Shown: positions 1 through 64,000 of the stretch, one piece after another
Layout: each line of letters opens with the position of its first letter
Numbering within the stretch: the first letter of the stretch is position 1
Assembly: GCF_006345805.1 (NCBI RefSeq)
Contig: NC_043001.1
Location: forward strand, 61,318,001 to 61,382,000
DNA: 64,000 bases
Source of the DNA: Octopus sinensis
Taxonomy: Eukaryota
Reading direction: 5' to 3'
Made by a program: the position numbers and the translations under genes
The notes under the pieces: generated by a model
Database searches by the model: none
Told to the model about the DNA's origin: nothing
What the model saw: the letters and a program-made list of their open reading frames with translations, nothing else

Positions 1-2465
1 GTGTTTCTAGCTGTTTGTCATTTGTAGCGTACAGTTTTAGGTCATCCATATATAAAAGGTGGCTGATCGTTTTGCCGTAACATTTATATCCGCATCCAGT
101 TCTATTTAGCATATCAGATAGAGGTGACAATACCAAACAGAAAAGGAGTGGAGAGAGCGTGTCTCCCTGGAATATTCCTCTTCTAATGGGGATGGCTTTG
201 GTTTACACGAGTCCCTCTTTTGTTTGGAGCTGTAGCACAGTCTGCCATTTATTCATAGAATGTCCTATGCATTTTATAATTGTTGGTGCTACGTTGTTAA
301 TGGCTAGTGTTTCGAGGATCCATGTGTGGGAATGCTATCAAACGTCGTTCGGTAGTCGATCCAGGCCATACTGAAGCCTTTCTTCTTTCTGCAGTTATGG
401 CTTTATTGATCATTAGTTGATCGTTACAGCCATATGAGCCCTTGCGGTTGTTTTCGTCCAGGTGCTCATTCAATCTTTGTGGTATTACTGCAACAAAGGC
501 TTTGTACATAGTAGGGAGACAGGTTATAGGTCTGTAGTTTTCTGGTTTTGCCGTTTCATTGGATTTGGGAATTGAGATGGTTTTCCCTTTCGTGAGCCAT
601 ACAGGGACTGTGTCTGGCTCTGCCAGTATGTTGTAAAAGTTTTCAGCCAGCTTTTTGTGTATTACTGTCAGATATTTCAGCCAGAAGTTGTGGATCTTTT
701 CGTTCCCAGGTCCCTTCCAGTTGCTTAGGCTTTTCAGTGCCTGGGTGACCTCTTCAGTTGTTATGGGGGTCCAGAGTTGCTCAGATGCTAAGTTTGTTGT
801 TTTAATGCTCCTTTTTTGTGGTTGTTCATTCGCCGACCATATTTCTTTCCAGAATTCTTCCACTTCTTCTGCAGTGATGTCTATTTTATTTTTGCCAAGT
901 TCTTGGTAGAACTTTTTGGAGTTGGAGTTGAACTGTTTGTTTTGTTCAAAGAAACGTTGGTGTTTCTCATACCGGAAGATCCTTTGTGCTCTGGTAAGAG
1001 TATCATATTTTAGCTTTTCTTTTATCTCAGGTAAACCGTTTTCTGTGATGTTGTATTTGCACAGTATTTTTGTTTTCGTTTTGTTGCTTAGTAGCGTTGA
1101 TTGTCTACGAATTTAGTTACGAATCGACAGATCTTTCGTAATTCTTTGCATTTTTAATGTTATTTATCCACAGGGTTTGTTTGGGTGGTGGTACTCCTGT
1201 TTGTATGGGTTTGAGGGAGTATCCAGCTTCTTTTGTGGCTGCAGTGGCTGCTGCATATACTATTTCATTTAGCTCAGTGATATCGCTATTTGTTTCAGTT
1301 GCTATTAGCTCTGTGACGGCTAGGTTTATGTTGTTTTTTATTGATGTTGTTTTTTTGTCTATTTTGATTTTTGGGAGGTTTGGTTGGTGGTCCATTTTGA
1401 GATCTGTGTTTTTCAGTTCTTTGATTATTCTACTTTTTATAGTATCATAATAATTAGGCTCCCCTTCGATGTTTCCAGGTTTTAGATTTGTGTCGCTTTC
1501 TTTCTCATTCGTAGGTTTGCCTGTCGTGTTTTGGCTTGCTGCTTGTCGTGCATTATTATGCTTCCTTACGGTCTGGGTTTGTTGTTTTTTGTTTACATCG
1601 TTTTTGTTGGAAATGTTTTGTTTGTCTTCGTGTTTTACTATCTCAGTGTTTATATTATTTGGCATTGTTGTGTGGCTTCTATCTACATTTTCCTGATGTA
1701 TTTTTCCTTTTAAATCTTCTTTTTCTATGTGTGTGTAATGTTTTTGCATTGAGAATATATCTTCATACGTTAGCTAGTTTATTAGGGTTCATTGCTGTAT
1801 CCAAGTCTTTATTTATGTTATTTTTCTTCCATATTTTTATATGTATATGTTATTGTGTTTTCGTTCTTTGGGCAGAGCACTGCTGTAAAGTAAGCGTGTA
1901 GGATAGAAATGTATTCCTCACGAGTCCATTTATGCCTTTTTGGTTTTATTTGCAGAACATGAGGAGCAGCGTCCGGCCCATTATTTTGACGGTGGTCATT
2001 TTCGTAGGGTACCGCACCGTTCATTTCTGTTGTCACATTGTTTTGCACATGTAGTGTTTCGTACTTTCTGTGTAACAGGTTCAAAGTACGCACTTCCCGA
2101 TTGTTATTCTTGGGTTGAATAATACCGGTATTATTTAATTTATTCGAATTTTTTTTGTACATGTTGTTTGGGGCCAGAGATGATCTGTTATTGATGGATC
2201 GTAATTATCAATCATGTTTACATGGTTGGAGGTGATATCGAGTTAAAATACATCATTTCATTTGAAAAATATCAATAAATTTCAATGAGTATTACTTACT
2301 CGGATATAGTCCAATCCTTTGTCAGTTATTTTTTGGCTTCATACGATGTCTTTGTTTGTGGATAGGTTTCGGAGCACTGTTTTATCGCTCTCACATGTTA
2401 AACGTCGCCGGTGTTCTTTGTTAAACGTTCCCGGTGTTCTTCTATTAAACGTCACCGGTGTTCTA
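1..2465 (-). mobile_element. R4/Dong-clade non-LTR retrotransposon, 5' half, frameshifted; runs off left edge
   Basis: ORF pieces: 1818-2162 (KRHKWTREEYISILHAY, R4-type N-terminus), 1117-1749, 297-863 (FWKEIW, WKGPGNEKIHNFWLK, NYRPITCLPTMYK, KGSYGCNDQLMINKAI = early RT subdomains). Confidence 0.85.
2398..2464. repeat. Three ~24-bp tandem units (ttaaacgtcrccggtgttct) at the 5' end of the Dong element
   Basis: Read directly from sequence. Confidence 0.8.
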
Positions 2466-2484
2466 ATATTAGTATTATTATTAT

Positions 2485-2514
<30 letters not shown>
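2466..2514. repeat. (ATT/TAA)n microsatellite between two Dong elements
   Basis: Read directly from sequence. Confidence 0.95.
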
Positions 2515-2517
<3 letters not shown>

Positions 2518-2935
2518 GAAAGACTTTCGGATAGTTCTTAATTACTGGTTATTAGTTCTTAATTACTGGTTATTCTTTACTTGAAGAAAGCAATAAGAAA
2601 TCAACGAAGGTTTCAGTGACTCAAAGATACAATACTCTCCTTAGAATGTGAGCTATACCAAACAATGCTGTTTACTGGATCACTTCGGGCCTGACAGCAG
2701 CTCCAATATTCTTAATATGTTTTTCAAAGCCCTTAAAAACTGCTCCTGATTCTCCAATTACCACCTGTATCACCATTACTTACCTCATGCCCCATAACAT
2801 ACCTATATCGTCCCACAGTGGCTGGTATTTCTCACTTTTTTCTGTTTCCTTACGTTTCATCCTCGAATCGCCTAGTATTGCAAAATCTATTATCTTTGCT
2901 TCTTTTTCATCTTTATGGATGATCAATAAACTGGC
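2515..2935 (-). mobile_element. R4/Dong 3' fragment (RLE C-terminus and 3' UTR) ending in (TAA)n
   Basis: Minus strand translates to AKIIDFAILGD...EKYQPL...VVIGESGA...TALFGIAHILRRVL with stops. Confidence 0.75.
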
Positions 2936-3179
2936 CATTTAGCCTCAATGACTTGATCACACTGTTAAAATCCAAGAGAATTGTGTAAAATGTATTATCA
3001 TTATTTTTTTTCTTCCTTTTCTGGCCGAGTGTTTTCCGTACACCTAGGGCAGGGAAACTCATTGTATGCATTCCCAGATTACACGCGCAAATTCACAGGT
3101 GAAATATGTATTTAAAAATTAATAAATACATAAATTCATGAATGGATGTTGTTTTCACAGCGATAATGCTCTTCTCAAT

Positions 3180-6125
3180 ACATGAGCCGTTCCAGTTAAT
3201 ACGATTTTGCACTTCCTATAAGGATGGTAAGCCTGATATTATTTTTAAATAGGTTTCAGTATCTTTTTTTTTATCATTCCTAGAGATCTTACAATCACTT
3301 GTACTGTAAGACTTGAGATGCCGCATTTTATCAATTTCCATTAGCAAGTCTTTATATTTACTAATCTTGTTAAATTCTTTCGCCGCTGTATTGTGATCGC
3401 AAGGATTACTCATGTAAATTAATAAACACACCTTTTTTGTCTGATCTATTATAATAATATTCGGTTTATTAGCTTTTATAGTTTTGTCGGTATGTACGGT
3501 GAAGTCCCATAGAATCGAAATATTTTCTCCCTCAGTCACAGCTTCAGGATGGTGTTTATATTATTTGTCAGCGGTTTTGATTTTAGAATGCCGACATATT
3601 GTCCAATATAAATACTGGCCGACTCTGTTGTCTTGCTTTATATTCTACAGGTGCTAAGACTCTACACCCTGAGATTAGGTGGACTATAGTTTCAATCTCA
3701 TCGTTACAGATTTGGCATTTGGGATCAGCTGTATTTTTTTATCACATTGGCTAGGTAGTTCCAGGTTAATAAGCTTTGGTCTTGAGCAGCTAATATAAAA
3801 CCTTCACTCTCTGCTTCTAGCTTTGAGCTTCGTAACCATTGGTGCGTGTGTTTCTGGTCGATATCAGCTTTTTTGCTACGGACCACATACTTGCCATGCA
3901 GAGGTTTTTGTTCCCATATGCTAGCTAATTTTTCATGTGCAATTAATTTTATTTTCTTTGCAGCAGCAGTTAGCGCATTTCCATCAACCTGATCAATCTG
4001 GTGGGTATCTAAGAGATCAGTAGCGACTTTTTTGCTCTCTTTAGTGAAGTTTTTTCAGTCTTTCATGTTTTTCAACAAGTTTTAACATCTAATCGTTGGT
4101 TGCTTCAAGGTAGTTGGCCAGTCCGATTGTGGTAGTTTTGTATGTAAGTTCAAGCTGGATCAAACCTCGAACTCCCTGAGCTCTTGGAAGGTAAAGGCGG
4201 TCCACGTCTGCCTTTGGATGATGCATCTTATCACAAGTCAGTAGCTTGCGGATTTTTCTGTCAATTTTCATTATTTCACTGGTATTCCAGTTAAGCACAT
4301 TAAAGCTATAAAGATCAACTGGGACTGTTAAGGAATTTATGGCTAACACCTTATTATATGCATTCAGCTCAGACTTCAGGATTGCTCGATCTCTTCAATA
4401 ACATTCCTTCCTAACATTCTCTTTCATGCTTGCATGCTGGATACCAGAGCTTTCATTTATTCCTAGGTATTTATAGGTCTGTTCCTGCTCAAGTTCCTTT
4501 ATTACTGTTTCGACATCTAATTCGATTGAACTTGACTTTACCAGTTTCCCTTTCTTAAACGTGGCTTTGGCACACTTTTCAAGGCCAAATTCCATCCCGA
4601 TATCATCACTGAATCCTTTCACAGTATGTAGTAGTCCTTCAAGCACTTCATCATCTTTGACATAAAGTTTTAAATCATCCATATAAAATAAATATCTTAT
4701 TTTCCTGTTGTCAATTTTGTTGCCATATCCTGTTCTATTCAGTTCACTTGAGAATGGTATTAGTGCTATGCAGAAAATTAGTGGTGAAAGTGAGTCACCT
4801 TGGAAAATGCCACAGTTTATGCTGATTTTGTTTGAGCGCAATACTCCATTAGAATGATATAATTGGAGCTTCATGTTCCATAGTGATACATTATACTATA
4901 AAAAATCTGAAATCACAGGAGACATTTTGAAAATGTCCGGCGATTTCAGAATCCACGAATGTAGTATGCTGTCAAAAGCTCTTTTATAATCAATCCATGA
5001 AGAGCTGAAATTTCTGCGCTTTTTATGGCAGTTTTCAAGGAGCATGCGATTAATTAGGAGCTGATCTTTGAATCCGTATGAGCCTAGTCTGCATCCTTTT
5101 TGTTCAGTGGGAAAGAGGTAATTCTCTTCCGTAAACGTATATGTTTTCTCTACTAGAATAGATATCAAAATCTTATAGGTAGTAGATAAGCATATTATAG
5201 GCCGACAGTTGTTTGGGTCTTTCGGTTCTTTATTTTTGGGGAGGAGGTAGCAATACGATTTGCCATCCAATGGGGAGCTTTTGCCGGGTCTTTTAAATAG
5301 TATTACTAAATATAGTATTATTAAATAGTATGCGGACGAGAGTGATAAGAGCCAGAAATTTGGTACTCTATCAATAACAGGGGATTTTCACTTATGTGCT
5401 TTCGCTAGTGCCCTCCTTAGGTCGGCGATTGAGATGTCTTCTCTTACCTGTTCTTGTTGATTTTTGTCGTCATCTTGGGTGCGTTTGATCCACTTTGCAT
5501 TTTCATTGTATGGTTTCTCATCACCCCAGATCCTTTTCCAAAAGTATTCAACTTCTTCCATTGGGGGTCGATTTTCAATGGCTATTTTTTCTTTCCCTAT
5601 TTCCCTGTAAAACGATTCGGCATTGGATTTGAACATCTTATTTTGTTTGTAGAATTTGATTCTTTTCTCAAATCTGAGCTTTTGCTTGAACTTTTTGTTT
5701 AAGTATTTCTTTTGCTGACATTAGTTCTCTTGTTGTGAGTCCATAATTTCTCACAACCTTCCTGCCTTTTCTTGATCTTACACCATTTCCAGAGATCAGC
5801 TCAGTTAATATTGATATCTCCTGTCGCAATGATTCAATTTCAGTTTCAATTCTACTCCTCCAGTTTGATGATTTCGTTTCGAATTTGGTATTGTTGGCTT
5901 TTGGGGAGTTAAACAGCGTCTTTCGATTACCTTAGCAACAGAGTAAATAATTTCATTTAACTTATTAAGATCATGATTTAGTTGTATGATTCTCGTGTAA
6001 ACGCAGTTGCCAATGTTTATTTGTGTGTTGTATTGGTGTGCATTTGAGAGTTGATGGAGTGGTTCCCTATCATTCATATTCGTAGGCCCTACAACTGCAA
6101 GCTCATTCAGAACTTCCTGCTTCAC
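3180..6125 (-). mobile_element. R4/Dong-clade LINE, near-complete ORF broken by frameshifts/stops (RT, CCHC, RLE)
   Basis: GIFQGDSLSPLIF and LFYMDDLKLY (4395-4874); NCRPIICLSTTYK (4896-5270); HPKADVDRLYLPR (4089-4349); EGFILAAQDQ and CQICNDEIETIVH near 3660-3840; ILWDFTVHTDKTIKANKPNIII (3216-3539). Confidence 0.92.
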
Positions 6126-6129
6126 TTCA

Positions 6130-6930
6130 GTGATAGATTTTCTGTGTTGTTCAGCAAGCGATTTGAAAAATGCAAGAAGCTATGTGAGCATATATAATGG
6201 GAGAGAAGTACTTCTGAATACTCCTCAAACTGACGTAGAAGTCACAATGAAAAAAATAATCTCCTATAAACGTACAGATGTGAAAAGTCGGAATTTGAAG
6301 AACTTCACAGGGCTTTGTGTCCAATCTGGGACATACGTTACGAAAATTAATCGGTATGGAACGGTAGACGTAAGATTCGCTACAGAAGAAGAGGCCAGAA
6401 AAAAAGTCAACCACCACACTGAGAGACAATGATCTCTTCTTAATACCCATATGTCTGAGTGGCAGAGTGGAAAAACTAAAAACCACAGAAATCCGACTAG
6501 AAATAAATATCAACTGGTTGTTAGCAGATGTCCTCCTAAACATGGACAAGGCGAATATTTTAAAGGTAAGGAAAATGCAACAGCAAAGCTCGATGGGACA
6601 AACAATGGAATTATGGGTCCAATTGGATTTTGAAAGTACGAAATCCATATCAGATGGCAACAAGCTCCACGTGTTCATTGAAGGCAGAAGCCGAGGTGTT
6701 CCCTCTGCTGGGACACAAACCATCTAAAAGCCATCTGCCAACAACAAAACAAGGAAGACCCCTCCACCCCACATACACTTCTGTCAACGGCCGAACACCA
6801 ACGAAGGTAGGTAGCTGCAACATCACCAACAACAGAACCAAAACCGATAACCTCGTAAACAACAGCAACAACTGTGACTACAATATCCACAGCAGCAACA
6901 CCACTGCCAACAACAAAAACATTTAAGGTT
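6130..6930 (+). pseudogene. Degenerate L1/Tx1-like ORF1 (gag-like) with CCHC zinc knuckle
   Basis: Frameshifted ORFs 6130-6432 and 6467-6727; a shifted frame near 6697-6740 reads CSLCWDTNHLKAIC (C-x2-C-x4-H-x4-C); RYGTVDVRFATEEEAR resembles the fragment near 33500. Confidence 0.6.
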
Positions 6931-7059
6931 ATCTCAACAGATAGTTGAGTCACTATATAGTCACTATATATAGCAGTGCAGAGTTATTGGATAAACAATT
7001 TTACATATTAAACGCATTCCTGGAAGCTGGTACGTGAATACTAATGACTTGTAGGTACG

Positions 7060-7510
7060 TGATTTAGTAAGAGAGCTAGTTGTTCAGTGAGAAAATGAAA
7101 TTATCAGAAGGCATTTTTGGAATTTAAAACAGATTTATTTAAAGAGAGGATAACACGGTGTAATAAATAGATAAATAAAGATAATTATGATTTTCTCTTG
7201 TGTATAAGGATGTGTGCGACGATAGAATTAACTATCTGCTGGACTGATGCTGGCAAATAAAATAGTTACCTCACTTATGAGCAGTAACAATCCATGCTTA
7301 GTGTGAAAGAGAAAATGCAATAAGTCGTTTCCAAGTGAGTGTATAAATAACCAATCAGCATGTCAGTTGATGATCATGTGTTAACCTTCCAGCTTCGAGG
7401 CAGCAACTGAAAGTTTTTTTTTTGTTTTCGCGCCCTTCGGCTGGGCGGAAGTCGTCATGAGTATTCCTCCACCACTAGCTTTTAAAGGGCAGAGGAACGC
7501 ATTACCTGTA
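7060..7510. repeat. Direct repeat B, copy 1 (~450 bp; partner 8820-9295)
   Basis: Shared blocks such as gagaaaatgaaat(t/c)atcagaaggcatttt, tgtgaaagagaaaatgcaataag, gcttttaaagggcagaggaacgcattacctgt. Confidence 0.9.
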
Positions 7511-8819
7511 TGTCGTTAGGCAGGGGCGAAATAGTTCGATTACCCTACTACAGATACCCAGTCGGGGATTGTAGAACGCTAAGCACGCATTAAAATACAA
7601 GACAATAGTAATTTGAACATTATAAACATGGAGCATGCAAACAACGGTCTAGAACCGGTAAAAAAATTACCAAGAATGTTCCAGATCAGAGTTCCATCTG
7701 ATCTCGGAAAAAATGGCATAAGCAAAATATTGAATATTCACAAACATATGTAACAGGAAAAAGGAGCCATGAAAAGCAAAAACAAATGTACACTATAATA
7801 ATAAAGAAGCTGAAGGAAGACCTTCGTAGATTGCTGTCCGAGTATCTGGTCTCCGCGAAAGAGAACAAGCGAAACCTGACATGCAAAAGTGATCGCAACT
7901 GTCCTGAAAACTGGAATCTACAGGATGCGAATGTCAAAGTGTATGAGAGTGGAATGTTGGTTGCTGAGACATAAGCAGTGCCAAGATTTTGTCTGCGAAA
8001 GCGGTGGGTCACTTGCAGAAAATATTGGCTGTTAGGCCATCAGCAGTGCCAAAAGTTTGCTTGCAGGAGCAGCGAGTCGCCTGAAGTGGCAAGAGAGTTT
8101 TAAATCTGCAAGAGCGGTGGGTCGCTTGTAGATACAAGTGTTGCAAGCCTGCAAGAGCGATTAATCGCTTACAGATGCTACAATTGGGAGCCTGCAGAGA
8201 CTAAAGTGTCAATGCATTAAATACAGGAAGGATAAAACATGCAAAACATAATGTGCGCGTGTATCTGCTGGAAGTAACATAAAACAACACCGATAGTAAA
8301 GTCTGATGCAGTATCTCCCAAAGAAAAGCTGTGCATCAGAGACTGAATGTGCAACATGAGGTGTGAGTAGGGTGCGTGTCACAGCGTCAAAAGGTATGTT
8401 ACAGAATGGATGCACATGAGAATATGAAAAGAATGCAACAAAATGCAACAAAATGAGCAGAAAGAAATTTGAACAAGAATCTTCATATAATGCTGAAGAT
8501 AGGAATTAGTCCACATTGTTTTTCATGTTCTTGTCGCTTGACTGAGAAAAAAAATTAAACTCTAGTGAAACAGAGTTGCAATCGGTATCAAATGGCGGCT
8601 GGCGGGAAAATGTATATATCCAAGTGCGAAGGCACGTGCATGGAATACCATAAACTGGAAGATAAGTCGGTGTTTTGGAAATGGAATGAAAATATTTACA
8701 CATCTGAGTTCATCTGTGAATGTTCAGTGATGCGGCTAGTACTCCCTATTCTTTTTTTCATTTTTACTTTAAATGTTAGTAAATGTTTCATCATGAAACA
8801 TTCTCACGTCAGGTCACTG

Positions 8820-9295
8820 ATTTTAGTAACAGAGATACTTGCTCAGTGTGAGAAAATGAAATCATCAGAAGGCATTTTGGAAATTGACATAATGCAGATT
8901 TATTTAAAGAGTGGATAACACGGTGTAACAAATAAACAAAGGTAATTATGGTTTTGACAGTTCTGTATAAAGAAGTGTGCGACGATAGAAATAACGATCT
9001 GCTGGACTGATGTTGTCGGAGAAGAGTTACTTCACTAATGTGCAGTAGCAAACCATGCATTGTGTGAAAGAGAAAATGCAATAAGACGTTTCCAAGTGAG
9101 TGTATAAGTAACCAATCAGCGTGTCGTTTTGAGTGACCAGAATCACTGGACAGTTGACGATCGCGTGTTAGCCTTCCAACTTCTAGGCAGCAACAGAAAG
9201 TTTGTTATGAATTTGTGCCCTATGGCTGGGCAGAGGTCGTCATGTGTGTTCCTCCGCCGCTAGCTTTTAAAGGGCAGAGGAACGCATTACCTGTG
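8820..9295. repeat. Direct repeat B, copy 2
   Basis: Diverged copy of 7060-7510 with a small insertion near 9130-9160. Confidence 0.9.
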
Positions 9296-9624
9296 TTACG
9301 ACTTCCCTGCTACAGGTATTTCGTTATGAAACCATTTTATACTATAAAGTATTTTAAATGATTTTATAGGCCAATATTGCGTTCTACTGCGTCAGCAGTG
9401 CGACTTTACATTATTTGTTACGGTTATCTCCACAGATATTCAATAGAAATTATAGCCAGCACTGATTTTTGTTACTACGTTTCGTATACGGGATGTCAGA
9501 TGTAAACAATGAAATCTAAGATGAAAACTGGGTGATGGATGTATATGCCATATTTCGGTGGGTTTTTCCCCTTTATCAGCACCCATCTAACCCATTAATC
9601 ATCCTCGAACACATTGCTTAAATA

Positions 9625-9750
9625 GCCACTGTATATAGCTGATCATAGTTATTGGATAAACTAATATACATTGGATAAACTAATATACATATTAAGCGTA
9701 TACCTGGAAGTCGGTACGTGAATATTAACGACGTGAATACTAATGACTTC
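9625..9750. repeat. Direct repeat A' (copy of 6955-7050)
   Basis: gttattggataaac...catattaa(a/g)cg...cctggaag...ggtacgtgaata...ctaatgactt present at both sites. Confidence 0.8.
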
Positions 9751-9759
9751 CTGGACCCT

Positions 9760-11650
9760 TCCTGGATGTGAGTAGTAACGAAGGGAGTGCTTTCAGACTA
9801 GTGGCTGTGTGAGGTCTGACAGAAGCAGGGCAGCCCTTTTGAGGTTTTCCTGGGATTGTCACATTCTTTGGAGCTTATCAGCTGTCTTTGAGCCACGATT
9901 GGGCAGTGTGTGGTTAGCGGACAGAAGAGGGATGGGCAAAAGCCATGAAAACCTGCTAAGATGATTTCAAAGGTCTCACAGGTAACGGCTAAATTTTCCG
10001 TATGTACCAATGTGGATCTCTCTCATCTCATCGGGTCATCCAGTACATAAGTGGTGTAGGTTGTCCACTTTTTAAAATCATCGGCTACACACACCACAAA
10101 TTTGTGATTTATACAGTCGGCTTAGATAGACTATATAGACAAGGATCCGATTACTGGAAGCTGAATGCATCACGCCCGGTGTGCCAAGCTTACAGAGACC
10201 GCAATGAGGAATTAGTTAAGCGGGCGTTAACGGGGTCAATTCTCAATAACAAATGAAGGTACGCAATGATAAAGGGCAATTAGAATATAATCGATTAGGT
10301 TTAGAAAAGCACTAGTGATAGAGGAAAATCGAATAGAGGGAAACTTAGGAACTTAGAAGAGGCACTTAGAAGGGGCCTTGCAGCGCATGTGCTGGCGGCG
10401 AGATTGGTCCTTGACCAATTCTTTAACGCTAACCACGAAGGATGCATTATCAGATCTAAGGTAAAGCTCTAAGAAACAAGGAAACTAAAGCCACTCGATG
10501 GGCCCAATTAGCAGAGGCTCACCGTGACAACAAAGCCACGGTACTTGAACCTGAGATGTGTGCAGCATTTCAGCAGCACTTCGGCCAACTGTTTGGGAAG
10601 AATGGTGGCGCGGAACATCGACAGTATTGCACGACTCTCGGCAGTTGGAGCGAGGCGTTACGTGATGCCGATAACAACCGAGGAAAAACGAGATGCGTTG
10701 ATGGGATGCACAGGGTGCAAATCGCCCGGTTCGATGGTCTACCCTACCAGCTTTATTATTATATGCCAAATTTGTTTGTAGGCCTCTTAGCAGATATCAA
10801 CTGCAACTGGCAACGGAACGGGAGGATTCCTATTTCTGTGGGCCGACAAACGGTGGTACTGCTGAGAAATGTCACATAGTCAGGGGAACAAATAAAAACT
10901 GTTCAGCCAATAAGACTGCTGAACGCAGACTTATTGTTTTGGCCAAGGTTCTAAAGTTTTGGCCAAAGTTCTAACGATGAGGCTGACGCTTGTCGTCGAG
11001 GTACTGATTGGTGAAACGGAAACATGCACCATCTCAAGCAGATCATTCCACAACAACCCCCACCTCATGCAAAGCATCATAGACAGAGCGGGTAATGAAG
11101 TTGGCATGGAATGGGGCGCTGATCAATTTGGATCAAACTGATAGGGTCGACCACGAATATTTGGCGGTCGGTTTCGGTCCTGTTTTTCGTGGCTGGATCG
11201 CAGCAATTGGTAGCGTTATTTGCTCGATAGTTCGGGTGAAACGGTTCCTATCGGAACAGTTTAGCATCATATGCTCGGCCCGTCAAGGATGTCTCTTCAC
11301 GTCGTATCTCGTGCTTGTGATGGCTCTAGAGCCACTACTGCGGAAACTGGAGGCATGGAGCGGCATCCTGCGGAAAGTAAGACGTGGAAGAACCACTTTG
11401 GCATACGCGAACACGAACCACATCCACCTGGAAAGCATCGCCCTAAAAACAATACGAGAGCGTGCCAGGAGCAAAACTCAAACAGGAGTGGTCAGTGGTC
11501 GTGCAACTCAGCACCTGGAGAGTCAGATGCATTCTTTCCAACAGCGCCGTGGGCCGTTGAAAGAAGGACCGTTTTAATTGTTCGGAGTCTATTTTCCAGG
11601 TGAAGAATTGGGATGAGGTGACGGGCAGTGTAGCCGATCTCACCTACTAA
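9760..11650 (+). mobile_element. Degenerate L1/Tx1-like ORF2 (APE endonuclease and RT)
   Basis: FRLVAV, YWKLNAS, CAAFQQHFGQLFG, KSPG-FDGLPYQLY (frameshifted), RQGC...LVMALEPLLRKL...LAYAN. Confidence 0.8.
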
Positions 11651-12174
11651 TCGACTTTGCGAAAAGTATCCCTGAATGGTCGGGTGAAGATGGTGAATGC
11701 TTACATCGCATCCGTCATCTACTTACCGCCTCACCGTCGTGCTTGTCTCGGTTCGAGTCTGACCAAACTGGAGCGCTTAAGTTTCCCGCTTTCTGCATGC
11801 AGGAGCTTACAATTTCAGTTGCTTTATTGAATTGAATGTGCCTTGCCTTAGATGTGGACTGATGATTACTTCTTGTATAAACCGTTTTCAACAATGCAGT
11901 TGGTTTTCGTATGGTGACTTTGTATATTTTCATCTCAATCAAAACAATCACATTATCTTTACTTATTCCCGTGTATATTTCATATCTCACTGTTATTTTA
12001 GTACATGTTATTTATCAGGACCAACATCTTTTTTACATGGTGATTATTATTTGATTTACATCACCTTTAAGTAGCAGTTTCAGAGCACTTTCAATAATTC
12101 CTTTTCTGATACAATTGGATATATATCACTTTCAGTTCATTAAGTTAAATATTTGGTTCTTACTGATTTCAAAT

Positions 12175-12385
12175 TTGGGCACAAGGCTAGCATTCTTGTT
12201 TTTGTGGGATGGGTGTTAAGTCGATTAAATCGACCCCAGCGCTCAAATATTACCTATTTTATCGATCACGAGGGATGAAAGGCAAAATCAACTTCACCTA
12301 AATTTGAACACATCATAAAGACGGACGAAATACTGGTAAGCATTTTGCCCGGCGTGTTACCGATACTGTTACCTCGCTGCCTTAG
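12175..12385 (-). mobile_element. tRNA-derived SINE, family 1 (cephalopod-type)
   Basis: Matches other copies: atcgaccc...ggatgaaaggcaaa...aatttgaac...gacggacgaaata...aagcatttt/cgcccggcg. Confidence 0.75.
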
Positions 12386-12439
12386 ATTTAGTTTAATATC
12401 AGGATGATATATAAGTTGAATATATCGCTGAATATCAAA

Positions 12440-12625
12440 CTGCGAGCTGGCAAAATCATTAGTACACTAGACCAAATATTTCACGGTATTTTGTCCCTCT
12501 TTACCTCCTGAGATCAAATTCCACCGAGGTCAAATTTACCTTTTATCCTTTCAGTGGGGGTCGATGTAATTGCCTTAAAACCTTCTCCGAAATTGCTGTC
12601 TGCCTTCCAAAATTTGAAACCAATG
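12440..12625 (+). mobile_element. tRNA-derived SINE, family 1, degenerate
   Basis: gagctggcaaaatcattag A-box-like; gagatcaaattccaccgaggtc B-box-like. Confidence 0.65.
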
Positions 12626-12639
12626 TAAGAATGTACAGT

Positions 12640-13040
12640 ATTTTTTCACTGTAATCTCATTCCTTCCATTCCATTCAGCATTTATTATTAGAATGAATAT
12701 TTCTTATCTAATATTGATTCTTCTATTAATTTGTGCTGTGCCTTTTCAGTTCCCTCTAATAATAAATACTGGAGTGGATGCCTTTTAATTCTCCGATGTA
12801 TGTACCTTTATCTATATAACCTTTAGTCTTGATTATTTTCTTTCCTTTTATGATCGCTTTGGCACATGCGTGTAATCTCGTTTGCATATTTTGTCGTGCT
12901 TAAGTAAATTTTAGGTTTTGCGCCTGGGTATTATCACTTTCGAATATTATTTTTATTTCCATTTGCGTGGTATTCATATCCAGGAAATGTTTTTAAATTT
13001 TGTTTATGTGGTTTCACATAACGGATTTGCTATAAATTCG
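12640..13040 (-). mobile_element. Possible decayed Penelope-like GIY-YIG remnant
   Basis: Stop-riddled minus-strand frames with SDNTQAQNL...CAKA...YIGE resembling the PLE endonuclease. Confidence 0.3.
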
Positions 13041-13539
13041 GAACTAAGCAAAAGTATAGAAAGAATAGTAATCGCCCTGTGAGATTTGATGATTATTGTG
13101 CTGTAATATTACCGATGCAGTGTCATAGTTCTTTTCTCTTTTTACATAGCATGGTCGATATTTATTTCTAATATTGCGCCTATTATACGGGTGTAGTATG
13201 TCCGGCAAAATGACTGGATCGTTGAAAAGTAGTTGCGAATATTTATTCCAATTCTTTACGTTCTGAGTTCAAATTCCACTGAAGTCAGATTTACCTTTTA
13301 TCTATTTTAGGTTGATAAAATATAGCACCATCCAAGTCCTCGGTTCGTTGTATTTCTACCCTACATAAATACTCGCCTTCACCCTGAACTAGAAATTATT
13401 ATTGGTGCTGTGGTTCTTACTGTTGATATTTTTCGTTACTGTAGCTGAAAGTATTTTGGAAGCTCCGTGGCACTATGGCTTGTTCCGAATAGGTTGATGC
13501 ATTTTGTTACCACCCAGAACAAAACTTTGGAAGTAAAAA

Positions 13540-14420
13540 GGAACTTTTGCTTTGCAAATCAAATACGTTTAAAATGGCTTCCACATATTCACCCAAGACA
13601 GCCATGAGGAGTGTGGGATGGGTGGTAATTTTGCAATGGATATAGTAATATGCTGTCAACGCCTTTGAAGCTACAGCATTACAGCCGTAGTAGTGAACTG
13701 AGTAGTAAAACGGAAGTAAGAAAAAAATAAACAACAGAAGCAACAACACCAACAGATAAAAGCATGAATACCTCCAACGGAGCAGCGAAATCTGGAAAAA
13801 GCAGAATGACCTGAAAAAAAAGGCTACACGCACGATCCCATTGTAACTTATGGGACAAGCCGAGCAAAGAACATGTGTGTTTGGATCAATACTAATGAAA
13901 AAAAATAGGTTGGAGTGAATATGTTCAAGAACGAGCAGAAAATATCCAAGGACATCGAGGTTTTTACAAATCCCAGGCGATTTGGTTATTTACAAGTAAT
14001 TTTTCAATAGGAAACAATTGCCATGAATTAGAGTGAGTTCAACTCCACGTAGGAAAGGTATATCACACTGATAGAAACCTACCTTGGAGAGACCAAGATG
14101 ATAGTTTTGAATATACCATCAGAAATAGATTTCTGGTGGGTGTAAAATGTATTGTATAGTGAAAATCAACATTCTTAGCGATATAAAAACACTGAGAGGA
14201 CAATTACATCGGGATGTATTTAGAGATCCTATACCAGGTGAAATCTGAGGTACTGGACAAGACCCTTCATAAAAACCCCAGGAGAGCAGAAGATGTTATT
14301 TGTAGTGCAGAGTAGAAAACCCATGAGCGAAAAGCTGTTGAAGCACCAATCACATCAATGCTATCTACCAAACAATAGACAAATGACAGAAAGTTTAAAG
14401 ACTTAACCTAGTGCCACCAC
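13540..14420 (+). mobile_element. Probable highly decayed RTE-like LINE 5' region
   Basis: Only scattered residues resembling APE motifs; many stops. Confidence 0.25.
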
Positions 14421-14846
14421 CAGAAGAACAACAGCATCAAATACACCAGCAGGTAAACAGCAACAGGGAGCAACCACGGCGATAGCGATTACTGCACGAA
14501 TTAGAAACAATACCTACAACTTCTACAGCAACAGCAAAACGCATCAGTTGATGCGACAGCAACAATATCGAACATCATTAAATGCTGCTTCTTTTATTGG
14601 ATCTCGACATACAACAGCGCCGAAATAAAAGGTATTTTCTTTAGCAGAAATTAATACCTTTCGAGAGAAATTAGAATATGTATGCATATATTTATTTGAA
14701 TATGTAAACCTAGAAGTTTCCCCAATGTATTTCTTCAATCTAAGCATCATACAGAAACACACATCCACCGATACACACACAGATACATGTGTATGTGTAC
14801 GCATATATGCATGTATGTAGGTATGTGTGTGTATGTATGTATGCAC

Positions 14847-14884
<38 letters not shown>

Positions 14885-14886
<2 letters not shown>

Positions 14887-15098
14887 CGCTTTTAGATTTG
14901 GTTTGCAAGATTTATATGAGTTCGTGTGTTGAAGCATATTCTCTTGTGTCTGGGGAGAGTCATTCTCTTTTAGTGCCTTATTATTTAACACACTGACCGG
15001 TAACATTTCCACTTATTTCTTATTTTTATTTTCTAAAATTTACGTTGCGTCTTGCAACCAAGGTTGCAAGGTTGCAACCAAGGTTGCAAGACGCAACG
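14885..15098. repeat. (TA)n-flanked PLE-like terminal fragment ending in a 56-bp palindrome
   Basis: cgttgcgtcttgcaacc (15043-15059) inverted at 15082-15098; (TA)n on both sides. Confidence 0.6.
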
Positions 15099-15128
15099 AA
15101 TATATATATATATATATATAACACAACA

Positions 15129-15173
<45 letters not shown>

Positions 15174-17334
15174 CAAAAATAAGGATGAAAAATTGGATAT
15201 TAATTTAATAATACCATCAATTTAACACCAAGTGGCTTAGCGCATAAAACCCGGGATACAATAAAAATTTATACACAAATATATATTTGTATATATATAT
15301 ACCCTGACACGCAGATGCACAAACAATAAAGATACAAATATAAATTATCACGATATTCATACACAAATACTCACGACTGCACGGAATAACATATTTCAAT
15401 ATATGTATAAACAAACACCGGAAGAGGGAGATTATGGTAGGGGAGAATATTCTGTATTTCTATTTATGTTGCCTTTCGAAGGTACAAAGGAAATAGTTGT
15501 TTATTACTTTTTTCAAAATAATTCAAATTTATTATCTTCAAGATACAACCCATGTAGTATTTTTATTCTAATGAATTAATGAGAATTCGGACATGGTGTT
15601 AATTAAATTTGACCTGGAGATGATCACCGTAAAGAAGAGACATAGAATAACCAGAGTGGTGACATGACCCCATGGGCAATTTAACTTCTCTAATGTTGTG
15701 AGGTAGAGATTAATAAGCTGTGTAGTCTGAAAAGAAAGGGTAGTAAAGCATGTTCGGTAGATAGAGGAAAGTAGGAGAGGAAGAGAGGAAGTTCAGTAGG
15801 TAGAGGAGGAAGAGTGTCAAAGGGAAACGCAAACGAAAATACAGAGAAAACAGAGATAGAGATAGAGACAGACAGACCGGCATATAGATATAGAGAGAGT
15901 GGAGGACTCATAGATGGACAGGAGGATTGACAGAGAATTGACAGAAATAGAAGGAGATTAAGTTAAAAAGCGAGTAAGCAAAAATAGAGAGTGGTAAAAT
16001 GGGAGAGAGAAAAGCAAACAGAAGAAACAGACAGAGAAACAAACGGACAGACAGAAATATAGATATCTAAAGAGGGGATGACTGATAGAAAGGGGAAATA
16101 ATAAGTAAAAGAGAGAGTAAATAAACATAGAAAGAAGAAGAGTGGGAGAGTATAGGAGTAAAATAGAGAGTCTATCAAAATGTGAATATGAAAAGGTCCT
16201 CGAGTAAATAATGTTTTTAAAAAATCATATTATTATAATTATCAATTATTATGCTATAAAACTTATATGAAAATAAAGGTTATATAATACAATGAATAAT
16301 ATTAAACAAGTTTAAGAAAGTTAATGGGAATTAAAAATTGAAAAAATCGATATTTTTAATGTGCGGTTAGGCTACGGAATTATAGTCAAGACTGGTTTGA
16401 GTTCGAGCCAACATTTTGTTGGGTCGAGCGATAAATGTGCTTGGCCGCTTAGAAATCGTCAATAAGAAATAATTTATAATATATGTTCTTTGTATATTAG
16501 AGATAGTAATGGTATAATAAAATTCAGTTGGTAGTTTTAATAGCAGTAGCTATGTACATCGAAACAGCATAGATTAATAGCTGAAAAATGATGGAGTCAT
16601 TTAATGATAAATATGCTTCTAGTAAGTTGGCATGCTCACTTCTAAAACTTTTTCAACTTAGTCAAATAACTACATATCTTTCAATGAATATTGGTGATTT
16701 ATTTCACCATTTATTAATCTATATAACATTTAGTCGTTTTTCGCATAATCGTAGTTATGGGTGTATTTATTTTTGCAAAAGTGTAATGTCTTATTAATTA
16801 TATTCCAAAGCAAATGACGTCATAAATGAGAAAAGTTTGTATTATATTTATATACATATTTATTTATTTTTGTTCTATAGGATCAGAATCGGCAATTATC
16901 TATTACACATTTCGATATTTTTCGGATATCAAAAAATACATAGTTGAATAGAACTTTCCAGTTGAGTATATTTTATAAATATTATATCTTTCATTGATGT
17001 AAATAAGCTTTGTATTTCTGCAAAACTCGTAATATTCATGTAAGTATTAAAAGAAAACACCATGTTTTCTACGCTAGAAAATTTGATTTCAATTGAAATA
17101 TGAAGTTTGCACATCAAACATCGGGGCGATTTTCATGAAATGAGAATTGAATAAGTAGATATTTGGTAGAAGACGTTGATTTTTGGCCATCCAGTTTTAT
17201 ATGGGCTTTTCTTGAATTATTTTCGTCAATATATCATTCAAGTTAGCATGTGATCTTACGATGTTCTTAATATTTGAAATGCGGAGTAGATACTACTACA
17301 GTGATATCCCTTCTACAGCATATTTGTCAGCGTC

Positions 17335-17505
17335 ACCACCATCATCATCATGTTCGTCATAATCCTAATGATAATTATCGTCGTCGTCAACATCGTCGTC
17401 ATCATCAACAGCATCACCATCATCCTCACCATCATTATCACAATACTCAGCAGCAGTAGCATCTCCATTGTCGTCATCATCGTCATCATCATCATCACCA
17501 TCACT
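17335..17505. repeat. Imperfect (CAT/CAC/CGT)n tract
   Basis: Read directly; produces spurious poly-His/Met ORFs. Confidence 0.85.
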
Positions 17506-18689
17506 GTGTAAGTGCTACATCTGCATCGGATAAGATGGTGCACACATCGTACCATATATCCCCTCAATGTTGTGTGCCCTAAATTCTTCATGAGTCGCGA
17601 CACAGTTGCCCACTCAGTCATTTAACTAGGATCAGTATTTTCTTCATGAATCTAGTTGCAGTAACATACATGCAGAATATCTGAGTACTGATACAAGCTA
17701 GAGATTAAACTCTGGACCTAGCGATGCTCACTGTTTACACCCGTAGGAGAATATGGTGTCAGAAGCTGCTTTTAAGTTTATGAACACAATTGAAATTCTT
17801 AATCGAATCATCAACTAAATATTCTTGATTATATTTTATCAGTAAATCTATATAATCTGCTTGTTCGTTCGCCCGTTATACTTTAGTTAGTAAGAGACGT
17901 AGAGGTGGAGAGAGTGAGTGGTGGAGTAAAAGTGAGAGAAAGGGGAGAAAAGTGAGTAGAGAAGAATGAATTGAGGAAGAAGTAGAAAAAGATGTATAAT
18001 AAGGCTAAATGCGTCATGTGATTAGTTGAGGAGAGAGGGTAAAAAAATCGAGAGAAGAAAACGGTGAGAAAAGAGGGAGAGAGAAGTGTTAACGACGTGA
18101 TGTAGGGTGGAGAGGGAAAGGTAAAGAGAAAGATATATGTTTAGGATACAATATTCAGCAGAGGGTGATGTTCCGGTCGTTAGGTTAAAGAAAGGCAAAT
18201 AGAGAGTGATAAATACATTGAGAGAGTGAGAGAGGCATATATAATTTCTATTGTCAGAGTAGAGAGACATCGACGGCAATGAAAGTACAAGTTGCTATTT
18301 CTTCTAATCTTTTATTATTTTGGTACATTCTGTCATTGGATTATAATATTATTTATGTACCATTTTCAGGGCGGAGTCTATTAGAATAATCGATGTAATC
18401 ATTTTGCTAAGCTACTGATTTGATTGAACGTTATTTATGGAAACACTACGTTATGCAACACATGGGAACATAACATAAAACATCGCTTTTAGTAATTCTA
18501 AATATCAACAAAATTAAGGACGAAATACATAGATTAAGCTACCGAAACATCGATCACACCTACGCTAAAGTTCTCATCAGACTTATATTCTTTACTTGTG
18601 TCATTTTTAGTTACTATTTAAGAGATTACAAATACGTAAACATATATTAACAACACTTTATGAAATGTGATACTGCTGCTAATAATATT

Positions 18690-18732
18690 GCAATACCAAT
18701 AACAACAACAACAACAATAATGATGATGATGA

Positions 18733-18773
<41 letters not shown>

Positions 18774-18873
18774 TAATAATAATATAATAATAATAATAAT
18801 AATAACAATAATAATAATAATGATGATGATAATGATAAACAACAACAACAACAACAATAATAACAATAATAAT

Positions 18874-18919
<46 letters not shown>

Positions 18920-18935
18920 TAATAATAATAATAAA
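18690..18935. repeat. (AAT/AAC/GAT)n microsatellite
   Basis: Read directly from sequence. Confidence 0.95.
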
Positions 18936-19595
18936 TTCCTTTATCCAGTATGGGACAGTGGCTCTCATGGCTTCTGATCTTAGATTGGAAGTTTTATCAT
19001 GTACATTGTTTTGTCTTGGAATAAAAGATGGCCTACAGCAATTGTTTGACCTTCACCGGTTGATATGTGCATCTCAGACCACGAGCAAAAGTGGTGAGAA
19101 AGCATCATAACCATGTGTAGAGAGGAATTCTTTCGAGTTTGGATATACCCCCTCCTCTGCAAACATAGGTGTTTAGTTCAACATACTTAAACAACTCTTA
19201 TTCAGGGCTGAAGTAGTGGAGGAGCATCATAGCCATGTGTTGAAAGGAAATCTTAGAAGTTTGGATAATTCACCTTTGCAAACACGAGTGGTTCGTTCAA
19301 CACCCTTAAACAATCCTTCTTCAGGGATCTTTTGAGCGGGAGGGGCTACTCGACCTGAAGAAAATTCTAAATAGGCCCCCACCTGCAAGATCATGCACTG
19401 TTAATCTTGATATGAGATCACATGTCGTGCACACATGGTTGTGATGCAGGTGCCTGGCGTACACTTACTAGACGGATAGTCATGATGGGTATACTGGGCT
19501 TTGTATATTTTACCCCAGTGTCACTTTGATGGCATTTACTGATCTCTCACTCAATAATAATAATAATATTAATAATAATTATAGTAATAATAATT

Positions 19596-19665
<70 letters not shown>

Positions 19666-19669
19666 TCTA

Positions 19670-19870
19670 TCCTATTAGAGGCACAAGGCCTAAAACTTTA
19701 GGGGGTGGGATAGTCGACTACGTCTACCCAAATGTTTCACTGGTACTTAATATATCGACCCCGAAAGAATGAATGTCAAAGTCGACCTCGGCGGAATTTT
19801 CAACTCAGAACGTGAGGATAAACGAAATAACGCTAAACATTTCACCCGGCGTGCTAATAATTCTGCGAAA
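19670..19870 (-). mobile_element. tRNA-derived SINE, family 1, between (TAA)n tracts
   Basis: tcgaccccgaaag...aaagtcgacctcggcggaattt...aactcagaacgt...cccggcgtgctaa. Confidence 0.8.
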
Positions 19871-19871
19871 T

Positions 19872-19872
19872 A

Positions 19873-19920
<48 letters not shown>

Positions 19921-20498
19921 TAATAATAATAATGATAATAATAAGAAGAAGGAGAAGAAAAAGAAAGAAAAAAAAAGAAAAAGAAAAAGAAGAAGAAGAA
20001 GAAAAAGAAAAAGAAAAAGAAAAAGAAAAAGAAAAAGAAAAAGGAAAAGAAAAAAAAAGAAAAAGAAAAAGAAGAAGAAGAAGAAGAAGAAGAAGAAGAA
20101 AAAGAAGAAGAAAAAGAAAAAGAAAAAGAAAAAGAAAAAGAAAAAGAAAAAGAAAAAGAAACAGAAACAGAAAAAGAAAAAGAAACAGAAAAAGAAAAAG
20201 AAAAAGAAAAAGAAAAGAAAAAGAAAAAGAAGAAGAAAGAAGAAGAAGAGAAGAAGAAGAAAAAGAAAAGAGAAAAAGAAGAAAAAGAAAAAAGAAGAAA
20301 AGAAGAAAAAGAAGAAGAAGAAAAAGAAGAAAAGAAGAAAAAGAAGAAAAAGAAGAAGAAGAGAAGAAAAAGAAGAAAAAAAAGAAAAAAGAAGAAGAAG
20401 AAGAAGAAGAAGAAGAAGAAGAGAAAAAAGAAAGAAAAAGAAGAAAAGAAGAAGAAGAAGAAGAAGAAGAAGAAGAAGAAGAAGAAGAAGAATAAGAA

Positions 20499-20529
<31 letters not shown>

Positions 20530-20560
20530 AAGAAGAAGAAGAAGAAGAAGAAGAAGAACA
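19872..20560. repeat. (TAA)n followed by ~640-bp (GAA/GAAAAA)n polypurine tract
   Basis: Read directly; explains the K/E/R and L/F/S ORFs. Confidence 0.97.
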
Positions 20561-20569
20561 GAAAAAGCT

Positions 20570-20970
20570 AAGCACATGAAAACCCGTGCTAAAACTGATG
20601 CCTTAGATATTCTGAATGATAAATGGCAAGAAAAAACTCACTATGACAAATACCCAAAGAGAGCGAATAGTGCATATGTTGACAAAGCCCTGACCCAACA
20701 ATGGCTAATGGCTTCTGGCTTAAAATCTGAAACAGAAGGGTTTATCATAGCAGCTCAAGATCGATGCCTACCAACAAGGAACTATCAGACCAACATATTA
20801 AAGAACGGCAGTAGCCCAACATGTCGTGTATGTCAACAACAAAATGAAACCATTGATCATGTTGTCTCCAAGTGCACCCTTCTAGCGCCTACAGAGTATC
20901 TCAACAGGCATGATAGAGCTGCACAATATATTCACTGGGTATTTTGCAAAAATCTGGATTTGCCCCATGA
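20570..20970 (+). mobile_element. R4/Dong fragment (post-RT region and CCHC knuckle), uninterrupted 132 codons
   Basis: QWLMASGLKSETEGFIIAAQDRCLPTRNY...CRVCQQQNETIDHVVSKC...YLNRHDRAAQYIHW. Confidence 0.9.
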
Positions 20971-20978
20971 ATAATAAC

Positions 20979-21010
<32 letters not shown>

Positions 21011-21024
21011 TAATGATGATGATG

Positions 21025-21061
<37 letters not shown>

Positions 21062-21150
21062 GAATAATAATAATAATGAGAAGAAGAAGAAGAGAAGAAG
21101 AAGAAGAAGAAGAAGAAGAAGAAGAAGAAGAAGAAGAAGAAAATAATAAG
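20970..21150. repeat. (AAT)n/(GAA)n microsatellite
   Basis: Read directly from sequence. Confidence 0.95.
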
Positions 21151-21619
21151 AAGGAAGGCGGCTGGATGTGACAGAGGATGGATGTATTTTTACGATGCTC
21201 TGAACTGGCAACAGCGAACCCAGCAGCTTTGTCACTTGAAAGAAGTAAATGGGACGCACGCAACAGGTACAAACAAAAACAGAAAGTTAGCATATTAATA
21301 TTATTGATAATTATAACTATCATTATAATAATGGATTCGAATCATTTTGCTTGGGGTTTTAACGATTCTGCCATCTCAGTAATAACAACTAGGAGTACCC
21401 GTGGAATTTCCACGGTTATTTTGAATATTGCATGATGAAATAGTACATTTTTCCTTAATATTTTATTCTAAAGGTGTAAAAATCAACAAACGCAGTGCTG
21501 AAAAGGCAATCAATCAAACGAGCATACAATCTGTCAAGCTATCTCTCTATATATATCTATTTACCGATCTCTCTAACTAATTACCTACGTACCAACCATT
21601 TTTTTTATCGGGGCATCAT

Positions 21620-21960
21620 CCAGTCAGGCGGATTGCCCGAGCCAACCTGACTACCTCTCTCCATCCCTCCCGATCTTCCATAAGTGTTTTTAAGTCTTGA
21701 ACTCAGCATTCAACATCTTCTAGAAATTGTTGTAAATACGTCTTCCGTATTTGGTGTCTACAGCAACTTATTACTCTCAAGTTCTTCCTTACTTCTCCAG
21801 CAGAGGCCAGCAAACCTCAATCTCCGCTCTTGGATGGTTGATGAGAAAGTTAGTATATTTTCACATAACCGTTGTTTTGTTGGGTGCTCCCTCCAAGAGA
21901 TATGGAGCACACCACATAACATTCTGGTATAGGCACCGTCCAGCCTGCACCTGAGTCTCT
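21620..21960 (-). mobile_element. RTE-clade LINE 3' fragment
   Basis: Minus strand: LDGAYTRMLCGVLHISWREHPTKQRL...IQERRLRFAGLCWRSKEE. Confidence 0.75.
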
Positions 21961-22450
21961 TGGTGAGAGTCGAGGTCGGACCAATCTAACTACCTACCTA
22001 TCTATCTTCCTATCTATCTATTTATCATATTCTATTTACATTTCTTTCGATGTATGTATCTGTCTACGGAGAAATGTTAAAACCAAATAACTAACAAGAA
22101 AACTAGATAATTGCGGTGCCACTGCATGGCCTCAGCTTAAAGAGGTAAAAGTAACATCCACAGCTATTTCCTAAGGTTATTTTACTTTGACTTAATTATG
22201 TGTAGATTTATCGAGTCATCCGCAGTAACAACAACTAAACTTTTAATTTTATTGTCTGTCTGGAATACGTGAAAGTTAAAAGTGTACCATCCGCACCTAA
22301 CTGTTAACAAAAGATATTTCACTTCAAATTAATTATCTATCAATACATCTTTTAAAGCGTAAATTTATAGTTCTTCGCAATATTAATTTTTTATTATGTT
22401 TAACATTTCTCTTGTGCCTACGATTTTAATACACAAATGCACAATGATGT

Positions 22451-22490
<40 letters not shown>

Positions 22491-24269
22491 ATGATATAGG
22501 TTTTCTCCCTCTTTCTCTCTCTCTTTCTTGTTTTTGTTTTCTATTTTTCACTGATTTCACTATTCTCATTTCGTTTCTTTCTATGTTTCTCTTTCTCCGT
22601 CCTTAGATATATATATATATATTTCTCCATTCGAGTTATTACCTCCCTTGGCGTAATAGTAACACGCGGATAAAACAGACAGAAATACAGGAACGTGCAG
22701 AATAATATTAGAGATATTGGTTTCGAATTTCGGCATAAGTACAGCGAGTTCATGGGAGGCTGCAACTCGATTACATTGACCCCAGAGTTAAACTGGTACA
22801 TAGTTTATCAAATCCCGAGGGGGGAAGGCAAATATCTAAGCTCTATGTGGGGTTAACAGATAACACTGAAATCAGAACTTTTCTAGTACTTTATTTTATT
22901 AGTTCTACAGAGATAAATGGCTGAGTTAACCACGGCGAGTTTTGCATTCCGGGTGTAAAAATTCAGGGACAAATGATTCCCTTTTATTAGCCTTCTGATT
23001 ACTGTCAAGAACTACAACTATATGAAACGCTTTTAAATGAGAAAATAATCACTCCACCTGAAATATACAACTACGAATGCGTTTCCTCTTTATATCTGTT
23101 CTACCCTTCTCCTACAATGAATTAGTAAAAAGATTACCGTTCTGAACAAACATACTAATTACACAGAACTCATCTGCTTTTCATTTTACATACCTGATCA
23201 ATTCTTTAGTACTACACAGTATTACTTCAACTCACCGGAAATCGTTCTCTAGTAATGTTATCTAGAAACAAGGAGCACAATTTGTTTAGGCTGATATCAA
23301 TAGACTTTTCTTTTGAGTATGAGTGCAACCTCGTCTGCAAAGAGGAGGATCACGCTTAATTTGAGAGAATAAACCACGCATATTTTCATTCAAAATAGTA
23401 GTTTGTATCATTAACGATCGTTATAATTTTAGCTTCATTTCCCAAAATTTTCAGTTTTTTCAAACTTTTTTTGTCTTCAAAGTTTTCTTTGATTATCTAC
23501 CCAACAGCAAGCATTGAGTTCTCTGGAAATGCACTAAAAAGAATATTCACATTTTAACTGTAGTAATTACATTTTAAAACAATATAAAGCAATAGGTTCA
23601 CAACATACCTACAAAGAAGTACAACAGCATTTTTGTTGTAAAAACTGTTTAATAGATTTTAAAATCAATTGGAAAAATAAAAACTTCTGATGTTTCATAG
23701 AAGGAATGGGTGTTCAAATTTATTCAAATAATTTTGCATTCATAACATCTGCTGATATCCATTTCCCAAAATATGGGGAAATAACTGCGTAATAGTGGGA
23801 GCGGGGTATATTTGGCTGAAAAGTAATCCTTTCTACTATAGGCACAAATCCACTATATTCCTAAATACCAGCGTCACACTTGCTGGAAATGAAACATAGA
23901 CATTTTCCCTGTAACCATTAAAACTCCAAAGTTTGACGGCATTCCGTCTCATAATGCCTTTGTTTTCCAACACTGGATATATGTACGTGCGAGCATACGT
24001 ACATGCATGCGTGTGTGTGTTTGTGTGTGTGCTTGTGTTTGTGTGTTTGTGTGTGTGTGTGTGTTTGTGTGTGTATGTGTGTGTGTGTGTGTGTGGTGTG
24101 TGTGTGTGTGTGTAGGTAAAATTGAATATCAACAATTTTTATGAATTTCATGGGAGATCAGTCAGCATTTATACCATGATAAATAAAATTATAATTGATA
24201 CCCACTAAGTTGCAGCGAAAACTGCAGCTTTTGAAATTAGTAACCACGAATCAATATTTTGTTCAGAAT

Positions 24270-26395
24270 TAGGGTTAAAAGAAAGGTGTATAAAAATTAA
24301 ATATTTTTTCAACGTAATTGAAAATCGCTAGTTTTGGTCAAATTTTGGATTTCATGGATTATAAGTCATAACGAATATATATTTTTACATAGCAGAATGC
24401 AAAACTGTAAATATGGTATCCTTAAGAGGTTGCATACCAAGTTTCTATACAATTGACTAATATCATAAGGTTACGCATTGAATATAAATAGAACGGGAGT
24501 GTGAACTTGTCTCCAGTGCCGCTGCAACGGTCGTTGTGTGTGAACGTACGTCGTACGTGTATGAAGTTTTCATCTTTGTACCTTGACTTTAAGACATTCT
24601 ATTAAAATTAATGATCGCGTTAAATTTAGTGTTCTTTACATTTAGTGATGACTCATAAGCTAATAATGCGTCATGACACTGAATACCCAATATTTGATAC
24701 TCCATGTGACCTTAACGAGCTAGTTTTGCCAACTTACAAGGACGTTCTCAAATTTATTTGGACAAGAAAACAAAAACAATGTAGTTAAAAAAGATCCTTT
24801 AATCAAACAAATCGTCAAGGTTGCAACAGAAAAGGTAATTCATTGGCAAAAGGCATCTCTCCCTTTTACCATGATTGAGTCAGTTAAACCGGAAATCTTA
24901 GACTTTTATCTAAAGTACCAAACATTACTAAAATCTGTGAAAAATGAAAAAAAATGTGTCATCGTTTCAAACCAAGTTTAATGCGTTTAAAAACAATGCA
25001 ACAAAAGATTTAATTGACATTTCCTACTGCAAGTGCAACTCCTTGACAAACTGCAGTTGTAATGGAGAACCACAGAGAGAACAAAATTTCTTTACAGAAT
25101 CAACGGACAAATTGAAAATTGTTCATTCGCGGAACAGATCAAGCAGTATCAAAACAGAACGTTCAGAGGTTGATTAGAAAGAATCGGCCAGGTCACATTC
25201 ACCCTTCTACATCAGGAAGAGATTCTGAATTGATAGCCCTTTCCTCAAGCAGTGAATTTGGATCAGCAGATGAAGATTTTCCAATTCCATTTTCCCTGTA
25301 ACGAAAAGACGTCAGCAAAAACGTAAGTCCAAATACTCCAATAAAACGAATGAAATTCCCAGAACTAGCTTCTGCCTGTGACCGCACCGGTGTGTCAGAC
25401 CGTGCTGCTGCTCTTACAAGTTCGGTCATCAGCGACTTAACAGCAAGTAGATCTGGTGAATGCTGTTTCGTTATAGACAGAACAATAGTAAGGCGGAAAC
25501 GATCCAGTGACAACAGTCGAGACGGTTTCATTAGGAGTCGAATTGAACCAAGAGAAAAATTTTGATACGCTGTACTCAGATACTAGAGAATCACATGCAC
25601 ATATATAAGAGAAAAATTTCATGTGTGCTAGACAAAAAAGGACTTCAAATTGAAAGATAATACAGCAATAATCAATTAGAATCGTTTAGTTTTAGCTATT
25701 TTGAACAAAACAAACAATTAGAAATATGTGGTTTTAGGAATTTACAAAACAACAAATCTTTGAATGTTCCAGTAATGGAGATTCAGATGCTAATTCTACG
25801 AAAAACATTAATTGACTTTACTACTGGAACGGAAAGGAATGCACTGCGGCGATTCGTATTATTTAGTGACAGGGATTTATTTCGAATAAAATGAGATGGA
25901 AATGTTAATTATTTTTATCACCGAAACGTGTCAAGAATCAAAAATTGGTTTACACGTAATTTTATTCTAATGTGTGTGTAATCTAGACCTCATGTCACAC
26001 ATATATTCGTTGACCTTATATATTAAAAATAATAAAGAAAACAAAGTCGGAAAGTCTATTTATTTCACATAATTTCGAAATATTAAGTGCATTGCGGAGC
26101 TTGAAGGTATAAATTCTAGAGCTTGTGATTTTAACAGTTTTGTTTCTTACAAATTTTGCAAAGGTTAATTAATTCGTAACAATGAATGTGAAAACAAAAT
26201 GAGTAACGGCAAACATGCTACAAATTGATTTTTCGCGTATTATTCAAAATTTTAAGTGGGCTGCCGAGCTTAAGGCTGTAAATTTACGAACTTCAGATTT
26301 CAACACAGTTGTTTTAAAGGATTTCACAATAAAAAATATATTCTCAAAAACATATTTCGAAAATCTATGTAAAAAATACCTTTTCGTTCCGCCCT
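24270..26395 (+). mobile_element. Decayed DNA transposon, hAT-like (possibly hATm); frameshifted transposase about 24670-25700
   Basis: LPTYKDVLK, WQKASLP, IDISYCKC...CSC, FLQNQR..LFI, LASACDRTGVSDRAAA..SSVISD...VIDRTIVRR; weak terminal similarity tagggttaaaagaaagg (~24268) vs cttttcgttccgcccta (~26380). Family assignment from memory. Confidence 0.55.
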
Positions 26396-26835
26396 AATAC
26401 CCATCTTTCTTATAATTTTCACAAATCTCAGTATGTACACCGGTATGTATTTGAATGTATTGTTTCATATAACTGGCGCCTGCATTTATATTCCAGATTT
26501 ATAAAGCGGAAAACAATATTTAGCAATATGCTATGTAATGTTTTTGCCGTGATGACTGGATTTATTTTTTGTCCATCCATTTAAATACATTCAATATAGG
26601 TTAGACAGAGCTATTTGCCCAGCCTTCGTTTCTAGACCATAGTATAAGTGCATTGGACATCGTAAATAGAAAAAATAAAGTTTTAGTCATTTGAAATCCT
26701 AGAAAGAAATGTGTACCAATATTATTGTTTTAGGAAAATATAATCTTTTGTATTTTATAACATCATTTTCGCAAAAGTTATGATAAATGTGAAATATGTG
26801 AACTTGTTCTACTTGTTATATCACTTTGATTTATA

Positions 26836-27400
26836 CAGGGTGTTCAAGTTAAATTTGACAGTTTGCATAAAATGTAAAGAAAACGATTTCTCCAAACAAA
26901 AAAAAATATCGACTAGATTATGGCTGGGAAATAACAGTTAACTGAAAGTAGTTCCGCTCTGCTCCCACTACGGCCTCAAGACGGTTTCAGAACCTGGAGC
27001 ATGCGTTCTTCACTGTTTGCCTGGGAAGATCTACTTGATTTATGCCACCAGCCGGCCATAGGGTTGTAGGCAAAGCGGTTGGTGAACGATTGTCCACATT
27101 CTACAGAAGTTTCACGTTGTCGTTTGAATTGAGCCTAAGAATTTGTTCAAAGCCGTGCAGCGGCATGACGTCATTCTCACTAGAGACACAACCAAAGAAC
27201 ATAGATTAGGGAAACTTGGTTTTTAGGATGTCATGGCACGTCTTACAACCGGGACATTCTTCACTGAGGAGCAGTCATGATGTCGGCATTCTGATATATG
27301 GCGCGAATCTCCATGATATAAATAACTTTTTTTCCAATATTCAGATAGTCAGCCATCTTGTGTCAGCTGGCTTTGTCTAAAATTTTAATCTTTATGTTCT
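26836..27400 (-). mobile_element. Internally deleted Tc1/mariner (maT/DD37D-like) element
   Basis: TA-cagggtgttcaa terminus at 26836; minus strand ACSRF*NRLEAVVGAERNYF and MFFGCVSSENDVMP. Confidence 0.65.
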
Positions 27401-28451
27401 CCAACGCTATTGACTGTTCACTAATATATCAAGCTGTTCCTGAAAAAAGGAGACATATTATCTTCAAATTTATCCCAAACAATTTACGAAGGAATTCTTG
27501 AAGTCACATCTAAATAATTACGTTTCATTGCACTTACCCAGGTAAGCAAACGTGCCAGAAAAATTACATGACTGCAGATACGCAAAAATGTTTATCCATA
27601 TATGCCATAGGGCTGTGTCTCTTTGAATACATTTTTAATGGGATTTTAAAATGATTGGAATGTTATTTTAAGGAAAAGGCTTATTTCAATAATGTTTTTC
27701 CCAGATAGTTTTATTACCTGTTGATTGATGTTATTTCAAATATTTCATCTTCATCAGATGTCTTATATCAAAGAACCAGAGTATTCGTTGGCGTCCGGTA
27801 ATGTTCATCCTAATCAACGTTTCGAAGACGTGGTAAGTTTAAGAGAGACTTTATATTATATATATTGCCTCACTTCATTCCCTCCTTATTAAAATCATCT
27901 CATTCACAGGTCATTTTGCTCGTTAACGTATAGCCTTATGGTTTGATATGTATAAGAAGCTATGATTTTGTATTAACATCCTAAAATTCACTATCTACAG
28001 AAACTCGGAGCAGTGTTGCTAATAAATATGCATAGGTATATATTAATACATACACTGCGCTAATACACACATATACACACATACAAACACACACACACAC
28101 GCACAAACACACACACACACACGCACACGCACACACACATATATATATATATATACTTATATGTACGTTACTTTGTTTCGTACGAAGAACGAAGAAGTAT
28201 TCAATACAAGGTGTAGAATATGTGGCTGTATATTAAGCCTGAAGATGGGAGTTTGTTGTGCTTCTATTTCTACAAACCTGTAATAGTTTATTTCGCCAGA
28301 AGAGTCGCATATATATGTATAAGCATGGCTATATACACTTATAGTTTACCTGCATATATATGTGTGTGTGTGTGTGTGTGTAAGCATGTATGTATGTAAG
28401 TATGTATGTATGTAAGTATGTATGTATGTATATATATATATATTATATATA

Positions 28452-28504
<53 letters not shown>

Positions 28505-28510
28505 TATATA

Positions 28511-28553
<43 letters not shown>

Positions 28554-28554
28554 A

Positions 28555-28770
28555 ACATACATTGAGAAATCTACAGTTACTCAATCCAGATTACAAGCTC
28601 AGGTTTATACCTGTAATTATTGGGGCCCTGTGATACGGAAAACACTGCCTAAATACCAATCTCGAGAAATTATGCTTCTTAAAACCAGAAAGGAGAAATC
28701 TAATTCGAAGACTACAGAGTCTAACCATCACTGGAACTGTAAAATTCTGATAAAAATTCCAGTTTACAAT
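28555..28770 (+). mobile_element. R4/Dong 3' fragment following (TA)n
   Basis: [23 protein letters not shown]...LIRRLQSLTITGTVK. Confidence 0.7.
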
Positions 28771-29999
28771 TTAAATTTATGAGCATGTTTAGATATGCAA
28801 ATATATGCATGAGATTACATACATGAAACACACACAAATCTCCACATGCCTATATACATGCATGCATGCATACGTACATAGATACATACATGCATACAAA
28901 CAAACAAGAATACCCTGTTGTTGATGTTGAAATTCCAATGGAGCCTTGGATCTAGGTTAGAAACCGGTTCTTTCTCTATTAGCAAAAAAATGTTGAAATA
29001 AACTGAAAATGACATACATACATACATACATACTTATATATATGTGCATGTGATTCTCTAGTATCTGAGTACAGCGTATCAAAATTAGGAGTCCGTGACT
29101 AAATAAGCAGAAACCCCTGCTGATTTTCATTCTGGGTAATGTTGCGATAAACCAGCAGGGTGAATGCAACATCTATTACAATTACAGAAATAACCCCCTA
29201 GATTTTGTAGGACACAAAAAATATCAATATGATAAATGAACATCATCTTTGCTAGTGATGCACTCCTAATGAATTTCTACAGTTCCTGCAGGTGAATTTA
29301 AAGGACACAATACGTTTAAGCAGGTAATTTTGTATGTTTCAGCTCGTGTGTAACATATTTCTATAGTATATGGGTACTATAAAACAAGTTTAATCGACAT
29401 GTGATGTGAACATTGAAGTATTTATTACATGAAAAGTTTCAGCTAAGTCACCTTCACATTTGATGTGCTTCAGAAATAAAGGAATAAGTTTAGATTTCAC
29501 ATCGCTTCTTTTCCGGTATAATTCTGATTTGCTTCTGACAGGTGAAACGATAATGTACTAAAGAGAAAGTGCGATAGATCCAACACAATCCAACTCCCTG
29601 TACAACAATTTATTTGTACAGGTTGCTCAGTAACAACATCCTGTGAAGTAAGAACAATCCATTGTGATTTACATGCATATAAAGAGATGCAATAAATCAG
29701 AAAATAAACTTATTTATTTATGGTTTGTCCACATATCAGAAGACAATTACTTAGTCATTCTTCCCCCTTAAAGAAAGACTTCAAAATATAGCGCGTTAAA
29801 TCAAAGACAAATCCGAGTATATGTTTGAAAACTTTCTACACCATGGGTATGTTGGCAGCGTGCTTAAGTTGTGTGTGTATATATATGTATTGATACATAT
29901 ATAAATACAAGTATATAAATCAGATAAAGGAGATGAAAAAATCTGCGTTGCGTCTTCATTAAGCTCCCTTACTCATGCTGGCTAAGAGAATGTATATGT

Positions 30000-30240
30000 A
30001 TAGAGGATATATCTTCTTTTCTACTCTATGCAAAAGGCCCGATTTGTTTTGCTTTTTTGGAGGGAGCGTGTCGATAAGATCGACCCCAGTACACAACTGG
30101 TACTTAATTTATCGACCCCGAAAGGATGAAAGGCAAAGTTGCCCTCGGCAAAATTTGAACTCAAGAACGTAAAAAACAGACGAAATACGGCTACGCATTT
30201 CGCCCGGTGTACTAGGGTTTCTGCCAGCTTACCGCCTTTA
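30000..30240 (-). mobile_element. tRNA-derived SINE, family 1
   Basis: gatcgaccccagt...ctggtacttaatttatcgaccccgaaaggatgaaaggcaaag...aatttgaactc...gcatttcgcccgg...ttctgccagcttaccgcc. Confidence 0.85.
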
Positions 30241-30857
30241 AATAATTTATCTTGAAGTAGGAAACTGTCCATATCAACTGAAATGCAGGGTCAAATAAAC
30301 CGTTCGCAGGATAAAAATATATTAATTCAAACATTGGAAATTTATGATACGACATTTAAACTTTTGATTATACTCATTTCATTACTCAATATATTCAATA
30401 TATATTTTATGAATATACATATTGATATCAGTGTGAATATATAAATGAAATAATAATATAAACATAATAAAATATTGTTATGGTTTACTTTAACAAAATA
30501 TATCATATTATAAATTCATTTATATTCATAATGAACACTCTATTCCAACTTCCATTATGTTCCTCTTCATGCCTTCTGATACTGACCCCAAGGACCTAAC
30601 AATAATTGGCACTATCTTCACCTTCATTTTTCATACCCGGTCTATTTCGTACTTAAGAGGGTTATATTTATCTATTGTTTTACCTTCCTTCTTGACTATT
30701 CCTGAGCGAAAGGGGCATGCTACATCAACTGTACAGCACATGTGGTGCACTTTTTCCGGTCTGTTATACTCTTGCACCTGAACTCTTTGGCTAGCGAAGA
30801 CCCACAGGATTTTGTTAATCTCCGATGCCGCCACTCTCTGCGGTTTGTGCTCATGCC

Positions 30858-30879
30858 ATTATTATTATTATTATTATTA

Positions 30880-30925
<46 letters not shown>

Positions 30926-30965
30926 CACTATTATTATTATCACTATTATTATTGTTATTATTATT
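30858..30965. repeat. (ATT)n microsatellite
   Basis: Read directly from sequence. Confidence 0.95.
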
Positions 30966-31249
30966 CAGGATGGTCGTTTTTTGCCAAAGAAACACGCATC
31001 ATATATTCGTTCTTCACACGTTTATTACTGCTATTTTAGCTTATATCCAATGCCTCAAAATCTTTTGTCTCACATCTGTGACACTTTCTATCCACGTGTA
31101 TCCTCCTGCCCCGCCTAGTCCATTTTTTAGGAGGAGCAGAATACTCGTGGACGGAAAGGATCACTGAAGAAGATTTACAGACGATGGACATAAGATAAAA
31201 TAAGAACAATAATAAACGAGCGAAGAAAGAATATATAATTTGTGCGTTT

Positions 31250-31300
<51 letters not shown>

Positions 31301-31597
31301 GTACATACATGCATAAATGGACACACGTGTGTTTGTGTTTGTGTGTGTGTGTGTGTGTGGTGTGTGTGTGTGTGTGTGTTTGTGTGTGTGTGCGTATATA
31401 TGTGTGTGTTGAATTCACTGAAGAGAAAAAGAATTACTGATATTTCAAATCTTTCATTAAATCTTTTTCACTTATCTTCGAAAACATTTATACAGACATT
31501 AATTTAATTTCGAAATATAATATGTATTAAACTTAGAAACTTATAGAATCCCTAGTAGTTTAGCCCGGCGTTAGGATTATTAAGCTAATATACATAT

Positions 31598-31644
<47 letters not shown>

Positions 31645-31647
<3 letters not shown>

Positions 31648-31842
31648 GGTCCCGGGTTGATTCGGGGTTAACCACAGTAAATAAGGTACTCAATACATAG
31701 CAGAGTAAAATTAATTTATTATATAGAAGGAGCTTCTACAGGACTAGAACTGTTTCATTCAAGAGAAATATTCAGGAAGCTTCCTGAAGATTTCTCTTGA
31801 ATGAAACAGTTCTAGTCCTGTAGAAGCTCCTTCTATATAATA
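31645..31842. mobile_element. (TA)n-flanked PLE-type terminal repeat with ~120-bp palindrome (31719-31840)
   Basis: Arms mirror around ggaagcttcc with one mismatch; the body recurs inverted at 49860-49980. Confidence 0.75.
31778..31828 (+). ncRNA. Type I hammerhead ribozyme motif
   Basis: AGCUUC-CUGAAGA(31784-90)-weak stem II UUC/GAA-GAAA(31803-06)-CAG/CUG-UA-GAAGCU; GUA site, cut after 31822. Confidence 0.65.
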
Positions 31843-32012
31843 TATATATATATATATATATATTATGTGAAATAGAAAGATGAATAATCTTGTTGTAGAT
31901 TAATCAAAAGTTAACCGATACCTTAGTAGCAAAAATCACAGCAGTAAACAGCACGGTTGGAGGTACAACCATCTGGCGTTGCAACCGTGCGTTGGTGCGG
32001 ATAATTGAAGTT

Positions 32013-32375
32013 AAAACATTATTGGTGAATTGAAGAAATGGAGCTGAACGCAGATTGAACAGAAATCGTTTTATTTCATTCTACACGTGTTTCGAAAGGC
32101 ACAAATTACCAAAATCCGATTGAATAATGGGACCATATTGTGTCTTTCTCTTCAGGAAGAAAAAAGGAAATCCGTTAGAGAAACAAAAACAGAACAGAGG
32201 CGGAGCAAAAACCAAATCGAACTATGCTCCTTTTTTCTTCCTGAAGAGAAAGACACAATATGGTCCCATTATTCAATCGGATTTTGGTAATTTGTGCCTT
32301 TCGAAACACGTGTAGAATGAAATAAAACGATTTCTGTTCAATCTGCGTTCAGCTCCATTTCTTCAATTCACCAAT

Positions 32376-32383
<8 letters not shown>
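32013..32383. repeat. Inverted repeat, ~155-bp arms (32013-32168, 32228-32383), ~59-bp spacer
   Basis: Arms are reverse complements; (TA)n downstream. Confidence 0.92.
32235..32322 (+). ncRNA. Type I hammerhead ribozyme motif with long stem II (mirror copy 32074-32161, minus)
   Basis: UUCUUC-CUGAAGA(32241-47)-GAAAGACACAA/UUGUGCCUUUC-GAAA(32303-06)-palindromic ACACGUGU-A-GAAUGAA; cut after 32314. Confidence 0.75.
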
Positions 32384-32429
<46 letters not shown>

Positions 32430-32437
<8 letters not shown>

Positions 32438-32905
32438 TGAGAATGTGTGTCTGTCTGTCTGTGTGTTTCCCTAAAACTTGAGAACTACCCAACCAATTTC
32501 CTTCAAATTTTACACATGCCTTACTTAGGGTCCATGTAGTTTCATGGGCGGGCAAATGAATTACAGTATTACGTGTTAAAAATGAAACAAAAACATTTCC
32601 CTATTTTATGTCAGATACTTTCACTTTAACAATAAAATTTAGAGATAATAATAACAATTGAATTATATGTAGTAAGTAATAATTAAAATCAAACTAAAGT
32701 ATAATATAATCGTAACATAAGAAAAGTAAAAATAGCAATTGGTATAAAATTGCATCAATGACTTGAACTTGAATAAGTGGTTTCACATGAATGAGAATAA
32801 ATTAAAAATAAAATTAGTGTGCAGAAATGGAATAGTCCAGATGGAGCTGTGCACATACCATTTACTACGGCTTTTACATTAGATTATCTGCTAATTAGCT
32901 AGCAT
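32430..32905 (+). mobile_element. Possible non-autonomous Helitron-like element
   Basis: tataaaactgagaatgtgtgtctgtctgtctg...accaatttccttcaaattttacac resembles Lep1-type Helitron 5' ends (from memory); 3' end uncertain. Confidence 0.35.
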
Positions 32906-33256
32906 TAACTATCTATATGAAGTTTGGCTGTATGTAATGTCTGTTTTCTCGAACAGCCGCTTCTACTGCTGTTGGTTTATTTCTTATACATAAAGGACTA
33001 TAGCTTCAACTGCGTACTGCTTTTTGATTCACCGTAAGGTTTGTTGTTATTATTATTGCTGTTTAACTATTGTTATCACGTTTGTTGGTTCCTCGTAAGG
33101 GAAACGTTGTTGTGTTGCATTTGTTAAATAATTGTAAACTGTAGTCCTCCCCCTTTGGGTGAAGGAGCTTTGGTTATTGTTTAAAAATTGAATTGTTTCC
33201 CTGTTTGGGGAAATTGACAATATTTTCACCGTTTATACGGAAGCATTTTTGTTAGA

Positions 33257-33790
33257 ATGCCTTCCATAGAAGAAAGTCCAAAAATGAACTTTGCTGCCGC
33301 CGTCGGCAGGCGAGAACTCATTAAAATTAAAATGGAAGAAATACAAACCTATTTCCTATTGATCACCGACAAAGACGGTGAATCTAGGATAACACAGCCA
33401 AACGAAATAAAAAGTTAAATAAAAGAAAAGACTATTGTCTATAAAGTATACAATGTAGAGGAAAAAAAGATTTGAACACCTGCATGAAAGCACCAACGAA
33501 AAGTGTCTTGGTGCGACTATGAAAGATATCTAACCAGAGGCGGTAAATTCGCCACAATAGAAGTAAGGTTCGAGTCAACGGAGCGTGCAAGGGAGTACTC
33601 GACTTGAACCTTGCAAAGTGGAAATATTTTATTTTTACCTTTATATCTGGGACGTAGAACGTCCCGGATAAAAATTTAAAAAATTTTCCCCCAGAAGTAG
33701 AAGTAGGCTGGATTGTAGCCACACTTCTATACAAGAGGAAGAACACGATAAAATTGATCGAAATTACAAGAGACGGGCCTAGAATTCCAG
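33257..33790 (+). pseudogene. Second decayed LINE ORF1-like fragment related to 6130-6930
   Basis: MNFAAAVGR...; RYLTRGGKFATIEVRFESTERAREYST vs RYGTVDVRFATEEEARK. Confidence 0.5.
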
Positions 33791-33975
33791 TCTGTTATAT
33801 ATTTTGAGTATTGTTATCACTAGCTATATCAAGATATAACTTTGTATTTTATGTGTAGATGTATATATATATATAGATGTACATGTAATATGTACACATA
33901 TACATACACATATATAAACAAGCACTAGCACTATGACCCGGCACCGACGGGTCATCATGCTAGCATATATATATA

Positions 33976-34022
<47 letters not shown>

Positions 34023-34372
34023 AACACAGACTCATACACATATATATATATGTGTGTGTGTGTGTGTGTATATATATAGTTTTGGTCTTTTATTCTGCTT
34101 TTACTTGTTTCAATCATTTTGACTGCGGCCATGCTGGACCACCAACTTGCGTTTCCATACCACTCATGCTTTTTTAAGACCACAGTCCGTATTTTCAGGA
34201 TGATTACAGTGTATTCCATAGCGCCCGTGGGCATCGGGTAGATCATCTTCATGGATTCATTTCTTCAGGCGATATAACATTGTAACATTAATGAATGTTT
34301 TAAACTGGGGGCTGTTTATCCCTTTCGACCAGTAAATATACGTGAGAAATTTAACTGTGTTTATCTACCGTA

Positions 34373-34377
<5 letters not shown>

Positions 34378-34449
<72 letters not shown>

Positions 34450-34460
34450 TAGGTAGATAG

Positions 34461-34491
<31 letters not shown>

Positions 34492-34500
34492 GATAGATAT

Positions 34501-34580
<80 letters not shown>
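34378..34580. repeat. Compound (TA)n-(GA)n-(GATA)n microsatellite
   Basis: Read directly from sequence. Confidence 0.97.
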
Positions 34581-34599
34581 CATCGTAGCATCATAAACT

Positions 34600-35824
34600 T
34601 GAAATATTTATAAAACCATCAAAAGCTTGTTTATTTTTGTTTTTTTTATTTACTATTTGTGTTGCTTAATATGTTTTGCTAAAATTGCTGGTTATTTTCA
34701 GATATTATCAGAAAAGGGTAATTAAATTCGCTAAAATGACAGATCTATCGGACTTTGAAAGAGCTCAAATTGTTGGCGATCGTATGACAGACGCTAGCGT
34801 AACGAAAACAGCTGAAATGTTTGCTGTATGAAGAAGTACTGTCTTGAAAGTATTGACAGCCTTTGAGAAAGAGGGAAAAACCTCATCGTCGAAACAAAAC
34901 TCGGGAAGAAAACCAAAACTTTCAGACAAGAAACGTCGGGCTGGCACGCGAATTGTTGGAAAGGATCACAAAATTACAGCTCCGAAAATGACTTTAGAGC
35001 TTAATGACTACCTCGGGAACCCAGTTTCCACAAAAATGTTCGCTGGGAGAGGCACAAAGCTGAATTTCACGAGAGGGATGCAATCAGAAAACCATTAATT
35101 TCAGAAACAAACATTGCAAAGCATTTAGAGTGGAGTAAAAACCTACAGAATTGGTCCCTAGATCAGTGGAAGAATGTTATTTTCTCGGAGAAGTCACTCT
35201 TTACTTTGTTTCCGATCACCGGCTGAGGATACGTGTGAAGACAGCCAAAAGAAGCATTTGACCCAGACTGGCTTCTTCCAACAGTTAAACATGGGGTAGG
35301 ATCTGTGATGGTCTGTGTGGGGGGGGCTATCTTGGAAATCCGCCTGCGCAATGGTTGCACTTCACGGCAGAATTTATAGTCAAGATTATTTATGCATTTT
35401 ATCTGATCAAATTCATCCTATGGTTTCGGAAGTGTTTCCGGGGGAACGCGCAGTCTTTCAGTGTGGTAATGCACCATTTCTCACGGCTAAATTTGTTACT
35501 GAATGACACGAGGAACATTCTAGTGAAGTTGAACATCTTATCTGGCCACCACTGTTCACAGATCTCAATATTATTGAACATCTATGTTGCATTTTAGGAA
35601 AATAAGTAAGGATTTGATATCCTCCACCATCATCACTACAAGAACTGCAAACTGTTTTAGCTGGAGAATGGACAAAAAGTCCTTTTGGAAACAATTCAAA
35701 CTTTTTTATGAGTCCATACCTCGTAGAATTCAAGGTGTAATTACTGCCAAAGGCGGTTCTACCACATATTATAATAAATTCGTTTGAAAGTTTAAGGTGT
35801 TTCCATTATCTCGTCCAACCCCTG
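34600..35824 (+). mobile_element. Tc1-family transposon; pseudogenised transposase about 34737-35775, right TIR present, left TIR lost
   Basis: [82 protein letters not shown]; end aaggtgtttccattatctcgtccaacccctg-TA. Confidence 0.9.
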
Positions 35825-35867
<43 letters not shown>

Positions 35868-35928
35868 ATATATATACATACATACATACATACATACATG
35901 CATACATTCATACATACATACATACATA

Positions 35929-35980
<52 letters not shown>

Positions 35981-36039
35981 ATATAGCATTGTAAAATCAT
36001 GCATGCGTATTGTTTGTATATCTATTGTCATTTTTTCAG

Positions 36040-37980
36040 AGAGATATAGCCAGAAGAAATGTCTATTGTCCCCGAAATTGCCATCAGCAGGAAACCCTAT
36101 TAACAGGGGGCCATCGCCACTGCAATTACCACAGCTTTATGATAACCAGTGATTACAATTCCTGTCCAGACGATTATATACTAGAATGTGTTGAAGATGA
36201 TAAAGAATATATACTTAGATTGTATCTTCAGGAGGGATATCGCGGTAAATGCCATGGTTATCAGTGTCATCACCAGTCACAATTACAGAACAAGCAATTT
36301 GATTACAATACACTTCAGAATATAAATCGATGCAATCAGATTGGGAAGCAGCGATCCGTTCAGAATAGCGTTAGTTCCGCTTCTGAATATTACACTGATG
36401 AATTAGAAGACGATGTTTCCTATCCCGAAAAACAATGTCAGCGGGAAGACGAAAACCATGAAAAAGATATTCAGAAGCATATTAATGTTCAGAAACAAGA
36501 ATGTCTCGAAAATAAATCTCGCCATGAATATAATCATTATAATTGTCTGGATCATCGTTGTCGTTATTGTTGTTTTCAGCATCCATATGGTAGTGAGCAA
36601 TATGATGACTCAGAGACATTTTCTCAGACAAGTGATAATCTGCAGGAATGTGAAACAACATGCCCATTCCACCACCAACATGAACATCATCACCACCACT
36701 ATCATCATTATTATTGTGATCATAATCGTGACTACTATATGCAATATTATAAACGATATCCACACTGCTATCCAAGCTACTATGACGAAAATCAATTTGG
36801 AAATGAAAATAATAAATACTATGCATATGAGCGCCCTAAAAAGCCCGAAAAATATAGTGAAAATACATACCAAAATCAGAAGCGGGAGGAGACGCCAGTG
36901 CAACAAACACAAAAGTCTGTATTGAAGAATAAAGATAAAAGCCCAGTTAAGACACAAATATCTGAACAGAAACAGGGGATTGAAGAGCAGCAACGACGGG
37001 AAAATAAACCTGAGGGCAAATTAAAAGAAAAAGAGCAATATATACCACAAGCATCGAATATTCGGAAACAAAAGTCAGACGAACTTCGACAGGAGAAAAG
37101 CAATACGAAAAGCGACAAGAAAAATGGGCAGCAACAGAAACCCAAGAAACAAGAACTTCAGCAACAGTCCGAGAATGTCAGTCATAAAAAAAGGCAAGTA
37201 AATGAATCTCCACAACTAACTAAACACCTGAAGCAAAAACGTACGACAAACAATCATATACAAAATAATGTAACATCAAACAAAAAGAAGATGCAAGGTG
37301 GGCGATTACTCAAGCGTGAATATAAAGTGAAACAAATAGAGAAACAACTTCCCAAGCCGAAGACATCTACCAAGCAAACGAAAAAGCAAGAACGAGAACA
37401 GAACATAAAAAATGTTGTCCCTGAAATAAATGGGCAAAGTAAACGCGCTAAACAACAGCAGTTTCCGCAGAAAGCGCAGAAGGGTGCATCGTTTGTCAGT
37501 AAAGAATGCCCCGAGAATAAAGAGTGTTCAATCAATAGAATATGCCCCTTGGATAAAGAATGTTGTGTAAATAAAGAATGCACCATAGATAAAGAATGTT
37601 GTATAAATAAAGAATGCGCCATGGATAAAGAATGCTGTGTAAATAAGGAATGCTCCATGGATAAAGAATGCTGTGCAAATAAAGAATGCTCCATGGATAA
37701 AGAATGCTGTGTAAATAAAGAATGCCCCATGGGTAAAGAATGCTGTGTAAACAAAGAATGCCCCATGGGTAAAGAATGCTGTGTAAACAAAGAATGCCCC
37801 ATGGATAAAGAATGTTTTACAAATAAACAATGCTCCTTTAATAAAGATTGCTCCATCAATCAACAATGCGAGCACCGGTCTCCAGAGACTTGTCATGGTA
37901 AATGCCAGCACATGGTATATCGTCTGAAATATTGTAAAACTCATCTTCCTTATCAAAACTCAATACTGATTAAATTATAA
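36040..37980 (+). CDS. Large intact terminal exon or single-exon gene for an uncharacterised low-complexity protein (C/H/Y-rich N-region, K/Q/E-rich middle, Cys-hexapeptide C-terminal repeats)
   Basis: 656-codon stop-free frame (36010-37980) in otherwise decayed DNA; pyrimidine tract and CAG acceptor ending 36039 in phase 0; first in-frame ATG 36139; AATAAA at 37998 and 38050. True start unknown. Confidence 0.8.
   Translation, partial: RDIARRNVYCPRNCHQQETLLTGGHRHCNYHSFMITSDYNSCPDDYILECVEDDKEYILRLYLQEGYRGKCHGYQCHHQSQLQNKQFDYNTLQNINRCNQIGKQRSVQNSVSSASEYYTDELEDDVSYPEKQCQREDENHEKDIQKHINVQKQECLENKSRHEYNHYNCLDHRCRYCCFQHPYGSEQYDDSETFSQTSDNLQECETTCPFHHQHEHHHHHYHHYYCDHNRDYYMQYYKRYPHCYPSYYDENQFGNENNKYYAYERPKKPEKYSENTYQNQKREETPVQQTQKSVLKNKDKSPVKTQISEQKQGIEEQQRRENKPEGKLKEKEQYIPQASNIRKQKSDELRQEKSNTKSDKKNGQQQKPKKQELQQQSENVSHKKRQVNESPQLTKHLKQKRTTNNHIQNNVTSNKKKMQGGRLLKREYKVKQIEKQLPKPKTSTKQTKKQEREQNIKNVVPEINGQSKRAKQQQFPQKAQKGASFVSKECPENKECSINRICPLDKECCVNKECTIDKECCINKECAMDKECCVNKECSMDKECCANKECSMDKECCVNKECPMGKECCVNKECPMGKECCVNKECPMDKECFTNKQCSFNKDCSINQQCEHRSPETCHGKCQHMVYRLKYCKTHLPYQNSILIKL
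37507..37866 (+). repeat. Coding minisatellite: 20 x 18-bp units grouped as 36-bp (C-x-x-D/G-K-E-C-C-x-N-K-E)
   Basis: Read from sequence and translation. Confidence 0.95.
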
Positions 37981-37997
37981 CCAGTATTTTTCGAACT

Positions 37998-38055
37998 AAT
38001 AAAATAGCAAATATCATTACGTTACTGCACACAAGTTTCTAATACGCTCAATAAA
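37998..38055 (+). promoter_or_regulatory. Two candidate polyadenylation signals (AATAAA 37998-38003 and 38050-38055)
   Basis: Within 75 nt after the stop codon; AT-rich background weakens the signal. Confidence 0.5.
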
Positions 38056-38639
38056 CAATAACTATAAATAGCATGATCTCTGAAGAAACAGTAACAACCA
38101 CTGGCAATGATTCAAAACTTCACGTCATTATACTTCAGTAGCATCATACATAATTGTTAGTTATAAGGAATTCCTTAATAAATCTTTTGGATATTATTCA
38201 ATATATAGTTTATGATTTACGTAGTGTATGCATTTTGTTTATCTGCCGGATTTCTTGCGGGACAGCATCGGAGGTGAGTTGATGACGGCAACTGAAAACC
38301 AAACATGCGTGTATGTGTGTGTATCTGTATGTGTCTGTTTATAAACAAACACATGTTAGTTCGTATATATTTATACACTTAGTTGTACATTTAGCTATTT
38401 AGCGTCTAATTTTGCGAAGAAATCTTTGAGGGATATGGGTTCCAGTCCCATGGCTGGTTGTTGACAAATTTTCTACTTTATAAGAGTAAGTTACCCAGTA
38501 TTTCTGCTGTTCTAACGACAACTATGCATTATTTGTATAGCCGGAAACTACAGCCTAGAAGACGAGCCTCGCCCTGGAAGATCTGTAGAGCTCGAATAGG
38601 ACGTCCTGCAAACACTGGTGGAACAAAATCACATCGCAA

Positions 38640-39026
38640 CTGTTGAGTAACTATCAGAGAGGCTTGGATTTAGCCTATCAATCTCTCGTCGACACCTGCG
38701 CTAGAAGAAAAACGACGAATTTTGTTTCAAGACGAAAGCTGTTCTTCCAGCAGGATAATGCTCGGCCACATACAGAGAGGATGACATTCCAAAGACTGGA
38801 GTAGTTTGAATGGGAAAAGGTATCATTCAAATATGAATTCTGTAATCGAGGTCAGAACAGTACTGGAGGTCACGTACAAGTGAATTTTGGAAGAGGGGCT
38901 TTGCAAATCTACCAGATAGATGGAAGAGCATTGTAGAAAATAAAGGAGAGTATATTTTAGATGAAAAAAGAGAAATTTATCTTAAGAAGTAAAAAAAAAC
39001 CGCATTATTTATATGATGATCCAATA
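38640..39026 (+). mobile_element. Mariner transposon 3' remnant with right TIR
   Basis: LFFQQDNARPHT...FEWE; FWKRGFANLPDRWKSIVENKGEYIL; ends ccgcattatttatatgatgatccaa-TA. Confidence 0.85.
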
Positions 39027-39559
39027 TATAAGTAAATGCACCCATGTATATATCACATTGAATAAATGTAGCTCCTCTCTCTTTATCTCTCTTTCTCGCT
39101 CTCTCTCCCTCTCTCTACTAGAAAATGTTAATCATGAATACTTTTGTTCCTCATGTCATATAAAATAATTTGATTCGTTATATTTTGTTATTGCAATTTA
39201 CTAGAGTATGCATTCATTAGGTTTCTTTAATTCTGTTGTTGTACCATTAGATGCACAATAGGATGTGCATAATAATTTTACTGTTCAAAAGCATGTGATT
39301 GGAACGAATAGAATGGAATGCAAAATGCAGCTAAATGAGTGAAAGCTACATATTTATTATATAAAATTCACAAAAACTATAGATTTTTACGTTGAGATTT
39401 CAACTCGACTCGCGTGAAATAGACATAATAGTTATATATTACGTAACTGTGTGTCTTCTTTTTGTTCACAAACTGTTTGTATTGGTGAACAGTCAACAGC
39501 GTAGAACAGCATTAAGTTGAAAGTTTTAGTTGGGAAAAAGGTAGCTGACAGGGAAGAAT

Positions 39560-40060
39560 GGAAACCATCTGAATATTGGAAACCCTGTGCAATGATGATT
39601 CGCACCGGCTATCAAACTGCCGACATCCTGACTATTGCTCAATGCCCTCTGAACAATGTAAATTCTGAAACACCTGTCATGGACGGCTGCAACAGAGACT
39701 ACGAAGCCGAGACAACGCAGTTGTTCTGACCGCGTCGACACGCCGGAATTCATCCCCAATATCTACGAACTGCGCTTTACGCTCAATTCAGACTGATATG
39801 TAAAGCTGCTGGAGATTGTGGTCAATCCATGGATGGAGAGGGTAGTTGCTGAAAAACCACATATGTGGCATCAGTATTCGGTTCCTTGCCATACTCCAGA
39901 AAAAAAATGTCTGAAATGGTTTTCGGAAATTTCTACTTCACCAGCCCCAATTTCTGGATATTTAATTCCATTGATTGCAATCCCAACCGCACTGTCCGCA
40001 ATACAAAGGCCGATCTGGTGGCTAAGACCAATGAGGGGTTCGAAATGACGAAAACAGAAA
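39560..40060 (+). mobile_element. Internally deleted maT/DD37D-like Tc1/mariner remnant
   Basis: YVKLLEIVVNPWMERVVAEKPHMWHQYSVPCHT; NFYFTSPNFWIFNSIDCNP. Confidence 0.7.
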
Positions 40061-40529
40061 AAACCCCGACGTGCACGTGTGTACTTATGTGTGTGTGTGC
40101 GCGCGCGTGTCTAGATATATGTTTTCCGTACTTAAACTACATACATCATTAAAAAGGCTGATGATTTTGGTGTTTGTGATTGAGAGAAGATTTCTTCGTT
40201 GGTATGTGGTTTCAAAAACAAATATATATATGAGGTAAGCGATCATCGTCTCAGTAATAACTCACATGAGCATCTGCCATAATTTTGTCTTATTGGTCAT
40301 CACCAATAAGACAATTTTCCCAAGCAGCCGATCTATAATAAGCTCCGAGTGTGCAATTATTTGAATGTGGTTAAATATTTGATAATTCGTTGACAAAACA
40401 CCATTTTGGGGGTATTATACTTCTCCTTTTTCTGAGATCATGGAGGTCTGTGCATTTTGTCATTTTACATCAATTTATAGTACCATTAAGAGGGATTACT
40501 TTTTGAATTTATATCGTATGGATGTATGT

Positions 40530-40745
40530 GTGTGTCTTTGTGTCTTTGTTTGTCCTTAATCACCGCTTTACAACCAGTGTTGGTGTATTTATGCCTCCAC
40601 AACTTAGCGGCTTAGTAAAAGAGAACGATAGAATACGTACTGGACTTAGAAAACGTAAGCCCTAGACTTTGGTCGACTAAGCACCATTCAAGGTCGTGCT
40701 GCAGTATGGCCTCCGATAAATGACTGAAACAAGTAAAAGATAAAA
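40530..40745 (+). mobile_element. tRNA-derived SINE, family 2, 3' half
   Basis: aaccagtgttggtgt...aacttagcgg...gatagaata...gtcgactaa...cagtatggcc...aaatgactgaaacaagtaaaaga. Confidence 0.8.
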
Positions 40746-40889
40746 GATATCTGTCGTAAAAAGTAGTAACCATCCCTGAATGTTGTAAGCTAACACAAAG
40801 ATTATAAGGGCAGATATAACTGATTGTTAGTAGAGTGCAAGACATAGATGAAAGACTTTTGAGCCGAGTGTGTGGATTCAAGGTGTCAG

Positions 40890-41300
40890 AAAAGTCGTAC
40901 GAACGCCAACATTGTGATAGAATTACTGGATTTTATGGGAATTCCACATTCTGACTGACAAAGTTCAAAAACGACGATAGTAGAAAATAAATGAAAAAAT
41001 ATAAGATCATAGATTTGTAATTTATTTGTGTAGATACCAAAAAAATTCAGAGAATTGGTAAATATGAAGACTTAACCAGAAGATAAAGAAATTGTGGAAG
41101 TCTACATTAACAGCTATCTCTGTGGTAATTGGTACACTTGGCACAACATCCAAAGTGTTTCCTAAGAGGCTGGAGTGTACTGGAATTCAGACTTGCAATG
41201 TTGACTTGCAAAAAGTACGATTCTATATTCTACAGGAATCTTAAGAAAGATTCTTGAGATTTCAGGAAACTAGTCACGAAACCTAAAGAATTCACTCCTG
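40890..41300 (+). mobile_element. R4/Dong RLE 3' fragment
   Basis: WILWEFHILTDK; KYEDL; VVIGTLG; DLQK...GILRKILE. Confidence 0.7.
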
Positions 41301-42547
41301 TAAATTAATATAGTAATAGTTTTAATAATAATGTGTTTTTTGCTTTTGTTCTTCTCATATTATGTTTGGAGCTGTTATTGCAATACATGCTTAATTGCAT
41401 GCATGCACATACGTGCACATATATCTATTTACAAATATGCATGAATGTATCCGAAAATACACTGGATATGTGTGTAACTATGTTTATCACACGAGAGACT
41501 TTCTAAACATTATCTAACAGTAGCAAAATGGAAAAATGACAGTTTTATCAGCAGTGGTATTGTTGGCGAAGCAGCGATGGAGAACTTCCGTATATCACAT
41601 TGTTACATTTCTTTTTCCTGTTCATGTAATAAAATGATACAAAATAATTTCATTATTCCTGTTAGTTTTTCGAAATGCATGAAAAAGAAAATGAAGCGAT
41701 TGACGAACAACATTGAGGAGAATCATGTTTACTATAGGAATGCTTATTAGTTTATACATTGCATTAATGCAGTTATTATATTGTTATCGAATGTAAAAAA
41801 AAAACCGACAGTTGTTAAGGGTGTGCATATTAGAATGATCATATAAATCATTTTTATATCTATTATAAGATGCTCTTTGTATATAAATACAGAAAATGCA
41901 ACAATGTAGAGATGCAGGGGACTGTTGCTGGGATTAAGCAAATCCCAAACATCCAAACTGATATAATTGAAAGCCAGCATCATTCACCGAATGTCAATCT
42001 GAGTAAACACCTGCAAGAAAGTTATGTTCCCCACAGCTATGACATGAACGACATCTGGCAGCTTATTTAATAACTAGAATATCCGAACCGTCAATAATGA
42101 CAGTGAGTAGTTTTGGTAATAATTACATTTTGGTTTGTATATATGTATGCTCGACTTTTCCATTTGCCGGTATTCCTGCAAAATATACATAATGAAAGTT
42201 GTTAATGAGAATATGAGGCGGTAAATAAAAATACAAAAAAAGAAAAAATAACAGGAAAATAAGAGAGTTATATTTATCAGTCCCCAAATATTATAGAGGT
42301 TTGATTACTTGCAATATTTCAATAAAGCACTCATTATTCAATATTATGTTACACTATACCTAATATCACAAATTTTGTTCATGTATTTGTATATATACAT
42401 ATTTACACATGAGTATATGATCTTACAAAAAGTTTCATACAGTTCCTTAAAGGTTTTCAAGGAACAGCACGTTTAGTTTATCCAAACGCTAGTCATATAC
42501 AGCATATTTGATATATGAAAGTTACAAATATACATAATCTTTTCTAC

Positions 42548-42715
42548 TAAAGGCACAAGGCCTGAAACTTGATTGGGGGGAACTACTCGATTACATCGGC
42601 CCCAGTGTTTCGACACCGTAAGGAAGAAAGGCAAAGTCGACCTCAGCGAAATTTGAACTTAGAATTTGAACTAAGCATTTCGTCCAGAGTGCTAACAATT
42701 CTGCCAGCTCACCGG
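42548..42715 (-). mobile_element. tRNA-derived SINE, family 1
   Basis: ggcacaaggcctgaaa...tcgattacatcg...aaaggcaaagtcgacctc...aatttgaac...ttctgccagctcacc. Confidence 0.8.
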
Positions 42716-43414
42716 ATTTACAAATGTTCGTATTTTTATTCATTGTTATTCACTTCCACTGCAAACGTCCTTGAATAACAAAATTTCTGGTATAGACATC
42801 AGAAAGCACTAGTACACCTAGTCTTCTAAATTTTCAATTTGTAATTTTTTATTATCCTTGTTTTTTGTTTTGCTTTGTTGTTATTGTTTTTTTGCTTGAA
42901 GTAAGGAATACACGCGTGCAGGGTAATAAGTAAGATGGCTACAGTTGAATACATAGAATACATGTAAATTGTCTACAGTTGAAATATAGAAAAATAGAAC
43001 AGAATATAGTGGAATGTATGAAGAAGAATTTTTAATAATGGAATAAATGTGTATACAAGTGCATAAAGCATATTAAATATATATTGATGACACATTCAAT
43101 ATCATGTTTACTGATTAGATTTACCAATGAAGAAAAAGAGAAAATTTACTTGATCATTAGAATTTAGTTTTGTATTATGAAGCAAAAATACAGCGGATGA
43201 ACTTTGTAATACGAAAAGAATAAACAGAATGACTCCAGATAGCAAAGAGAGCACGAGCCGAATAATTTACGAAGTAAATCATATAAGGTGCAACAGCTCA
43301 AGTAGTTAACTGCTACTATACACAAACACACACTAACACACACGCACACACACACACATGTATGTATGTATGTATGTATGTATGTATGTATGTATGTATG
43401 TATGTATGTATGTA

Positions 43415-43445
<31 letters not shown>

Positions 43446-43769
43446 GTGTGTGTATATACTGAAAAGAATAAGGAAAAGAAGAAAATATTCGGAGGATTTT
43501 ATCCAAGAAAACAGAAAGTAAATATGTACCGGCTTCGATCGTTTAAGACCACCTTTTTATATTGCAATAAAAGGAAAAACAGGGAAAAAATAAAATTTTG
43601 GTATTCCTGGTAGTTAATGTACTTTTTGTTTTATAAAAAAATCACATATTATCCTAATTCATGTCCTGATTGTCGATAGTTGGTAGCAGGTAGATCTAAT
43701 GGTCGTGGGTAAGTCTGTTGATAGTAAGAAGAGGGACAGCAGCACTGACAGCACTAGGTACTGAGCAGT

Positions 43770-44824
43770 TTATATCATCATTTATCGTACGGCTACAACG
43801 CAAGTCCTCCGGCTTAAGTTCGAGTTCTCCAGCTGTCTTACCCTTCTTGTCCAAACAGCTCGTGATATTGTCCGCTCATTGTGTTCTTTACCATTCATTG
43901 CCATATTTGCCTGACTCTTCATCTGTTATCCTTCTACTCTATTCCTTCCATGATAACGTTTTCCAGGTTTCTTTGAATATGGCCATAGTAGATGAGTTTT
44001 TGTTTATTCATAAATATTCTTCGCAACTATAAATGCTTATTGAGAAAGCGCGTACTCGCAGAAGCCATGTTTTAAATTTGAGATACACTTGCGGATCCAG
44101 ATTTTATTAAACTTATTTCACTTGCTCTACTACCACAACATCCGTTTTCAAAAGGTTGGGATGAAACTTTGCGTGTTTGACGCCATCTCGACTTTATCAT
44201 TTTTTGTAGTCCGGTTTCAGTCATGGCTTAGATTAGAAATATGCAAGCCAATATATTTTTGATGCCATTTTCTCCAGTATTACTTCTTACATTATCTATT
44301 CAGTGTATACAGCCCTGACGAACCGCTTTCTAAGTTTTGAACTTTTCTGTGTTCAAATTATTTACTCGAATGCAGGACTTCTGCTGAACATAAAACTTCT
44401 TGATAAGCCTATTCAGTTATTTCGGGATACCGAGTTTAGACATGATACACCGCATGAGACCATAGTTTGCACAGTATAAGCCTTTCTGTAATCAATGTAG
44501 CAAAGGTAAGTCATAAGGTTGTCTGCCTTGCATGCTTCTAAAGTTATGTGGAGATAGTGCAGTTGATCTTTTGTGCCACGTCCGCTTTAAAGCCAATCTG
44601 TTCTTTAATAATTTCTTACTTGACGAATGATTTTAGACATTTTAGGATGATGACCAAAAGTCCTTTACTTCCATATAGTATCAGAGCGACAGTTTCATAA
44701 TTCTCGCGTTTAAGCAGGTATCGCCTTTGAGTATGGGTACATGTTTTGTTGCGCATCAATCTGATGTCCCCCTCTCCCCACCCACAAGATCGTACAGCAG
44801 AGGTTGTAATGTATTATTATGGTA

Positions 44825-44887
<63 letters not shown>

Positions 44888-46330
44888 CAATTGATCAATT
44901 CAATCGACACTGCATCTAGACTTGGTGCTTTACTGCTGTTTTATGTTTTCCTGAGATTTTTCTACCTCACCTCTTAGTGATTCAGCTTTTTTCTAATACC
45001 TTAAATGTGTGTCAACTACAACGACAACTGGGTCACTTTCATATCATTTCTTGGCGTACTCTAAACACCTTTACTTTACCTTTTCTGCTGTAGTTAGAAC
45101 TATTTCTTGTGGTGATTTAATACTGCCTATCTTTGCAGTGCGTTCTGCTTTTAGTTCCTTTAGTTGTTAGAAAAATCCTTTCGAGATATTAAGTTTTGCT
45201 CGTTCATCTAGATTTTCGCACAAATTGGTTATGTAATTGTTTTTATCTTTCCAACATCCTCATTTACATACTATGTTGATATCTTTATACTCTTCTCTTC
45301 TGGATTGGACACCTAGCTTCTTGCTTTCCTTCTTTTTTTAGCAAGATCCATAGTTGCTACGAATATCCATGGCTGCTTTTTTATTATCTTTCTGTCTGGT
45401 AATTGTATTTCGGCAGATTCCAGTAGTCCTTAATCGAATCAGTTGCAATGATGCTGCTTCAGAACAGTTTCCCCTTCTATAACCTACCAGTAGTCGTAGT
45501 GGTGATCCTAGTTCGGTTTACAGTATTGTTGGTGGGAGCATTTCTTATTTCTCTTTCTCTGCTATAAGCATTTATACGAGTTGGTGTTTGATAATGGAAG
45601 ACATTTCTTTGTTGATGCGTTGTAGTCGAGTTATATTATCACTAAATTTGTCGGTTGTTTGTTACTTGCACATGTGTCTGTATGTTCTCTTAGTCCTATT
45701 TTCTATATCACTGTATTTAGAGTTGCGGATCTGTGCGACGCCATTCGTTCTCGTAGAGCGTTTTTTCTTCGTGCTGTGTAATATTCCCCACATCCTGAGC
45801 TTGTTCTTGCATATACTGGATTTTCCGATGCACGGGTAAAGTTATTTTTTATTGTGAAGTGCATCTCTGATCCCTCTGCCAGCTGAAACCATTTCCCACA
45901 ATTAGGTCTTCCACTTTTTTTACAATTGATTTTATTGTTATAATCGGGTAGAGGTTAGCCAGTGTTAATGATTTTCTTACTAGTTTATGATGGTATGAGT
46001 GTTGGAAGGATTTGGCTCATTCTAGGATTCTTTTTCAGTAATGGCATGTAATGGAATATGTAGGTCGCATTGTTTTCAAGGTTGTAGGTGGAGGTATAAG
46101 GTTCTACTTTGAATTTCGATTCATTTCTTTCGGTTTTCTAAGTTTTTGGATAGTGAGTTTCTGGGCTCATCGAATTCTATTGTTTGTTAAGGATGGTGTT
46201 TAGTTTCTGCAAAGGTGGGTATATTTCAGTTCTTGGAGTCTTATGGCTCGGATGTTTGTATAAGATGCTATTGTACAAATTATTTTGGCAAAGTTACAAG
46301 TAATATTAATTCTGGTGTGTCTTGGAGGGC
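43770..46330 (-). mobile_element. Decayed RTE-clade LINE (APE and RT), interrupted by (CT)n at 44822-44884
   Basis: NYETVALILYGSK, EQIGF, YLCYIDYRKAY, LIKKFYVQQKSCIRV, AVRQGC; IGSIKSPQEIVLTTAEKVK. Confidence 0.8.
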
Positions 46331-47289
46331 ATAAATTGAATGGAAGATATTGCTTGGAGTCTGTATGTCTATAATAAATATCTCCCTGCCTTTTGCTGTT
46401 GAATTTCTTTTATAAGGATGTCGAAAATGGAAGTCGCTGCTACTGTTACTACCACCACTACTGCCTCTCTCGTCATTAACATTACATCTACCTGCTACCA
46501 ACTAGCAACAATCAGGGCATGATATATAGCACCATGTAATATTTCTATAAAGAAAATATATGAAGTACCACAAATGATTAAGAAACTTTTATTCCATTTT
46601 CTTCTTTTATTTCTTTTATACCAATGTTAAGCGTATGTCATAAACGATCGAGACTGGTGTGTAATTTCTTTCGCTTTTCCATGTCTCAAAATAATTTCTT
46701 CTTTTCTTCACATATTCAGTATTTATTTACTCGTGTGATCCCTTTCAACATGTGTGTATATGTATATAATATATACACATATATGTCACCAACAGAAAAC
46801 AACTTGAAATACGAAAACAATGAGTTCAATACAAGTGTATTGAGACATACAAGGAAAACGAACGAAAACAAACATAGAGGGTCGTTAGACCAGAACAAGT
46901 GTAAAATATTGAACGCTGCAGAAATATTTTCTTTGATGAGATAGGATAGAAGAGAGAGATATAGGATACGTCCAGTCTTTAGGACAGACCTGAAAGAAAA
47001 GAAAGATGGTCACGTGAGGAAAAGAAAGATGAACGATTGTCACGTGTGAACAACGTGAGACAGTAAAGGAGAAAGAGGGGGTAGACAGAGACAGATAGGG
47101 AACGTTGAGAGGGAGAAAAAAGGGAAATAAAGAAAGGATGAGAGAGAAAACGATAGAGGGAAATAAAAGTATAGAGTCACATCAAAGAGATTAAGATGAA
47201 CTTACTTGGAAATTGATACGTGCCGTTCAATCAAATAATAATAAAAATAATATATATATATATTGTCGGCTCCAGCTCGTATCCGAACT

Positions 47290-47640
47290 TTGGGTTCGTC
47301 AGTTTCCATCCAGTCTCCTCGGCAGATATTTGTGCCGAAAGTGACTTTGGAGTCCAAGTCGGTGGTGAAAGAGTTGTGGGCAGAACTCGGAAATGATGGT
47401 CGGTGCTGGTCGAGGATGTTGAAGACGCTCCTTTTATCTGCTGCGTATTGCCTCCTCATTCTGTTGCCTGCTCTGCTTCAAGGAGCTGGGTCCATTACGG
47501 ATAGCAGTCCTCCAGGCTATCCTATCCATGGCAATCTGTTCCCATGAGGATGGCTGAATGTTAGCTTCAACATAGATCCGTTTGAGCTGGTCTTTAAAAC
47601 GGAATTTCGGACCTCCTTCTTCCGATTGCAAATTCCCGGG
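47290..47640 (-). mobile_element. RTE-clade LINE 3' end
   Basis: GGPKFRFKDQLKR...SWEQIAMDRIAWRTAIRNG. Confidence 0.8.
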
Positions 47641-47839
47641 AGAGTTGGGTGACATTTGTAAAATTTAAAATTTCCTGAGTGAGTAGAAATTGGGGGGTTA
47701 CATTTGAAAAAAGGGTTTTTTTTTTTTACATTAGTAATCTCCGACATCTAAAACGTGGGAATCCCTAAAACTTTTTTCATAAGAAATGCATTTTTCAAGG
47801 AGACGTGCGAAACTGCATTAGCACCACATTATATATATA

Positions 47840-47883
<44 letters not shown>

Positions 47884-48884
47884 GAGGAACTCTCTCGTCA
47901 TTAGACGACGTATGAACGTTCTACAATTCCTTACCGAACAACCACACAGATGATTTGTTTATAGTAATCAAATGTTTGTATACACATAAGTTCACTCCCT
48001 CCAGCAAATCGATATTTTCTGTACAGGTGCAACGATTGCCACATGTCAGATGGCGAAATAATCGCAGAGCAACGTGAAATGAAGTGCAACACCTTAACTA
48101 CTGAGCCAGGAGTCTTCACATATATACCTATATTTATGCGTGTGTGTGTTTGTGTGTGTGTATATGTGTGAGTGTTTGCGTGTGTGTGACACATGGCCTA
48201 GTGTTTAGGGTGTTGCTCTGCGATAACTTCGTTGTTCAGACAACGTCGATTTAATCACTATAAACAAGTTATTTGTGAAGATATTTCGGCAAAAGCTGAA
48301 CACTCACACGTCGTTCTTGATGGGAGAGTCCATCATATATATGCTTATATATGGATGTATATACACACATATATTTGTATATGTATATAAAGACAGAAAT
48401 ACACATTGCCTATTATAATATTGTCTGTATACACATACTTAGAGCAGTCCACTATCCACAAACGTTTAGAACTTGAAAGAGAACTTTTACATAAATTTTT
48501 AAATGTGTGAAATGAAACTGGCTCAGCTTCTAATTCTCCTTTAGAAGGAAATTGCAATAACAAAAATACTTCGATGTGTAACATTTTTTTTACATGAACA
48601 CGTATTTCTGTCCAGCTTAAATCGTATATATTAAGAACCGTACATACGTACACACACACACACACCACACACACACACACACACCACACACACACACACA
48701 CACACACGTATCTATATATCTGTATACTATTGCTTGTTCGTATTATCAGACCTTTCATAAATGAAAATAAACTTCTTCCTCATCAGATAGCAGTAGATCA
48801 CTGATGAACCAAATGGTTATTCTCATCTAAACTTCGAGTAGGTCTTATATATACTTATGCGAGTGCACGTGCGTGACTATATTC

Positions 48885-49085
48885 TTTTATTCTTTTATTT
48901 GTTTCACCATTTGACTGCGACCATGCTGCTGCACCACGTTTAGTCGAACAAAGCGACCCCAAAATTTATTCTTCGTAAGCCTAGTACTTATTCTATCGGG
49001 CTCTTTGTCGAACTGCTAAGTTACGGGAACATAAACACACCAACATCGTTTGTCAAGCAATGGTGTGGGTACAAACACAGACACA
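48885..49085 (-). mobile_element. tRNA-derived SINE, family 2, 3' half
   Basis: catttgactgcgaccatgct...tagtcga...gtaagcctagtacttattctatcg...ctaagttacgg...aaacacacc. Confidence 0.85.
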
Positions 49086-49252
49086 AACACACACATATAT
49101 ATGAATATATATATATATATATATATAATATATATATATATATATAATATATATATATATATATAATTTATATAGGATAAAATTTTTTTCGAAAAAAAAT
49201 TTTTATCAATGGCCAGCATATCAAAAAATGCCTTTAAAGGTAAAATTTATAC

Positions 49253-49796
49253 ATAATTTACAAGATAAGGGCAGAAGAAAAATTCTAATGCCAGATAGGC
49301 CGAAACAAAAAAAATTGTTGATAACCATTAAATTTATGCGTCTCGAAACAAACCGATAGAAATCTCTAAAAATTCGTTATTACCGTATTGGTCCAATTTC
49401 GGGGTTAATTCACAAGAAATTTTCCCCTCCTCAGCGGCACATACGCGAGATATAAATGAAATACTTATTCATAACCATGGAAGAAGCAAGCACCAAGTCC
49501 CGAGCAGACATAAGTACCCCAATATATCCAAATAGAAAAATCTATCAAGGACTTGGTGCTTGCTTCTTCCATGGGTATGAATAAGTATTTCATTTATATC
49601 TTGCGTATGTGCCGCTGAGGAGGTGAAAATTTCTTGTGAATTAACCCCGAAATTGGACCAATACGGTAATAACAAATTTTTTCGAGATTTCTATCGGTTT
49701 GTTTCGAGACGCATAAATTTAATGGTTATCGATAATTTTTTTGTTTCGGCGTATCTGGCATTAGAATTTTTCTTCTGCCCTTATCTTGTAAATTAT
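49253..49796. repeat. Inverted repeat, ~248-bp arms (49253-49500, 49549-49796), 48-bp spacer, (TA)n-flanked
   Basis: Arms are reverse complements with a few mismatches. Confidence 0.93.
49610..49668 (+). ncRNA. Type I hammerhead ribozyme motif (mirror copy 49381-49439, minus)
   Basis: UGCCG-CUGAGGA(49615-21)-GG(U/G)G...CCCC-GAAA(49649-52)-UUGG a CCAA-UA-CGGUA; AUA site, cut after 49663; minus copy has perfect GGGG/CCCC stem II. Confidence 0.75.
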
Positions 49797-49797
49797 T

Positions 49798-49859
<62 letters not shown>

Positions 49860-49983
49860 TTATTTTATAGAAGGAGCTTCTTGAAGCTATTTCTATAAAA
49901 TAAAATAAATTAATTTACTCTGCCATGTATTGAGTACCTTATTTACTGTGGTTAACCCCGACTCAACCCGGGACCTACATATA

Positions 49984-50019
<36 letters not shown>

Positions 50020-50029
50020 TGTATGTATG

Positions 50030-50500
50030 TATGTTATGTCAGGTCACTTTCGAGTGCTACTGGTAGCATGTAACCCAGTACAACCTGTTGCATGGTCGGG
50101 TCATCGGCGACTAAACCGGCAACCCCACCAAGCTTGCTTGGTGAGGAGGGTGTTTATTGGACACCCTGCGGGATGAAAAACAAATACCGTCAAAGAGCGG
50201 ATGAACTCTTGAGAGTCAACAGCCATCCAATAAATGTTTTAAGGATGTATCATGCGCGGGGACATAGAAATAATTGGACTGAATACCCGATCGCGTTGTT
50301 AAACCATTGAGAGTGAAGGACACCTAGGCTTTCTTAGGGCATCCTTCTAGGAGAAGGTAACTCAGGTAACTGGGATGACTCCGACATAAAACCTGCGGCT
50401 CAGTGGTTACCGATGATGTTGACTTGTTCCTCTTTTCGGATTATAGCTGCTGTTGCTTAGTGAGTGGGATTGACTCAGTGCACAGCCTTTCCTCACTTTA
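50030..50500 (+). mobile_element. Possible LINE (RTE-like) 5' UTR fragment with GC-rich hairpins
   Basis: ccccaccaagc/gcttggtgagg and agggtgt/acaccct hairpins; gcaacccca and aaacctgcggc motifs recalled from RTE 5' ends. Confidence 0.35.
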
Positions 50501-50637
50501 AAAAAATCTTCTTGTACAGGCGTTGCACGATAGCAACATTGGTTAAGCTTCGTACAATGGCCATACTCGATAACGAGGGGGCAGCCACCATGTATGTATG
50601 TATATATATATAATAAATATTAGGGAATAAATCCAAA

Positions 50638-50676
<39 letters not shown>

Positions 50677-50869
50677 GCCATCATACATCGTTAGCCACTA
50701 CACGCATTTTTTCTTTCCTTGTTTCTCTCCTTGTTTTCTGTGTCCCTTTCTTTAGAAGAGCGTAGGCTCGAAAATTAAAAGACTTTTTCTAATCCTGAGC
50801 GTTATACTAATACATCTGTTTGTTTTGTACACCACTTATCTTCGTCTTTTGTTTTTTTTCGTAACCTCT

Positions 50870-50942
<73 letters not shown>

Positions 50943-50944
50943 TA

Positions 50945-51112
50945 TACGACGGGCCTCTTTCAGTTTCCGTCTACCAAATCCACTCACATGGCTTTGGTTG
51001 GCCCGAGGCTATAGTAGAAGACACTTGCCCAAGATGCCACGTAGTGGGACCGAAACCGGAACTATGTGGTTGGTAAGCAAGTTAATTACCACACAGCCAC
51101 TCCTGGGCCTAT
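50945..51112 (-). mobile_element. tRNA-derived SINE, family 2, 5' head
   Basis: Minus strand aggagtggctgtgtggtaa...ggtttcggtcccactacgtggc. Confidence 0.85.
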
Positions 51113-51144
51113 GCTTACTTTTTTCTTAAGTATACCATAAAGTA

Positions 51145-51237
51145 TAGGACGGTGAGCTGGCAGAATCGTTAGCACACTGGGCGAAATGCTTAGCCGTATT
51201 ACCTTCTGAGATCAAATTCCGCCGAGGTCGACTTTAA
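51145..51237 (+). mobile_element. tRNA-derived SINE, family 1 head
   Basis: ggtgagctggcagaatcgttagcacactgggcgaaatgcttag...gagatcaaattccgccgaggtcgactt. Confidence 0.8.
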
Positions 51238-52558
51238 TAGCCCTATATACTTAGATCCCACCTCGAATAGGGAATTATCAGTGATAAAAAAATTAAGGAA
51301 TCGGTAGTGAAAATATTTGATGGTAGGATACAAAAACAAACAGCATGTGTGTATAATGGAAGAAAAATTTTCGGTAATATTTCCGTTTATGTTATAAGAA
51401 ATGGATGAGTTTACATTTCATAATCTAGAATTGCCTCGACAATTTCCCATATTCTGATATGAGTTTTTGCGGTATCATGTGCAATGAAACATTTCAAGAT
51501 TTGCCTTAATGTAGAGTTATGAATATCCAGTGTCCGAAAGAATGTATTTGTACATTTGTTCTTGTCATTAGGACTTCATCACTTATTTCAATAAACCTCA
51601 CGGCAGATTTTTAGGATAAGAGTATAACGACATTTAAATTCTCCGTCGTCGATATTTACAGATGAGCAGATTATCGACGTATGCGAATATTCCTGAGAAC
51701 CTAATTCAAGCTTTCTGAGAAGAACACTATTAATAGTATGAATGAGCACTCTTTTATCTATGAACTGAAGGTTCTGATGGGTACTACATGATTGTAATTT
51801 TATTACAGAGAAATGATACGATTTCTCCCATAATTGCTCACTGTTCTAAATTATATGTATGTGAGAGAAGGGGTTGTATGTATGCATATATATGTGTGTA
51901 TGCATATGCATGTATACATGTATATACATACATATATTCGTGTATAGATATTATTATATCTGACGCACATATTCGAGCACCGAATTATGTAGTTGTTAAT
52001 ACAGTCTTTGGCTATTACCGACTTGTCTTACGACACCACGTGTTGAAGAGTCGCAGATTCTGTGGTGGGATCCATTGGGTGAGGTTGGTGTACTTCTAGT
52101 ACATGTAAAGTCATAAATCCGAACGTAGATACTGACATAGTTGATGTATTTTTTTAATATACGGCTAATGAATCAGCAAATTATCAATGCCGCAGTTGGA
52201 ATTTTCAGTGTTGCTAGTTGCAGATCTTTTGCGTTTTCCTCCCATGGTGAACGAAAAATATTGAGAGGCACAAGTTGGTATTTATCTCACTTTAAGCAGT
52301 ATACAAAGACCAAGAGATATCGCAGTGATGTTGGTAACTAGCGTGGTAGTGTATTAATAAAAGAGAGAAGATTGCGGTTTTTCATCCATACAATTAGTTA
52401 AAGTGTGCTTTTTAATTTACTCTAATTCATATCCACTGTATTGTGTGAAAGTGCATTTAGGAGTATGCATGCATCTTGATATGATTTTTGAAATCTGATG
52501 ATAGCCGGGTCGAAACAATTGTAGCGATCATTGAAGATTCTCTTAGCCTCCACCTTCC

Positions 52559-52592
<34 letters not shown>

Positions 52593-52898
52593 ACAAATCA
52601 CATACGCAACGAACACTGAGCGAGTGAAAATGCTTTACCGGCAAACTATCAGGTCTATACCATAAGATTAATAAACTAATATGTATATATATACGATGGG
52701 CTTCTAGCACCAAATCTACTCACAAGGCTTTGGTCGTCCCGGATGAATTTTCTGGTTAATTCCGTAATGGAATCGACGGCTTATATTTATTTGCTGCCGA
52801 TAAATTTGGCGCGAGTGCGATGATTTGAAAATTTTAGGTCAGATATTACCTTAGCAGGGTCGGAAATGCCTCGTGAAAATATCTGTTCCGACTTGGCT

Positions 52899-53005
52899 AT
52901 TTCTTACTGAAGAATCTGAGGGCCTATGGAAGATTGGCTTGATTTAATTTAATCAGGTTAGTTTACCATTAAACAGCAGATGAAACGGTGCATCGTATAA
53001 GAAAT
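52899..53005 (+). ncRNA. Type I hammerhead ribozyme, canonical core
   Basis: AUUUCUUA(52899-906)-CUGAAGA-AUCUG...CAGAU(52977-81)-GAAA-CGGUGCAUCG-UA-UAAGAAAU(52998-53005); perfect 8-bp stem I; cut after 52997. Confidence 0.85.
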
Positions 53006-53391
53006 TACAGGGTAAATGTTTTTTTAAATTTTCTCCTGGTTTACAGAGTTGACTTTTATTTGCGGTTGAAGCTTTGGCTGTTATTTCTAGTGGGTGAATG
53101 GCCTATTATGGCCGTTCCTTGATTGTTGATGTTGAACTTAAAAATGGTCTATGACTATTTAATTTTTTCCCACTAGGCCGCTGGTGGCAAAAAAATTCTA
53201 CAAAATTTTTTTTTGCCACCCTATATTGATTAATTATGAATTTTCTGGTTAATTCCGTAATGGAATCGACGGCTTATATTTATTTGCTGCCGATAAATTT
53301 GGCGCAAGTGCGATGATTTGAAAATTTTAGGTCAGATATTACCTTGGCAGGGTCGGAAATGCCTCGTGAAAATATCTGTTCCGACTTGGCT

Positions 53392-53496
53392 ATTTCTTAC
53401 TGAAGAATCTGAGGGCCTATGGAAGATTGGCTTGATTTAATTTAATCAGGTTAGTTTACATTAAACAGCAGATGAACGGTGCATCGTATAAGAAAT
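53392..53496 (+). ncRNA. Second HHR copy with one A missing from GAAA
   Basis: Same stems; reads cagat-gaa-cggtgcatcg-ta-taagaaat. Confidence 0.7.
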
Positions 53497-53721
53497 TACA
53501 GGGTAAATGTTTTTTTAAATTTTCTCCTGGTTTACAGAGTTGACTTTTATTTGCGGTTGAAGCTTTGGCTGTTATTTCTAGTGGGTGAATGGCCTATTAT
53601 GGCCGTTCCTTGATTGTTGATGTTGAACTTAAAAATGGTCTATGACTATTTAATTTTTTTTCCACTAGGCCGCTGGTGGCAAAAAAATTCTACAAAATTT
53701 TTTTTTGCCACCCTATATTGA

Positions 53722-53786
<65 letters not shown>

Positions 53787-53794
<8 letters not shown>

Positions 53795-54187
53795 CTCTCT
53801 TTTACTCTTTTATTTGTTTCAGTCATTTGACTGCGGCCATGCTGGAGCACCGCCTTTAGTCGAGCAAATCGACCGCGGAACTTATTCTTTGTAAGCCCAG
53901 TACTTATTCTATCGTCTCTTTTGCCGAACCGCTAAGTGACGGGGACGTAAACACACCAGCATCGATTGTCAAGCAATGCTAGGGGGACAAACACACACAC
54001 ACACACACACACACATATGTATATATATATATATATATATATACATACATACGACAGGCTTCTTTCAGTTTCTGTCTACCAAATCCACACACAAGGCATT
54101 GGTCGGCCCGGGGCTATAGCAGTGGGACTGAACCCGGAACCATGTGGTTGGTTAGCAAGCTACTTACCATACAGCCACTCCTGCACC

Positions 54188-54190
<3 letters not shown>
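53787..54190 (-). mobile_element. Full-length tRNA-derived SINE, family 2 (head, internal CA/TA tract, 3' body)
   Basis: Head 54050-54190; body 53787-53990 with cagtcatttgactgcggccatgctggagcaccgcc. Confidence 0.88.
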
Positions 54191-54221
<31 letters not shown>

Positions 54222-54229
54222 ATATATAT

Positions 54230-54357
<128 letters not shown>

Positions 54358-55739
54358 TTGAGTTGTGGGGTATCGCACGAGTGGGATTATATAAGAAAAG
54401 AGGTTTGAAAATGCAATTTAAACGATGTTTATTTACTTAACCGGTTTCACTCTTTGGTAAAAGCTTGTCAAAAGTTACATTTAAGGAAACATTGAATAAT
54501 ATGGGTTCAAAAAAAGTTTTTTACATAATTGTCACATTGAATATTATGCATTCAAAAAGTTTTTACATAATTGTCACATTGGATATTATGAATTCAAAAA
54601 TGTTTTTTTATACATAATTGTCACATTACATGTATAAATGTAGTGTTTGGTAACAGAGAAGTTCAATAGTGTGATGAGAATATTTGGGAAAATTTGGCAG
54701 AAAAGGATAAAACAAATATATTATTGGGAATTGGTTGCGTTAATTATTGGTTGTCGCAAATTGTCACATTACATGTATATATACAATCTTTGGTATATAT
54801 ATACAGCCTTTTGACAGCAAAAATTAAAATGGATTTTTTATACATCTCAGAATATTTTAAGTACAAGGCGAGAATATGTTTTTACTGACCTGTCGGTATT
54901 AGCAGAAAGGCTGAACTGAGAGAACAGAGGAAGTAGCCAATGTGGTGTATACTTCCCCTTTATGCATGAATGATTTTGGGGTTATCAGGAGGTTAGTATG
55001 CGGGTGTGAATAGATGTGTCCGTGCCCGCTGGAATGCAGAAGCTTACACTATTATATACAACAACATTCCACAACTAAATCAAGACCCACGCCTGAAAAA
55101 AATACTGGCAGCTCATAAAATAATAAAAAGTAAGAGACAACCTAAATCCCTAAAAAACCTCCTCACCAACGCAAAATTACACAACACAAACCCACCGCCC
55201 ACCATCAAAAAATGTGGTCGCCCCAACTGCAAGACCTGCATCCACCTCATTGAGGGATCATCATACAAGTTCCACTCGGGACAACATTCATCATAAAAAA
55301 TAATTTCACGTGCGCATCAAAAAAATTTACTCTACGTCATAGGTGTGAAGGATGCCACGAAGACTGCATAGGGCAAACGAGCCTTACCCTCAGAGACAGA
55401 ATGACAGTTCACCGACAACAACTGAGGGACCCTCCACAAGACAGATACCACTAAGTGGACACTTAGACCTTTGTGCACACAATAAGTCCCCCAAATTCTT
55501 AGTCTTCCCACTATACCAATGCTCGGACAACACCACAGACCAAACACGAATAAATAAGGAAAGTAATCTTATTCAAAAATACAGACCACAACTAAACATA
55601 CTCTAACATAGCCCCTGGAAGCACATCCAGAGCAAGCACACAGGGACGCGCGCACGCTCACAGCATATCGTGCGGGCGGGCACATGCGCGCATCGGCACG
55701 CATAGGACACACTAGCGGGCATTGACCGCACACATACGT

Positions 55740-56051
55740 GGCATGCACACGCATGCATTATATATATGTAGGTGATGTATGTGTGTGAGTGTTGTGTGTG
55801 TGTGTGTGTGTGTGTGTCTGTGTGCACGTTGTGTGTGTGTGTGTGCGCGGGTGTATATATATATGTGTGTGTGTGTGTGCACTGTGTACGTGTGTGTGTA
55901 TGTGTGTGTGTGCGCGCGCGTTGTGTGTATGTGTGTGTGCACGTGTGTATATATGTGTGTGTGTGTGCACTGTGTGCGGGTGTGTGTGTATGTGTGTGTG
56001 TGTGTGTGTGAGCATTGTGTACGTATGTATGTATTTACATGTGTATTTGTT

Positions 56052-56082
<31 letters not shown>

Positions 56083-56275
56083 TGTGTGTGTATATGCATG
56101 GTATGTGTGTATATGTTAGTACTTTGTTTGTGTGTGTGTGCGGCATGTAGAGATATATTTGAGTGTGTACGCTATAGGTTTGTAATTTGTGTGTGAGGGG
56201 GTGAATTTTATATATATATATATGTGTATGTGTATGTGTGTGAAAAAATATATGTATGTGCATGTATGTATGTAT

Positions 56276-56317
<42 letters not shown>

Positions 56318-56870
56318 GTGTGTCTGTGTATATTTATTTGCTTGTTTATGTGTGTATAAACATGTACATTATTTGCATGCGCATTGTGTATATGTATATT
56401 GTATGTATGTGTATTGTATATGTATGTGTACAATTAAGTGTATATATGTGTGTGTGTGTGTGCATTGTATATATGTATATTGTAGGTGTGCTATATATGC
56501 ATGAATACATGTATGTGCATTGCGTGTATATATATGTATACATTTGTGTATGTATGTTATGTGTGTGTGTGTGTGTGTATATATATTAAATGTATGCGTA
56601 CGTGTATGTGTATGCGTTGTATGTATGTGTATTGTTGTATATGTGGTACATCTATGTATGTGTATGTAAACACTATTTATATGTATATGTGTATATATGT
56701 ATATGCATTGTCTATATATATATATTATATGTATGTACTGCGTATGTATATTGCATGTATATATTGTGTATGTATATTACTTACATGCTGTATGTGTGTA
56801 TTGTATGTGTGTATATATATGCTAGGTGTATTTGTGTGATATTTATATTATGTATGTATGTGTGCGTGTG

Positions 56871-56913
<43 letters not shown>

Positions 56914-57095
56914 TTATATATCTGTGTATGTTATATATAGATACATATTATATTTGTGTGCTGTGTGTATATGTGATATATGTGGGTGCGTTGTGTGGGG
57001 GTGTGTGTGTTCTGTGTGTGTGTGTGTGTTGTTTGTATGTGGTGTGTGTTTGTTTATTATGTGTGTGTGTGTGTGTGTGTATATATGTGTGTGAC
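55740..57095. repeat. ~1.35-kb scrambled (TG)/(TA)/(TATG) low-complexity tract inside the PLE
   Basis: Read directly; source of many spurious C/V/Y/I/M and H/T ORFs. Confidence 0.95.
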
Positions 57096-57674
57096 AAACA
57101 GACGCTATCTGACCAGCGGGCACGGACACATCTATTCACACCCGCATACTAACCTCCTGATAACCCCAAAATCATTCATGCATAAAGGGGAAGTATACAC
57201 CACATTGGCTACTACTTCCTCTTTCTCTCAGTTCACAGCCTTTCTGCTAATACCGACAGGTCAGTAAAAACATATTCTCGCCTTGTACTTAAAATATTCT
57301 GAGATGTATAAAAAATCCATTTTAATTTTTGCTGTCAAAAGGCTGTATATATATACCAAAGATTGTATATATATACATGTAATGTGACAATTTGCGACAA
57401 CCAATAATAACGCAACCAATTCCCAATAATATATTTGTTTTATCCTTTTCTGCCAAATTTTCCCAAATATTCTCATCACACTATTGAACTTCTCTGTTAC
57501 CAAACACTACATTTATACATGTAATGTGACAATTATGTATAAAAAAACATTTTTGAATTCATAATATCCAATGTGACAATTATGTAAAAACTTTTTTGAA
57601 TGCATAATATTCAATGTGACAATTATGTAAAAACTTTTTTTGAACCCATATTATTCAATGTTTCCTTAAATGTA

Positions 57675-57715
57675 ACTTTTGACAATCTTTTACCAAAGAG
57701 TGAAACCGGTTAAGT
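57675..57715 (+). ncRNA. Minimal HHR variant with U3/A8 core (mirror copy 54435-54475, minus)
   Basis: ACUU-UUGACAA-(G/U)CUUUU acca AAGAGU-GAAA-CCGG-UU-AAGU; palindromic stem III ACCGGU. Confidence 0.6.
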
Positions 57716-57754
57716 AAATAAACATCGTTTAAATTGCATTTTCAAACCGTTTTT

Positions 57755-57789
<35 letters not shown>

Positions 57790-57795
<6 letters not shown>

Positions 57796-58250
57796 ATAAA
57801 GAGAAGATCCTTTTCCCGTAATGTATACAGATTCGTTTAAGTGAACACATCAAACCAAATTTCAGGTTTCCCCTTCTACCAGTACAAAGATACAATTTCT
57901 ATACAAGAACGTATAAATAAGGAAAATGTATTCATCGAAAAATACAGGACACATCTAAAGATGCACGCATAACAAACTGTGATCCGTATACATATTTTAA
58001 TTCATGATTACATACCTATCACTGGATATATTTCTCCCCACTACTCTAGTATTTGAATTTTTGTATATATTCTGCCCCCACTGAAAAATGTACAATTGTC
58101 TCCCTTGTTCACATTAATAACGACTACCAATTACCTCCCCTTAGATTTTTCTACTAGTTGAATCATTTCATTCATAAACACTACTCACAACATGGACAAA
58201 AAATTTCAATGCTGTGATTATTGAAACCGGTCGACAAACACGATATAAAC
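57790..58250 (+). mobile_element. Second PLE 3' fragment
   Basis: ..PNFRFP..YKDTISIQERINKENVFIEKYRTHL resembles the C-terminus at 55500-55606. Confidence 0.55.
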
Positions 58251-58420
58251 AAAAACAAAATATATTTTAAATGTATTAAAAATGTAAAGTGAGTGTGTTT
58301 TCTTTCTTCAATTTCTTATATATTTTACAACTCACCAACTGGGGATAATCGAAACTCCTTCCTTTCTTTTATTACTTTTATATATATATGTGTGTGCGTG
58401 TGTGTATAATATATAATAAT

Positions 58421-58748
58421 GTTCGTCCTTCGGTTCGAAGATGACCAGTTCAGTGAGGGGCGACCACATGTCCTGAGCCGCCTGTGTGTGGGTTCACGAC
58501 TGCAGCTCCCAGTGTATCCTCACCTGCTACTTCGCCGTTTCCCCATCGCCACAGGACTTTGGGATGGTGTCATGGCGTCATGATGTCGTGACATGCGCGT
58601 GACTTGGATTATAGTGAGGGTGACTTGCGCAGGATCAGCCTCACTCTCTCGTCCTGGTGCGCCGGATCCAGTGGCAAGACAAAGTCAAGACGACTGGGGG
58701 TAGACCAAGATGCAGGAGCTGCCGGAAGGTGGCACGCATGGCGCAATC
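58421..58748 (+). mobile_element. RTE-type 5' UTR fragment, GC-rich
   Basis: gttcgtccttcggttcgaagatgacca...gacttggattatagtgaggg...cagcctcactctctc...gatccagtggcaaga resembles remembered RTE 5' UTR sequence; hairpin agtgagg/cctcact. Confidence 0.55.
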
Positions 58749-58814
58749 CATACACACACACATACGCGCACACGCACACACACACACATACACACACACA
58801 TATATATATATATA

Positions 58815-58980
58815 TAGGCGCAGGAGTGGTTCTTTGGTAAGTAGCTTGCTTACCAAACTCATGGTTCCGGATTCAGTCCTACTGCGTGGCAACTTGGGCA
58901 AGTGACTTCTACTATGGCCTCGGGCCAACGAAAACCTTGTGAGTGGATTTATTAGACGGGAACTGAAAGAAGCCCGTCGT
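58815..58980 (+). mobile_element. tRNA-derived SINE, family 2 head
   Basis: taggcgcaggagtgg...ggtaagtagcttgcttacc...ggttccggattcagtcctactgcgtggc. Confidence 0.85.
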
Positions 58981-59003
58981 GTATATATATATATATGCGG
59001 GAT

Positions 59004-59815
59004 AACCACGAAGTGAACATCCAATATGCTAGATGTAGGCCCCTTGTGGTCTGATCTCTAAGAAAATATTGTTCTCAAGAAAATTCAGCAAAACGCCAGA
59101 ACGTAAGTGAGCAAGACAAAAGAAAAGATACAAACTATAATGATTAGTCACATACCAGATTTCATTGTTACCATTTACATATTTACATACGTAATTCTCC
59201 GCAACGTGATAGCAAAATATAATTTGCAGAAATATACACGAGACGTCCACGAGAGATAGAACATGCATATAGTTTTGCCAATTATATTTGGGTGTTAATT
59301 TCAAATGTCTTCATTTTAGCGCACCAAAAACCGGAATTCTGCAGAAAATAATTTTCTGCATTGAATCCTCCCGGTTAGAGAGCGTGGTTATTTAAATTTA
59401 AATAATAAGGGTAAAAAAATTGCATATTAATTTGATTAATATCAATTTAAACCAGTGGCCTAGCATTTCGAAAAAATCTAAAGATTCAGAAAAAGTATAT
59501 TACATATATATAAGTATTACATATATATTAAATATATATAAGTTGGTTGACCACAAGTGGACATCCAATATGGTAGATGTAGACTCCATATGGTCTGACC
59601 ACTAAGAAAAGATTTTTCTCGGGAAAATTCAGCAAACGCCAGAAAGCGAACAAGAGAAAAGAAAAGATACAAAATATGATAAGTCACATACTAGGTTTCA
59701 TTGTTACCATTTACATATTTACATGCGTAAATGTCAGCAATTTATCAGTGTGACCTTCATAGCAAAATATAATTGGCAGAACAATACACAAGACGTCCAA
59801 ACCAGATAGAAGATA
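59004..59815. repeat. Diverged direct repeat (~265 bp at 59004-59270 and 59549-59815; period ~545 bp)
   Basis: Shared acatccaatatg.tagatgtag, gaaaattcagcaaa, tttcattgttaccatttacatatttacat, atagcaaaatataatt.gcaga. Confidence 0.85.
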
Positions 59816-59850
59816 CATACACACCCACACACGCACACACTCATACACAA

Positions 59851-59890
<40 letters not shown>

Positions 59891-62029
59891 TATATATATA
59901 TGTATGTATGCACTACACGAAACTTTAGCTACTCATATATAGGTTATATATAATAACCGCTGAATGGAACGTAAGATGGGTTTGGCATTAGTCTTTATTC
60001 AGTACAATGATCGTTTCGACCCCTCCTATGACAGAGTGTTGTGCATCCAACTGCGTTGCATATTTCAGAGTAGTCTGGGTCACATCAAATACATGCATAC
60101 ATATGCGGTGTCCCGATGGTATCCCTGAAGTTTTGGTGGTAACCAATACGATATAATATGAATAAGTATATATGTACAATGATGCAGTAGTTGACCTACG
60201 AGTTCTTTTTTATTTTCCAAACCTCATATAATGTACAATTAAATTTGTTTACAGTATGCGCCCTAAAATTTCTCAGTTAAGAGAAAATTTAAAATACAAA
60301 TGGTCTATTGTTACTAAAGTAAAAAATTGTATTTTGCATTTTATCATTCAGACTATTCTGTCTTATATAATTCTTATTCGCATTGTTTTGAAATACTGAT
60401 GCATTATCTCACACCTTTGAGATTTCAAGGATGTGGTTGTTTCCTTTGTCTGGTGTGAGTAATAAAAGGCCGGATCTAGCCAGTTCAGCATTAAACAAAT
60501 TATTTATTGCGTCCTGGTATGGCAGCGGCGTCTCTCTGAAATTTGTAGTATGTATCAAATGAATTTTTTTTCTTTATCATGAACATTTTGCTTTACTGTT
60601 GCCCACTGGACATGGTATTATACGAAAGTTATTATAATTTAGAAAAATTAGCTATATAAATAACTTTGGACAGATATCTTCACAAATTAAAACTAAGGGC
60701 CTGAGTGACGAATTTATGAGAAAATAGTCACATGTAAAACTGTCTAGATTTTGTTACCATTTGGATTATGGCTGACTGTCGGCAGCTGCAAGCATACACA
60801 CACAGCGTAACATAAGAAGCTGAATTAAAAGTTTTAAGTAGATGTGATATTTAACTGTGGATATTAGAAAATTACTCGGATTTCAACAAACAACTAAACA
60901 AAGATTGTGCATTATTGCCAAAAACATTCGAAGTGTACGCTTATAATTTAACGCGTTTACCTGCAAAACAAGAACAATCTAGTAATAGAACTAGTTTACT
61001 GGCGAATATGAAAGGACTAAACACACAACGCACACATAGACTCAAACACACACACACATACACACACAAATTATGGACAAAGAAATACAAAGACAAATAA
61101 TTAAAATCGTAAAGTATTTATATGAACAGTTGCATATTTAAATCACAAGATGTAATCCAGTTATATATTTGCATCTATTCAACTTTTAAAGAATTGTCAT
61201 TGCCTGTCATTGTATTCCCATGCATGCTCGACGTCGAGTTATAGCCTACTCTTAACCTCCGCACTATCCAACAACGATGAAGACATTGGAGATTAATAGT
61301 CAGAATTTTCTGAGCAGTAAATGGTGACAATATAATCATGCTCAAATATACTATTTATGAACTATTCTTCATATGTATGTGTATGCATGTATGTGTGTAT
61401 TGCGCGCGCCCGCATGTGTGTGTACGCATACAAACATGCTGGTCATTTAGTGATGTTTACCAAATATGAAATGTTGAAGGATGCAGGGAATAAGAACGAA
61501 ATGGGAGGAGTAGGAGGAAGAGGTAGTTAAGAGACAGGATAAGAGGAAGAACAGCCACGATTTACGACGGGAAGAACGGAGAAAAGAATCAGGGAAAGAA
61601 GAATAGGTGCGGTTAAGAGCCAGCCTGCTGAAATTCTATGTCACGAGTGGTCAAATTCATCATAAACAGACAATAAAGTAGTTAGGAATGCCAGCCGTCC
61701 AGGCAAAGAGTCAAAGGAAGAGAAGCATTGGGACAAGAAATCGGTGGTGGGATTAGCGGAGGAGGAAAGTATGATGAGAAAAAATAATATTCGATACGAG
61801 GAGAAATGATATACATATTTAGATATCTAAATGAGTAAAGGTTTCACAAAAGTAAATGAGCACTTAAACAAATGTTGGCAAGAGAATATTAAATCAGAGA
61901 ACCAGTTGAGTAACGAAACATTATTGTGGCGTAGAATTGCAAACGATTTCCTAAAATACAACTTAGAAACGCTATGGTTAGCGTTCTATGGAGTACCCTC
62001 ACAAACTATGGACCAGTATAAGGTGTAAG

Positions 62030-62900
62030 GAACGCTCTGGGACTTGAGGTGGTGTATAGAGTTAAATAAGGAAGTAGATAGTTTAGAGATTTTATTAGAG
62101 AGTGAGCACAGGTGATTCGGGTAGCCCTGCTTGAAATCAGTCTTGCCTGGTGTTAATGTGGAGTCGTAAGCTGACATTTATTTAGCACATTATAGGATAA
62201 ACAAAATCTATCCAACGGATGCAGTTAGGAGACTCGACAATTACATGTTTTCCCCCATTACTGGTTGGCTTATTTTTCACCCGTATCCTATTTTCATTCA
62301 TACGATCAGTTGCTCCAAAGGTGTGAGTAGAGATGTTAGCATTTCTAGTATGGAGCTGGTAGGGGAGCATCACCGTGGTGACAAGTGTTACTGTGACCAA
62401 TACCAAGATATATGATGTTAACGCTGCTATTGCAAAAGTAGATAGGATTATGCGAGGATATAGTGTTGTTTTCAACAAGGTCTGGGTAGGCATCATACTG
62501 GTACTGCATAAAGCCCATAATAAGGTGGCCGAGTTTGCGACTATTTGAAACTTCGATTATAAATCAATAGTTAGGGTTTGTATGATATGAGATCTTAACA
62601 GGAGATTTGTTGAAGATGAGGTAATATTTATGGTGTGATGAAAAATTAGACCTTAGGGTTTCGAAAAATAACTTCAGTATTTGCTTAACCTGAAGGAAGA
62701 ATGGGGATACAAAGAGAAATCGCTCGCTTCCTGTCCCTGGGGAGTCTTAATACACGGCAAAATATTTGGAAGGTTAACCTAGTTAGGTCGGGCGCGGTGA
62801 AGTCTGCTGGAAGGCGATAGAATGTTGATGGGAAGGGGCAAGTCTGGGCTGGAGCGTAGTATCAGTACAAGAAAAAAGAAATTCAAGTTTAGTTTTCAGC
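62030..62900 (-). mobile_element. Possible decayed L1/Tx1-like endonuclease fragment
   Basis: RWIDFVY and ESPVLTL recall APE RIDF/SDH motifs; heavily disrupted. Confidence 0.3.
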
Positions 62901-64000
62901 CTAATATTAGGAATATATAAGGACAATTAATTTTCAGTATATTACTATTATGATCAAACCAATTAAAAGGATTTCTTTCAAATTCTCCATAAAATTCCAA
63001 CACAGTAATGAAACATACCAAACGCGCTAAACAAAGTCATTTAGAAATTTGGCAATTTCTAAATGTAACAAGAAGTTTTGGAAACTTCGGTTGGATTTCG
63101 AAACCAATGGCAAGAATGTTTTTAGTATATCAAAATGAAAAATGCTTTTGAATCATTTGGTCATTATAAAGACACGAAATGTTTTTGAAAGGTTTTAAAA
63201 CATTGATAATAATCTCGCAATGCATCGAGGGCCGTCGTTAGAAAACTTCAGGTGTTGAAGTGGATTGTGAGGACGAGGACATTCGATACAAGTCATATTT
63301 TCTCAGGAAAAGTCACTTAATGATGTTAAAATGATGTTTAAAGTCCTCGTAGGTTTGTGCACTAAGTTTCCAGTAACTCCGTGTAAAGACACATTCCGAC
63401 CTTAGATCTTCCAGAGAATGGAAGACTTTTGTGAAAACCTCGTTAAAAAAGTATTAGATACGAAAGAAGTAGTGTGGGAAAAGTGATAAGTAAATCCCAC
63501 TATCTATTTTGAAGCAAAATATTTTAGTTATTTTAGTTATTATATAAAATACCTGTTATTTCAAACGAAAATCATACATTAATTGGATTTAAAAGATAGT
63601 GTTCATTGAGAAGAATCTCTTGAGGGCGGCTTTAAGTGACGAAAAAATTGTAGATAATCCCCAATATCTTAGTTCAGCTATTGTAAAAGAAAACCATATA
63701 ATAGCTGTTTTCAAATGAAAGAGCTCTATGAGATGAATCTCATCAAAAAATTGGTTTCAAATTTTGGCACAAGGCCAGAAATTTGGGAGGAGGGTAAGTC
63801 GATTACATCTTACTTATTTTATCGATCTTAAAATGAAACGTAAAGACCACCACAGACAGACGAAATGACGCTAAGTATTTTTCCTGGCGTGGTAATGATC
63901 CTGCCAGATCACGGTCTATAGAAGCACTGCAAGGAAAAATGTCCAATGCTTTAGCAACTCGGCCACTTTGCCATGTAAAACCCGTCAAAAATATTAGCTA

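What the first reader, a model, noticed from the sequence alone, without database searches (positions are those of the whole stretch)
36010..37980. Intact 656-codon orphan ORF in a field of decayed transposons
Seen: the only long stop-free non-microsatellite frame in 64 kb, with a phase-0 acceptor at 36039 and AATAAA just after the stop. No transposon motif and no family I recognise; it lacks reflectin Met/Asp motifs and the Gly-rich modules of suckerins or beak His-rich proteins. Three-part layout: C/H/Y-rich head, charged K/Q/E linker, Cys-repeat tail. Inference: a lineage-specific structural or metal-binding protein, possibly gamete- or tissue-restricted. No signal peptide is visible in this exon.
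Basis: partly seen in the sequence, partly recalled or inferred. Interest (0 to 1): 0.72.

Follow-up and report, generated by a model that had tools for sequence, protein, structure and literature searches.

The report
Octopus-only cysteine-repeat protein gene
The long open frame is the main exon of a real gene, already annotated but misnamed and unstudied, that is found so far only in Octopus; it encodes an 80 kDa, largely disordered, cysteine-, histidine- and lysine-rich protein whose job is still unknown.

Summary
A 661-codon stop-free frame holds ORF 36010-37980 (+), against at most 199 codons in shuffled windows.

It is the terminal exon (36040-37980) of an Octopus sinensis RefSeq gene, XP_036358591.1, named [quoted passage not shown]. 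No Mediator domain supports that name. A 25-codon first coding exon lies at 27758-27832, across an 8.2 kb intron full of transposon debris.

The frame is intact in O. vulgaris and O. bimaculoides, with the same acceptor and stop and only in-frame indels. dN/dS is 0.49 (p=2e-4). Neutral drift would keep it open about once in 10,000 trials.

No relative outside Octopus was found in 1.84 billion representative proteins, Pfam or the PDB.

The protein has no signal peptide and no Trp. It has three parts: an acidic His/Tyr/Cys head, a basic K/Q linker, and 21 hexads [ND]-K-E-C-[CSP]-[VIM] with an invariant C-terminal cap. The hexads give only sub-threshold hits, all to left-handed beta-helix families, and AlphaFold2 models are unusable.

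My best guess, at low confidence, is an intracellular cysteine-crosslinked or metal-stabilised scaffold, possibly germline. Expression could not be tested. Interest is modest.

The parts
25350..25487 (+). Possible upstream exon (5'UTR or alternative N-terminal extension). It is open in O. sinensis and is followed by GTAAGG.
   Evidence: It matches the 44-residue N-terminal extension of the O. vulgaris model CAI9722340.1 at 93%. In O. bimaculoides its 5' half, including the ATG, is replaced by unrelated sequence, so it is probably not conserved coding sequence.
27758..27832 (+). Coding exon 1: ATG plus 25 codons (MSYIKEPEYSLASGNVHPNQRFEDV). An acceptor-like cag sits just before the ATG, and the donor GTAAGT starts at 27833.
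   Evidence: Exact tblastn match to residues 1-25 of XP_036358591.1. Sequence read. Conserved at 23 of 25 residues in O. bimaculoides.
27833..36039 (+). Intron of 8,207 nt (GT...AG). It holds transposon debris and ends in a (TA)n/(TACA)n microsatellite plus a polypyrimidine tract.
   Evidence: Exon coordinates. Microsatellite at 35825-35985. Intron blocks align to O. bimaculoides at 84-89% identity.
36040..36864 (+). Head module (protein residues 26-300): acidic (net charge about -16) and rich in Tyr, His and Cys. It includes the His run HHQHEHHHHHYHH at 36670-36714.
   Evidence: Composition and pI. No Pfam hit. PDB profile hits are only His-tags. Exhaustive phmmer found only the O. bimaculoides orthologue. 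Residues 26-145 are 90-100% identical between species.
36865..37497 (+). Linker module (residues 301-511): basic (pI 10.3), K/Q/E-rich and predicted disordered. It carries a bipartite-NLS-like motif, KKR-x12-KQKR, at 37186-37242.
   Evidence: for composition. AlphaFold2 gave no secondary structure and pLDDT about 30. It is the most divergent part, with dN/dS 0.54 and 30-residue blocks down to 54% identity. The NLS reading is motif inspection only.
37498..37875 (+). Tail repeat array (residues 512-637): 21 in-register hexads [ND]-K-E-C-[CSP]-[VIM]. It is built from a 36-nt (12-aa) DNA unit of about 9.8 copies at 37500-37852.
   Evidence: Tandem Repeats Finder: period 36, 86% matches. Hexad table. 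Unit number differs between species: 21, 23 and 19 hexads. The only sub-threshold hits are to left-handed beta-helix families.
37876..37980 (+). C-terminal cap (residues 638-671, RSPETCHGKCQHMVYRLKYCKTHLPYQNSILIKL) plus the TAA stop.
   Evidence: 100% identical in the three species. The last 45 codons have the lowest dN/dS, 0.23. The tail-only model predicts a short helix here at low confidence.
37998..38055 (+). Candidate polyadenylation signals: AATAAA at 37998-38003 and 38050-38055.
   Evidence: This is weak evidence, because the hexamer is frequent in this AT-rich window.

Best explanation
Shown: 36040-37980 is the terminal exon of a real, selectively maintained, two-coding-exon gene of Octopus sinensis (RefSeq XP_036358591.1; exon 1 at 27758-27832). 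It encodes a 671-residue, 80 kDa protein with no signal peptide and no Trp, and no detectable relatives outside the genus Octopus. Inferred, with decreasing confidence: (1) The protein is cytoplasmic or nuclear and mostly intrinsically disordered. (2) Its C-terminal 21 hexads [ND]-K-E-C-[CSP]-[VIM] act as an assembly module. They either stack into a beta-solenoid of the left-handed beta-helix type, with Cys and V/I/M facing inward, N/D at the turn and K-E outside, closed by the invariant 34-residue Cys/His cap (about 0.3). Or they fold only when their 31 cysteines are bridged by metal or disulfides. (3) The acidic His/Tyr/Cys head binds divalent metal, and the basic K/Q linker is a flexible spacer that binds polyanions. 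(4) The whole protein therefore works as an intracellular scaffold that self-associates and is cross-linked through cysteines. It would be the fast-evolving, repeat-variable, Cys/Lys-rich kind of structural protein that in other animals builds sperm accessory structures (tissue guess testis/sperm, about 0.35). Tissue, partners and metal are unknown.
For: Gene reality:
- 100% match to an annotated RefSeq protein, with orthologues in O. vulgaris and O. bimaculoides.
- The exon is intact with the same acceptor and stop in all three species, and all indels are multiples of 3.
- dN 0.071 against dS 0.146, omega 0.49, Fisher p=2e-4.
- Only 1 in 10,000 simulations of 150 random substitutions kept the frame open.
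- Canonical GT...AG intron.

Intracellular location: no signal peptide or hydrophobic segment in either coding exon; GRAVY -1.44.

Disorder: AlphaFold2 pLDDT 29 for the full length and 38.7 for the tail alone.

Tail as hexapeptide solenoid:
- 21 in-register hexads with Cys in 21/22 and an aliphatic residue in 16/22.
- The only Pfam hits are left-handed beta-helix domains: LbH_EIF2B at E=2.6e-5 to 1.4e-3 in three species, LbH_GLGC at 0.057, and a faint precomputed GMPPB_C hit.
- The only PDB profile hit at E<=10 is LpxD (4e75), E=0.0018. It aligns in register: V/I/M on I/V/L, N/D/G on G/D, Cys on the small inward residue.
- The LbH hit disappears or weakens in 7 within-hexad permutations, the reversed sequence and a shuffle.
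- Between species, hexad position 5 (outward) changes most, and position 6 changes stay aliphatic.

Constrained modules: residues 26-145 and the C-terminal cap are 90-100% identical.

Fast evolution and variable repeat number fit reproductive or structural proteins; this link rests on general knowledge.
Against: - There is no expression, localisation, proteomic or metal-binding evidence of any kind, and no paper mentions the gene.
- All left-handed beta-helix hits are far below Pfam's curated cut-off (24.6 against 54 bits).
- One permuted control reached E=3e-4 against an unrelated family (zf-CXXC), so repeat-inflated E-values near 1e-4 are close to noise.
- hhalign of the tail profile against E. 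coli LpxA and LpxD gave probability 0.06%, no better than the FabZ negative control.
- AlphaFold2 did not build a solenoid.
- The array is a recent duplication of one 12-aa unit, so it holds only about two independent hexads. A random hexapeptide repeat has roughly a 1-in-7 chance of fitting the [LIV]-[GAED]-x-x-[STAV]-x pattern in some register (my estimate).
- Pro at hexad position 5 in 5 of 21 hexads is unusual for a beta-strand.
- The sperm or testis assignment is analogy only.
Confidence: 0.4

Rival explanations
1. Soluble metal-buffering or storage protein doing a metallothionein-like job. The 31 tail cysteines (CC-x4-C-x5 pattern) and the His run and His/Cys clusters of the head would chelate Zn, Cu or Cd. 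The protein would be disordered until metal is bound. Such a role would suit an animal that handles large copper and cadmium loads.
For: 19.5% Cys in the tail and 33 His overall, including HHQHEHHHHHYHH. Cys is 42/46 and His 27/32 conserved between species. No signal peptide. Low AlphaFold2 confidence is what apo-metallothioneins also give (the comparison rests on general knowledge).
Against: At 80 kDa it is about ten times larger than metallothioneins. An aliphatic residue at every sixth position, abundant Tyr and His, and a 210-residue basic linker are not metallothionein traits. No Pfam metallothionein hit was found. No metal data exist.
Confidence: 0.2
2. Nuclear, chromatin- or RNA-associated disordered regulator or condensate scaffold. 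The basic K/Q linker with NLS-like motifs would bind nucleic acid, the Tyr/His-rich head would drive phase separation, and the Cys/His motifs would be zinc knuckles. The database names ('Mediator subunit 26', 'NST1-like') hint at this class.
For: Linker pI 10.3, net charge +31, and the conserved motif KKR-x12-KQKR. The Y/H/N/Q-rich segment at residues 236-290 resembles low-complexity assembly domains (my reading). No signal peptide.
Against: No Med26/TFIIS, zinc-finger or any DNA- or RNA-binding Pfam domain was found. The database names rest on low-complexity similarity only. NLS-like motifs arise by chance in K-rich sequence. This model gives no role to the 21 Cys hexads.
Confidence: 0.15
3. 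Secreted structural biomaterial (egg-case, spermatophore, beak or cuticle-like matrix) cross-linked through Cys, His and Tyr, by analogy with other cephalopod His- or Tyr-rich materials.
For: The His/Tyr/Cys-rich composition and tandem repeats are typical of invertebrate load-bearing materials (general knowledge).
Against: No signal peptide is present in exon 1, exon 2 or the O. vulgaris N-terminal extension. Gly is only 2.8%. No similarity to any such protein was found in any search.
Confidence: 0.05
4. Not a functional gene: a chance or decaying open frame, or a domesticated or decayed transposon ORF that the annotation pipeline picked up.
For: Low-complexity, A-rich sequence surrounded by transposon debris. 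dN/dS of 0.49 is high. No homologues exist outside one genus.
Against: The frame is open across three species despite about 150 substitutions (simulated chance 1e-4). All five indels are in frame. dN is significantly below dS. The splice sites, ATG exon and stop are conserved. There is no transposon domain.
Confidence: 0.03

Closest known systems
Left-handed parallel beta-helix (hexapeptide-repeat) domains, e.g. LpxD/LpxA acyltransferases, the eIF2B-epsilon LbH domain and the GlgC/GMPPB C-terminal domains
   Same: Long uninterrupted run of 6-residue repeats. An aliphatic residue recurs every sixth position, followed by N/D/G, with a small residue (here Cys) two positions before the next aliphatic. 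These families are the only ones hit by Pfam and PDB searches, and LpxD aligns in register. A conserved non-repeat C-terminal segment follows the array, as in LpxA and LpxD (general knowledge).
   Different: Scores are well below family thresholds (24.6 against 54 bits), and hhalign against E. coli LpxA and LpxD is null. There is no catalytic or nucleotide-binding partner domain. Cys sits at every core position, and K-E is invariant on the surface. The array arose by recent expansion of a 36-nt unit, so any likeness is probably convergent rather than homologous. The fold was not confirmed.
Cys-rich insect antifreeze beta-helices (Tenebrio molitor 12-residue repeat type; spruce budworm left-handed type)
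   Same: A 12-residue sequence unit with cysteines exactly six residues apart, the spacing that gives one cross-helix disulfide per coil in the beetle protein (general knowledge; spacing shown).
   Different: No Thr-x-Thr ice-binding face and no signal peptide, which those disulfides require. No sequence hit to those PDB entries was found. This protein is ten times larger and has two additional modules.
Sperm accessory-structure proteins rich in Cys and Lys (mammalian ODF1, SMCP and cylicins; Drosophila Mst84D/Mst87F family)
   Same: Intracellular, no signal peptide, short Cys-containing tandem repeats, Lys-rich stretches, fast evolution, variable repeat number, lineage-restricted, and most of the coding sequence in one exon. 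This is a likeness in how it may work, not in ancestry.
   Different: No sequence similarity. The repeat motif is NKEC(C/S/P)(V/I/M), not C-G-P or CCxP. Testis expression was not testable here.
Mediator subunit 26 (the RefSeq name) and NST1 (the earlier O. bimaculoides name)
   Same: Only K/Q/E-rich low-complexity composition.
   Different: No Med26/TFIIS-like N-terminal domain and no other Mediator signature appeared in Pfam at E<=10. The name is an annotation artefact and should not be propagated.
Metallothioneins
   Same: Clustered CC and C-x(4-5)-C motifs flanked by Lys. Likely disordered without a ligand.
   Different: Size (80 kDa), aromatic and His content, aliphatic periodicity, and no Pfam hit.

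Membership tests
Mediator complex subunit 26 (name carried by RefSeq) | N-terminal TFIIS/Med26 helical-bundle domain and Med26 middle/C-terminal domains recognisable by Pfam | tested here: not met
   Pfam scans of the whole protein and of each module at E<=10 found no Med26 or TFIIS domain.
Left-handed beta-helix / hexapeptide-repeat superfamily | Tandem hexapeptides fitting [LIV]-[GAED]-x-x-[STAV]-x | tested here: met
   21 in-register hexads read as [VIM]-[NDG]-K-E-C-[CSP]: aliphatic residue in 16/22, N/D/G in 20/22, Cys in 21/22. Cys stands in for [STAV]. This is only about two independent hexads because of recent duplication.
Left-handed beta-helix / hexapeptide-repeat superfamily | Score above the curated threshold of a family model | tested here: not met
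   Best hit is LbH_EIF2B at 24.6 bits against a cut-off of 54; LbH_GLGC scores 13.8 against 27. hhalign against E. coli LpxA and LpxD gave probability 0.06%. A permuted control reached E=3e-4 on an unrelated family.
Left-handed beta-helix / hexapeptide-repeat superfamily | Triangular left-handed solenoid fold, 18 residues per coil | tested here: inconclusive
   AlphaFold2 gave pLDDT 29 for the full length with a 3-sequence alignment, and 38.7 for the tail alone. It shows short periodic strands but no confident fold. No fold search was run because the models are unusable.
Transposable-element proteins | Reverse transcriptase, integrase, transposase or endonuclease domain | tested here: not met
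   No such Pfam domain in the ORF. Neighbouring ORFs do hit RVT_1, so the method detects them in this window.
Metallothionein | Small size (under 10 kDa), about 30% Cys, no aromatic residues or His, and a Pfam metallothionein signature | tested here: not met
   671 aa, 7.3% Cys overall (19.5% in the tail), 40 Tyr and 33 His, and no Pfam hit.
Cephalopod structural families (reflectins, suckerins, His-rich beak proteins) | Reflectin Met/Asp motifs, or Gly-rich modules with a signal peptide | tested here: not met
   Gly 2.8% and Met 1.6%, with no signal peptide. No similarity to any protein outside the three orthologues.
Sperm Cys-rich structural proteins (functional class, not a homology family) | Testis- or spermatid-specific expression and presence in the sperm proteome | not testable with these tools
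   No expression data were reachable. The gonad transcriptome paper's held supplements do not list the gene.
Taxonomically restricted (orphan) gene | No detectable homologue outside a narrow clade despite sensitive search | tested here: met
   Exhaustive phmmer of the head against 1.84 billion representatives found only O. bimaculoides. Word-indexed searches of the whole protein, the tail and a 200-aa piece found only Octopus or nothing. Caveat: it is unknown how many other cephalopod proteomes those libraries hold.

The most novel reading that the evidence does not exclude
A genus-specific protein, possibly born de novo from A-rich sequence and a 36-bp repeat expansion, that has convergently arrived at a left-handed beta-helix with a continuous cysteine ladder in its core. 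This would be a redox- or metal-switchable rod, fused to a His/Tyr metal-binding head, used as a new building block of an Octopus-specific cellular structure such as a sperm accessory fibre.
Probability: 0.12. Interest if true: 0.6.

Novelty: new variant of a known kind. Interest (0 to 1): 0.33.

Why it matters
The gene model already exists in three Octopus annotations, so the ORF itself is not a discovery. Three results are worth keeping. First, the RefSeq name, Mediator subunit 26, has no support and will mislead enrichment analyses. Second, this is a clean example of a selectively maintained, fast-evolving, genus-restricted gene with a variable-number coding repeat, which is useful for studies of orphan-gene origin in cephalopods. 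Third, if the tail really is a Cys-laddered hexapeptide solenoid, it would be an unusual non-enzymatic animal use of that architecture, reached independently. None of this bears on a long-standing open question unless expression places the protein in a cephalopod-specific structure.

Tried and rejected
- Pfam on the whole protein and each module gave only sub-threshold LbH hits.
- PDB sequence searches with the single sequence and with the head profile returned only His-tag artefacts.
- Exhaustive phmmer of the head found only the orthologue.
- Word-indexed search of the tail region found only the Octopus orthologues. A 200-aa head piece, meant to catch short transcript-derived fragments, found nothing.
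- AlphaFold2 on the 3-sequence alignment and on the tail alone gave pLDDT 29 and 38.7. The models are unusable, so no fold search was run.
- hhalign of the tail profile against E. coli LpxA and LpxD, with FabZ as control, was null.
- tblastn of the protein against the rest of the window found no paralogue there. A self-comparison of the head against the whole protein found no significant internal repeats.
- I tested whether RefSeq isoforms X2 and X3 are splice variants. The 36- and 108-nt deletions have no GT-AG placement, so they are losses of one and three repeat units rather than introns. They are probably transcript or allele length variants.
- An Rfam scan of the window found nothing.
- Seven literature searches were run. 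The four on accessions and database names found no paper, and the three wider ones found nothing on this gene. Supplement look-ups in two octopus papers found no mention.
- The Tc1/mariner reading of the intron remnant upstream of exon 2 was not confirmed by Pfam, which gave only HTH_Tnp_Tc3_1 at E=0.085.
Full report
**1. Observation**

The stop-free frame is 661 codons. Every other ORF of 150 aa or more in the window is a purine microsatellite artefact (19747-20577), a transposon fragment, or an overlap of this ORF itself. Fifty shuffles of the window never gave an open frame longer than 199 codons. The acceptor ttttttcag|AGA at 36039/36040, the TAA at 37978-37980 and AATAAA at 37998 and 38050 are all present. 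AATAAA is common in this AT-rich DNA, with 182 copies in the window and 12 inside the ORF, so it carries little weight.

**2. Identity**

A word-indexed search of 5.8 billion proteins returned a 100% identical, 671-residue RefSeq protein from Octopus sinensis. It is XP_036358591.1, named [quoted passage not shown]. The same search returned an 82% identical O. bimaculoides protein, XP_014787980.1 (LOC106881961, "uncharacterized", earlier "NST1-like"). The cluster also holds O. vulgaris CAI9722340.1 and RefSeq isoforms X2 and X3. The window is therefore O. sinensis chromosomal DNA, and the gene is already annotated.

A GTAAGT donor follows them, giving an 8,207-nt intron. A further upstream piece at 25350-25487 is used as an N-terminal extension in the O. 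vulgaris model. It is truncated in O. bimaculoides, so it is probably 5'UTR.

**3. Is it a real gene?**

I fetched the orthologous loci: L001 for O. bimaculoides and L002 for O. vulgaris. The large exon is open in all three species, with an identical acceptor context and stop. The five indels are 3, 3, 6, 36 and 36 nt long.

- Nei-Gojobori estimates for O. sinensis against O. bimaculoides give dS 0.146, dN 0.071 and omega 0.49.
- By module, omega is 0.41 for the head, 0.54 for the linker, 0.56 for the tail and 0.23 for the last 45 codons.
- The dN deficit is significant, Fisher p=2e-4.
- Flanking and intronic DNA is 84-89% identical, so dS is about neutral.
- In 20,000 simulations of 150 random substitutions, the frame stayed open in 0.01%.

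This is a protein-coding gene under real but relaxed constraint.

Isoforms X2 and X3 differ from X1 by deletions of exactly one and three 12-residue units. Neither deletion can be placed on GT-AG boundaries. I read them as transcript or allele length variants of the repeat, not as splicing. This also hints that transcripts exist, but it is an inference about how the annotation pipeline works, not a result obtained here.

**4. Anatomy of the protein**

The protein is 671 aa and 79.9 kDa, with pI 8.4 and GRAVY -1.44. It has no Trp, no signal peptide and no hydrophobic segment.

- **Head (residues 1-300).** Acidic, with Tyr 11%, His 9% and Cys 6%. It includes HHQHEHHHHHYHH and several C-x3/4-C and CH motifs. 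Residues 26-145 are 90-100% conserved.
- **Linker (301-511).** K 20%, Q 17.5%, net charge +31. It carries a conserved bipartite-NLS-like motif, KKR-x12-KQKR. It is the most divergent part.
- **Tail (512-637).** 21 in-register hexads [ND]-K-E-C-[CSP]-[VIM]. They are encoded by a 36-nt unit repeated about 9.8 times at 86% identity. The hexad count is 21 in O. sinensis, 23 in O. vulgaris and 19 in O. bimaculoides.
- **Cap (638-671).** RSPETCHGKCQHMVYRLKYCKTHLPYQNSILIKL, invariant in the three species.

**5. Search for relatives**

Pfam found nothing significant in the head or the linker. PDB hits for the head are only His-tags. An exhaustive phmmer of the head against 1.84 billion representatives found only the O. 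bimaculoides orthologue. Word-indexed searches of the tail and of a 200-aa head piece added nothing. There is no paralogue in the window. Within the reach of these libraries, the family is confined to Octopus. I do not know how many other cephalopod proteomes those libraries hold.

**6. The tail**

The only sub-threshold signals all point to one architecture, the left-handed parallel beta-helix.

- Pfam LbH_EIF2B scores E=2.6e-5 to 1.4e-3 in the three species, LbH_GLGC scores 0.057, and there is a faint precomputed GMPPB_C hit.
- The sole PDB hit of a tail profile at E<=10 is LpxD (4e75), E=0.0018. It aligns in register: V/I/M on I/V/L, N/D/G on G/D, and Cys on the small inward residue.
- Read as [VIM]-[NDG]-K-E-C-x, the hexad fits the classical [LIV]-[GAED]-x2-[STAV]-x motif.
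- Seven within-hexad permutations, the reversed sequence and a shuffle lost or weakened the LbH hit.

Several results argue for caution.

- The scores are less than half the curated cut-off.
- One permuted control hit zf-CXXC at E=3e-4, so E-values near 1e-4 are close to repeat-inflated noise.
- hhalign against E. coli LpxA and LpxD was null, no better than the FabZ control.
- AlphaFold2 produced no confident fold: pLDDT 29 for the full length and 38.7 for the tail alone.
- The array holds only about two independent hexads, because it is a recent duplication of one unit.

I put a solenoid of this type at about 0.3. The alternative is a segment that orders only on metal-thiolate or disulfide bridging.

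**7. Mechanism**

Three things are shown: the gene is real, it is selectively maintained, and it is restricted to Octopus in the libraries searched. That its product is intracellular is inferred from sequence alone, because it has no signal peptide or hydrophobic segment.

My best inference is a modular scaffold. It would have a metal-binding acidic head and a flexible basic spacer. A Cys-hexad assembly and cross-linking module would follow, closed by a conserved cap.

The combination of traits is the signature of sperm accessory-structure proteins in other animals. Those traits are no signal peptide, Cys and Lys richness, fast evolution, variable repeat number, lineage restriction, and nearly all coding sequence in one exon. 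That makes testis the most likely single tissue, at about 0.35. This is analogy, not evidence.

The rivals are a soluble metal buffer (0.2), a nuclear disordered regulator (0.15), a secreted biomaterial (0.05) and a non-functional ORF (0.03).

**8. Known families**

The protein is not a Mediator subunit, because no Med26 or TFIIS domain is present. It is not a transposon protein, a metallothionein, a reflectin, a suckerin or a beak protein. It resembles hexapeptide beta-helices in repeat pattern only, and it fails their score thresholds. I therefore describe it as perhaps built like one, not as a member.

**9. Literature**

Seven literature searches were run. The four on accessions and database names found no paper, and the three wider ones found nothing on this gene. 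Supplement look-ups in an O. bimaculoides epigenetics paper (PMC9476566) and an O. sinensis gonad transcriptome paper (PMC11202624) found no mention either.

**10. Verdict**

The functional reading is untested but reasonable. The gene is already annotated, though misnamed, so novelty lies only in the description of the protein and the tentative solenoid reading. Interest is 0.33.

Noticed in passing
window 36040-37980 (database annotation): The RefSeq product name 'putative mediator of RNA polymerase II transcription subunit 26', and the older O. bimaculoides name 'stress response protein NST1-like', rest on K/Q/E low-complexity similarity. No Mediator or TFIIS domain is present.
   Followed up: yes
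window 37569-37689: RefSeq isoforms X2 and X3 equal X1 minus exactly 36 nt and 108 nt inside the repeat array, with no possible GT-AG boundaries. They look like coding repeat-number variants (alleles or transcript alignments) rather than alternative splicing.
   Followed up: partly
window 36040-37977 vs L002:20083-22056: O. sinensis and O. vulgaris differ in this exon by 5 nonsynonymous and 0 synonymous substitutions plus one extra 12-residue unit pair. The counts are too small to test (chance about 0.38), but the pattern is suggestive for a fast-evolving protein.
   Followed up: partly
window 35825-35985: A 160-bp (TA)n/(TACA)n microsatellite lies about 45 bp upstream of the exon-2 acceptor at 36039, separated by a short unique stretch and the T-run. 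Its length variation could affect splicing.
   Followed up: no
window 34676-35787 (+): Broken ORF pieces in the intron resemble a Tc1/mariner transposase; for example, one ends ...[25 protein letters not shown]. Pfam gives only a weak Tc3 HTH hint (E=0.085). The block aligns to O. bimaculoides at 84%, so the insertion predates the species split.
   Followed up: partly
window 297-863 and 4395-5270 (-): LINE-type reverse-transcriptase fragments (Pfam RVT_1, E=5e-5 to 2e-13). They confirm the decayed-retrotransposon background.
   Followed up: yes
window 19747-20577: An 800-bp purine-rich (GAA/AAG/GAG-type) microsatellite yields 240-276-aa pseudo-ORFs of poly-K/E/R on one strand and poly-L/F/S on the other.
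   Followed up: no
window 25350-25487 (+): A 46-codon open piece starting with ATG and ending at a GTAAGG donor. It is used as an N-terminal extension in the O. vulgaris gene model but is 5'-truncated in O. bimaculoides. It is probably a 5'UTR exon.
   Followed up: partly
window 37254-37956 (-): Antisense ORFs of 201 and 142 aa across the repeat array are by-products of the 36-nt periodicity. Nothing supports them as genes.
   Followed up: partly
window 36001-38000: The coding strand is strongly A-rich (AT skew +0.27, against about 0 in most neighbouring stretches), reflecting K/Q/E/N codons. This is compatible with, but does not demonstrate, origin from A-rich non-coding sequence.
   Followed up: no
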